This document shows positions 1-64,000 of a stretch of DNA of 64,000 nt, one piece after another. The DNA comes from Balanoglossus misakiensis (Eukaryota; Animalia; Hemichordata): assembly GCA_040954595.2 (NCBI GenBank), contig CM082580.2, forward strand, positions 10,518,390-10,582,389, in the 5' to 3' direction. A model generated the notes under the pieces. That model ran no database searches, was not told where the DNA came from, and saw only the letters and a program-made list of their open reading frames with translations. The translations under genes were made by a program, and so were the position numbers. Positions within the stretch are counted from its first letter, which is position 1. Every line of letters starts with the position of its first letter.

Positions 1-89
1 ATTCCATCTTGATGCAAATCCACGGGTTATTTTGATTTTGGCGATCAATGAACAAAGTATGAAAGGAGAGAGTGTGCTTTTATCCATAC

Positions 90-3000
90 CTTTATGTAAT
101 CGTCAAATTCTGTGCCAACTATTGCTTGGAATCCCCGGGGGTAGCGGCGGTGACGTAACACGCAGTGAATAGTGCACGCGCTGGCTGTAATTATTAGCAC
201 AACAATTATGGCAGCAAACATTCCTGTCGTCGTTGCATCAATCTCGTAAAGATGATCTGCTGTGTGACAGAAATGCATATTGTGATATATGACGTGCTAT
301 ACGCATTCTCGAGGGACTCGAACAGTCAACAGAAATTGCCCCCCCCCCTCCATCCCAAAGGTACTCGGGTTTTTGAAGACCCTGGTTCGGACGGTATCCC
401 AGGTCGTGTGCCGCGGACGAACTCTACCCAGTACATCATAATCTCGTCCAACTTCCTATTGATACAGACATTAATCCGACGATTGGGAGATCTTCAACAA
501 CCGTACTTGTCCCCAGAACCCTATTCCCAACCATTATAGACCAGTGACACTCATTTCACTTATCAGGAAATGTTTTGAACGTTTTGATACAGTCTATAAT
601 TCTCTTCCCCATTCACAACCAAACATAGACCCATATCAGCTTAAATATCATCGGAGAAGAGGTATTGACGATGCGTCATGTTATGAGAGATAAACTAACG
701 AAGTACGATGTTTATTAGATGTTGAAGTTACTTCTGAATTATTTTATAAAAGTTTTTTGATTGTGCCACCAAAACTTACATGATTGGTTTTGCAAACAAT
801 AGCATTCTCTGATGTCTTCTTGACATATGATGTTGTGTTCCTCGTTGCATTCGCACCGAATCTCACAAAACTTCCCACACGATGACGGCGCACAGTCACA
901 TGACCCGTCCATAGGGTTACATGTAGCGTTGTTCAGACAGAGGCATTCGTCTCTGCAGCCTTTGCCAAACCATCCGTGTGAACATACTAGAACAATAGCG
1001 AGAGAGTGATCAGTATGCATACGTTAGCACATGTGGAGCAGGATTCGCCTACTATTTTCGAAAACACCTTACATCCTACTTGGCTTTTTTCAGCAATAAG
1101 TCCATATGTCTCTCTTTCACGGACCTGATTTTCTGTGATTTGCTGTGTTGTGTATTTGTATTTGTCATTGCAACTGACCACGTGAGCGTGATAGTTGCCC
1201 GGACAGCTTTGGAATATGGATCGGTATGATTTGCTATTACTGGAAATCAGATCGGTTGGACCGCCGGCTCCGGAAGAAATTACCTTGATCGCAGTGCGTT
1301 CCCATCCAGCCTGGTTGACACAAGCAGCCTCGATGTCGATCACAAATGGCGCCATTTTCACAATTGCAAACCAGGTCGCATTCTTCGCCGTAGTAGTTTT
1401 CACGACAACCTGAAGTGATTGAAGGACAGTGTTGAATTTGGTGTTAATAGTAACCTCTGACCATTCAGAGGCAAACTATTACGAACACTCTCAGAGCACT
1501 GTCGTACACTCAATAATATGACAGTACTAGTGTTTACAATATGTTCGTAAATATAACAGAATGGGTTACAAAGCCAACAGTTCGAGAGCAATATCAGACA
1601 TGGTGAGATTCATACCACGGAATGAAAGAACTGTAGAAACCGAGTACGTTTTCCCCATTGCGTCCGTAATGATACATTCGTATACTCCTGCATAACTGTC
1701 TGTCATTCTGAATATTATGACATCTGTAGTATTTAAGCTGAAAGAGAAAGAGAGAGAGACGAAGACAAGGTAGAAAGTGAAGAGAGAATGTCATTACGTG
1801 ATAATTCACAAATCCAAAACATGATAATGTATACATCCCATGTAAGAAAATATAAGGTAATGACATATAAGGTAGGACTATTACCTCTCTGAAACTCTGA
1901 GAAGGATGTCACTTGAGTTAACAAGCATTTCACCGGAACCATCGAGATGCCACGTGACAGTGCTGTTTTCTAGCGGAATATTGTACAGTTTTGCAGTTAC
2001 AATTACATACTGGCCGTAGTAGACCTCGCGATATAGCACACCGAGTTGAATTTCGCTGTGCCCTGAAAAAAAGGGAAAAGGAACACTCATTTACTAAATA
2101 GAAACTGTTTTGTAGCAGTTGACTTGCGCTCAAATAGAAATAAATAACCTGTATCAACAGCAGCGCGACAAGAAAATGAAAAAAATGTACTCACGTATAT
2201 CACAAGCGGGTCCATGCCAACCCGGCATACACTTGCAGGCACCGTTTAAAGGATGACACGTGGCTCCATTTTTACATATGCAAATCTCCGTACACTCTAT
2301 ACTATAATATCCTTCTGGGCAGCCTGCAGACGATAAAAGGGCACTTTGAAAATACATATTAAAAACTGATGAATGGTAGCCATATTTAGTAAAATTCAAC
2401 AGAACAGAAATAGCAGTTGACATACTCACCGATTAATTTCAATTTCCCGCTAAGATTGAACGCCTTTCTCAGACCCGGAAATAAAACCGCACACGACATA
2501 TGCCTCTCAGTCATTAGGCGGCGAGTGAATGCATATGCAACGCTCCACGATGCAAATGTTTTGGATTTCCTGTCCCCGAAGAACTTGTTATCGCGTAGGT
2601 GAGCCGGAATACTCTCACTCCCCTGTAAAACAAATACAAATTTATGCCGGATTGACGATTCGCCGCCATTCGTTCGCGACGTACACGTACTGTTTATTGA
2701 GCCAGAGTTTGTGCTGTGACATTTCCTAAAATAGTCAACAAACTCCTTCTTTTCAAGCAAGCTGCCGTGATGCTTTAAGACCCATCCCCTTACGTCAATG
2801 ATCCCAGATAAATAGCGTAAACGTTATTACATAATTAACCATTTCATCTACCTCACGGAGCTGTAAATGGCCTGCTTGAAACTCCTCTTCTGAATCCATG
2901 TCATAGCACTTCATGCCAGCGCCGCTCTGAGGAAACTTTTCCACCAGCAGAGAATTCTGTAGATCTAAACCGTCTATCATCAGGTATATGTCTGCGGTAC

Positions 3001-6000
3001 CTGGCATCAAAATAGGTTTTGAAAGATGTAAAATCCACATCAATCAACAAAAGAGTGAACGAAGTCAGGGAAGATGGCGGCAAGAACATCACGTGATGTG
3101 AAGTGTTTCGAAAAGAGTGCGCGGGCCTGCCCTACCTTTAACCGAACTTTGGCGGAATTATAATGCAAGTCGTCGAGGAAAGCATGTGAATTAAAAAAAA
3201 AATTCTTCCCAACATCCTGTTAATATAGTGGAAACCGGGTACACTTACAGTCACCTCTACTTTCCATATACAGTCTATCGACCCAAAGATGATGCAACAC
3301 ATCTTCCATGGGTATTTCTGCATCTCCCAGGAGCACCTCGAGAAAGAACGGCTGAACAGCAGAATAACAGAGGTACAAGTGAAAAAATGAAGCCAATATT
3401 GTCAGTACTTGATCGATAAAAGAGCATTAACTGTCATACCTAATTTACACATGCCTATATACGGTCAAAAAGAAGTGTTTTAGTCTTCGAAAATCACTCA
3501 ATAGAATTACGTCTACGTGACCTCGGATATCAAACACTCTTTTGACAAAGTAAACAATGTATTTCTACTCATCACGTATTTTTGGTGATTCGCTGGTAAA
3601 AGCGTTGTCTTCCGTATATAACAAACAATGTATTGGCCTTTTAAGACGTCGTGTATTCAAATATTCGTGACTTCTTTTTTGAGCTCTTTCGATCATTTCT
3701 TTACACACGCACTTCACATTGCAGATGTACTCGGACACCGAAAAATGTAACGACTATCATCTCCACTTCTGCAAATTCACGACGAGGAAAAATATCTTGA
3801 AAGTGGAAGTCACTCACATAGTTCGGAGGTCGACTCTTTGAAGCCGTCGAGTGGCACGTGTCATTGAAGTACGGCGGCCAGTCAGGGTCGTCGGTTATCG
3901 TGATGTCGAGGGTGTGCCTCGCACACGTGTGCTCTTCGTGAAGCTGCAAGAGACAGCGGCGGCGGGTCATTCAAAGAGTCCGAGGCTTTAACTTTGAAGC
4001 TGCGGATATAAGTGTTTCTGCCCTCGTGAAATCGACAGGAAGAAAAGTTGGCAAAATATACTGTTGTACTTAAATTACTTCGTGTTTCCAAGTGTTCAAA
4101 GTCCAACAGTTTTAATTTACGTGATTCAGTTTCGGGTAAGAAGTATATGTTTACATGTTGAGTTGAAAGTGGTTGCGAACTGATAGTTCTAATTCTGACG
4201 TCAGAATTATGCAATATGGGAAACATGTACACGGTATTAAAATAATGACGCACAATTGAGATTTTTACATTCCTTTTCCCCAAACTGAAGAAAGTGACTC
4301 ACATTCTGTTGATACATTACGCACAGCACACTAAGTTCGTAGTGTTGATCAATATCGCGGTCGACATACCCGGCGAGATGCAAGATGGCCGCTTCGTCTA
4401 AACTGAATCTGTCATCCTACGTAATGAAATACATGTATATCTTCAATAGTTCAGGGGCAATAGTAAAAACACTGGCGGTTAAATTACGGTTTGCAAGAGT
4501 TTCGAATCGTAACTGTTAACGATAATGTTGTGAAGCCAGCGTTTAGCCAAACATGAAGGGGGGGGGGGGGGGCAAGGAGATATCAATTAACACATCTGCT
4601 TGGCCCAATCAGTACTTTTGAAGAAGTGGAATTCGGTTATCATCTTGACTGAAATGACGGAAACTATTAATCTAAAAATGCGACGAAGGTATACAATTCG
4701 ACCTCTAATCCCGGAAGTCTGTCTTTAAGTACAAATTTATACCGAACCCTTAGGGCGAACGTGTCCGACATCAAAGTTTTACGCAATCTATTAGGAAGTA
4801 GTTGGAAGTTAACGTGGCTTATGGCGACGGACAGTCCCATCTATACGATAAGCGACGCATCTCTCATCGGGACTACAACGGATAACAGGAATACGTAAAC
4901 CCAAACCTTGTTTGTGCTGGCGTCAATAAAGCATTGATAAGAAACGTTTGCTGCAGTTGGCACCTGGTAGATTTGAGTATGAATTGGCGTTGTCTGGTGA
5001 GAGAAAATTATTGTATTTACTGAAAATAAAACCAACAACTGATGGACACAGCTCGAATGACGAGCATTTCAAACAACGTATATGGATAATAAACGAATGA
5101 TAGCAACCGGCTATCAATATTATATTTTGATGCCAGTTCTTCACTGTGTCGCATACTGCTGGTTGCGAGACTTGTCGAGCAACACAGACGTTGCCAAAAC
5201 ACTACTCAAGAGTTTCTGTTAATATTTTCGCCAATGTTAAACTCAGCGGTCACGCTCAAAGCAGTAACTGTTATACTCACAACCGTCATTTCAGCGCAAG
5301 TCAATACGCCGCGCCGTCACGTGAATTGCACGTCATCAAAACCAAATTCGCTATATGCCCTAACAAGTTGTCCCCACCCTGTGCCGAGTAAACTGAAAGT
5401 ATTTCCCCCACGAACAACAAATTTACCAGCTGTCAAATTCTGTTTCAAATATACACGCAAGTGGAATTGCGTAGGCGAAGGTTCTTGAAGTGTGTACGCA
5501 ATACTTGCGTTGTGTACCTTCCTCGGGATCGTATATAGGCACGTGTAATTACGCGACCGGGCGTGTACCGCTTATGGTCTACCAATCTGATTAAAATCAG
5601 ATGTAGGGAACGGCGACGTGAGGCGACAGCATACAAAAAAAACACGTCGCCGTTCCCTACATCTGATTTCAATCAGATTGCTGGTCTACGTACAGGGTCT
5701 AAAAACAAGGCTCACCTCACTAATCCTGAGAAAATGGACGCTGACAACACCAGGTTGATCACACACACCGACTGAAACACACAGAGAGGAAGTTACGCAT
5801 TGAAAAACACGTACACATTTTAGTGCTACTTCAGAATGTCTATGTTTTGCTAGGTCAAATATATTATGTATTTTAATTTCGTTCTTTGCCAGATAGGGCT
5901 GTCACTTTGACAAGAGAGGAATTTACCTTAGTAGAGTTTCAAATCGAACGTTAACATTTTTTTTCGATGTAGAGATATTCAAATTCAAAACTCAACCACT

Positions 6001-6236
6001 GCTGCCAAAAATGTACTAGTACATAGTAGAAGATCATGTCAAAAATTAAATGTAAAAGCGTGGCACTTACCTGGAACGTAAGCTTGGGCAAGGCCGCATT
6101 TCCCATTGATAATCTGAAGAATTGTCAGCAACCCGGTGATAAAAAGTTTGCCTCCGAACTTTCGAGTCCTGCGCGGCGATTTGTGGCACTGTGTGCATTT
6201 CGAGTGTGATAACGTTGTACACATATCTGTGTTCAT
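90..6236 (-). CDS. Single-pass receptor with cadherin-like, Ig-like and laminin/EGF-like domains (Tie/RET/MEGF-like ectodomain); 3' end lies beyond the window start
   Basis: GT-AG exons: 6236-6071 (signal-like LFITGLLTILQII), 4993-4907, ~4190-4062 (LLDFE), 3943-3818 (ITITDDPDWPPYFN, like the cadherin DxNDNxPxF motif), 3351-3249, 3000-~2852, 2622-2430, 2323-2195 (EGF: CPEGYYSIECTEICICKNGATCHPLNGACKCMPGWHGPAC), 2062-1885 plus 1737-1616 (Ig: TVTW...AGVYEC), 1409-1284 (EGF), 986-780 (EGF), 256-90 (TM GMFAAIIVVLIITASACTIHCVL then RHRR). Phases are consistent from 3943 downward. Exons between 6071 and 4062 are incompletely resolved. Confidence 0.8.
5583..5680. repeat. Inverted repeat: 38-bp arms with 1 mismatch and a 22-nt loop (MITE-like or foldback)
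   Basis: CAATCTGATTAAAATCAGATGTAGGGAACGGCGACGTG (5583-5620) pairs with CACGTCGCCGTTCCCTACATCTGATTTCAATCAGATTG (5643-5680). It lies in an intron of the receptor gene. Confidence 0.9.
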
Positions 6237-9200
6237 TTTTATATCCTTCGACGAACTGGTCCTTGGATCACAAATATACGCTTGCATCCGCCTGACCCCG
6301 AGACTTACCTCTGCTCTAATAGTCACGCCCACTTGACACATGTAGTGTTATGAGCGTCGACTAATAATACTGTTTTACAGCTCTCGATGCGTAGAACTGA
6401 GAAAAATTCGCAGACTAAGATTTCAAGCAAAACAGCACAGAATAACTTGTATAGAACTAAATGTATACTAAACTTGTGTCTAAGCTTCGTTGTTATACTC
6501 GCGATCGATTCGGGTATCCCCGTTACACCGCTGTCGCGCTTACGCGCCGGAAAATCTCACGCAGGTTCAGCTTCGAGGTGTGTTGTCACGTGGTTGTTAT
6601 TTTGGGAAATGCGTAATGGGACTTAGTTTTTCTCTGTCATGAGTACACTCCTATCTGAAGCATCTACAGACCCTTATGCACAGCCGATGGCAAATTCAAG
6701 AAATTGTGTGTCGGTACAGACTCTTGTAAGCAAGTCCATCACGAAAACGTAAACACTCACAAAACTGTATACACATAATGTGTATATTCGTGCATTTCAG
6801 CGAGTTGTTGTGTACGTAGGGGAAATGCGGGACAATGATAATTGAACCTCGAATAACAACAGCGGTGTTAAATAAAGGTCACAGTTGTTGGATCTACACA
6901 TGCTACTCCGTTATTAGTGCCATTGATAGTCACATGTTCTAAGTTTCGCTTCTGCTTTCTCAGATAGGGTTGAACTAAACTTCCCCCACGTATGCGTCTC
7001 TGTACACGCTTACGTTTGCAAGCACACAGGCACCCAGCCCCAGTTGAACGATTGCGAGTGCCTGGTATAACGATTCAAGCTGTAGACATAATTATGCGTT
7101 GATCTCCAGCTACATTTCTGGATTTTACCTTTTCGGCAAACGAAAGATAAAAATCCGCACATCACTGAGGGCTTCTCGGAGTTGAAACGGAATCAAAAGC
7201 AGTCCTCGGGTAATAGCGGGCAATAAAACCGTAAATAAAACCGCGGATCGCTGGTAATTGCAAATGTTTGTTATTGCCGACCGCAAGAAACGCACCGGCA
7301 CCTGGCACAAGATCGTCTTCAACTTCTCATTAATTTCACGTGCAATATCCCGTCCCCCGTGAAGTTAACGACAGCTCTGATAAATGTTTACGATATACAT
7401 TGTACACCCAGTGTTCCCGCTCTCTTTTTGCTTAGCATTTAAGTTTGTCGTTAGTCTCATGGGAAAGGGAGAACCAATCTTCAAATGGAGTTGGCGGCTT
7501 TCTTAGCTTGTGTCGTCCATGCAAAAGAATGCTATCAAAAGACACTATGACGTGGCTTCTAGGATTGCAAATATAAAAGTTCAGTTTATATGCAGGTTCT
7601 TCACGCTGCCTTATTATAACGCAGAATTAAGTACTTTCATCTTACTTGCCAATCTAATTTAATGATTGAATCTGCCGAAATCTTTTCGATAAGTACAGAT
7701 TTCCCAACCTAGACACCAATAGCCAAGTCCTAAATTTCCGAGAGAGGTACGTTTTTTTCCCGTTTACATGTACACACAATTTGTCTCCAATTCAAATCCA
7801 TGCGTACATGTACTGTTCACATTGACGGCAAAATACATAGTTTAATCGTCTGAAAGTCTCATGATAAACGATATGGACACCAGATAACCTCTTGGAAATG
7901 TCGCCGGAGGCCACGTCGAACAGCAAGCGTTGACCTCTTTGGCTTTCAGTTTGGTTAGACCCGCAATAACCTGTCTCAGAAGAAGTGGCTGCTTGTGTGG
8001 GTCGTCTGCAGTTTCCCATTTTCCCACCGAATTAACTTCTGAAAGATTGCTGTCTCTTCTCATTTGAGTCGGCAAAAATCATGACCGTGCCCATTACACG
8101 GTCTCTGGCGACAGTCGTCTGCAGTTTTTCAGCTCGTTTTTACCTCCCGGGGCCTCCATTGACGTAATTTGAGAGTACTTTTTATGGAAAACCTTATTGA
8201 ATACATGTACATGTAATTATACTACATGGGCTTATTCCATTACTTCAACTATATCAGTTCAACCCAGATCGCTGTTTCATTTACTCGATATACGGAGCTG
8301 TAAGTGTCGGGTGTGTTTCTTCTCGGCGTTACAGAGTACACATTCAGTAAAACCCACACGAATATCACCGCTTTTTATGTAGCATACTGTTGGAATAACC
8401 TTTAATGTTTAACACCTCTCTCATTCTAGCTCGGCAAAGTGTGTACACGTATAGGCGCAAGAAGGTCTAAACACCCCCATACAAGTGTGCACTTGTTTGA
8501 TAGTGCGCTGATAAATGCGCAAAGTATCTCAAAAGTGCCAGGGAAGTGCTGGCGTTGAATGAAAAGGCTTCCGACACCGTGTCCTCACGGATGCCGGGTA
8601 CAATATTCCGCGTTGTAATATAAATCACTGCAAAATTCGCATTTGAAATAGGGACGCCCACGGATCCAACGATTGCATGAAGCCATTTTAGTATTCAGCG
8701 CGCAAACCACCGCGGAAAGGGGAGTCGTTAGTGAAATTCTTAATGGGGGCATTGTCAATAACACAAACGTACCGACTCGGGCGACCCCAACCCCCAAACC
8801 CCAGTGCGAAAAGTAATAACAGTGTATCCTGTAAAATGAGTCATTTTCTCTTGCGGTCTGTTATTTTTCCTCATACATACATTCATACAACACCATCAGT
8901 TGTCTGTTTGTAAAACGTGTGCTACCACAGTACATACATTTACCACTGGACCAGACGGTAAATTATCATTCGAATGGAAGATATTCTTATAATATCGTGA
9001 CCCATATTTTTGACTGTTTTGTTGCTCCCAGTTATGAAGAAAGTTCTCAAGCACATATTATTTTGCATCAGACTAAGGTAAAGATCGGTGTCAGCGTCTT
9101 AGTGAGCTCAGCAGGAGAAATTTGTATAAGCCCCTGTCGGTTGGTTAGGCAAAAAAAATACTTTTGAACAACTTCCGTGACGTCGCTATTGAAAATGCTT

Positions 9201-12200
9201 CAACACAATATTGGCTGCAGATACTGTGGAAACCATTCAAGAATTATTTTTCATTGTACGCTCGCCTTCCGTGAATTCTTATGACAACTCCCTAGGCAAG
9301 ACTGGATCCTGCAAAGGACCGACCGATCCTATACGTCAATATACATTGCACATTGTGTAAGCCTATATTGCGAAATTGATTGAAAGCGAGCATAAATCCC
9401 CATGACAATGCTCTATGGCGATTCGAAGATGCATGGGGAACAAAATCTTCTTTTCATGCGATTGAGCACTGAGGTATAAGATATCCTCTGAAGAGAACCA
9501 TGATCTCCGTGGAAGGACGGCGAATAAGACTGACTAACACACTTCTTTTTCTCAACGCCCATGCATTGATCATGAGAAAATCTTATTGTAAACAACATGC
9601 ACAGCCACACACGGTCTATTAATTGGGATTGGGCTGCCCGTAAGGGCCGCCGCGCCATGTTATTATTTGAAAACTGCCTTTCAATCAACAACCCCTGTCG
9701 TTTCAGTTTGTTTCCATGGGGATGAAGCCGATCTCATGTTTGTAGTATTTTTGCAAAGATAAATGAGTTTCAATTCAGCCTCGATTGTCAAGCGGAATTT
9801 TGCTCGAGGTAGTGTAGATTACAGGGAAGTCAATCTTTTGTTCGAAACTCGAACTACCCAGCTTCATTTTTGTATTAAAAGGAGCGGAGCAGATTTATTA
9901 GTTATATCCAACTACAATATAACGAGAAATGTAATGAACTGCTTGGTCTATCACAATCGCACAACTTTGACAATATTCTGTTTTCGACAATTGAGCGATA
10001 CAATTAAAATACTCTGCATGTCCATCATTGATAAATTTCAAAAGCATTTGAAACTCCTTCAAGCGTCATTCTTTATTTTATTCCAAAGATTACGTGTTCT
10101 TTCTACACTAATCTTGCAGTGCTGTAGCAATGTGTATATACTTTCTATGGTAAATGGTCTACAGTAGAATAATGTTATGAAAACGCATGTATACACCTGT
10201 ATAATCAACTGTATAATTCATTAGAAATTGGTGCTTACAGTCCACATGCAGCTGGTAGATCGTTTAAACTTCCGTATTACGCACACGCACACACGCATAC
10301 AGACGCTCAATAAATACGCGCGCATGTTGCGGATACTGGCCTCAGCGCTATTCCAATATCACCGAACTCAGAATATAATCTACACAATGTATAGGAGGGA
10401 CTCACATTCTACACATGTACAGATTTTAGTACACACATAAGTGAAGCATTGTTACAACAGTTTGCGTTTGTGTTACGGCACATTTACTTTTAGTACTCCC
10501 ATGGGCAGTACGCTGCGGAGTTTATTCTTTCAGGTGGCGTAGTTTTATATCCCCGCAGAAATCATCTTTATTAAAGTTGCAATAATCGACTTTTTTTACT
10601 TAAACGAAATATCGTAACTGCTGATGAATTTCAGCGCGCTGATGTGATGACGGAGCGATAACATGTTTATTGGAAAACTGTGACGCAGCAAAATGGCCTT
10701 CTGCGAAATTAAAATCTTGGGATTCTCTGGTGTGACGTGAATTTTCATTCAAAGCCAGAAGCGCCACACAACGCACGCGTGTATGGATGGAATTGAATGC
10801 AATTGCGCGTGAATTCACTTTTGTCACGTACCTGCAAATAAATTCGCATTTTTCTCATTTCCATGCACAATTAACGAGATAGAAATCGTGAAATATATAC
10901 TTGAGTCGTTCTGAGACGTCGTGAATTTTACTCCGAGAAATATGCCGGATGTGACGTATGTACAGACCTTTGCAAAAAACAAAGCAGTGTAAGTTCGACA
11001 GGCCTATAGGCCGTCAAATGGAAATTCCGCTCTCAGAAGATTAATGGTTCTCCGCACGAGTGTTTGTGTTCATGTATACCCCTCCCCCCTCCTGAATGTT
11101 ACATAGCACGTTACCACCTCGTATTCAGTGACAACAGTTAGCACAAGTAATGGAACAGATCCCTAAGATATTTTTTGGTTAATCGTGTATACCTTCTGGG
11201 TTGGTTGATAATGGAAGTCCCCGTTGGTTTTGCCAATTAATCGAACGTAAGCGGATCTGGTACATTTTAAGTAGGACCGCGAGGGGGAAAAGTACTCAGT
11301 GCCAGGCGTTGTTCGGACTCAGATGTTCCTGTGGCGAAATACCACGTGTTCACTGAGACAATCTCCATTAAAAAAATACATTGTGATTGGATCCCCATTA
11401 CACCGTTTCCCGTCTTCGCGTAAGTGTACCCTCGCAGAATGTTGTTAGAGCACACGTGCAAGGAATGTGTTTTTCACGAGAAGTTTCAATCTAAACGGCG
11501 CAATTCCAGCCAAACCGACGATAAATTAGATCACACATTATTTAGCGTATATGGAACAACACGTACGTGTTTTTGTAAACTAGTCAGAAGTTTACCGTCT
11601 CTTCGTGTATAGAGTTGATCTAAAACATGAGCTCTCCGCCAATGACGCTATAGTCAATCTGGCTGTAAGAGGTCTGTTTCATTTTTCCCCCAAGATTATT
11701 TATAGCAATCTGCTCCGCAAGTCGAAGTAGTCAACTTCATTTTATAACGAGCCGCTTTAGGACACGTTGATATTTTCTCTTTGTTGGTGAACTGAAATGA
11801 GAAACTTGCTCGTCTGATATCTCTCCACAACGCATAACGAATTCTAAAACGGCGCAATATAGAATTTGTCTCCCCGGGCCAAAATACACCACTTCTCTGA
11901 TATTGGACCATTCCACTGCCAAAGATAATGTGACCACTGCTGTTAGGTTCTGGGAGATTGGGCATCGGGGAAATATGCCCAGCTGAACAGAAACGAATAG
12001 AAGGGTCCTTGATAATTCGCAAATGCTTTTTATGCTGCCCAAGTGTGTGTGTAACTACAGATCACGTGGGGGAAGACCGCATTAACAACCCGGAGCAGGC
12101 CAGATCGATATTCATAAGGACTACCCAGCCAATTTAAAATAACCGGCGGGAAGAAAGTAATGGCATGAGATGATAATGTCATATCATAATGGCGGCTTTT

Positions 12201-12810
12201 TGACGGATGGTGTGCCCAACTTCGTCGTTTACGTTTTAACAACCTGTGTTAATATTCGCGCCCGTTGTTCGGGGTCAGGTAAGCTTGAGCTGCGGCGCAC
12301 CAGTTGCAGACTAAACCACTTTTGAATAAGAAAGTTGGAACGAGCGAGTGCTTTGGAAGGTTGTCGCCACCACAGATCGATTGACTCAGCCAGCCTGTTG
12401 CGGAGTGGTCGAGGCAGCTTGGATTTGTCCTGTCAGTCAGCGGCTACGACGAAAGCGTCACGTTGCGACCGACCGACCGACACAACCGCTTGGATGTCAC
12501 AAGTTGAACCGTGCGTGTACCGAGACCATTTTCTGTGTTTACTTGCTCGGTGAACAGCGGAAGTCGCACCCGCTCTCTCATTGGTCGTCGTGAAATTGGT
12601 CTAAATTTGCGGCAAATTGGGCTCAAGTCAACTTCATTATACGCTTGTTTGCTTCGCACGAGTGGCTCTCCCAGGAATTGCAACCACCCTTAGAAGAAGT
12701 ACACGCAGTAACTTGCAGAACCCCTAACAAGCAGTCGACACCGCCGATTATTTCAGGAAAGACTGCGATCACAAAGCGAGGCTGTCGCGGACACTACGAA
12801 CACCGGAACG

Positions 12811-14816
12811 ATGCCGGAATCGCCGTGGCTCCCTCTTCTTGTGGGTAAGTAATGATTCCACCACAATCTGCTTGCTAACCCAGCCTCTGTGCGCGCGACA
12901 GTGATGTTTGGCGCCAAGCTGTGTCTATACGAGTCAAAATAAGATTCACGAGCTTGCCAGTCGTGACCGCAAAATATATAAGCTGATATTCCATAGGCGT
13001 TCTATAACATTAACGTGTCTAATCTAATCCGAGCCGCCTGTCTTCCTTTTAGAGTTTCTCATACAAAAAAAAATTAAGACTGCTTTGAGATGCTATCGAC
13101 ACCAGCTTCAGTGGATGCGAATAAACCACCGAACGAGTATGCGAGATACATATTCGAGCGGCTAAGTTCATCAATTACAGTTGACGCGACCGCCTTATCA
13201 CCTGCCGAATGCCTTTTGCGCTCTATTGAAACCATAGATGAAAGTTTTTATGTCGATCACTTGCGGGTGCTCTTTTCGGTAAACTCTTCGCAATGGACAG
13301 TAGTTGATATGATATCCATGTACAGTCGAATGTTTGTTTCACGTATTCATCTTTGGTCCCTCTACTACGGATAGCCGCTTAAACTCCTGCGATTCCAATG
13401 TCAAAACAAACCATTGGTGGAGAATGGTACACTGAGCGTCTGTGTATGAATGTATGTCTGCGTGTAACTTGTGTCCACACACAAACATACACACACAATT
13501 GGCCTACAGAGAACCTAGACCTACCAACATAATATAATATAATATAATATAATATAATATAATATAATATAATATAATATAATATAATATAATATAATAT
13601 AATATAATATAATATAATATAATATAATATAATATAATATAATATAATATTAATAATATTAATAATATTAATAATATTAATAATATTAAGAATATAATAT
13701 AACTTAAATCTTGCCAAGTGGCCTACACAATTATCAGCATTGAATTATTCCTCGAACTCTTCTCAATCTACAGACTCTTACGCCTTTTGACACGTCATTA
13801 AAGTAATCCTCCCCTACATACATTGACATTTCACGTTTATGCGAATTTGTCAAACCCACTTAGAGGGTTGGCGAGCGAAATACTTGTCGCTAATGGAAAA
13901 CTGATCCACCACTTTAATGAAAAAATGGCCGTGCGTGTGTCGCTAGCCGCGCCAGAGTCTAGATTGCATCAGTAAACGTTCGCGGCAGCTTTTTAGAACA
14001 AGCCTCGAGGTTGAATGAAATAACTTAAAGTTTTCACACTGCAATATGCAATTATCGTAGATATTGGGATACGTTTTGTTTTTGTGCGATAAAAACAATT
14101 ACCTCACCACTTTTTCTGTGTACACTTTGATCGACTCTTTTAACTGTGTAAATAACATCTTTAAAAGAACGCGGTGAAAATCTCCACATGTAGTATAGCA
14201 ACGGCTTTTGTAGATCGATATTGAATTAAAAAAGGCAGCGAGCTTAGCGTCTGGTCGTCGTTGTGTTTCCGCTAATCAAACGGTTGTTGCGTTAACAACA
14301 TCAGCATTATTTCATAAATTATATCTCCCCCCCCCCCCGCTGTACATGTATTTAGGAAAACTGTTTTGCGAACCCATTCTTCACCTTTCGACATCAATTC
14401 CAGTGTAGTAGCGAACTCTCGCTTCCCAGCGGCAACCTGTGAGGCATTTGATGACTATGGAACCCGTTGGCCACATCGCTGTCTAATATCCCGCGGGAAC
14501 TTTTTTTTGCTTTCTTGAATACTGAATCTAAATAACTGTCACTGTTATAATGAATATCTGAATTTTACTCCCCGTGCGCACTTGTTTCGATGTTCTTTCT
14601 CCTTGTGAGATCAAAGTCGCCCTTGAAAATTTCCATGCCCTCGGTAAGACAAGTGCTTGTTGGGACTGGTTGTCATAGGAACAGCACCAACGACCCTTTG
14701 GCGTTGTTATGGCTATTGAGTATTCTGGCAGAGAACATGCATGCCACGTAAATGGACGGTAAAATCTGGCACCACGGCAATCAGTGGCGGGATAAAGATC
14801 GCTTCTGAATATCAAG

Positions 14817-14847
<31 letters not shown>

Positions 14848-16445
14848 CTGTCTGTCCGTCCGTCCGTCTGTCTCTTTATAATTGGTTAGCTATCTGCCAC
14901 GGAGTCTTGCCTTTCTGTGCCAATTGTTAGTTCATTATTGTGCCGGCACTTGTTAAATTTCCCATTATATTATCACTTCAATATATCTCGTACAGTCGTA
15001 TAATCGATCGATTGTAACAGTAATTAGGAAGTATAAACTGTATGAAATAGATGTGTATGTTTTTGTTGTCCTTTTGGTTCAAATAGGCTGTAGTGGTTTA
15101 CATTCACGTCTTCATGCTCTACACTAAAGGATGCGGTCACCCGAGGTCGTCGTAAATTTTCCGATTTCTTCAGAACGGGTTCGCCCGACTTTATTTCAAA
15201 GTTGCATGCCAAAATTGACTTCACGCTGCCTTTGCAGTGGGATAGTAAAACGATACCGTATAAGATTTGGAAACCATTTCCTCAGAGTCGAAAAAGTAAT
15301 TACGCGCGTGTGTTAGCATACAAATGGGTCCTGAAGGTACACTTCAGCGAGGATGTGTGGACGCGGGAAATAATATAGAAGTAAAAAAATTCGATTGCAT
15401 TGACTTCGGCGAGGATTTTTAATGTTATAGCCGCCAGTATATTGATTTGGCATCGTTAAGTACACAGAGCGAGCGGTGCACTAACGGCTATGCATGTCGG
15501 CGGTTCTCAATCAGTGACCGGGTTTCTTTCCATGACTTATTTGGTTTGCTCTTGTCTTCGCTCGTTCTCTGTATAATCATTCGCGGCACGTCCGAACCGT
15601 AAAACACCCGACTGGTTCATTTTTACGCCCCCCCCCCCCCAACCAACATATGGAATACGACACGCATGTCCTCAAAGGCAATTCTGCGTTGGTTGGCGTT
15701 GACGACGAAATGATCGATCGAGCGAGCGAGAGGCCTTTCTTTTAAGAATAAAATAAGGTCAAGGGAAAATCACGCTGTCGCTTCTCTCGCTGACGTAAAT
15801 GCATTAGGTTTGGTTCAAAACGGGCATACTGAAGGATCGATTAGCGTTATCCAGAGTGTGGCACCCCGTCTAGTATGATGGCAACAATCGCAGGGACTGC
15901 ACTGAAAGTTGATACGGTTTTATGGGGTAAGGACTAGGCAGAGAGAACACAAAGGAAATGCCCTACGGACGAATGACATTTATAGATTCCTCAGGTATCT
16001 GGATTATTAGAAATGTCCTCTGCACCGATAAGTCTTGTCTGTAGACAAGGTTTTGTGTCCCTTTAAGGAATGGATCGGCATATAGTGTGTTGGTTTGGTG
16101 TGATGTCTGGTTATCGTTTTGAAGTACTCAGTCAATTCTTCTTTTACCTCCTGACACAAGGTTTTTGTAAGCAGCAACTAAACACCGCGTACTTTTATCG
16201 GTTATAAGTATTTGGACGAGAATCGCAGTGACGACCTTAGTTGTCATGGAGACCGGAACGCGCAATTGGACAATTCCTCGAAGTAATACCCATGCGTGGT
16301 CACGCTGGTCTATTTTCTCTTGCACTTTTGTCATTACCATTTGTACACAATAGCGAGACATACATACATACATACATACATACATACATACATACATACA
16401 TACATACATACATACATACATACATACATACATACATACATACAT

Positions 16446-16478
<33 letters not shown>

Positions 16479-16643
16479 TACATACATACATACATACATA
16501 CATACATACATACATACATACATACATACATACATACATACATACATACATACATACATACATACATACATACATACATACATACATACATACATACATA
16601 CATACATACATACATACATACATACATACATACATACATACAT

Positions 16644-16692
<49 letters not shown>

Positions 16693-18216
16693 TATCTGCC
16701 CGATATCTTTACACTGCATAGCACATCAGCGACTAATTCCTTATATTTTCCTGAGATTAGACAGGTTTAGCAAGTATTTTTCAGTTGAGAACTGTCTTAA
16801 TAGCAATTTTCTCCACATAAATATTTTAATCTTTGACATAAGCCTGCGTTTTCTGTCTTTCATGTATACGTAGGCGTCACTGACAGCTACATGCGAATTC
16901 AAATTTATTTCGTATTACTTATGAGATAATAACAGACACAGGGTTTCTCATGATAATCAAGAAAGCCAATTTTGTACGTCACAGGCTCATGCAAAGTAAT
17001 TGCTTCTGGAAATCCAAGCAACTGCCCGGCGCCGGCGAGTGGGTGGCCAGTCATTTTCATTGTATTTCACGGAAAAGCCAACTTGCCAATTTGCAGTCAC
17101 GCTGAAATTGTTGCTAGGTGACAGATAAGACGGTCGTCCCATGGGTAGGCTTGTCAATGCCAGAATTATGTCCAGCCGACGTATTTGTCAACGATCTTGA
17201 ATGAAATTTTGCTCGAATGATTTCAGAATACGTGTATTATATTTTTACCGGATGAAAACAGCGTCGGCGTGTATTGTCTGCGAAAATGGCAGGAATGAAA
17301 TTGCGCGCGAAGGGAACGCCTGATTTCCTCTTTGGATCATAACAACCAAAGTAAAACGGTCGATAGCGTATCTGAAGGATCAACATCGGTAATTGAAAAT
17401 GTCCATTGCTCAGTCGTGCGATGACTGACTGTAACAAAAAAAAGAAAGCGAAACACGTGATCAAATGACCTCGTATAACCTCACAAGCAGGCATCCTTTC
17501 TTACAGAATAGATGATTTTCCGGACATTGCGAGATCTCGTCAGACTTGCTTAATTACCGTAGCAACGGGTTGCTAGTCTATTGTAATATACCCTGTATTC
17601 TCATTCCGCAGCCTGTTCCTGTTTGATGCTCACAGAAGTCAACTCTCTCACCTGCCATGTTTGCAAAAGCGTGATCGGAAACCAAGACGCAGACTGTGAG
17701 GGCGCCCCAAACAGCCCGAGGGCATGCATGGCTACAGATAACGAGTTTTGTCTGGTAAGTTTCGTCTTCGTGTTCCATATTGCGAGCAGTACGTGACTCT
17801 TAGTAGTGTTTCACGGAGTTCTTGCGACTTTATTCCCGCAGGCAAGAGTGGCTTTTGTCGGAGACATACTTTCCTCGGTGGTCAGGGCGTGCAGCGAGAC
17901 GTGTGAACCGGACTACTTGTCCTGCCTACAGGAGCACGGCGAATGCACACTCTGCTGCGACACGAACGACTGCAACAGCCGATCCGCCGTCAACGTGGCA
18001 ACCCTGCTGGCCACGGGCGACCCGCCAACGGCAACGCCCCCATCGGCACGGAACACCGCAGAAGCAAACACGGATTACAAAAATTCATCAGGTGCGGCAG
18101 TTATATCGGATGACGACAGAGATCCAGCGGTCACGTATCACGCAATAAACAGAGACAGGATTGCCATTTTTGTCGCCTGTGCGCTTTGGGTTTCATTTAA
18201 TTGTTTAAATTGGTAG
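12811..18216 (+). CDS. Ly6/uPAR (three-finger, LU-domain) protein, probably GPI-anchored
   Basis: join(12811-12844,17612-17754,17842-18216), phases 1 and 0 consistent. Signal MPESPWLPLLVACSCLMLTEVNS, then LTCHVC...C...C...FCL...RACSETC...C...ECTLCCDTNDCN (canonical LU CCxxxxCN end), a T/P/A/S-rich stalk and a hydrophobic C-terminus IAIFVACALWVSF. The exon-1 assignment across a 4.8-kb intron is less certain. Confidence 0.85.
13529..13702. repeat. (ATAAT)n microsatellite grading into (ATTAATAAT)n
   Basis: Directly visible tandem array. Confidence 0.97.
14818..14872. repeat. Imperfect (CTGT/CCGT)n microsatellite
   Basis: Directly visible. Confidence 0.9.
16359..16692. repeat. Compound microsatellite (CATA)n-(CA)n-(CATA)n-(CAGA)n
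   Basis: Directly visible; explains the spurious YIHT/MYVC ORFs. Confidence 0.98.
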
Positions 18217-18395
18217 TTAGACGTAGCTTAATATCATCTTTTTTATTATTATTTCGCACGTATATGTATACAATGGTCCTGAAGAGGTTGCGTTTTATTC
18301 CAGGCGTTATTAGCACATGACGGAAATCAATTTCTGTTTGGCTAATTAGTGTGTAGCACCTGGTGGTTTAATATAATTTCGCAGAGAAGAATACT

Positions 18396-18470
18396 TGTGG
18401 TGTTGTGTTGTGGTGTAGTGTAATGTAGTGTAGTGTAGTGTAGTGTGGTGTGGTGTATTGTGGTGTAGTG
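18396..18470. repeat. Imperfect (GTAGT/GTGGT/GTTGT)n pentamer repeat
   Basis: Directly visible downstream of the LU gene stop codon. Confidence 0.85.
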
Positions 18471-18680
18471 TGACGTAGAGTAAAAGCCACTCTCTATTAT
18501 GTTTCATATTAATTATTTTATTTTATAGTGATGATTCCATTTAATTAAAACTCGTTCTTGAAGTTCTGCTCATTTTCTCTAGTAGATTTATAGTGTTCTC
18601 TTTAAACAAAAAAAGAAAATTAAAAAACATTCGTTCGTTCGTGTTTATTAAATAACTCTTCATTGAAATTCAACATGCCC

Positions 18681-18682
<2 letters not shown>

Positions 18683-18752
<70 letters not shown>
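18683..18752. repeat. (GA)n microsatellite
   Basis: Directly visible. Confidence 0.97.
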
Positions 18753-18753
<1 letters not shown>

Positions 18754-20171
18754 GGACAGGAGGCACACAAATGATAGACAACACCTCAAACTCTTGTGAC
18801 GTATCGTATTCCATGTGCTGAGAACACGACGCGTGGTAAACGACTGTTGTATTCATTACACGTATGTGAGTAACTGCACATGTCCTGAAGTCACCCAAAG
18901 GGTGTACAGTTTCCCCGTGCACAACACTGGGCATTGGTTGAAACCGAAGGATTTCTCTGAGACTCGCTAATCCGGTAATAGAAACACGATACATTTGGGA
19001 GGATTAGTTCGTCCTCGTTCATGGAGATATTCTGAAAAAAAAATCTCCAGTCTGTATCTATTACTGACACCTAGTAAAGATACACCTTTATTAACCCAAC
19101 GACGTCAATTCCTGTTCATAACAAATTCAGATACACAATTCATGATGCTGTAGCCATATTTGCATATGACATGAGAACACAAATATACAATACACGCGTT
19201 TTTATTCATGTCATGTGCAATGATGTACAATTAATCACATTTTAATGCACTGGACAACAACATGTTCTGGCAAGTTGGACGAAAATATCTGATGATGGCG
19301 ATGGTGTATTTATGATTACCATACTGAGGATTTCTAGTGTGTGCCTATAAAATAAGTATGCATTGTAGAGTTTTACAAGCTTAGGAAACCTTTCATTCGG
19401 CTTGGTGAATTCATGTGCTTGGATAAATTTCATAAATACCATGGCAGATTCTCTGGCACATCCGTTGTCACTCCCTTGTTGGTATTATCCTGAAAGATGT
19501 TGTTTGTAGGCAGCGAATAATTTAATCGTGCTTTGGCGCGAAAGGAAAGTCCTCCCAACCCCAAAGAACCCCCAAAGCAATGGGGGAATCCTCTATGTAT
19601 TAAACGTACCAAATCACTCAAGTAAATTACTTACTCGCGCCGTTTCCCTAATGAGTCTCTCTCGTATATGATTTTCGAACAGAGATTATCCTGAGGAAAA
19701 TCATGTCACTGAACACAGTTTGCTGCTGACAAAATGCGATGGAATTAAGGTCAGCTGAACTTGGATAAAACTAATCCCAAGTTTCTTGCGGTCTTGATTA
19801 AACATGATTAAAACGAAAAAATTTCACAATACAAATATTTTCAGTTTCCAGGGCTACAGTGTTGCTTCCCGTCATTCTCCATCGCCAACTGACCAATATC
19901 ACTCTCCGAAACAATGACCTCTGTTTATGTCATTGCACCTGACTCCAGTTTACATGTAAATGTAATGCTTGAAGTAAACCACCCTCCCGCTTCTGAACAT
20001 ACACGGACTAGAGCCACAGGTAACATCATGATGCGCTATTACATTTTTATTGAAATAGACATTGGACTGACATAACACCAAAGGAGGCGTCAATTTTTGA
20101 CCAGGACAGCCTGGTTTTCAGAGAATATTCGAAGCGACTACTTCGGATGTATCCACGCGAATTGTTCTTTC

Positions 20172-21981
20172 TCAGTCAAGATCTCGCACGCTGAGTCTGT
20201 CGTCGCTGCTCTCGTCGTTGCTGTCGCTGTAGTCTTCAAGTTCGAATGTTACTGATTTCAGTGTGCTGTTCGATCCCGATGTCCATTTTGATGTTTCGGT
20301 ACCTGCACTACTGCCGCTGCCGTTGCTACTACGACTCTTGCTGGATGCCGCCCCGGATTTGGAGCTCGTTCCGCCGGAAGACCGCGCCTCGGTAGACGCA
20401 CTCTTTTTCGTGACCTCGCTGCTTCGTGTATGGCCACTGCTGGTACTGCTGCTGCTGGTGTCATCGGTCGGTGAGTTTGCTTCTGTCGACTTCTTTGACT
20501 TGCAAACGATTATCTTCGCTACCTTTTCCTTTGACACTGCGCTACCGCCAGCTGAGCTGGCCTCTTTTGTCTTTAAACCGCCAGGTGTTCGCTTTTGAGT
20601 GATTTTCGAATCGTTTTTATTACTACCCGGCACCCGCCGGCCATTACTGTTCCTGTGAGAAAACTTCGATGACACCTGTGTTGAGGCGGGCAAGTCGGGC
20701 GTTTCCTTCGGCGGGCCGCGCCTGGACACCGCTTTTGATTTCCGCGCGGTATTTCCGCTTTTGACCTTGACGTCTGGGCCCTTTCGATGAGAGTTGTGCA
20801 GTGCCTCGTCCATCAGAGTTTTCGCCCATTGCTTGTAGCGGTGCCTCATGCAATTGTGCCCGCGTCGGAATACGTTAGACAGATAGCATCGGTAGCAGTG
20901 CACGTCTCTCCAGTAACACGCTGGCCATCTTTTATCTGGAAGAAAATTTTAAATGTCGAGAGTTAATTGACAACAGGGAAGTGATTCTGTTTTTGTTGTT
21001 TTGCTCTGTGTCTCCCTGACAATTCTTTAATATAAATCACATGATCCGGCCATGTGACCCACAGCATTGTCATTTCCAGGTGACGGGCAAACAACATGGC
21101 GGCATCCCATCTAAGTTTTTTCGATCATGTTTATATTCTAGAACCGCCAGACACGTAACATACAGGCATGGTGCCTCATGAGTCCCATGGCGTTTTGTCT
21201 GCACAGATCTGCATCACGTCGCCCGTCAGCTGGAAATGTGAATACCAACGTAACTGCGTCTGACTGCATCTGACGTCATTTGATATCTGAAGACTATTCT
21301 CTGCAGCTATGTGCGTGAACAGCTGTTATTCAGGTCCCTCCTCTCTCCCTGACACCCTCCCACCCTCTCACCAATTGCCTCCCTCCCCAAACTCTCACTC
21401 TCTCCATCTCCCCCATTCTCTCTACCTCTCTCTCCAGAGTCCCCATTACATGTGTTTCACTTCTCAGATATCGCACAGAAAAGGCATAATTGCAGGTGCA
21501 TTAGCGACACCATTATGCTTATTAGGGCGTCATTATCTGAAAGATGGTTGACATTAATGAGAGCATAATTTAGCAGAAAAGATGTTACAACACACATGTA
21601 CAGTTACCACCTACATGTTGCGAAGGTCAGCGCTAAGATATCGCTTCTGTTGGCTCTCTTGCCGACCAAACTTGGGAAGACGCCGGGCCGACCGCGCGTC
21701 GATGGCCGACTTCTTTCTAACAACCAGACGCCAAAGGTGTCCCAGAAATATGGATAGTCCTCCTCGCGTAATTCAGAGATAGGGCCACCCAAGAGCGGAA
21801 AACGATCTGTGATGATGGTGGAAATGAAAACAACAGAGAGGAGAATAGGGAGTGGTATTTATGTACAACCTATTGTTGCAGTAATAATTGAAGTTTAATA
21901 GGTGCCATAATTACATGGTGCAGCTGATCCTCGCGTTGTGGTGGACTCGGGCTCGGAGGAATCTTGAACATTCAATATCAT
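20172..21981 (-). CDS. Uncharacterised ~362-aa protein: Cys/His/Trp-containing N-terminal half and a Ser/Lys-rich disordered C-terminus with an acidic end
   Basis: complement join(21981-21915,21806-21615,21229-21164,20935-20172). All three introns are phase 1 with GT-AG and the frame stays open: MILNVQ...YRFPLLGGPISELREEDYPYFWDTFGVWLLERS...KRWPACYWRDVHCYRCYLSNVFRRGHNCMRHRYKQW... The start codon is uncertain. Confidence 0.7.
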
Positions 21982-23380
21982 ACTCGTGAGGGCGCGCGCA
22001 CACTTGTACGAACGTGAAAAAACCCTAAAGTTATGTACTCTTTCGACTGTACGTGTAACTCTACAAAACAGAAATTAATCAGGCGTGACGTACCAATCAA
22101 CTCATCGAAATCCTCGATCCGGTATGGTGTAGGGACATATACGTTCCGTAAAACAGACTTCGCTTTCTGCGTCAAGTCACATAGATCGTCGGGCTGAAAA
22201 GTAACGCTTGGAGAATTAGCTCTCGCCTACCCACGTATAGACTAGAAAAAATCAGCCATTCGAGGGCGCTCCTGTCTGCAATTATGCAAAAATGCAAGAT
22301 TTAACCCCCAAAATAAACGCGACTTGTGTACTAACTACGAGCATTGCAGAAACAACGGGTAAATACTGCACAACGTACCGTCAGTGGTAGGGTTATCGGC
22401 CCAAGCATTCGGTGACGCCGATCTCCTCCGCTACGACTTCGGAAGGACCTACTCCCAGATAAAGAGTCCACCAATGCGCTTATCGAAAGGCTCATGTCAT
22501 TTTTTTTTTCACTTTTCGCTTTGAATTTTAATTCCAACACATGCCAGTAAACACGGACGTTCGAATGTTCTATCCGGATTCTCCAGGCAGAATTTACGGT
22601 GTGCCAATCGAACGCACGCAAATTCATGTCATCGGGCGCACGCGTATATACGCGGGCACACGTGGAACCCGGGTTCAGTACATGTATGTACATATACTCT
22701 GTATGTATAACATGTGCGTACTGATTACTAATATTTTGCAGTGTGGCAAATACATACATCTGCCATCTACCCACTTTTGAATATTCATAATACACATGTA
22801 ATTCATGTCCTCGCTGACTCAGTGAGTCTGCTCTCGAATTGGCAAACAAATCATGTTTTGACATCGCGATATTTAGCCTCGTCTATTAGTCACATACTCG
22901 AAATACTTAAATTGAATTATCGGTATTCATAACCATCCGGAACAATGCCACTCTTTCACAGAATCGTGAATATAGAAAGCAGAACAGTTTTATCGACAGC
23001 ATTCATCAACTCTAACAGTTGATTATTTTATTTACTAAAAGCACTTTAGATCCCCTTATAAAATGTATTTCGCATGAAGCTTTCCCATGTGACCCCACCC
23101 GACCGTACATTGTAGACGCACTGTCAACTTGATGGTACTAAAATATAACCAGTTAAATTGGTTACCACTCCCGAAAAATAAACCATATCTTGCCATTTAT
23201 TTTCAGCTAGTACACACTATTTAGATTCTATTGTCTATTTCTGTTATCAAAATATTAATATTAGCATGAGAAACAACAAAGTTTATGCCACCTATAACCT
23301 GTTTATATTTAGACCGAACAGAAATACATGTATGTCATCCGGATAGTCAATGTTGAATTGTTCCGCGCTTTTGTACATCT

Positions 23381-24469
23381 TCAAGTTGTATTTTGTGTTC
23401 TGTTGTCTTTAATCGCAGTAAACATTGTTGCAACGGAACAGACAAGGACTATCCCGCCTCCCAGAAACTCTAGCCAGCTTACGTTCCGGCCGAATACGAA
23501 TACATCGGCCAGAAAGTCAATTATCAGCTGTACGTTGAACAACACCGTTACTTTTGCCGCCGATTCCAGTTGCAAGGCGCGATTAAAGGTGAGGTAGTAG
23601 AGCAGGAAAAAGGCTATCATTCCGAACAAGTAACCGATGTTTCTCGGATCCTTCTCCATTGCTGCGAGTAGAGTGTATTCACTGAACAAAAAGGACAAGG
23701 GCAGCGTGATGACGATGCCAAGAATGCCGTTATAAATCATGATCACCAGAATGGAAAGATCGTCACTCATTGCTTTTGTGCACAGCGCCCCGCAGGAAAG
23801 AAGACCTCCCGTGATGATGGCTAGCATGTATCCCTTCCATTCGGACCCCATGTGCGCGACGAATCCGAAAATGAACTGGGGACGCGTGATCAGGAGGAGG
23901 CCTACCGCGTTTGCCGCGAGTATGACTACCTCAATTACTCCGCATTTCTCAGAAAGAAATATGCAGACCAAGACAGGTGTCATGATTTGAACAAGTCCAA
24001 GGGCAATGGTGGTCGCGTCGCCGATACCGACAAAGATCAGCGAATAATAGAAGATAAGGTCGCCGGCAGTTTCGATGATTCCCTTGGCGATGTTCAACAT
24101 GGCATCCCTTCTTTGGATGTTTAGTAGACTTACGTTGTTGTATAACATGAGCGGTACAATCACGGCGACCATGACGATTGACTTCATCAGCAGTTGTTGT
24201 GAGGGAGACATTCCACCAGACACCCCGAGTAGTATGAAGACATCGGATAAACCCAGAAATATTCCTCCTAGCAGTCCGTACGTGGCACCAGCCACCGCCT
24301 CCCAACAACGTCGCCATGCTTTTTCAGATTTTTTTCCACGTCCCAGCTCATCATGGACCTCGACTTTTTTGTCATCAATTAAGATTTTGTGTCTCTCGGT
24401 CAGTTCCAGAGTCTCGTCACTGTCTTTACACGTACTTGGCCTTCCCCCCATGTTGTCAAATGCCTTCAA
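23381..24469 (-). CDS. SLC35G-like (EamA/DMT superfamily) transporter, copy 1, intronless CDS
   Basis: 362-aa ORF with about 10 hydrophobic segments and EamA motifs (IGDATTI, P..VCIFLSEK, GLLLITRPQFIFG, TFNRALQLESAAKV). Confidence 0.88.
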   Translation of the reverse strand: MKAFDNMGGRPSTCKDSDETLELTERHKILIDDKKVEVHDELGRGKKSEKAWRRCWEAVAGATYGLLGGIFLGLSDVFILLGVSGGMSPSQQLLMKSIVMVAVIVPLMLYNNVSLLNIQRRDAMLNIAKGIIETAGDLIFYYSLIFVGIGDATTIALGLVQIMTPVLVCIFLSEKCGVIEVVILAANAVGLLLITRPQFIFGFVAHMGSEWKGYMLAIITGGLLSCGALCTKAMSDDLSILVIMIYNGILGIVITLPLSFLFSEYTLLAAMEKDPRNIGYLFGMIAFFLLYYLTFNRALQLESAAKVTVLFNVQLIIDFLADVFVFGRNVSWLEFLGGGIVLVCSVATMFTAIKDNRTQNTT

Positions 24470-25170
24470 ACATATATAATGGAATACCGATTATGCCGAT
24501 GATTTAGCCAGCGCTTTAGTACATATATAGGCCTACATAATGTGTGCCCTATTTTAATAGCATTTTGATCTAAAATTAGGGTTACAGGATGAGACAGGTT
24601 AACATTTCAAGCAAGTTTCGGAGCCTTGATCATTATGGTGTAGTCAGGTTGCTAAACCCCGATATTAAGCTTACTTTGAAAATTTTTACATGTGTCATTT
24701 ACATTCTAACCCTCTCCTCGTGCTGATTCATAACCATCCGGAACAATGCCACTCTTTCACAGAATCGTGAATATAGAAAGCAGAACAGTTTTATCGACAG
24801 CATTCATCAACTCTAACAGTTGATTATTTTATTTACTAAAAGCACTTTAGATCCCCTTATAAAACGTATTTCGCATGAAGCTTTCCCATGTGACCCCCCG
24901 ACCGTACATTGTAGACGCACTGTCAATGGTACTAAAATATAACCAGTTAAATTGGTTACCACTCTCGAGAAATAAACAATATCTTGCCATTTATTTTCAG
25001 CAAGTACACACTATTTAGATTCTATTGTGTTTTCTTCTGTTATGAAAATATTAATATTAGCAAGAGAAACAGCAAAGTCTATGCCACCTATAACCTGTTT
25101 ATATTTCGACCGAACAGAAATATGTCATCCGGATAGTCAATGTTGAATTGTTCCGCGCTTTTGTACATCT

Positions 25171-26259
25171 TCAAGTTGTATTTTGTGTTCTGTTGTCTTT
25201 AATCGCAGTAAACATTGTTGCAACGGAACAGACAAGGACTATCCCGCCTCCCAGAAACTCTAGCCAGCTTACGTTCCGGCCGAATACGAATACATCGGCC
25301 AGAAAGTCAATTATCAGCTGTACGTTGAACAACACCGTTACTTTTGCCGCCGATTCCAGTTGCAAGGCGCGATTAAAGGTGAGGTAGTAGAGCAGGAAAA
25401 AGGCTATCATTCCGAACAAGTAACCGATGTTTCTCGGATCCTTCTCCATTGCTGCGAGTAGAGTGTATTCACTGAAGAAGAAGGACAAGGGCAGGGTGAT
25501 GACGATGCCAAGAATGCCGTTGTATATCATGATCACCAGAATGGAAAGATCGTCACTCATTGCTTTTGTGCACAGCGCCCCGCAGGAAAGAAGACCTCCC
25601 GTGATGATGGCTAGCATGTATCCCTTCCATTCGGACCCCATGTGCGCGACGAATCCGAAAATGAACTGGGGACGCGTGATCAGGAGGAGGCCTACCGCGT
25701 TTGCCGCGAGTATGACTACCTCAATTACTCCGCATTTCTCAGAAAGAAATATGCAGACCAAGACAGGTGTCATGATTTGAACAAGTCCAAGGGCAATGGT
25801 GGTCGCGTCGCCGATACCGACAAAGATCAGCGAATAATAGAAGATAAGGTCGCCGGCAGTTTCGATGATTCCCTTGGCGATGTTCAACATGGCATCCCTT
25901 CTTTGGATGTTTAGTAGACTTACGTTGTTGTATAACATGAGCGGTACAATCACGGCGACCATGACGAGTGACTTCATCAGCAGTTGTTGTGAGGGAGACA
26001 TTCCACCAGACACCCCGAGTAGTATGAAGACATCGGATAAACCCAGAAATAATCCTCCTAGCAGTCCGTACGTGGCACCAGCCACCGTTTCCCAGCAACG
26101 TCGCCATGCTTTTTCAGATTTTTTTCCACGTCCCAGCTCATCATGGACCTCGACTTTTTTGTCATCAATTAAGATTTTGTGTCTCTCGGTCAGTTCCAGA
26201 GTCTCGTCACTGTCTTTACACGTACTTGGCCTTCCCCCCATGTTGTCAAATGCCTTCAA
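25171..26259 (-). CDS. SLC35G-like transporter, copy 2
   Basis: 362-aa ORF differing from copy 1 at a few residues (WETVA, GGLFL, MKSLV, FFFSE). Confidence 0.88.
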   Translation of the reverse strand: MKAFDNMGGRPSTCKDSDETLELTERHKILIDDKKVEVHDELGRGKKSEKAWRRCWETVAGATYGLLGGLFLGLSDVFILLGVSGGMSPSQQLLMKSLVMVAVIVPLMLYNNVSLLNIQRRDAMLNIAKGIIETAGDLIFYYSLIFVGIGDATTIALGLVQIMTPVLVCIFLSEKCGVIEVVILAANAVGLLLITRPQFIFGFVAHMGSEWKGYMLAIITGGLLSCGALCTKAMSDDLSILVIMIYNGILGIVITLPLSFFFSEYTLLAAMEKDPRNIGYLFGMIAFFLLYYLTFNRALQLESAAKVTVLFNVQLIIDFLADVFVFGRNVSWLEFLGGGIVLVCSVATMFTAIKDNRTQNTT

Positions 26260-27214
26260 ACATATATAATGGAATACCGATTATGCCGATGATTTAGCCA
26301 GCGCTTTAGTACATATATAGGCCTAAATAATGTGTGCCCTATTTTAATAGCATTTTGATCTAAAATTAGGGTTACAGGATGAGACAGGTTAACATTTCAA
26401 GCAAGTTACGGAGCTCTGATCATTACGGTGTAGTCAGGTTGCTAAACCCCGATATTAAGCTTACTTTGCAAAATTTTACATGTGTCATTTACATTCTAAC
26501 CCTCTCCTCGTGCTGATTACTTGCGCACAGTAAATATACGCGTGATAAAATGCGCCCTCTTTTGGTGAACTCTTCCAACCGCCTGACCTCATACTGTCGT
26601 GTCTGATCAAGGAGTCTTTCAGGGCAGGTTGCCAATCTATGAAACTAAGCTGCAGCGTAAAGTTGGTTCATACATGATGGCAAAATGCTACACTTGATTA
26701 TCATGCTGAGCAAGAACTTCGTCAAAATTAGGCTAGTCATGACAATAAAGGAAATAAACATACTGAATTTTATACAACAAGCTGAATACTTGATACCAGA
26801 TGGTACATGCTATAGACCTGGAACCTGCAGTCCAAAGAAAGAAGGGAAAAAAAACACTGAAAATTGTCTGACTTGGTTATCAGATTTATTAAACAATGAA
26901 ACGTGTTCACTACATAAACATTTCAATGGACGCTGGAAAATAACACGACTCCATGATAACACACAGGTCTTAGACAATTGAAATATCCACTACGATAAGC
27001 AGGGATAAGCCAAGAAATTCGAATGAGTTAAACACCAGCTCTCCCTATCTACTTCAAATACACAAAATCAAATACTATCAAACATTAACATTCCCGAGCT
27101 CTGGATTAATTGACCCTTAAAATCATATTCGACCTTTATACAGATCGTAACAAAGCCAAGAGATAACCATGATGATATCGGTTCGTTGAATTGTCCCGCG
27201 CCTTGTGTACATCT

Positions 27215-28267
27215 TCAAGTTGTGTTTTGTGTTCTTGTGTCCTTTAACACAGTCATCACTGTTGCAAGGGAACAGACAAGGACTATGTGGCCTCCCAGAA
27301 TCTCTAGCCAGCTCACGTTCCGGCCGAACACGACTACATCGGCCAGAAAGTCAATTATCAGCTGTACGTTGAACAACACCGTTACTTTTGCCGCCGATTC
27401 CAGTTGCAAGGCGCGATTAAAGGTGAGGTAGTAGAGCAGGAAAAAGGCTATCATTCCGAACAAGTAACCGATGTTTCTCGGATCCTTCTCCATTGCTTCG
27501 AGTAGAGTGTATTCACTGAAGAAGAAGGTCGTGGGCAAGGTGATGACGATGCCAAGAATGCCGTTATAAATCATAATTACCAGAATGGAGAGATCCTCAC
27601 TCATTGCTTTTGTGCACAGCGCTCCGCAGGAGAACAAACTTCCAGCGATGATGGCCAGCGTGTATCCTCTCCATTCCGATTCCCCTCGCTCGACGAATCC
27701 GAAAATGAAGTTAGGACGCGTGATGAGGATGAGCCCTGCCGCGTTTGCCGCAATTGTGACTATGTCAACGAGTTGACACTTCTCAGAAAGAAATAGGCAG
27801 ACCATGACAGGTGTAATGATCGGAACAAGTCCTATGTAAATGGTGGTCGCGTCACCGATACCGACAAAGATCAGCGAATAATAGAAGAGGAGGTCATCCA
27901 TATTTTCGATGATTCCCTTGGCGATGTTCAACATGGCATCCCTTCTTTGGATATTTAGTAGACTTACGTTGTTGTATAACATGAGCGGTACAATCACGGC
28001 GACCATGACGAGTGACTTCATCAGCAGTTGTTGTGAGGGAGACACTCCGCCAGACACCCCGAGTAGTATGAAGACATCGGATAAACCCAGAAATATTCCT
28101 CCTAGCAGTCCGTAAGTGGCACCAGCCACCGCTTCCCAGCAACGCGGTGCTCTTTTCTCGGCATTTTTATGTCCCAGCTCATCATGGGGCTCCACGTTGA
28201 TTTTGTATGTACCGTTCAGTTTTAAAGTCTCGATATCTTCAATACATATACTTGGTCTTTCATCCAT
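27215..28267 (-). CDS. SLC35G-like transporter, copy 3 (older paralog)
   Basis: 350-aa ORF with the same motifs; diverged N-terminus and central region, with near-identical patches elsewhere. Confidence 0.88.
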   Translation of the reverse strand: MDERPSICIEDIETLKLNGTYKINVEPHDELGHKNAEKRAPRCWEAVAGATYGLLGGIFLGLSDVFILLGVSGGVSPSQQLLMKSLVMVAVIVPLMLYNNVSLLNIQRRDAMLNIAKGIIENMDDLLFYYSLIFVGIGDATTIYIGLVPIITPVMVCLFLSEKCQLVDIVTIAANAAGLILITRPNFIFGFVERGESEWRGYTLAIIAGSLFSCGALCTKAMSEDLSILVIMIYNGILGIVITLPTTFFFSEYTLLEAMEKDPRNIGYLFGMIAFFLLYYLTFNRALQLESAAKVTVLFNVQLIIDFLADVVVFGRNVSWLEILGGHIVLVCSLATVMTVLKDTRTQNTT

Positions 28268-29018
28268 GTTGTCGAATACCCCTCTCTTATGTCGGTTGAT
28301 GTCAAGCGTGCAGATAAATTATCTAAAGCTTAACACGATATAGGTTAATCTGTATGGTAAGAATATGTGCCCGTTTTACCATATCAATGCCCAATTAGAT
28401 TGAAATAGCAAAAATTTGAAATGGGCGAACGTACTCCGGCCAGGATATACCTGCATTTATTACAGCCAACGCTAAAAACAGGTTCAGCTCTATTGTATTA
28501 TGCCCCTGTCCCGTTCATCATATCAGTAAAAACTCTTCATGAATCACAATTAAGGGACTGGTGCATCTATTCCTTTGGCTCGATTTACAATCTGCACTTA
28601 ATAAAGATGTGGTCATTGAGATTGTCATTAAGGACGTTTACAGCGTTTGTCCTTGTTATCTGTATATGAGAACCAAAAAATACACTCGTCGAGTCAATAA
28701 TTGGCGTGAGGGAGCAGGTGTCTGGGTTGGGGATTGGACACGTAGGCTGAAACCATGACCGTAGTTGGCGCCTCAGTGGCCAATATGTGAAGAGGCCATC
28801 GACCCTGTAAGCAGTGGTATAACTTTCATTCATAAAATCAAGTCAACTTTGACATTTTATATTTTTACGTCCACGGTATCATGGTATTACGTATCAGACT
28901 GTAAACTATTAGAGGCTGCGTCCTATGGTTAAGATCTCATGAGGAACTTCATGTTCATATTCTGAAAATCAGGCTCACAAAAATCCAACTTATGTTATGA
29001 TCGATATCGCCTGAATCG

Positions 29019-29496
29019 TCAGTCCAAACAGTGGGAATGACACGAACAGTCGCTGCGTAAACCGTTGGGAATGAAGTATCTGTCTTTTTCTTTCCACACA
29101 ATTCCGGTGATCAGCGTGGAGCTGAGAAGAACCAGAACTACCCCGACGATCTCCCACCACCGTGCACTGTGGTGGAACATCAGCGCCCGGGTGAAGTAGT
29201 TTACGACGACGACGATGGAGGCCAAGAAAGCGACCTTCCCGGCAGTTTCCAGCTGCAGGGCTCGGTTGAAAGACCACAAGTGGGGGACGAAGAGGAGACA
29301 GGCGGCGCTGACGTAGCCGTAGGTGGCCGGGGAGGCGACGAGGGTGTCTATCAGGGGTTTATCGGCGGTGAAATAGACGGCGGGTATGGCGATCACCAAC
29401 CCCGTGAGACCGTTGACGAACATGATGAACGCGACTTGAAGTTCGCGGTCAACTGCGCGGACCATCACCGCCCCGCACGGATATAATAGAGAAGAG
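29019..29496 (-). pseudogene. 3'-half fragment (second EamA repeat) of a divergent SLC35G-like gene
   Basis: SSLLYPCGAVMVRAV...SFNRALQLETAGKV...WWEIVGVVLV aligns with the C-terminal half of copies 1-3. It is preceded by an acceptor-like TTTTTATTAG ending at 29497. No N-terminal half was found before the ABCG stop at 30000. Confidence 0.65.
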
Positions 29497-29999
29497 CTAA
29501 TAAAAATTAAAAATCAAGTTTACAAGAAATATTGCATAATTAGTGAGCAGTATGAGATAAGGGGAGCAACCTGTATGTCCACATTTGTCAAATTGCACGC
29601 TTCAAAATAATACTAGTTTCAAATTGTCTCATGCGACTCATGCGCAGATGAACCGCTCTGATACAGTAATCACGTATTTGGTTCAAAATAGAAAAAGAAT
29701 AAATATGTCTGAAATAGTAGGAAAAGAAGGGTTTTATTCGATAATAAGATAATTATTTACATTCATGGTATGAAAGATAACAAATTATACATATCAACAC
29801 CTTCCTTAAAAAAATCATCCATATCATTCCCGCTATTCCTCGTGTAAATATATGAGTAAATAGTGAAAGGGGCAAAACATCATTAACTTAAGTAGAGACT
29901 GGTTTCTTTATACGAACTTCAATGATATGTGTTTGCCCCCCCCCCCCCCAAAAAAAATGTCGTCCCTATCAAACAATCGCCTTCTCGCCGCTGCCCAGT

Positions 30000-32900
30000 T
30001 CAACGAGAACATCGCGCGGTCGCGCAGTGACGTCGATGGGACGAGACCCTGTAGAGGAGTAGGAGGTAGCCAAGAAGCAGGTACCCAAAGAAGAGGCTGA
30101 TCAGGGCTATCGTGTCAGAAACTACGTTCTCCTGAAATACAAGCAAATGACAGATATATTAGCTCCATAGAGATTTGGTGCTCTGTGTATCATCTCCGTT
30201 CAACGCCATAAACTTTGACGGAAAGCCCAATATTTCCGTAATATTATGTTTTGTGCAAGAAAAAAGGCGTTGCTGTTGATTTCGATTAATGACAGCATCA
30301 GGTTCAAGGACGGACCTATTTCCTGGTAGATCTATAGAGGTTTAGTCAGCTTTTCTTACCGGACTATACCCTAGGCTATTGAGGAGTTGTTCGCCAGTGG
30401 TAACACACTCCGGCATGTAAGAAGTACTGCAGTCCAGACTTTCCTGCCCATTCCATTCGTTGACGTTCAACAATTCATATCCATAATAAAACCAACTCGT
30501 GTACTTTAACCAGTACATGTAACCTGGTATTGACCTGTGGAAATTATCAAAAAATAATGCCATGATGACTGGCGGGGATATTGTAAACCTGGCTATATAA
30601 TAGGGTCGTTATCAATGCGTTGTAACAGTATGTACAAATTCTGGTATGTCTCCAATTGTCTGCCAGTCTATGTATGTTATCGTTCGGTCAGTCAGTGAGT
30701 CGGTCAGTCAGATTAAACACAATTCGGCAGATTCAAAAATGGAACCGTTCTACTTACTCGGGTCTGATGAAGAATCCGCCGACGATGATCATGGGCAGAA
30801 GGATTGATTGCGCTATTGCCAGGACGACCGTGACATTATCGCTTGTCATTGACACAAACATTCCTAGCGAGAAACAAACAAACAAACAAACGAACAAAGA
30901 CACGTGAATTTTCACAATCGAGATCATGTATTAATCTTGATTTGCTTTGTTGTTCGGTTGAATTGCCCAGAGGTCTAGCAGACTGCTCTTGGTAGACTGA
31001 ATTGTGTTCAGTCATTGAAAATCTTCAACTAGTTAATTAAAATGTTAATATGAGAAAGGATATTAATGTAAGTTCTCACCAAATGCAAAACCGACTCCGG
31101 ATGTTAGGAACGTAATAAGGCAACATCCCAAAAAGCGACCGAAATCTGAAGATAAACCTGTTATTGAAAATAGCAAAATAAGAGATTTTCATTGACTATT
31201 GTGCTTGTTATAGTTATCATTGCTACAACGTTTTAAAAATTCACGTAATTACTCACATACGTATAGATTTCCATGTACATGTAGTTAAAACCTCTTAACA
31301 TGTGCAGTAAAGTTAACCCTTACGACTTACCAACCATCCAATATGAAACCAGTATGTACACTCCTTTACATAGAACCAGCGATGGTATCTGTAGAGAAAA
31401 TGTAGCAAGTATTATTAGAACGCCAAAATAAAAACAAAACAAATCCCAATGTTAAATTCCGTGTTATGTTTGTACGAAATGAAACGCTATGACAATTTTT
31501 ACTTCACCTCAGCCAGGACTCGAGAGAAGAAATACGCTGCTGTGTTGTACATCCCGGTGTGATATTCTCGTAGAAAGACCGGCACTTCCATCGGCAGGAC
31601 CTAAGTATAGAAAGAAAGGGATACGTAAAATATGCCCTCTTAAAATACATTGACGACATTCGGTTCGATGTTCCATATGAGGATATGTTTATACTTTATG
31701 GTTACAGTAACAAAATAAAGCACGCATTGACAGTATTTTACATATTTATTCCACAATTAGGGTAAACCATAACAACGCAAAAAATCAAAATGTGCTGCTC
31801 TTTGAATTATCGTTCACAAACCACGTAGCGTTCTTCAAACTAACCTGCACTATGGCGAATACCGTTTCCGACGCCAAGAGAATGAGCATTAAGGCCAGGT
31901 ATCCGGTAACATTCTGCACGTTTTCCGTGTGCCTCTGGTCGAGATAACACAGGCCGAAGAAGAGACCCGAAAGAATGTGGGCCGGTATACGAGTTTTCAG
32001 CGATGCCTGGTCACGGACCACAGAGCGACAGCTTCGACGTAAAAGCAGTGTGAATTGCGTCCACCATGACGACTTGTACCTGTGGGTATACAATATATGT
32101 ATCTGTCAAAAAGTGCTGACATGAATGCTTTAGATAGGTGCCGTTTGGCCACTGCCCCAGGCCACATGTAAGAATGGACACTAATATAGTATGGCCGACT
32201 TACGAAGACAAGACCGCCTTGGATTCGCCTTCTTCCTCGACAGGAACATCCGTCGACGTCATCATGCGAATCTTAGTCTCCACGTCGGCTCGTACAGCCG
32301 AGTTTTCGTACAGGTCGCAAATGTTCTGCAACAAAAAATAGCACTGCAGTTGGGCAACTCCTGAGGGCGTGAAGAACTGGCAAACAAACGACAAGTTGAG
32401 GAGTCTGACTTAAGAGTGTATTTTACATATTAATATATTCGCCGCGACTGTTGTTTCAGAAAAGTTGAAGGAACTTCAAAATAAAGCGATTACAAGCCTT
32501 CTGTGCCTCCATATACCTGTATTCTCTGCTTGCTGATTTCCTCCTGGTCTGGAACTACCGAGAGCAGAAGGATGAAGAAATCTTGAGGCGAGAAGGTGTA
32601 CGGGCAGAGATAACCGCGCTCGGCGAAGTAGCGGATCGCCTCGTTCGACGGTCCCAGATATGCGCACTGGCCGTCCACTATCAACAGAACCCTGGAATTT
32701 CAAAAATTGAATATATTTTTCTACAATCGTTTACAGCAGAAACACGTTGGTGGCTAAGTATGTTCTCAATACATCTACATTAGTATACCAGGGTACTTAC
32801 TCGTCGAAGAGATTGTACATGGACGATGGGGGCTGGTGAACGGTGGTGATTATAGTCTTGCCCTGGGCAGCCAGGCCTTTCAAAGTTCTCATAACATTGT

Positions 32901-35858
32901 CAGCCATGTAGGAATCTAAGCCACAGGTTGGTTCGTCACACAGCATTATGTACGGATCTGTCAGTAACTGCAAAATGGTAATGACACTGTAAGGTTAGCT
33001 TTCCTTATTCAGTGTGGGACGTCGGCATAGAAGAATATTCATGAACTAAAAGACAGGTTAACTACTAGTACATAATACGGTTTAGGGTCACCGATTCAAA
33101 TTTGAGCTCTACCTCTGTCGCGAACGACAATCTTTTCTTCTCCCCACCGGATAAATCTTTTATTTTGCTTTCGGATACGTCGCCAAGACCAAGCTGAATC
33201 AGAGCTGTGTTAATCTTTTCCTCTCGTGACCTCGGTGACGTGTCCGCCTCCATACGTAGGATAGCCTGTGTTGGAAATTTAAACATGTTAGTCTATCAGT
33301 AACAGGTTAATGTGTATATATTATGCTGATGATGGTGATGAAACGCAAAATGGAAGAAACGTCAATTACAACTAGTCTGAAATGTTGTTAATACCGCTGC
33401 AGACTGTTATAAAATCAACTTACATGAAAGTTTAAATGTTCCCTCGCTGTTATAGCTTGGATGAAAAGATCAACCTGTTCAACATAAGCTATGCTTCGTT
33501 TGCTGAACGCAGTGGTGACTGGATTCCCATTGGCTGTGACTGCGCCCTCGATGAACAGGTTGCCTTGGAGATGTTCCCTTCCCGACAGCACGTTGAGTAA
33601 TGTCGTTTTGCCAGACCCACTGTTGATATATGTATAGATGAAGTGAGTCAATTTCAGACGAAGTAGCAACAAAAATGCATATACATAGTCTAGCTTGTAC
33701 GGCTTAATTGTCGAACGTTCATCGTTGGTGTCGTCATTTTCGAGTGGATGTTGACAATATTTTTTTTCAAAGAGCATTTGTCATGAAAGCAACTATCAGA
33801 AGTTACTTTATGGTCTTCAGAAAAAAAATACAATTCATGATGTCCTACCTCGCTCCCATAATGGCCAGGATATGCCCCGGTTCCGCCAAACCAGACACTG
33901 TCAAGAGAACGCAAAACTGTTGTCATGTCAACCAACCGGGCGTACAGAATATCATGCAGACGCACGTGACTCGATCGGACCATAAAATACGCTGCGGTGA
34001 TATATGACCAGGTGACCTTGTAGAACAGTTGTTTTCTCCATAATGACACGTTAATGATAATTTTTGAAGCGCTACAACGTCTGGCATCCATGATTTATCC
34101 ACGGGACAAGTGACAACTGTTCCCGTCGTAACACCTGAACGGCCGGGTACGTTAGTTTCGCAGGCCGTACCATTATGGGTGTATAGCTGCAGTCAGTGGG
34201 ATGACTGGGCGCCAATGAGCGATGCCCGCACACGTTGTTACACAAGGCAACAATGGACTCGCATAACGCATTGTACACACCGGTATATTATACTGTTAAG
34301 GTCTCTTTCATCGAGCCAAAGAATGAAGCACAAACGAATGAAGAATTCAGAACGACGTTATGTAACCCACGGTTTGAAGTACGGGAAGGGCAACAGGTAT
34401 AACAACATACCTCCATGCAGTACAGTCTTTGGATTCGGCGGTTCCTCGTCTGTCCCACGCAGTCTTTTCAACTTCTCGTAGCATCTCTCCTCCGGCGGCA
34501 TGGCCGTGGCGTGGATGTCTGTCCATGTCAGCACGTATGGGCCCTTGCGGCGCCTTCTCTGTTCTGCTATGTCTGTCTGTATTCGAAGCCGGCGAATTAG
34601 TATTAACTCAACAATTTTCGATGAAAATTAAATTTAAAGGAAACATCATATCGTGGCAACTTTCTCGCGTAAGCCGTCTTGCATTCACTTGCTTTCGATA
34701 ACGGCACTTTTCCATTTGTGTTACATGTATTGTGATTTCATACAATTGAAAACAACACATTTATCACCCCCCCCCCGAATTGAAACCATTACTGTTCTTC
34801 GCAGTCATTTTTCACAGTCATGTTTGGTACCACCCAGTGACACCGGGTGGTTCGCATTAATTAGCATATGTCCGACATCACAGCCTTTTGTGTAAACGTA
34901 CGCGACTATATATCATCTCTCTTATTATAATAGATGTTAAATGAGAACAATATTCAAACTAGTGATGTCGCAGCTTGTATTCCTGGTGACGGAAAGCCGA
35001 TGAAAATTGGCAGAGTTGCTAATCATCTACTAGTATTTAATATGTCATGTGATGAAAATATCAAACCGCCGACGTGGGTGGTTTCGTGAAATATGCATTG
35101 CATTTTACCGCTATAATATAGTTGGATATTAATCTCAAAGTAGGACGCTCTCTTTGCGTATACAGTTCACAAATACTCAACAGTGTTCCGTAGCAATTCA
35201 GAAACAACGCACTAAATTGCCCAACCCAACCAGAACGTCCCGGCGGCGACGGGACAATGGAAAATGCCGGTACCCAGGAAAGTTTAGCTAAATCAGGCAC
35301 AGACGGCTGTATGCAACTGCTCGTTTCCACCCCCTTCACCGCCACATTGAAAAAACAAACAGAAAAAATAATGATAAAATGCGTTTTGACGCGCCGACTC
35401 ATAGATGCTATTAATAGACGATGCGAGCACGTTCTGTTTTTTTATGGGCGTGGCGATATTAATAACACCAAGAGTGCCATACTACAGAAATAACCGTGCT
35501 ACCAACTTTGTGTAAATTTAATTAACTCATAGTTTCCAGCTTATGAATTTACACTGCAGAATAACGCACACATGTAGTACTCTTACTCAGATAAAAATAT
35601 TAATTTTCCAAAGGATTGAAACAAAAGGGACATTTAAAGCCTAAAATAAATAATATAAACAAGTCTGTAATATTACAGCGTTTCAGAAAGTATTGGGGTG
35701 TTGGTGAAATCGGTGACTATAAAACATGTCAGTTTGGCCAAACATAGGCTGTCTGCAAATTGTTGAATATATTTACCGAGGACCGGCGACATGTTTAGAG
35801 TACATGTACTTACCAGTTCGAACTCCATGAACCGACGAATCTCAGCCAGAGACGCCAT
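30000..35858 (-). CDS. ABCG half-transporter, white/scarlet-like, ~649 aa, 15 coding exons
   Basis: Exons 35858-35814, 34576-34411, 33897-33849, 33619-33424, 33265-33113, 32967-32801, 32691-32517, 32325-32204, 32079-31845, 31600-31508, 31388-31331, 31157-31080, 30863-30758, 30534-30360, 30131-30000 join in frame. Walker A GASGSGKTT, signature [12 protein letters not shown], Walker B/D-loop [12 protein letters not shown]-loop TVHQP, then the ABC2 membrane domain ([25 protein letters not shown]). Confidence 0.95.
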
Positions 35859-36986
35859 TGCTTGACTGCAGTGTGCCGACTAGGAAGTCCGACGTCACGC
35901 TCACCAAATTATGAATATTCATAAATTAGAGCACATCACAGTACCATCACATTTTTTTCAATGAGTATGTCAACTGTTTTCATCCACGCAGGCAATAATG
36001 GTTGCAATGCCTACGTTGTGTTATAACAGTGTCCACGAAGTGTTTGTGTTGTATTGAAATGGTACCTGCATGTTAATGCACGTAGACCAGGGTGTATGGT
36101 TAGTGTAGGCCTGCCCGGTTCCAATTGTTCTCTGCAGTACAACGCAGACAAAGAAAAATATTCTCTCTTTGTCTGTCTGTGTAGCATACAGGTGGGGCTT
36201 GGAAGGAGGCTGTACTGATTGCAAATTAATGATTGACACCAAGCCAATCACTGGTCGCGCAGCAATTCATGTACCGTGCCGAGCAAGCAAACATTTTCTC
36301 TAAGTATACTGGCACATGCATGGAGCTGCCACAGTGCATGTAAGGGAAAATGTTTGGCATATTAACGTTGTTTTATATCCAGACTATTTATAAAGCTCAG
36401 TCCCCATCGCTCTCTTGTACTGTTTATGCTGAAACCTACTACAGTACATGTACTGTACATGTATTTGCTTCAGATACTAATAATAGCACATCCATTCATA
36501 CTCCCCGATATCGAGCTGGTTCAGTCAGCGCTGAAAACCCTATAGCCCCATCAGTCGTTCTCTCGCACTCTATTCCCGACCATTGTCAGCCCACTGACGT
36601 GGTCGATACGTCTTTCCAGTCGCGTGAGGGCGCGTGGCCGGGTTTGCCTGCCGGGTGTTTTCCGTTTAATCATTAAACACATGGCAGCAAATGTAAATAA
36701 TTTCTTCCAAAGGTTATGTTTACCATTTACGTTGATACACAGACATACATACATGTATAGCATATCTGTACGCCGTCTTCGTACTGCCTGGGATGTGAAC
36801 AAAATGGCGAACGCAAGGCGATGCGTCTGTACTCGCTAGCCGAGGGCAGCGATGTAGCCTGGTTCGGTGGTTTCTGAAGCGCACGGTCCCTGTAGTGTCA
36901 AAAGTGATCCAGAAGTGTTCAACTGTTGCTTTCTTATTGGACAAAGAGATGTAGATCGGTTAGTACACACTGGAACGTTCGTTGAA

Positions 36987-39527
36987 ATGTTTCGAAGACT
37001 TCGAAAATGCTGCCATTTTCTAACCGTCGTGCTTGTGGTGGCGTCACTCGTGACTATGGCTGTATACCACAGCAACTTTGCGGCCCGTTGGTTACATGGA
37101 ATTAAGCACAGCCAAGGATTCGTTGGGCGGAGGAATTCTCTGCTAGTCCAAGGCCCTCCCCTGGAAGTGTAAGTATCTCACATGATTAGTACTAGGATTC
37201 CATGTCTCGATACTAGTAAATTGAGGCAAATCGTTTTCAGATGCCTTGTTGAAAATCCGAATTCCGATCACAAGTTGCTTGGTCCCGATCCACCACTTTA
37301 AATGTCTATCCATCCAAACGTTTATCTGAACGTATACATGAACGATTCCTTCAGCAGATGGCCAGAACATCCACTGTCTATGGGGAACGACCGTCAAAAT
37401 GTCGCCACCAACGCCGTGGGTGGAAACGCGGCGGATGGCAAAGACGACAACAGAAACGAGGAAGAGGGTGAGTAACCCCCCCCCCCCAAATAGATATAAC
37501 CTAGGGGTGGGTTAGCTGTGTTGACAGTTCATCAAACAAGATGGCGACACAAAGAAGCAATTCAATGACTGTGTTTATGTTTTCTGAGGTCAGTGTGCAA
37601 AGCACATCGTAATTAGTTATAGACGTTTTGTTTTTCTCTGTTGCGCTTTCACCTCAAAACAAATGGTTTGCTGCTTTTGTCCGCAGATGGCGTCTCTCTT
37701 GAAAAATTGAAGGATTATGCCTACAACGTTTCCTTGCCATGGCATCAGAACTTCACAGCACTCGACTCAATAAGGTATAAAGAGGTTAAACGTTGTTGTG
37801 AAATTCTTTATTTTTCAAAAGTAAGATATAAGGAATCTTGCAATTTATTCACTCGACTAATGTTATTCCCCCCTTCTCTCTCTCTCTCTCTCTGTTGTTC
37901 TCGTCGTTCGTAGGTTAGCACTTGAAAAAAATCTCACAGCTCTGCGCGGAAGCATCGTGACGAAGGAGAACACCCCGCCCGGAAGCAGTCTGCATTTTTC
38001 GGCTTGGCCTGGCGTGGCTGCAATAACCGAGAAAGTCCACCAGCTGTTTCCAAAGGTGAGGATATGAAAGACATCGACGTAGCAAGTCGACGGGTCAACG
38101 TGTATCAGAATGCCGAACGACCAAAATAACTTCCCACACAAAACTGTACAATAACTAAATTATCAAAATAATAATTGTCTTGCTTTCTCCTTGTGCAGAC
38201 GTCACCGTTTCCGACAGAGCGGATGAAGCGCTGTAGTGTTATCGGCAACAGCGGTATCTTGCTCAACAGTAACTGTGGCAACGAGATTGACAAGGCGGAA
38301 TACGTATTCAGGTAATACACGTGAAAATCTTGAATTATTTTCGATGATTGCGCCGGTGACGTTCAAATCAAGAAGGCTGTCAATTTCTGTGAATGTACAC
38401 ACGCACACCGACAAAAACTCGATAAAAAAGTCAGTAAATGATTTTCTGCTTTGATTTTACATTTGCCCATGATTTGATCCAGTGCCTTTATGTCTTTAAA
38501 CGCCAAGGTGCAACGCTGCCCCAATTTCACAGTTTTCGGAAGACGCTGGCAAGAAAACCAATTTAACCACAATTAACAAAAGTATACTTCATGACAGGTA
38601 AAGTTTAAGATTGTTTGATATTTCAGCAGCCTTTTGCTCTATACCACCACCACAACCGCCGCCACCACCACCATTCAAAAGTGTTTTTCACCCGAGATGG
38701 ATTCCAAAGGCATATTGTACATTCATAATACACGTCAGTCAGGGGATCCGGGATATCACTGTGTAAAATTCCTGCTGTTATTTTCCACAGGTATATGGCG
38801 CTGAAGAGTTTAGATTTCCAGTTTCAGTTTCAAAATGACATGAAGGAGTACAGCGGTTTGATTTGGATCCCAGCCTTCGCAAATCGACCGTCCCTCGAAG
38901 ATTGTTACAATGCCAAGCGCACTTTCCAGTCGCAGACGTCAGATATCGTTTTCGGACACCCGCAGCATTTCATGCAAATATCAAAGTACTGGGCGTCACG
39001 TGGTGTCAAAGGAATTCTAACAACAGGTGTGAATATAATAGTATGTTGATCAATTTCCATTGACACTATTGAACTGGAAAACCTGCCCGACTTTCTGTCA
39101 ACCAACCAACCAACCAACCAACCAACCATCCAGCCAGAGTCAGTCAGTCAGTCAATACAGTAAAACATGTAGACCAATTCATAACAGGTCAATCGGGCAA
39201 CTATCCAAACTAATTTGTTGCTGAAGACCAAATCATTATTTCCAGTATACCAGTACATGTACTAGTAAATGGCATTTTTCCTTCTACTTTTCTGTAGGAT
39301 TTTACCTCCTCGGTTTGGCGCTCAATCTCTGCGAAGAGACTCACGTGTTCGGCTTTTGGCCGTTTCTGAAGGACCCGGATGACAAGGCCCTCAAGTTTCA
39401 CTACTACGACGAGGTTGGATTCGAAAAGAGGACGAAAAGAATCCACGAAATCCCGCGAGAGTTCGAAGTCATTCACGGGCTTCACCAGCGAGGAGTCTTG
39501 AGAATGCATATTGGAAAGTGTCCATGA
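36987..39527 (+). CDS. Alpha-2,8-sialyltransferase (ST8Sia family, GT29)
   Basis: Exons 36987-37168, 37358-37467, 37687-37774, 37914-38055, 38199-38311, 38508-38597, 38791-39026, 39298-39527. Type II TM anchor; sialylmotif L ([29 protein letters not shown]...EDAGKKT), motif S (TTGFYLLGLALNLCEETHVFGFWPF), motif III (HYYD), motif VS (HEIPRE) and the ST8Sia-typical C-terminal Cys (IGKCP*). AATAAA at 39702. Confidence 0.95.
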
Positions 39528-39751
39528 CATGCACTTGGACTTAAATGCCCACGTTTCTTGGCAGCGGCATTTCATTGCGTAAACAATAGGCCGTGTCATA
39601 GTTTCTGGTGCAACTTTGAGCGCGGTAATTGATATACAGCCTAACACCCGCTCTATAGTTTATCAAGGGTGTAGGCCTATGTTTTCTGCGAATTCATTAT
39701 GAATAAAAATCGCGAACAAGGGTGGCGTGACTGTACGCCGTGACACAGTTT

Positions 39752-39767
39752 CTTTCGCTTTCGTTTC
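39752..39767. promoter_or_regulatory. ISRE/IRF-E-like element, copy 1
   Basis: CTTTCGCTTTCGTTTC (GAAACGAAAGCGAAAG on the minus strand; three GAAA cores). A donor-like CAAG|GTGGGT follows at 39877. Confidence 0.5.
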
Positions 39768-40668
39768 GGAAGTTCGACGGAAATATAAAGCTTATATAAG
39801 TCTGTGTTAGTTCAGTTTTTTATTCAAACACATCGCAGACTCGCATACGGAGTGAGATCAAGCTACTTGACAGCAAGGTGGGTGCACACTCATGGCAAAT
39901 GTCCAGCCCTGGATAAATCGCCAAAACTCAGAAAACTTTATACATTATCATATTGTGAAACCTGAGTTCGCCCAACATGGCGTGAGCATATAACATCAGA
40001 ATTGTTGTGACAAAATGTCTGTCCTTTTGCATTTGGCCAGTCCTTTGTTGATAAAGTTTGGACGGTGAAAATTCTGCGTATGATCACGGTGACAGTGGTA
40101 AACGATGTTGCCGATGTGGAGTGGGGGTATGTCGTCGTGATCGCTTAAAGTGTCCGGACGTATAATGTATTGGCGATCGGCAACGAATCTCGGCCTTTTT
40201 TCTTAACAAACAGGAACAAAGGGTCTGTGTTTAGCTTAGCTGCCAGAATGAATCGTCCCAGTGTAATTTTACACTCAAGTATTCCTCCATTAACCGTCCT
40301 AAAATGCCTAGCGATCAGCAATATATGGCGGTATTTTGTGAAAAAAGGGGTACAACTGCCTACACTGGTATACACTTTTCTGAAAAAGTGGCACGGCTTC
40401 CTACCGATTCAGTGACTCGCATACAACACTGGCAGGCGCAATAATAGAGCTTCGAACAAAAAAGGTCAGGCTCTTTGACATTCTTGACCTTTCAACGTGC
40501 ATTCTTCCGTGAACCCCATAAAGGACTCCGAAAAAATGTCAACATTCGGACTTCAGTCAGTAGCAGTCATTGTCAAACCAATACTATTACAAAAACAGAA
40601 ACACTACTACAGGATCAAGAATTTTCCGTGCAATACACGCCAGCGAAAACAAAAATACGAGATTTAAC

Positions 40669-40684
40669 CTTTCGCTTTCGTTTC
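40669..40684. promoter_or_regulatory. ISRE/IRF-E-like element, copy 2
   Basis: Identical 16-mer about 50 bp upstream of the donor AAAG|GTAAAT (40733) of a putative 5'UTR exon of the downstream ORF. Confidence 0.55.
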
Positions 40685-40917
40685 TATTCACAGAGGTCAG
40701 ATACGTAGTCAACCACCTTGAGTACGCATAAAGGTAAATGTAGGATAGGTTTCTTTTCTCTCAAACATTTGCAAGTAGAATGTACGTATTGATACGTATT
40801 AAGCCTATAAAAAGAAACGAAAATACTGTAGAATATCAAAAGTGGGCGACTTGGTCTTCAGTTTTAACGACAAACACCAAATACCACGTTGTTCATTTTT
40901 TTCGCGCCAGCCGCAAA

Positions 40918-41328
40918 ATGATCGACAAAACATATCCAGGCGGATTCACTGTTAGCGATCTGCAGCAGCTGTTGAGAGACAACATATCCAAGATCGACCA
41001 AGACACCAGACTGATGCTGCAGCACGCCATCACCCTTGTTGGCAAATCCAGCTGGTCCAGGTGGAACAACACCATGATCGAAATGCTCGACAAGTCGATG
41101 ACCCCCGTGGTTACCGTGAGATCTGGAAGTTGCGCCAACCACGTGTGTATCCACTTCGACGGCGGAGATAGACCAGCCGACTACTACAAGAGGAAGGGCT
41201 GGGGGTATTGGCTGTACGAGAGAGTGATCACCGCCTGGGATAAAATCGTCGACACTGCGATGCGAGGTGCAGTCGGGGCACTGACGGGCAAAGTTGTAAT
41301 TGCAGCAATAGATTATAAAAAGAAATAA
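40918..41328 (+). CDS. Uncharacterised 136-aa protein, single coding exon
   Basis: Acceptor TTTTTTCGCGCCAG|CCGCAAAATG just before the ATG. Coding-like GC3-rich codons. MIDKTYPGGFTVSDLQQLLRDN...GWGYWLYERVITAWDKIVDTAMRGAVGALTGKVVIAAIDYKKK. Confidence 0.75.
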   Translation: MIDKTYPGGFTVSDLQQLLRDNISKIDQDTRLMLQHAITLVGKSSWSRWNNTMIEMLDKSMTPVVTVRSGSCANHVCIHFDGGDRPADYYKRKGWGYWLYERVITAWDKIVDTAMRGAVGALTGKVVIAAIDYKKK

Positions 41329-41718
41329 TCATCGACCCTGTCCTGAGACCATTTAGTGTCGTATAGCATTTCCATCAAAATAAGTTTGTTTCTTATATCA
41401 CGCACTGCTACATACTTTACTTGCTCTAATTAACCGTTTCGAACATCTAACAGCTAAACTCGATCGTCTGTGACAAGGAAAAACCAATCCTGTAGATATT
41501 CTACACATGTTTTTGAACAATTTACACAATAGGACATTATATTCATGTTCAATGGAATCAATTTGATAATTGGGACCTTGTAGCGAAAAAACATGTGTTC
41601 TAGTATGTAAGAAAGCGAGTTAGTTGATTAATATGCTTTTGTAGAATGTCACTTTGTTTATTGACATAAATGTAGAAAATCGGCCACATTAACATCTGAA
41701 TTTCACTCATGAAACTCT

Positions 41719-44653
41719 TTACAGTGGGCAATTGGAATGAGATGTTCTAAAGATCTCTATTTCCATATCCGAATAAGAAATCAGATGGTTGCCGTAGGTG
41801 GGGTGGTACTCGTGGTAGGCCTTGGACTGGGCCAGCTGGAAGAAGTCGACGTAGTAGTACGGGCTCGACTTGTGGGAGCGCCCGCAGGTGTACTCGTCCA
41901 GGCTGCTGTCGAAGAGGTTGATGGCCACGCGCTTGTATTCGCCGTACTGTCTGGGCACGCGGTCCGGGTGGCTGAAGACGTTCTCGGTGGTGATCGCCTT
42001 CAGGTACATCTCGTCGCCGATCAGGTTCTTTTTGTACGTCGCGAAAGTTACCGTTTCTGCAAGAGATGATCATCATGAAGTTACGAGTTTTGCCCCCCCC
42101 CCCAAAAATCACGCCCTTAGATTTTTATCATGTACATGTACTGTTATGCAAACATGACCGTCCAGAGAAAACTGACACGGGTCAGCATGGTCTGAAACCG
42201 AAATCGAGGAGTTAAACTGAATACACACGATATCATGGTGGACCGTTGATAAAATTAGTTTCCACGAAAGTCCATCCACATCTTACAACTGTGTGACTTG
42301 TACACACGACTCGCCTTTTAATTAACAAATTATTATTCAACGTGTATGTTAATGTTGTACACACGCCACGCGTCATAACAGGTGTACGCACATTAACGCC
42401 TTTTAAAAGAAGAATACTATGCAAATGAGATATTGGATGCACGCAGCACATGTACTCACTTGTAGTGAAGTCATAATTGTCTTTGTCCGTCAAGTAGTGA
42501 CAGCCCACATTCTCGATGCTGAAAATGCTTGGGTTGGCGCCCACGACAGCGTTTTCAATGTCTGCAATGTAGACTCCGTGTTCTCCAAGTACCTGTTGTG
42601 CATAAAGATGATCAAGAAATAGCCGGTAACAGTTCCGACTGCGCTCGTGCATATGGGGTGAGTTGATGAGCTAAATACTTAACACCTCGCCATAAGTGTA
42701 GAAAATGGAAGAAATGAGAGTTTCAAGTGACCAACCACTTGACAGCTTTCGGGTATTAAGGCGGGTGGGTCATATAGAGGAATTGGTTTAGGTTCCCACG
42801 GGACGGGCCCGGGAGGTGTGCGACTTACGCTGCCATATTGGTTGTTTGTTCCGACGTTGTAAATCGCGAGTGCCGTGTTCTCGTCCATCCCGATGCCGAG
42901 CGTGGCTCCTCTCGATTGGTCTTTTGTATCCGCGAGAAGTCTTACCAGTCGCCCTTCCCTGCCGCGTTCACTGAAACGAGACCATGTGTGTGTTGAGTTT
43001 TTTTAAACAAAAAAGAAAACAGTGTTCATGCTAGTATAGAGCTAACAAAGAGAAGTTGGCGGCCATTTTGAATTTTCATTTTTTTTTTCAAATCAACAAT
43101 GTACCTGAAGTGAGTATCTAGCACGACGTTGTCAATCAAGCCAAGCCCGCCGTATTCGTCGTATATCAGGCCGTCGATCGGATCGTCCGGGTGTATCTTA
43201 CACGCGCAGGCTCCGTGAACCAGACCTGACCAACTGAGGCCGCCGGTTACCATGACAGATGAACTTTGACACACCGTCCCGGCACTGGTTCCTCCCACAA
43301 CCGCGCCGGCCGCGTATTCCTCCTTCAGCGCCACTAATGCAGGGGACTCAACGCGACCACTGAGGAACCAGCTGTATATCAGCAGAGGGCACAGAATAAA
43401 AGGTAACAGAATATTAATAAGGGACATGGCGAATACACAGTGTGTATTTTATCAACTGAGGTAATGCCTGAGACAAGGTGACCCAGAAAATAGAAAATGT
43501 GGGACTCGGAAAAAGAAAAATCTTTAAAATAACAACATTTGCAACTCATCACAGTGACAATAATGGTTTTATTCCTTTAGTGGCTGTCAGACAGCAAAAA
43601 ACTAAATTATTATTTCAGTGAGTATTCTTTACCTCTCTACAACACGTGACTGATCACCGCCACCAAAGAAGAAACCTGTCTGTTGGTGAATATTATTCAC
43701 CACATCCGGGTCACTGTTGTTCTCTTTACTGCAGGCGAAGAATAATTATGCGAAGTTGAGTTTACTCAGCTAGTTATATAGCGAAAGGTCTCCACGCGTT
43801 CGAGAAGAATAATTCAGTATAATATATTTCACTACAGTATTCCACGAGAAAATGAAATCCCTAGACCAAATGTTAAGGGTTAGGAACAGCACGATATGAT
43901 TGCGGGTACGTGCATGTGGTTGTGCAATTCGTCAGCTTCGCACACTGACAACATGGCGGACATAACGGAAGAGACTCACGTGTCAACAGTAATGGGTATC
44001 CAATAGGCGCTGGCGGCGCCGTACACGTTCACAAACATGTTTTCATAGTACAACCAACTGTCCCATGGGTCAGACGACGCTGTCGTGGCAACGCCGATCT
44101 TGGCGACACCTACGCCGCCCTGATGTTAGGAGGAAATATTGGAAGTCGGGAGACTTTGTTAATAAATGAGACGGATTTAGTGGGAAGGATAAACTGACTG
44201 CTGTAACTCTTGCGTCTCAGTTCACAAAATAGGGTCTTTTGAACGTGTCAAGATATAAATCTGGGGCTATTTTACCGCATTTGTATTTGTCGAATGCTCC
44301 ATGCCCTAAATCGTAAGCGCACAGGGTAGGGTATAGGGTAGGGTAGGGTAGGATGGAGGGTGAGGCAGATGGTTGCCTGTTTTGATCTCGAGAGAGAAAA
44401 ATTCCGTAAGATGGTTACACGTAGTCCATTCAATTCTGTATGTCGATAACATTAATATATAGCTGCGCCCCATTTGCAGTTTGTCTCGTGTCCCACGCAC
44501 GAACAGCAGTCCACTTACCGCAAGGTTGATGACTTCGTTCCAGATGGCGGCATTGTTGTCTTCGAGGCCACCGCCGACCAAGACCAGGTTTTTGGCGGCG
44601 CCAGCAAACGCTGCCGCCAGGCAAACGAATGCCAAAGTCAATGTGACTCTCAT
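41719..44653 (-). CDS. Secreted cyanophycinase-like serine peptidase (family S51, CphB/CphE-like), ~416 aa, 7 exons
   Basis: complement join(44653-44519,44119-43980,43728-43633,43371-43105,42970-42829,42592-42460,42056-41719), 1251 nt, phases consistent. Signal peptide, LVLVGGG, KIGVATTAS, GFFFGGGDQ, nucleophile GTSAG, DTHFSERGREGRL and GIGMDENTA. Confidence 0.92.
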
Positions 44654-47433
44654 GGTTCCAAAGCCTATAGCGGAGTCCGACACAGCTTATCCGAACTCAC
44701 TGCCAAAAGACCCCGTTTAATAACTAATGTTTGATGGGAAAATATTGCAGACAAGCCAGGTGAATACAGTGGTTGCGTGCATACGAAGCATTGTGACAAA
44801 ATTCTTGTGTGCGCAGAGATAAGATATTCCAATATTCAACGTTTTTAGCAATAAAGAATAGAGCTGGATCAGATAGACTTAGGCTAACGGTTCGAAGTTG
44901 TAAACGAGATCGCAAAAGCAATACATGTATTCGTATATTTGATATACCGAGGTGAAAATTATGCATTTGCGAATTCCCTCTACATGATGTCATCTTCTTG
45001 TTTAGACCCTCCCCTGAAATGACTTTGAAGGCCAATGAATGCGTTTTTAAGCCGTTCGCGTTGGATGTACGCTCCCCCAGGACTATAATGTTGAAACGTG
45101 ATTGCCTGTGTTTGCATGGGAACTACGCGCATGGTTGTATAGATATGGCCGCCGTGTGTGGAAAACAATGTTTACAACGTTATCACTGTTCTGTACTCAT
45201 ACGAACTTTGTTTTAGATGCGTGTCGCTCTTGGGTGACAGGTATAGGCAATTTCCTGAGTAAACGGGTCCATCGGCGCCAGATAACCAAGAAGTGCGCCA
45301 CCAAATCACCTATAGCCTTCAGAAAATTAGTTAAGTTACAAATCTCGATAGGCTTTGCTCGCTGTCTGCATCACTAACCTACATACATTTCTCTTTCTGT
45401 TGTCACTTTTAATTTTTACTTTATTGTAAAGCGCATCGAGATAACTTATTATGCAATGCTCTACATAAGAAAGAAAGATTATGATTATGATAATATTAAC
45501 TCGCTCAATGCAGCCTCGATGTACACAATAACATGGGTACATGACGAAAGTTGGCGGGTTTTCTTTTTCGCTGCATCTTCTGTATGTATTCTCCGTCTTT
45601 AATTAGTCCGTTGAACCCGAGTCGGCAGAGAATTCAGTTTTCCATCAATTCTAGAGTCAGGACATTTGATGATGATGTTTGTTTAACATTTGTGATTCGG
45701 GATGTGAGTGGTATCATTTTCAGGGTGCGCCAACCCTCAGCCGTTATAAAACACCATCTTCTTCGATTCAGCATAGAAAGACAATCATCTTTGAACCAAG
45801 AACACAAGTATTCCATTACACCAGGGTAACGTGATCTGACCGGATGTTTCGTCTTTCACCATCTAGCAACTACGGTCATGTCTTGCGCCAAATTGTCATA
45901 AAGATCTACAGCTAATAAATTATTCGATATTTTTATTTCATTTGAATGATATTGACAGCCGGGCAGAGGAGATCGAAACTTTGTGATATTTCAGTCAGTG
46001 ATATTTCAAAGGGAAACAATACACTTTACAGCAACATGCATTCGTCCAAAATTTAGAAATAATAACCAAATAAAATAATTTATTTTTGTTAGAGTAGGTC
46101 TTTATTAAAATTAGATTAAAATCCGTTACGGGATATCTAGTTAGCTTCGGAACGTTTACGGATGGAAAAGCACTAAACAACAAGAACGCAAGTAGTTCAG
46201 ATATGCCCGCGGATTACCCTTGCGAGTGAGGGGGCTGGGGCTCATCGTTGAAGTGAGGGCGCAACCCCCTCCCCCCCCGCGTTGAGTGACAATGCGTATA
46301 CACTGGCACGTGAATCAACGCCTGCACCGAGCACTGATTCCCGACGCTGTTCAAATTCTATTGATCATTCATTTGATCGCTTTTCATGTCACATTCAACT
46401 GATGGCTATCAGGTCGGCTGAGATGACGAGCTTCCGGTAATAAGGCGATATACAGCCCGTCGTGAAATTAACCCACACACGCACAGTTCTATATTGAAGT
46501 CCTATCAGGATTTTCTCCCTTTTCATATCAATTCTTCGTGCTCGCCTCCGGCCATAGAATCGATTTAAACGCCACTTTATGGAACTTCCTTCGTTCCATT
46601 AAAGTTGTGACACAAATAGGGGGAACCACGTACATGTAGTCGCTGTATTATTTCCTTTGACATTCATCGGCGACCTTGGTGTAAACTCATAGAGTTCGGC
46701 TGACCTGTATCTCACGCTGAGCGCATCGCCCTCCTCCGGGGTGTTAAGCAGCTGCTGATCCGATCGGTCGTGGGGAGAGTGGGGCAATGTTGCCCGTTAA
46801 CTTATCCACGGAATCTATAGAGATAGTCTCGTGGAACAGGGCTCACAAAACGACAGGGCAGCATTTCTCAATCTATTCTGTAGTGACCTAGGTAAATCTA
46901 CGGCATCGTCACTGTTGCGCCTTTCCACCAACCTTGATTGTGTCCCTAGCATGTGTTAAACCGACCGCGACAAAATTCAACCCTCGGGACGTCAGTCAAT
47001 TATCTCCCTGTAAAATATTCATGAAGTATCCTTAAACTAAGATAAAACCTATCACGGAGCAGTCGGAATTGTCAAGAGGGCTATCCTTCATTTACCCGTT
47101 ATTTTTGATTTAAGAGATTGTGAGAAACCGAGCTAGCTGATGGCCGCCAAGGGAACTCTTCGATTATTGGGTGTAGTAAGGGACACACGAAAACGACCTG
47201 CGAAACCCCGTTCTTAAATATTTCATACTTATAACGAATATGGACATTTTTCACCTCGTCTTGTCGATAAATAAATCAGTCAAATTCTACTAGGCAAGCT
47301 CACTTCAGAGATTTATTGTTTAAGAGTCATTAAGAGCAGCTAAAAATATTGCAAAACAGCGCATGTACAGACACACAATCCAAAATTGCCGTTCCTTGAA
47401 AGACATAGACGTTTGCAACAGATGTTTTACGCT

Positions 47434-47477
47434 CATTGCGAGATCTCGCGAGACTTGGTTAATTAACGGGTTGCTAG
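47434..47477 (+). repeat. Short dispersed repeat, second copy at 17525-17576
   Basis: CATTGCGAGATCTCGCGAGACTTGGTTAATTAACGGGTTGCTAG versus CATTGCGAGATCTCGTCAGACTTGCTTAATTACCGTAGCAACGGGTTGCTAG. Confidence 0.7.
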
Positions 47478-50159
47478 CCAAAGATCAGAAAGCATTTGAC
47501 TTTAAGATACATTTCTCTCAGCATAGAGCCCATATAAACATATCCCATCGAAAGCCCATCGTTTTGGTATTCAGTCAACGTTATTGAGAAATGACATATC
47601 AAGATTGGTTTTATATTGGAGTGTAATGTCCAAGTACGTACTTGTAAAATCCCGCAACCGCGGGCTTAACTCGAATTGGAGAACACGGTCGTCACTTCAA
47701 GCGAGCATGAAGGGAATCCCCACGGAACAATCATTGAAATGCTCACGGCCCAATATATTTCCTATTTATGATAGAAATCTGAGTCATAAATACAGCAATA
47801 TCGACAGCCTTCTCGACACTTTTTTTTCATTAAGGGCAACTCAGATCTCGGGACGAGGGTTATAAATAAGATCAAATGGCCTCTACCCCAAGCTGGTAAT
47901 TAATTCCGTCGTCATAAACCCAAGCGACAACATATTAGAGGGTCTCATTTTGCCGGCGTTTCTTTCTAATTTGTAAAGAAGATCTCTGGCCACTCCTGAA
48001 TTGGCCTTTAATTGTCTGTTAGCTTTTGTAATCTTTCTTAATGTATCATTTCAAGCAATTAGTCCTCACTTTGAGACTAACGATTATGGCTTTTGTCATT
48101 CACGCCATGTCTTCTGACGTCCATGTAATTAAAATAGTAGTCTTTCTGGAACTGATAACGTTTAGATAGACCATCGACGGCGTATACTATTTATAGTGAG
48201 CACACAATAACCAGTCCCGACTGAGTCATGAGTAATTCATTGGAGCTAATTAAACCATGCGTAATTATCAATTACATTTAATTATTTTTGAAACATCGCG
48301 GGAGGGGTCGACGACCAGGCCCATTGATTACTGCTCAACATTAACATTTTAATGAACAATTTTCATTTGTGAGCCCTTTGTGTTCAGTTAAAACTTGTCA
48401 TCCCTTTGAAAATCCAGTGACCTTTACATGTACATGTACTTCTGAAGTCTGTAAGTAGCAGTTAGCCATACCACCGCAAGGAAAAAGTTTTGTTTGGCAT
48501 TGTCATTTTGACGTGTCGCTTCCCTCTACTCTAAAACGACGGAAAAAAGAACTCCGTTTCGTGGTTGGACAATTATTTTCCCATTATAAAAAGCCATTAT
48601 AATTTTATTACAAACGTGTTTCCGTCCCCCAAGCGCCAGAACAATAAACCCTATACTATTTTGCCAATAATCGTTTTGCAAATCCGAAACGTCTCTTTAT
48701 GACTTTGCTATGAATATTATTTATCAGTTAATATCGACAGCTATAGCGCCGTGTAATCGAACGGGATAACAATCCTATTGCCTATTGTGAGAGTAGACAG
48801 CAAAATCCACGCATAATTTATTGTAAGTACTTCTTTCGTTTTGCTCATCTTCCCGATGAAATGACGACGACATTAAAATTTGAAATAGGTCATTAGCTTG
48901 ACTCAAGCAGAGGTGCTAAATACGACTTTCCTGTCGTCATGATGCCAAGAGCATTAGAGATATATGAGCGGGCTATCAGAACGCTAAGTATGTCAAGGAC
49001 ATGAACTGAAATATTCATAATTGTTACCGTTGATGTCGAGGAGAATGATGTACTAATGTTCGAGTATTTAAAGTCAATTTTCTGCCACAAGGCGCTCACA
49101 TTCTGGTCATGTGGTTTGAAAGAACATAAGGTTTCTGTCTGTCTACATAACCGGACGAACAGTAGTATGCAAATACGTATATTGAATGGCTAACCTGACC
49201 GAAAACGAGTTAAATTTTTATCTTTTGTGGTTTATGTCGCCAAGAGATGACAGACTGTCTGATGCAAATAAAGTAAATATAGTTTAATGGAGACGATTTT
49301 AAGGGAGAGGGAGAAGATATTTGTCATGCAATAAAACACGGGATCATCTTCCCTCAGTGCCGATTTTCGCCGATATTCATATATTTCAAGAATGGGACAT
49401 TTTACCATGGGTATTGTACGCCCCGCTCTGGATAGGATAAATATAATCGTATCTTGCAGGCCATGGGTTAATTGATGAGTTCACTGATATACCTACTAAT
49501 GGGGTTTGAGGATCGAATATATTCTCCATACCCTGCGTGAAAAGTCAGTGATTTGGCTTTTGATATGGCATACTATACCCAGGGGTAACTAAAGGTCACA
49601 CCTAATCGGTGATTACATTTTTGACTAAGTAGAAACTGTCGGCTAATTTGAGTATAATGCCCCAAGATGAGAATTCCACCCGTATTCATACAATATGATT
49701 TTCTGAATGCCTAATTGAAGCCTGAAGCGTCGTACTGATAATCAGTATAATAAAGAGTGATTTCACAATTTTACTACATTGAAATGCAAAATCAATTGAT
49801 TTCTGCAACTCATTTCTAAACGTTGTAGTCGGTGGTATAAAAATTCCTCTCTGCAACGCAATATTCCTTCAATATCAACCCTAACCAATTAACGTCGTTT
49901 AAGATTTGAGAATTGCCAGCTGTTTTATCAATTGTCATTGAGAGACCTTGGCCTCAATCATGGCCAACAAACTTTTAGGCGTAGCTCAAAACATATTTTA
50001 TTGCATCGGTATTACCAAATCTAGAGGGATTTTCTTACAATATCGGGTTATTCTTACCATGTTAAAATACCAATGAAATGCCATGTCGGATATTTTTGAA
50101 AAACGTCCAGCTGATTGAAACAACTTGCTCTTTGCATGCTTAATGTCAAATGCACATTT

Positions 50160-50445
50160 AAAATACATCTAATAGCCTTTTATAAACTTGATACAGCCCA
50201 GAGGATGTAAAAAAACGTTGCCTTTTGGCTAACACGTTTCGAAATGTGTGTCTTCGCATGAACAGCATACTCTTGCATAACGAATAAACTGGGAAATGTA
50301 TACTCCATAGCCTGATGAGAGTAGGGTGTGAGAAAATTGATGATAGTACACTTGAAGCCATCTCCAGGAAGAATTGCAAGGGCAAACAATCCAACGTTGC
50401 GAAAAAAAGACGCCATGATTGACTGGTTTAATTTCCATCATCAAT
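50160..50445 (-). mobile_element. Degenerate Penelope-like retroelement fragment (region C-terminal to the RT core)
   Basis: Translation gives FKCTIINF / (frameshift) / SSGYGVYISQFIRYARVC. This matches the recalled NFP...SSPAYGVYISQLIRYARACS motif of Penelope-like ORFs. The fragment is frameshifted. Confidence 0.7.
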
Positions 50446-50805
50446 CGCAGAATAACATATTCGTTATTTTTATCAACGAGAGATATAATACTCGTGTAAT
50501 CATATAATATATAGGGCCTATGTGTATGGATGTTGAAAATTTCAGACGAAATAGGCTGTTAAGCTGGTGGCAACCCACTACGACTGAGGAAAGCCAATAC
50601 AGATATCTGCCCTTGATACATCACTGTACTCCGATCATATGGCGTTGCATGTCAAGGTGTGTCCTTTTGGGTGGCTCGTCGTATAGCTGGAAAGAGCGTA
50701 CTGTCCTCCACAACCATGAATGAGAAGTATAGAGGCAGTTAGGAAGAATGGGACACTGAAGGAACGAGAAGCATTGAACTAAACTAGGTCCGGTCCTTTA
50801 GAATT

Positions 50806-50985
<180 letters not shown>

Positions 50986-52177
50986 GGCAATTTAGAAAAC
51001 GATTCGGAGAGAAGCCATTCCCTCTTATGAGTTCTGCCATCATTAATCCGTATATTGCAGGTTTAAAAATATATTTATGTTACCCTGATTATATTTCTTT
51101 CTGTCAACAGCATACTGTACGTTTCCTGAAGCAAATTGAGGAAAATATCATGAAATCAATTTCCTTGATGATGATAATGTCTTTACTTACGTACCACCTT
51201 TGAAGAAATCACCTGCTGGTGGTGTGTGGCAGTTTCTGTTTATAGAAAGTGGATTTCGGATAACGTTGTCAGATTTAAATATGATATAGAAAATTGCGGG
51301 TTGTTTGAGCTCGAGAGATCACTGATCTCATCAGATAATAATTGTGTTATTTAGACCTTTTGTTGTTTTCTTCCGCCCTGTATCATCTGACCCCGATTTA
51401 GAAAAGACGACTACTGTTTAATTCATTTACGACAATTTCGTAGTTTTGTCTGGTGACATTTATGCAAGAGCGCCAGGGTACACTCTGGATAACCCAACTG
51501 CACTTGATACCATTACTGGAAAATGTTGGTTGTGTGTTCTGCAGTCTGCGCGTCAGTCAAAGGGCCAAAGGTCATACCCGTTTTGCATGAAAAAGTTGCA
51601 TTTCTTTATCCTTACCCCCCAAAAAACTAGTTGAATTGCTCGGACCGATCCAAACCGACTCTTTTACGTCATATTTCGTATTCCATGAAGAAAGTGTTTG
51701 TGAACGTACGTTATAACGGAATGTGTCTGGCGCAATCGACAAAAATGAAACCGGTGTCAAATTTACAACGTTTTAATCACTTCCGTTTGTTAAAAAAGTC
51801 TTCGTTCAAACATTCAAAGTATCAATATAACTTGATTTATCAAGATATATCTAAAATATATCTGTATTGTAAAAACGCCAACAGGATTGTGCATAAAAAG
51901 GGTATAAATAGTATAGTTTGCAGATGAAACAAAACAGAATAGAACAGAACAGAACAGAAAAACAAAAAATCATTATGCACGAAATATATGCATTTTTAAT
52001 ATACATGTAGATAGCAATAAGCTGTTTGAAAAGTAATACTCAGTTCATTTTGAAATGATCAAACTTGACGCTGTCGGCTGTTTAAAAACAAATATTCAGT
52101 TCAACTTAAAATGATCAAACGTGGGATGCGATTCTTTGCAAGCGATATGAATGCTTTGTTGACGACGTCACTTTGAA

Positions 52178-54626
52178 TTACAAGTACAGTGACAACAGCT
52201 TTTCTATGAATTCGACGTTTCCCGCGAGCCGTGCATTGTTTCTCGGAGGCTGTGACGCGTCCGCGCGCGAGAAGTCGCCAAGGGCGGCCGGGTCAACGTC
52301 GTCCCATTGATTCCAGCTGGAGGAGGTGTGACTGTTACTGGCGTCGAGGTCGAGGTCCAGAGGCGGGTCCCGAGGCGAGGCCCGTCGCGACATGCGGAGT
52401 CGCAGGCACATGCCGTAAACACAGGCCGTTGTGCAACACCGGCAGGGTCCTCTACAGGTCAGGCTCCTGTCCGACCTCTCCGGGACGGCCAATCTTGCGC
52501 CGCCGCCGCTGCGTTTGATTCCGTCGGCTAGTTCAGATGTCACACCCTCTAGGTCTCCAAAGGGGTACAGTGTCATCGGGTAGGCTGTGGCGTAACAAGC
52601 CACGGTTAACAGCAGCACTACGCTGAGCGACCATTGATATAGGGACATCTGAAAGCAAACAAACAAGTGGTTTGATGACATGATACATTGGAAAATATAG
52701 CTGCAACTAGCCTGAAAATCCAACTGACCCAATTTGAGTATGATTTTTCCAAGACGGAAACGATTCTAACAATTTCCACCATTACTGTGAAAAAGCCTTG
52801 CCCCGTACAAGATGACCTCAGTAATTAAAAAACAAATTTGCTGTTCTGAGAATTTCTTGTAGTTTTACGGCTTTTCCTATTAATGTAATGCACGCCGCTG
52901 ACAAAATATGGAGGGCCGCGCAGCCTTAGAGATTAGGAAACCCCCGCTGTACAGTTGATAAATTAAGTAGTTGAGGTTGCGCTGCGACCTCACAAATGGT
53001 TTCTTATCGACCAGACTAATTTGTAGAAAAGAATACTAGTAGTACGGGGACATTTCTATATGTTATGAGTATACGTATTGCTGGCGCCTGGCGCCTGTTG
53101 TCACTAACTGGGCGTGGTCTTTCTCCCGATTTAACTTTTACTATACATGGCCACCACGGTGACGTTTGTCAGCGCAGACATGTTCAGAGTACGTTTCTTA
53201 ATCTTGTCGGTGGTGAGTTAAAAAGACCCAGCGGCGACCTGGATGTGCGCGCGAGGACAAGATAATCAAAATTGTTTCTCGCCTTCACGGGTACAATGTG
53301 CGCAGACGGTGTCTTCACCAAGCCCAATGGGCGCAGACGCCCCGGCAACCTCGCCGTCTACTTCAAAACATCGCGACTGCGCGGCATTCCATAAAGACAT
53401 GCACACCTGATAAATGTTCACGAGTATCACAAGTCATTGACATCGCTGAAATGGTGCCGTCATGTATGGCCCAGTCAGTGATATTTTCCAATATCGGCAC
53501 ATCATATCGTCTCATCTGAAAATACGTCCTGGCAATATAATTGGCTCGACGGCAACATGATTATCTGAGATTCGAATCTTTCCCAGTGACTGAGCTTCAG
53601 GAAGACTTTATACCGGTGCGCCACATTCTCGACACACGCACATATTTACACCGTGGATTCATGCATACAGTATACCCCCAGGCTCAACATGGGTACGGGT
53701 GTGATATGGAAGATTCAACCCTAAAGGCCATCACGATAGTGGTTAATAAAAAAATTGGCGTCGGCGATAAAGGTATCGCTTAAATTACAGGTGTTGCCTG
53801 CAAGGGATGTGGGCAGGTTAGGGTGTTTCCGGCTCAAACAGCGCGGACGAGGAAATAATCACGATCCGGTTTTATCGGCTCAAAATCCGACTCCAATAAT
53901 CGGACGTGAGCTGACGTTGTTGACAGAGAAGATGTAAATGCGTGAGCGGGTCAAAAGTTCACAATCGATGCCCAGAGCGAAAACCGCTAAGAAATCACGA
54001 TCCACGGTACCCACGAGATTCAGCAGGAAATACAAAATGGTTTCATGCTACCCCCTTTACCATTCGATACAGTAACACCCACGGAGAGTTTATAACACAT
54101 TGGGATGCACACATTCTAGTACAATTGTTGTCACGACCATCACCGCTCACCTACGAAAAGTTGGGCAATTTTAGCGACTTTTTACATCTTGATTACCTAG
54201 ACGGCTTTCGATTTTGTGTCCGAAACTGTTCACCCTTAAATTGAAGGGGGAAGGGGGAGTCCGTTTGGAAGTACATGTAGTCCATGCATTGTTTATGGCC
54301 ACGCTACGTGCAATGATAATCACGCAAATATCTGTCATCGCTTCCACAAGAACATCTAACAGAACACCTATATGCAAAGATTTTGCTTTTCGTATACATC
54401 AGGTGAATTGACCACTAGAAATGGCCGGACTGGAACGTGCCGTTGGTTTAGCCCTTGATCAATATGTCGTAAAAGAAATCCGGGGACGGATGAGATTATT
54501 GACAGTCAGTGGAACAGAGATTACATTGGAGGGGAAAGCCAAGACTCCGTGTACTCGCACTGCTTCAACGTTGAAAAAGAAAAGGCGCAAACTTACCATA
54601 CATACTGCGTTGCTCTGAACTGCCAT
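52178..54626 (-). CDS. Secreted prepropeptide releasing a six-cysteine peptide (neuropeptide/toxin/antimicrobial-like)
   Basis: Main exon 52648-52178 follows TTTCAG|ATG. A probable in-frame upstream exon is 54626-54597 (aacATGg; MAVQSNAVCM|GTAAGT). Signal WSLSVVLLLTVACYATA, acidic propeptide, KR and RSDR sites, SLTCRGPCRCCTTACVYGMCLRL, RMSRR, then an acidic C-terminal propeptide. Confidence 0.8.
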
Positions 54627-54679
54627 GTTCAGGGTTTCTGAGATGAGAGCGTTTTATTTTTTATGAATTAAAGGTCTGG

Positions 54680-55018
54680 CTTTTTATGTCGTGCGGAGCG
54701 GAAGTCCTGGTCATTACCACGTGCAAATGCGTACACGGGTGGCAATGTTTACCACTGTGATCTTTTTCCGCGGGTGATAACATTTTTTCATAGGGCTTGA
54801 CTCGATAGGAATTGTGTGCTAGTATCAAGTCGTCAAATTTTGCGTCGGCGTGGAAGGTGACAAACGATCTGCCGACATCCACAGGACAATTGAAAGCCAC
54901 GCCTTCACGCGCGTCAGCCAATCAGAGGCTGCGTACGGTGTGAGGGCGTCTATTAAAACGTATGTTTCCAACGATATTGTTTTTGTGACGTCATGCATTC
55001 GTGTCCAGTGTGACGTTA
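54680..55018 (-). promoter_or_regulatory. Putative promoter of the peptide precursor: TATA-like, CCAAT and CRE elements
   Basis: CATAAAAAG on the minus strand (54688-54680), half-CRE CGTCA (54912) next to CCAAT (54918), perfect CRE TGACGTCA (54986-54993) and CRE-like TGACGTTA (55011). Confidence 0.5.
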
Positions 55019-58000
55019 CTAGAAGTCAAGTGGAGGTAGTTTTGTGGATTTAACATGTTGTAAACAGGGACGGACAGCAAACAACCGATCGCAATACTAT
55101 ATACAAATATAGAGTGAAGAACAGACAGGCATTGTCTTCGCAGTTCCATTATAGAGTCAGTTGATGTAATCTAGCCAATGGATCGCGCACAAAACCACTC
55201 GGCTGTGCTCTCAACCCTTGATAAACAGTGAAATCAAAACTGAGAAAGAGGAATACATGTTTAACACTAATATTGACAAGGCATCCCCTCTTGACACGGG
55301 ACGTCTCCAAGAGCATCTCACCACTCCGTCAAATGCATGATTCAGTTAAAACAACCACCGTTTGGGCTTGTGTTCACCGCGATACGGATGAGAAAAGAGA
55401 GAAGACATCCTTTCGTACTCACCCGTGCTTTTTCATTAGCGCAGGAGAACACAGTGTCACGATAGAAAAAAAAACCCGCAAAGGTTAGCACTTGCGTTAA
55501 CTTTAACATTTTTACCCTCGATTTTTGTATTCGATACAAGAGAAAATAAAGGAAGTTGAAGTTTACACAAGATATCTACACGCAAACAGGAAAGGGAGTC
55601 TTTTTACATCAACTTACACCTGAAATGAATATCAGTCAATGATTTTTTGAAAGCGTCTGACTGACAGATACTTTGTCTCCCTGCGAACGATTTACACTCG
55701 ATTATAGCCGCGGGGTCTCCTTACAAAATGTGCACGTAACGGCTCGAAAAGCTCAGATATCGTAAATCTTCATAGAATCTGGGATTATATGAACTGCGTC
55801 GTTCAGCGACAGCGGCGATTGATTTGCCATTTGGAATATAATCGCAAATGTATTTCGATTATGTTATTTTCGTCGGTACGAAGCAGATGATGTTAGCTCG
55901 GGTATAACGGACCTCTGCAGACTTGCCCAATTTATGGAAACATTAAAACGCACATTTGTTGCTAAACGGTGTGTGCTGATGATTTGTTTTTTCTCTTAAG
56001 GCATAATAGTCCACACCAATTGCCAGCGAATCAAGGGTGACTAAATGTATTTTTCTTTATGGAATACAGTCGTTAATATTGACATTATTTGAATTATTTC
56101 ATGTTGATAGGCTATTTTTTTTTGTTATATTGTTTAACCCGTTCACCGTCATGGTTTGGTCCAAATCCATTGTTTTCCACGGTAAAATTAGACCTCTGTA
56201 AAGGAACCTGGGTGGGGGGGGGGGGGGGCTTAAAGCAACTTCAGTTCGACCGTCTCCAAATGTTCAATTCTATGACAAAACGCGTGGATCAGTTATTCGG
56301 ATGTGGAAACTGCGATCAATCGCGATATACATTAAGGGTAAAATCGAAGGAGTGTTACACCATTTGAAAATCGTTGCGCCATTCGCCGGGAAGACATTTT
56401 CATGCCAATTCTGACACGCCTTGGCCTCGTTTATGCTCGGAAGTCATCGGTTGTGTAGCAGTAAGCCTTGAACTCGGCGTCACCGCCACAACAGTAAATT
56501 ACACAGTGTCCATGACCGTGCCCTGGTGCAATAAAAAAAAGCGACACGCACAGACTTTTAATCGATGTCGACGCCACGCGAATGAAACGTTTGCATAACT
56601 GTCGAGAATGGATGGGCTTCGCTCAGGCTGTCAAGCCTAGGAAGCAATGGCTTGAATTATTTTGCTCCTCATTGTTTCTGTGGACGGGACTAAGGTAACC
56701 TAGGTAACGAGGACTAGTAACACAAGCTCATTGGATTGGAAGGGTGGGTGTTTGGGTGGATGGATGGATGGACTGATGACTGACTTACTTTATACGTACG
56801 TACTTACTGATTGGATGGATTGCATAATTAACTGCGCTTTCTACATTAGTACGTTGCGTAACTGCTTTCTATTTTTAAAAACAGTACAAACGTGTTTACA
56901 TCACCTTTCGACGAATTTCAAGTGGACATCGTGTGTTGTTTCCAGCGACTTTGAGGGATTCGGTGTATTTATCGAATGAATAACAATCGTCTGCGACAAG
57001 ATTCAGTAACAGTGTTTGCATTTGAGCGGCAGGATTCTATGAATAAGTGTAGTAGCGCTCTGGAACTTGGCTTCCACTACGTCAATCAAGCAATTAGTAG
57101 TGGGCCATTTTACTTGCTATGCCTTAACTCCGCTCCGTTGCGTTGTGTGTGTCTTCCACTAGGGTAGATAAGTGTGTTAACCATATGCATTAGTCAGTGT
57201 TTTACGGAAGTTGGAGTCATTTGCATATCTGCCACCCACATCATTGTTTTTCAGATGAGTGAAACTGCGTAATGCTTTATTTTTTCCGGTTGAGTATTAT
57301 CCTAACACCAAGACTTGACTAATGGTGGACAATCTACTAGGGTAGTTAAATCTCTCACTGTTGGCACAATCGACATACATATATATACATCCTCTCGCAC
57401 AATATCCTATGGCAGAATAGTGTACAAGGTAAAGCGAAGGGATTGCCGTTTCCTAGAGAATAGTAAAATCTATAATTATAATAGTATCGCAGTAAAGTGT
57501 TGTCCGCGATATTACTAAATACCGTATACACTGAACATATAGTGCGACTTTTTCCTCTGTGTAGTTTGAGGAAAGAAACTACTGTGTTGTCATTCGCTCT
57601 CTCGCCAAAGACACACCAAGACCTCTATCATGCATCCGATTCGAGTCCAGTGTACTTTGATGACTTCCGTGTATGTTTTATACTAAACGCAACGTTTTCG
57701 AGAGACGGCACCCGATGTCAGGGTCAAAATTCCCCGGCGGTGCCAATACAAATCCCCAATTCAGCGTCAGAAGTCACATGGTGAACACCCACGGTTTGGA
57801 TCAGAAGCACACAAAAAAACATCCACTCCCCGAGCGATTATTGCTCGCTGACGTCCTGCCTAATGGAGTAATTGTTCGTCGTCCTTCACAGCTATCGCCG
57901 TTTACATGGAAGTGAAAGATTTAATTTCGCCCAATTCCCCCGTTCCGTGGGCCACTACAAAGCCGGTGTCAATTTCTCTCAAGTGCGAAATCATCTCGGA

Positions 58001-61000
58001 TCGATCCACTTACACAGTCAAGCTCGGTCCATTGTTCTGTCAATGTCAGTGTCAATGGACAGTATAGAAAACTGATTGAAACCCCCATTCAATAAACAAG
58101 CTAACGCACTCATATTTGAAACCTACATGTCAAAGAAAGATGAATAGAAGGTCATTCAATAAAAAACTACATTTTGAATGCGGGCATTTTGTTATGTATT
58201 AGCTGATCCAGTAAATAAGACACATTTGAGTTATAACGCTATCAATGGAAGAAATCGGTATTGTCCCTCTGAATGATGAAATATTCTTGAATCTTAAATC
58301 GAGAACGATTGATAACAACGCTCTTATTGAAGAACCCGTGGTACTTAAAATGGAACTTTTCCCTTCGCCTAACCAAGTGGACTGCCCCATGGTCTTTCAA
58401 TTTCCTATTTCCTGTCAAGGTTCTCGCGCCGTTCTTTCCTCAAAGGATACATTTCTTTTGACAGTTGTCGTGTCTTCTTACTATTTGAGTGTAAAGTGTG
58501 GCTTGTCAATGAATTGTATTCAATACAGCTTATGCTCTCTTGCACGACGACACGACTATGACAAGGTCAAGTATGCTTTCAACAGCTATAAAATATTTTA
58601 TTCTTAGGCCAAACAGGTAAATGTGATATGAATATTTTGAGCTGCATAAACTATCAAAACATTTTCTCAGCAGCCATTAATGCCCATACGTCATCAATGC
58701 GTTGATCTTTTAAAACAAAAAGGAGCCAATCACAGAACGTTGTTTTAACGTGTACAAAGTGCAAGTGGATCAGAATGTAGGCCTAAGTTAACTCCAAAAT
58801 AATCATTTTGATGTTCTGTTTAGGTTTCTTATGAAACGGTCTGGAAAGCAAGCTGAAACTCAGCATCCCATATTCAAATGTTGTATTGTTTTTACACGTG
58901 ACTACACTTCTACATGTACAACACCAAGCTATTGAATTATTCTAAAACCTGAAAATTTACAGTTCAGTTCTTTTGTAAATGATATTTTGCTGGCCACTGT
59001 TACACGAATCGCCACTTCAGCAACCCTCCAACCTTCAAGCCATCCAATTGTATCAGATGGTGCCCACGACACCATCAAGGATGTGCCATCTGAATCTCGC
59101 CGTGTAGATCCTGTCCAAGTACATCTACTCGAAAGGACTTACAGCACGACGATGTCTACTATCAACCACTCCGGCTTCACAGTGGAACTGTTTCTCACCC
59201 CTACTTAAGTATTCACACATCTCCGTGAAGATTTGAAAAAAAAACAATGCTAAGAATTCTTGTGAAAGGATATCTTATACTCTCACACCGCATGCATATG
59301 CCACGGCTTTTAAATGCTGCTTATGACTGTCCTAATTCCTAATTTGATTAACATCATGTATTTCAAAGTCGTTGAAGTTTATCGAAAATCTTGTTTTTGT
59401 GAAACAGTAACACTTCCCTTTAGGCCTCAGAAATTTGAGAACCGCTATAACTGATGTGCATTGGTAGAAATCAGAAGTTTGTTGGCACATTACTCCTCTG
59501 TAAGTTTAACGCTCACTTGAAGAAATGCTTTCCGGTTGAACACCATCTGTACAAGAAACGAGGTGTTCTCGACAGAGAAATCCCGATCCAAGATGCGTTG
59601 CGGGTTAGTTTACCACAGAATAGAGATCGTTACCCTGCGGTGAGTCTATTAGAACCGCTAAATCGCTGATTCCCTATTTACAATGCATATGACTCCCGTA
59701 TCATTTTACTCTTTGCAATCTGTATCGCGTTGCCACGAATCTCTTTATTGTAAACTAAAAGAGTTGGGTGTTTTTTGAGGTGCTTGTCACTATACTCTGC
59801 TGTCAGAGAAATTGACCCGATCTCTGATGCCTGTCTGGCCCGGCCCTTCAGATCAGCAGTAGCTCATTATAGACAAAAATGAGATCACAAAACTGTGCCG
59901 CGAAAATAAAATCTGACGTGCTTCATTTAAACATTTGAAGGTGAAATTTTGAATCGTTTCTCACTCACAGAATGATCCCCAAGTGGAGGTCGTTTGAAAC
60001 GCATATGGGGACCACATCCGTTCATCTGCAGTAACACTTATCAAGTGGATTTTTAAAAAAATCAGGCCATCTAAACCAGTATAAATCACAAAATACTGAT
60101 ATCCGGACGAACCTGCCTCATCACGGTTGATGATTTTTTTTCAGGGGATGGCGGCAGTGGAAAGAAAATATATAGCTTAATTTTGTATGATTTCGCATGA
60201 TTGATTGCTCGTAGAGTTACACTTTCGGAATAGCTTTGTATGGCACGTGTACAAGTAACACATGTCTAATTCGCCCTCTGCGTGATATAGTTTTATGGTA
60301 TTTTCCCCTGTTTACTTTTCACACACAATGCATTTTTTGATGTGATTGACCGGAACTGTCGCAGTCAAATTTAACAAGAAAGACGCTCTTGATACGATTT
60401 AATGAGGTTGTATTTTGTGCTCTTAAAGCTGCAGTTAAACGCGATTTTCAAATTTGGATCAGATAATCGGCAGTGTGGACGGACGCGAAAGTTAAAATGC
60501 CCACTGAACAGGAAATCCAATATGTTAAAGTAAATCAAAGCTGTGTTACTTTGCCATCGCTGCAAATGGTTAGAGGGCGACCGTTTACATTGTCGACTGC
60601 GAGGATAATAGCCTACTAAACCATCCTGCATCTTGAACTCAATTCTCTGAAAGTTGTACGCGATGACATGAATTTATCTGTGCCGGCATAACGATTTGTC
60701 CGTTTACGGCAAAACATCGCAAAATTGTGTTGTCGCTTGGAGTATCAAATGTGTATGTACCAATTCACTGATAAATGAAATTTACTCATACACCTCCCCA
60801 TCCCTCACCCGATGCATAACGCATACTGCATAAAGGTTAAGTATTTACTCCCATGTGGAATCGTGCTGATTTACTCGTGTCGCCACTTGTGAACATGATC
60901 TTACTGTGGATTTCCGTGTATTTGAAGTTCGGAAAGTTAGGATCATAAGTGCCCTCTCCTTCCCGAAAACAAGTCATTATGACCTGAAGATGTTCCCTTC

Positions 61001-64000
61001 ATTTGCACGTGGTTTCTTGAAGGCCGGAACAAGGCGCCTCTCTTTCTCTTTTACCCGATCGGAAGGTGCTGAGGAGATAAATCCGCCTGGAACCTAATGA
61101 ATTCACTAGGAACGCCCCACTATTCTCGTTGTTGTGACTTTCCATACCAATAACCCTACTTGCCTGCCTGCTTGCCTGCGAGTGCGAAACGTAACTAGTA
61201 ACCAGACTACTGTTCCCCCAGTTCTCAGAGAGGCTAGCGGCCCAGCTGCTGATATCTTACAAAGCATACACAGATTTTATGATTTCTCCGTTTGGCGTTG
61301 ATTTACGAAATATCGGCGGTGAACTTTGTCTGAGTGAATACTCATCATACCGTGCCATACTCTCATAATGGGCGTTAATGCCCCCACTTTCCTTTTATGG
61401 CATTCCCAAACGCCAAGCAGGTAAATCATACCCTCAGGCGCGGCCCTATATATACAGCATCACTATGGTGTGTTTGTTTTTGAGGGGGGGGGGGGTCTGC
61501 CTCGATAACCGGTAATAATGAAGCAAATTGTGTAATCATTATCTTTGTTTAAGTCCGATGATTTTCACTGGCAAGTTGATTTTTTTCTTTTCACTTTCAA
61601 GTCTGACCCATCACAATACGCAATTCAACTAAAGAAACTTCACATCACATCAATCATGTTTTCACTTAAATATTTTCCATTAAGAAGACTAATCGTGTGT
61701 CTGCCTGCCTCCGAAATTGAAATATGTGCGGCCAAGAAGCTATCATCCCATTGAAGGAATCGCAGTTGCGCCCACCCATTGTTAAGTGCGTTTGCTCCAC
61801 TGAGCAAACACCATAAAAGCAACAGGTAATTTCCGTGCGCGATTTATGTATCGCGCGCATATGCAGCGCCGCATCTGGGACGTGCGTCCTATTCAATAGA
61901 ACCTGCCGACGATCATTGCCTTCGTGAACGCATCTGGCAGATCTGCGCGATGCGACGCGTGAAATGACGATCTGCGAGTCGGATTACTAAGGTATCTCAT
62001 AGGTGTAATTTCAGCTTTGTTTTCAAAAGGAACGTTGACTTGCGAAATATTTGATCGGTGCATCAAGAAGCTGCGTTTGCGGCAATTACGCGCCATTAAA
62101 AAGAAAGAACGGCACAAGGGGTCAGAGTTCAACACCGGCAACGCTGCATTAGCAAGAAAAGCAGAAAAAAAATTCACAGCCTCGCTAGACTTCAATATAA
62201 AATTACCGAAACTTACAGACGTTAGTAAAAAAGAAGTCGCGGTATTCACTGGGGAAGAGGCGACAATAAGAGTTTATAGACGCCTCTCCTATTTCCATGT
62301 TGGGTAATGTGAAAATCATCAAAAGGCTCGGCGATGTTCTCCCATGGCGGTATTTCGGAATGTTCAAAGGGAACACGCGTGGAAACGAGGCAGAATCGGG
62401 ATTAGTACTTGACAGAATCCTTCTACGGTGAATATACCCTACTTCAGCGCAGACTCGTCTTTTCCCAAATAGCTCACACTGATATGCCTGGGCGATTTCT
62501 GTGTTAAAATTAGGTACGCATTTTGTGTATTTTGTTCTACAACGCATGCTGGTGGCTCACCGATCTGCCTACGGATGCAAGCCCCCTCTGTAGTGTACGT
62601 GAGAGTCATCGTGCGCGAACATTACCATGAAAAGATGGGAGATTATCAGAAGCTGGCCATGCCAGGGCGTCTAATAACATTCGCAGACTAGACATTGGTG
62701 AGTTTAATTTGCAAAATGTATGCAGCAATAACAAAGCAGCGAAAAGGGAAGAAATCGTGTACCGCTTTACATCCATCTGTGGTCGACCAAAGTTTACCAT
62801 TGCAGAGATAATGGAAGTTCAACTGGACACGATAACTGGATAATAAACCACATTAAAAAATTGTTAGTTAGAGTCACGTACCTTAGATATGAACAGGCAC
62901 TGCAAACGTCTTTTTAGAACAACCAGAAGCAAAAACGCGTCCTATTGAAGCAATACTACGGACAGAGAATGGCGTTGGCGAGCTTATCCTAAACGATGCA
63001 TGCACAGATATTGGAAATGCGGTGCTCAGAACGCCAACTGCAAGGATACCCTTCAGCGCTAGACGACACAAGAAAGGCTAAGCTAGCTTTGACAGTCCGA
63101 TAAAATAGCAATAAACGCTTCCCCGGAGAGAATCTCGGTATTAATCAAAGCGCGTGATTACTTTGGAAACACCCCCTTTGCCCCGCCCAATGGCAGAGTG
63201 GATTTTCGTCTCCAGCCCCCCCCCCCTCAATTTTGTAATAATACAACAGTATTCTAATAATATTGCAAAGGGAATCACGCTTATGTATTTTACAGTATTA
63301 CAGCATTCGAACTACCGAAGTTCACGTTCGACATCAGTGAAGCAAATATTGGTCACGGAGATAATATTTTTGATAATTTATTATGTTAACAAGTGGTATC
63401 CTATAGCTAAATGTAGTCCTTTGCACCCGGCTAGCCGCGGCAACGATTGATAGACATTGCGATATTTGGGATTTCTACGGCGAGATTGATGGATATTTGC
63501 AGCTTTGTGACATTTGGCGAGGAAAACAAATACAAGCAGGTTGATTTATTAAACGCAAACTTTTCTCCAAAGAAGATTATCAATGATGGTTGTCACGAAA
63601 AAGGGGTAGCAGCGCACCCTCTTTCCTATTGGCTGCTCATTTAATGAATATTAATCAAGGTGTGATTTAAGGACGGTGCACGTGATCCACGGGAGAGATA
63701 TATTCGCCAGCCGCGTCCAACCTCGTAAAAGATCCCTTCGCTTGATTGTGCCAAGAATTTACCCGACCGTAACATACTATAGTTCCCGGCAATCGTGCTG
63801 TTCTCACACACTGCGCATGTATACTAGCACTGACAAAATGTGACGAAAAGTCACGTATAGTTCTCTTTAACAGCCGGCTTCTGTTATTAAAGAGGTGTCT
63901 ATGTGGGGAAAATAGAAATGTGACCAGCATAAAATCTACAGAAACAAAATATCATAAACACAAAGCCCGTCTTCCCGTAAGAATGTACAGCGAGTTTAGA

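Follow-up and report, generated by a model that had tools for sequence, protein, structure and literature searches.

Cyanophycin is regarded as resistant to ordinary proteases; its breakdown in the gut is credited to bacteria, and mice pass it undigested. The extracellular cyanophycinase CphE, as found in Pseudomonas anguilliseptica BI (CPHE_PSEAG) and P. alcaligenes DIP1, is a protein of ~417 aa with a signal peptide and a C-terminal extension. CphEs are reported as cyanophycin-specific serine proteases with a Ser-His-Glu triad and Asp-Arg dipeptides as the product (PMC3235067). CphB from Synechocystis PCC 6803 (PDB 3EN0, 7UQW; TIGR02069) is in contrast cytoplasmic and shorter (~270–290 aa), and is devoid of the ~105-aa extension. 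The residues reported to be critical for its specificity include Gln101, Asp172, Gln173, Arg178, Arg180, and Arg183 (PMC3235067). Peptidase E (PepE) from Salmonella and Xenopus (7C9B/7FFP) has the S51 fold with a Ser-His-acid triad. Among eukaryotes, a predicted extracellular cyanophycinase with a top match in Spirosoma has been reported as horizontally acquired in Pyrenophora and other Pezizomycotina (PMC3612039). A fungal precedent is already published, and the automatic database label "cyanophycinase-like" is already attached to many of the animal proteins discussed below, as the original prediction had surmised for other invertebrates. Our literature search turned up no work on a cyanophycinase from an animal or a protist; transfer tables in the supplements of genome papers could list the gene.

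The window analysed here, a 64,000-nt stretch of Balanoglossus misakiensis DNA, contains one copy of a cyanophycinase gene, which occupies positions 41719–44653 of the minus strand (Table 1). Its seven exons are separated by six GT-AG introns and give a coding sequence of 1251 nt for 416 aa and the stop codon, with zero internal stops, in agreement with the spliceosomal introns of consistent phase proposed originally. The donor sites read GTAAGT, GTGAGT, GTAAAG, GTACAT, GTAAGT, and GTGAGT from intron 1 to intron 6, and the acceptor tracts contain 9–11 pyrimidines per 15 nucleotides. The exon model is independently supported by the NCBI protein of another acorn worm, Glandiceps talaboti (P0002), because the two proteins align over 416 of 416 residues with 74% identity and zero gaps; homology thereby backs the predicted splicing of all six introns.

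Table 1. Layout of the gene; positions refer to the 64,000-nt window and residue numbers to the 416-aa protein
Feature	Position	Strand	Description
Exon 1	44519..44653	-	aa 1–45: start codon, predicted signal peptide (~aa 1–20), first strand VGGG; matches Glandiceps aa 1–45
Intron 1	44120..44518	-	399 nt, phase 0, GT-AG
Exon 2	43980..44119	-	aa 46–92
Intron 2	43729..43979	-	251 nt, phase 2
Exon 3	43633..43728	-	aa 92–124: GGGDQ; Gln118 at 43650–43652 (CphB Gln101); TIGR02069 E 0.0018
Intron 3	43372..43632	-	261 nt, phase 2
Exon 4	43105..43371	-	aa 124–213: nucleophile Ser153 (43284–43286), Asp209, Thr210, catalytic His211 (43110–43112); TIGR02069 E 3.3e-7
Intron 4	42971..43104	-	134 nt, phase 2, splits the codon following His-Phe
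Exon 5	42829..42970	-	aa 213–260: pocket Arg215/Arg217/Arg220, Asp242, catalytic Glu243 (42880–42882); TIGR02069 E 2.1e-4
Intron 5	42593..42828	-	236 nt, phase 0
Exon 6	42460..42592	-	aa 261–305: catalytic fold ends here
Intron 6	42057..42459	-	403 nt, phase 1
Exon 7	41719..42056	-	aa 305–416 and stop: C-terminal extension; also in bacterial CphE and protist homologues, not in CphB
Candidate polyadenylation signal AATAAA	41657..41662	-	57 nt beyond the stop

The flanks look eukaryotic, with an ABCG-like exon, three intronless EamA genes, and microsatellites, consistent with the animal neighbours noted in the original prediction. The GC3 of the coding sequence (0.67) compares with 0.55–0.69 in five neighbouring open reading frames. 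Bacterial contamination, misassembly, or a dead pseudogene could mimic an animal cyanophycinase gene, and we consider such an artefact hardly credible here in view of the six canonical introns in an open frame, the eukaryotic genes on the flanks, the gap-free identity to an acorn-worm protein encoded on a 29-Mb contig, and the orthologues of many animals on chromosome-scale contigs.

The protein carries the motifs GGGDQ (Gln118), GTSAG (Ser153), DTHF (Asp209, His211), the three arginines Arg215, Arg217, and Arg220, and GMDENTA (Asp242/Glu243). The triad of peptidase family S51, formed by the GxSxG nucleophile Ser153 with His211 and Glu243, is complete, as had been anticipated. Gln101, Asp172, Arg178, Arg180, and Arg183 of CphB correspond to Gln118, Asp209, Arg215, Arg217, and Arg220, so that five of the six published specificity residues are kept; the sixth, Gln173, is replaced by Thr210, and CphE has the same threonine. 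The statement in the original prediction that all specificity residues are present stands for the Gln/Asp/three-Arg set it listed, but not for Gln173, which its list had left out. Of the 36 named animal homologues of 250–520 aa, 32 retain the complete triad together with the five pocket residues, at a mean column identity of 0.42 to the window protein. The exceptions are three amphioxus proteins with one Arg-to-Lys exchange and one Ptychodera paralogue that has lost the serine. Eight of nine protist proteins, either named or from the MMETSP/EukProt transcriptomes, keep all eight residues.

The N-terminus is hydrophobic according to a crude screen other than SignalP (best 9-mer 2.7; 0 of 34 internal windows at 2.0 or higher), which agrees with the signal peptide proposed earlier, and the mature chain after residue 20 would have a mass of 43.3 kDa. 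By the same screen, the N-terminus is hydrophobic in 32 of 39 named animal proteins, as it is in each of the seven named or transcriptome protist proteins examined. Judged by its sequence, the protein appears to match the CphE type in its signal peptide, a mature chain of ~43–45 kDa, the extension, and the threonine preceding the histidine. It is 42% identical to P. anguilliseptica CphE over 375 aa, the C-terminal extension included, compared with ~23% for CphB. It differs from bacterial CphE in having seven cysteines and in being encoded by a nuclear gene of a eukaryote, interrupted by six introns.

The structure model of the Glandiceps orthologue (pLDDT 95.6) matches CphB (3en0) with a Z-score of 31.9 and an r.m.s.d. 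of 1.8 for 258 aligned residues, whereas the match to Xenopus peptidase E, the highest for any PepE, is much weaker (Z 18.7, r.m.s.d. 2.9, 220 aligned residues). The PepE-type profile NF003642 gave no match to the Glandiceps orthologue at E-values up to 1, and the PepE-like proteins compared lack the DxHF-x-x-R-G-R-x-x-R pocket. PepE is too distant for the tree and is set apart here by fold and profile. The earlier argument against dipeptidase E is thus upheld, with fold, profile, pocket, and a shared clade with CphE all speaking for the CphE type. The PF03575 score of the Glandiceps orthologue (32.2) exceeds the cut-off of 23.9; exon 4 of the window alone scored 16.9, under the cut-off. A search of the ESM Atlas returned bacterial cyanophycinase clusters only.

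The C-terminal extension aligns with that of bacterial CphE, as expected from the original comparison with the extracellular enzyme. Folded alone, it reached a pLDDT of 89.4, and a search with this fold against known structures found nothing at a Z-score of 5 or more. S51 chains appeared at ranks 1, 10, and 41 of that search (Z 2.9–4.3, 66–79 aligned residues). The internal duplication hinted at by these ranks was not supported by profile comparison, which scored 9.3 against a mean of 8.9 and a maximum of 15.1 for shuffled sequences.

Taken as a whole, we favour, with some reserve, the reading that the gene encodes an intact animal CphE-type serine peptidase that is likely secretory, likely cuts cyanophycin of eaten bacteria, and is likely ancestral to bilaterians within an older family of microbe eaters. 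That the protein acts on cyanophycin is in itself probable. Guided by its signal peptide, the enzyme would reach either digestive lysosomes or the lumen of the gut. There, Ser153, activated by His211 and Glu243, might attack the alpha-peptide bond in the backbone of poly-aspartate, with the beta-Asp-Arg unit held by Gln118, Asp209, Arg215, Arg217, and Arg220 in the manner of their CphB counterparts, and beta-Asp-Arg dipeptides would be released. An isoaspartyl dipeptidase, either an IaaA-type homologue or one of gut microbes, could then free Asp and Arg. This last step should not be assumed in animals because mice take up beta-Asp-Arg but failed to liberate its Arg (PMC5399006). The nitrogen stores in question, originally described as cyanobacterial, are better called bacterial, since many Betaproteobacteria and Firmicutes carry cphA1 as well.

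PDB entry 7uqv, titled "pseudo-CphB", has the same GGDQ, GTSAG, DxHF-RGR, and DE motifs and is reportedly inactive; the motifs may therefore not guarantee activity. The animal protein could likewise have drifted to a similarly shaped substrate, such as isoaspartyl (beta-Asp-X) peptides of damaged proteins, a different isopeptide polymer of microbes, or a molecule of the host, and would in that case serve in housekeeping or defence and not in the digestion of cyanophycin; we hold this to be rather improbable. Such drift would accord with the ready switching of substrates among S51 peptidases (MccG, PepE, and members without peptidase activity; PMC9239234) and with the loss of the nucleophile in the Ptychodera paralogue. 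The low levels (RPKM 1–13), higher in small animals, of a "cyanophycinase" transcript in abalone point in the same direction; the tabulation of this polyA+ transcript for abalone soft tissue (PMC4661900) itself speaks for the favoured reading. The Glandiceps orthologue also scored under the TIGR02069 cut-off (119.7 against 126.6). This cut-off, however, does not discriminate, since CphE-type proteins fall on both sides of it: authentic CphE scored 128, an Aquipseudomonas alcaligenes protein (P0108) 116.8, and six other animal proteins 111.6–140.7, with oyster at 131.4 and Tigriopus at 140.7, compared with 336 for a CphB-type control. The full Gln/Asp/three-Arg pocket in most of the animal proteins and the position of the protein within the clade of characterised CphE also argue against drift and for a cyanophycinase.

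Orthologues or close relatives were found in Glandiceps talaboti, Ptychodera flava, amphioxus, lampreys, molluscs, the crustaceans Daphnia, Artemia, Tigriopus, and Hyalella, the annelid Capitella, and the brittle star Amphiura; outside the acorn worms, identities to other phyla are ~38–49%. A transfer specific to acorn worms is ruled out by these orthologues in other phyla. Protist homologues occur in chrysophytes, a ciliate, Pelomyxa, Anaeramoeba, and Willaertia, so that the family is present across the bilaterians sampled and in four further supergroup lineages of eukaryotes (SAR, Amoebozoa, Discoba, and Metamonada). The copies in protists are genuine genes of eukaryotes: a chrysophyte locus (L113) carries introns, and another protist locus (L108) adjoins Ras and APEH genes. 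No named cnidarian, sponge, choanoflagellate, insect, or jawed-vertebrate homologue stood among the best 120 of 2404 matches, the best 120 of 409, or 30 clusters, and no named fungal protein was among the matches listed. The gap between animals and protists reflects the named lineages among the matches listed and is not equivalent to absence. Intron 4 recurs, at the same position and in the same phase, in two copies arranged in tandem on a copepod-like contig (L137). This is the single intron of six shared with that contig, a match that could arise by chance at roughly 3–10% by our estimate; zero introns are shared with the chrysophyte locus.

Our careful maximum-likelihood tree contained 52 rows, the long outgroup rows L095 and P0211 being left out; the 76-row and first 54-row sets were used for quick trees only, and the FastTree runs omitted rows with less than 250 or 230 aligned residues (16 and 9 rows). 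In the 52-row tree, the CphE-type clade, including the window protein, is supported at 100/100 and stands apart from CphB-type and other outgroups. The 15 animals form one clade (99/97), and their nearest neighbours are chrysophytes and Pelomyxa (89/83 for the three together, unstarred). When this tree is rooted, each of the 14 bacterial CphE rows lies nested among sequences of eukaryotes (95/91). The eukaryote sequences do not form one clade in the best tree, the gene tree departs from the species tree in that two SAR groups are apart and crustaceans appear in two places, and several rows have skewed composition. A FastTree root inside the animals obtained with distant outgroups was treated as a long-branch artefact.

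The gene was very probably inherited vertically within bilaterians. For its earlier history, an active cyanophycinase might have moved from a bacterium into a stem bilaterian and separately into several protists, or, as a variant, from protists to animals. This route seems unlikely to us, although the patchy eukaryote distribution, with no named non-bilaterian or choanoflagellate among the matches listed, the failure of the best tree to unite eukaryotes, and the published bacterium-to-fungus transfer (PMC3612039) would fit it. The best non-animal BLAST match is also bacterial (Tumebacillus with 295 bits; the best protist reaches 244), but the high bacterial scores accompany short bacterial branches. 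AU tests, run on a quick tree with groups picked after earlier trees, rejected the union of animals with the 14 bacterial CphE (p 0.009), with Pseudomonas CphE (p 0.0002), and with the four closest Chloroflexota/Tumebacillus proteins (p 0.00002), which speaks against these sampled donors only. One clade of all 30 eukaryote-side rows was not rejected (p 0.16). None of 80 GTDB loci, kept from 557 in a scan of 50 of 64 parts, fell among or beside the animals in a 390-row FastTree, and the nearest neighbours are protists. We judge it quite probable that none of the sampled bacterial CphE lineages was the direct donor of the gene. The horizontally acquired bacterial gene that headed the original prediction is thus weakened and, as framed, unsupported. 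The vertically inherited eukaryotic clade it had set against that idea is approached by distribution, tree, and AU tests without being proven.

Since relatives occur in many aquatic animals and microbe-eating protists, the enzyme is likely a long-standing part of eukaryotic digestion and not a recent acquisition from bacteria. A further step, which we put forward as speculative and no likelier than the bacterial route, would make the secreted CphE-type cyanophycinase an ancient digestive enzyme of phagotrophic eukaryotes, perhaps as old as their last common ancestor, and derive bacterial CphE (Pseudomonas, Chloroflexota, actinomycetes, some cyanobacteria) from eukaryote-to-bacterium transfer. 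If so, grazers as different as ciliates, chrysophytes, Daphnia, oysters, and lampreys would have retained the enzyme. The nested position of the bacterial rows in the rooted tree fits this step, although the alternative withstood the AU test (p 0.16). Should zooplankton, bivalves, acorn worms, amphioxus, lampreys, and bacterivorous protists have their own cyanophycinase, nitrogen stored as cyanophycin by cyanobacteria and other bacteria would have a direct route into grazers, which would matter for the value of cyanobacterial blooms as food and for cyanophycin in feed. In further support of the favoured reading, bacterial relatives of the gene adjoin amino-acid-binding proteins, OprD porins, or M20 peptidases at 5 of the 18 bacterial loci scanned for neighbours.

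The candidate cyanophycinase gene is real. As originally predicted, it contains six spliceosomal introns, all GT-AG with phases 0,2,2,2,0,1 and near-consensus splice sites, and its joined exons read through 416 codons to a stop without interruption. The product is 74% identical to an NCBI protein of Glandiceps talaboti, with 416/416 residues aligned and no gaps, a match that chance splicing would not produce and that supports the exon model. Its nearest relatives are enteropneust hemichordate proteins, the GC3 of its coding sequence (0.67) lies inside the range of neighbouring ORFs, and the flanking sequence includes an exon of ABCG type and three EamA genes without introns.

Coordinates of the cyanophycinase exons, of other features in the window and of homologous loci
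Sequence	Feature	Coordinates	Strand	Remark
Window	Exon 1	44653-44519	-
Window	Exon 2	44119-43980	-
Window	Exon 3	43728-43633	-
Window	Exon 4	43371-43105	-
Window	Exon 5	42970-42829	-
Window	Exon 6	42592-42460	-
Window	Exon 7	42056-41719	-
Window	CphE-type extension, exon 7	41722-42054	-	folds alone in prediction, pLDDT 89
Window	Cysteine-rich stretch	17797-18216	+	hydrophobic tail at end
Window	EamA-type transporter genes	22925-29513	-	tandem array, intronless
Window	More distant EamA fragment	29019-29513	-
Window	ABCG/white-type transporter exon	33415-33780	-	Walker A motif
Window	Single-exon ORF	40918-41328	+	136 aa, convergent with cyanophycinase gene, GC3 0.66 (coding-like)
Window	Peptide-precursor-like ORF	52178-52648	-	hydrophobic N-terminus, Lys-Arg site, six-cysteine stretch
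L040	Cyanobacterial CphE-type gene	3917-5308
L076	Cyanobacterial CphE-type gene	3944-5359
L118	Cyanobacterial CphE-type gene	5674-7110
L137	Two tandem intron-rich cyanophycinase genes	5640-10040		76-kb copepod-like metagenome contig

Exons 3, 4 and 5 separately matched the TIGR02069 cyanophycinase profile, and the spliced protein shares 42% identity, over 375 residues that take in the extension, with the extracellular cyanophycinase CphE of Pseudomonas anguilliseptica. The residues reported as critical in the intracellular enzyme CphB are Gln101, Asp172, Gln173, Arg178, Arg180 and Arg183, all of which CphE has except Gln173, replaced by Thr (PMC3235067). The predicted Ser-His-Glu triad (S153, H211, E243) and specificity residues (Q118, D209, R215, R217, R220) were confirmed and, with T210 at the Gln173 position, reproduce the exact CphE pattern. 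A structure of the Glandiceps orthologue, predicted from a 74-sequence alignment (pLDDT 95.6), matched CphB best (Z 31.9, r.m.s.d. 1.8, 258 aligned residues), followed by pseudo-CphB (Z 30.6), an actinobacterial peptidase (22.2) and Xenopus peptidase E (18.7), and Foldseek left the order of classes unchanged. This orthologue scored 119.7 against the TIGR02069 cut-off of 126.6, a threshold that does not discriminate because authentic CphE barely passes (128) and CphE-type proteins fall on both sides. The gene is a sound functional lead. For the exon 7 extension the best structural match, a weak one, was to an S51 enzyme's C-terminal part; two other S51 chains ranked 10th and 41st (S51 matches Z 2.9-4.3). 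These matches hint that the extension may stem from an old internal duplication, for which a profile comparison gave no support.

The gene is not peculiar to this genome. An orthologue search gave 2404 proteins, and the animal names come from the 120 of these that were listed. The animals named among the matches listed include hemichordates, three amphioxus species, two lampreys, a brittle star, Capitella, bivalves, gastropods, a chiton, Daphnia, Artemia, Tigriopus and Hyalella, to which a second search added Haliotis; non-bilaterian animals and choanoflagellates were not named among the matches listed. The triad is kept in 35 of the 36 named animal proteins of 250-520 residues, and the triad with all five pocket residues in 32 of them (mean column identity 0.42). 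The N-terminus is hydrophobic in 32/39 named animal proteins, most of the seven others appearing truncated. At least two cyanophycinase-like paralogues also occur in Daphnia and several bivalves. In a Ptychodera flava paralogue, Gly replaces the catalytic Ser and Ser the first pocket Arg; these substitutions suggest a likely inactive or binding-only protein.

Homologues were also found in chrysophytes (Pedospumella encystans, an Ochromonadaceae species), the ciliate Furgasonia blochmanni, Pelomyxa schiedti, two Anaeramoeba species and Willaertia magna. These protists are phagotrophs, nassulid ciliates feed on cyanobacteria, and lamprey larvae are filter feeders. Simple contamination does not account for the protist copies, given introns in the gene at a chrysophyte-type locus and Ras and APEH genes on the contig encoding a member of the ciliate/Willaertia group. 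Among bacteria, the family is represented in Pseudomonadaceae, Chloroflexota, Tumebacillus, actinomycetes and some cyanobacteria. The cyanobacterial CphE-type genes belong to Calothrix, Nostoc, Crocosphaera and Pleurocapsa, several with signal-like N-termini, and Nostoc sp. WHI has two CphB-type genes besides its CphE-type gene.

In a 52-row tree (IQ-TREE, LG+C20+F+G4 PMSF), CphB and other outgroups were separated from a single clade of CphE-type proteins (100/100). Within it the 15 animals formed one clade (99/97), which was joined with chrysophytes and Pelomyxa at 89/83 (unstarred). The 14 bacterial CphE rows (84/62) grouped with Anaeramoeba and with Willaertia and Furgasonia (95/91). In a quick, outgroup-free tree of 76 rows, a split with SH-aLRT 100 set animals, chrysophytes, Pelomyxa and relatives lacking a name apart from every named bacterium and the remaining protists. 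AU tests rejected three groupings of the animals: one with the full set of bacterial CphE (p 0.009), one with Pseudomonas CphE (p 0.0002) and one with the four Chloroflexota/Tumebacillus proteins (p 0.00002). A single eukaryote clade was not rejected (p 0.16). The L137 protein groups with copepods (support 96), and window intron 4 is matched in codon and phase by an intron in both tandem copies, although in the mapped copy the remaining five introns do not correspond. Against an old eukaryotic presence, the top non-animal BLAST matches are bacterial (295 bits versus 244 for the best protist), gene tree and species tree disagree, compositions are skewed, and the matches listed name neither a non-bilaterian animal nor a choanoflagellate. 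On balance, descent from the bilaterian ancestor is well supported, but support is lacking for a direct transfer out of any sampled bacterial CphE lineage. The bacterial acquisition first proposed is not demonstrated. The deeper history may have been vertical, protist-to-animal or eukaryote-to-bacterium.

Beyond the gene structure, residues, fold class and clade established above, the proposed mechanism is that the enzyme would be secreted to the gut or sent to lysosomes, where it would cut the poly-Asp backbone as an exopeptidase, the mode reported for CphB and CphE, and free beta-Asp-Arg, which an IaaA-type enzyme would then hydrolyse; animals are known to have homologues of that enzyme (PMC10206079). 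Cyanophycin synthetase has been reported in 1614 of 27,349 complete bacterial genomes, chiefly non-cyanobacterial, and therefore bacteria at large would supply the substrate, not just the cyanobacteria first proposed. Caution is warranted, as a structure titled pseudo-CphB shows the same motifs, S51 enzymes are described as switching substrate (PMC9239234), and Arg was reportedly not freed from beta-Asp-Arg in mice (PMC5399006). The combined explanation that we consider best, and somewhat favour, is a CphE-type enzyme, likely secretory and likely cutting cyanophycin, that was likely inherited from the bilaterian ancestor within an older eukaryotic family.

None of the openly accessible papers that our searches listed deals with a cyanophycinase from an animal or protist; the sole animal mention found there was one row in a table of abalone expression (PMC4661900). 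For a cyanophycinase of fungi, transfer from bacteria has been reported (PMC3612039), and S51 function in fungi is described as unknown (PMC5567314). The window protein belongs to a eukaryotic branch of the CphE family that has apparently not been described, and, as anticipated for uncharacterised homologues in other invertebrates, many orthologues already carry an automatic cyanophycinase name in databases.

Among the other features of the window, Pfam searches gave nothing over cut-off for the 136-residue ORF, for which the ESM Atlas had no usable match, and no match for the peptide-precursor-like ORF or the cysteine-rich stretch, which we take to resemble the final exon of a Ly6/three-finger GPI-anchored protein. 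Two copies in the EamA array are near-identical (97.6% over 1.8 kb), and a third is at about 89.5%.
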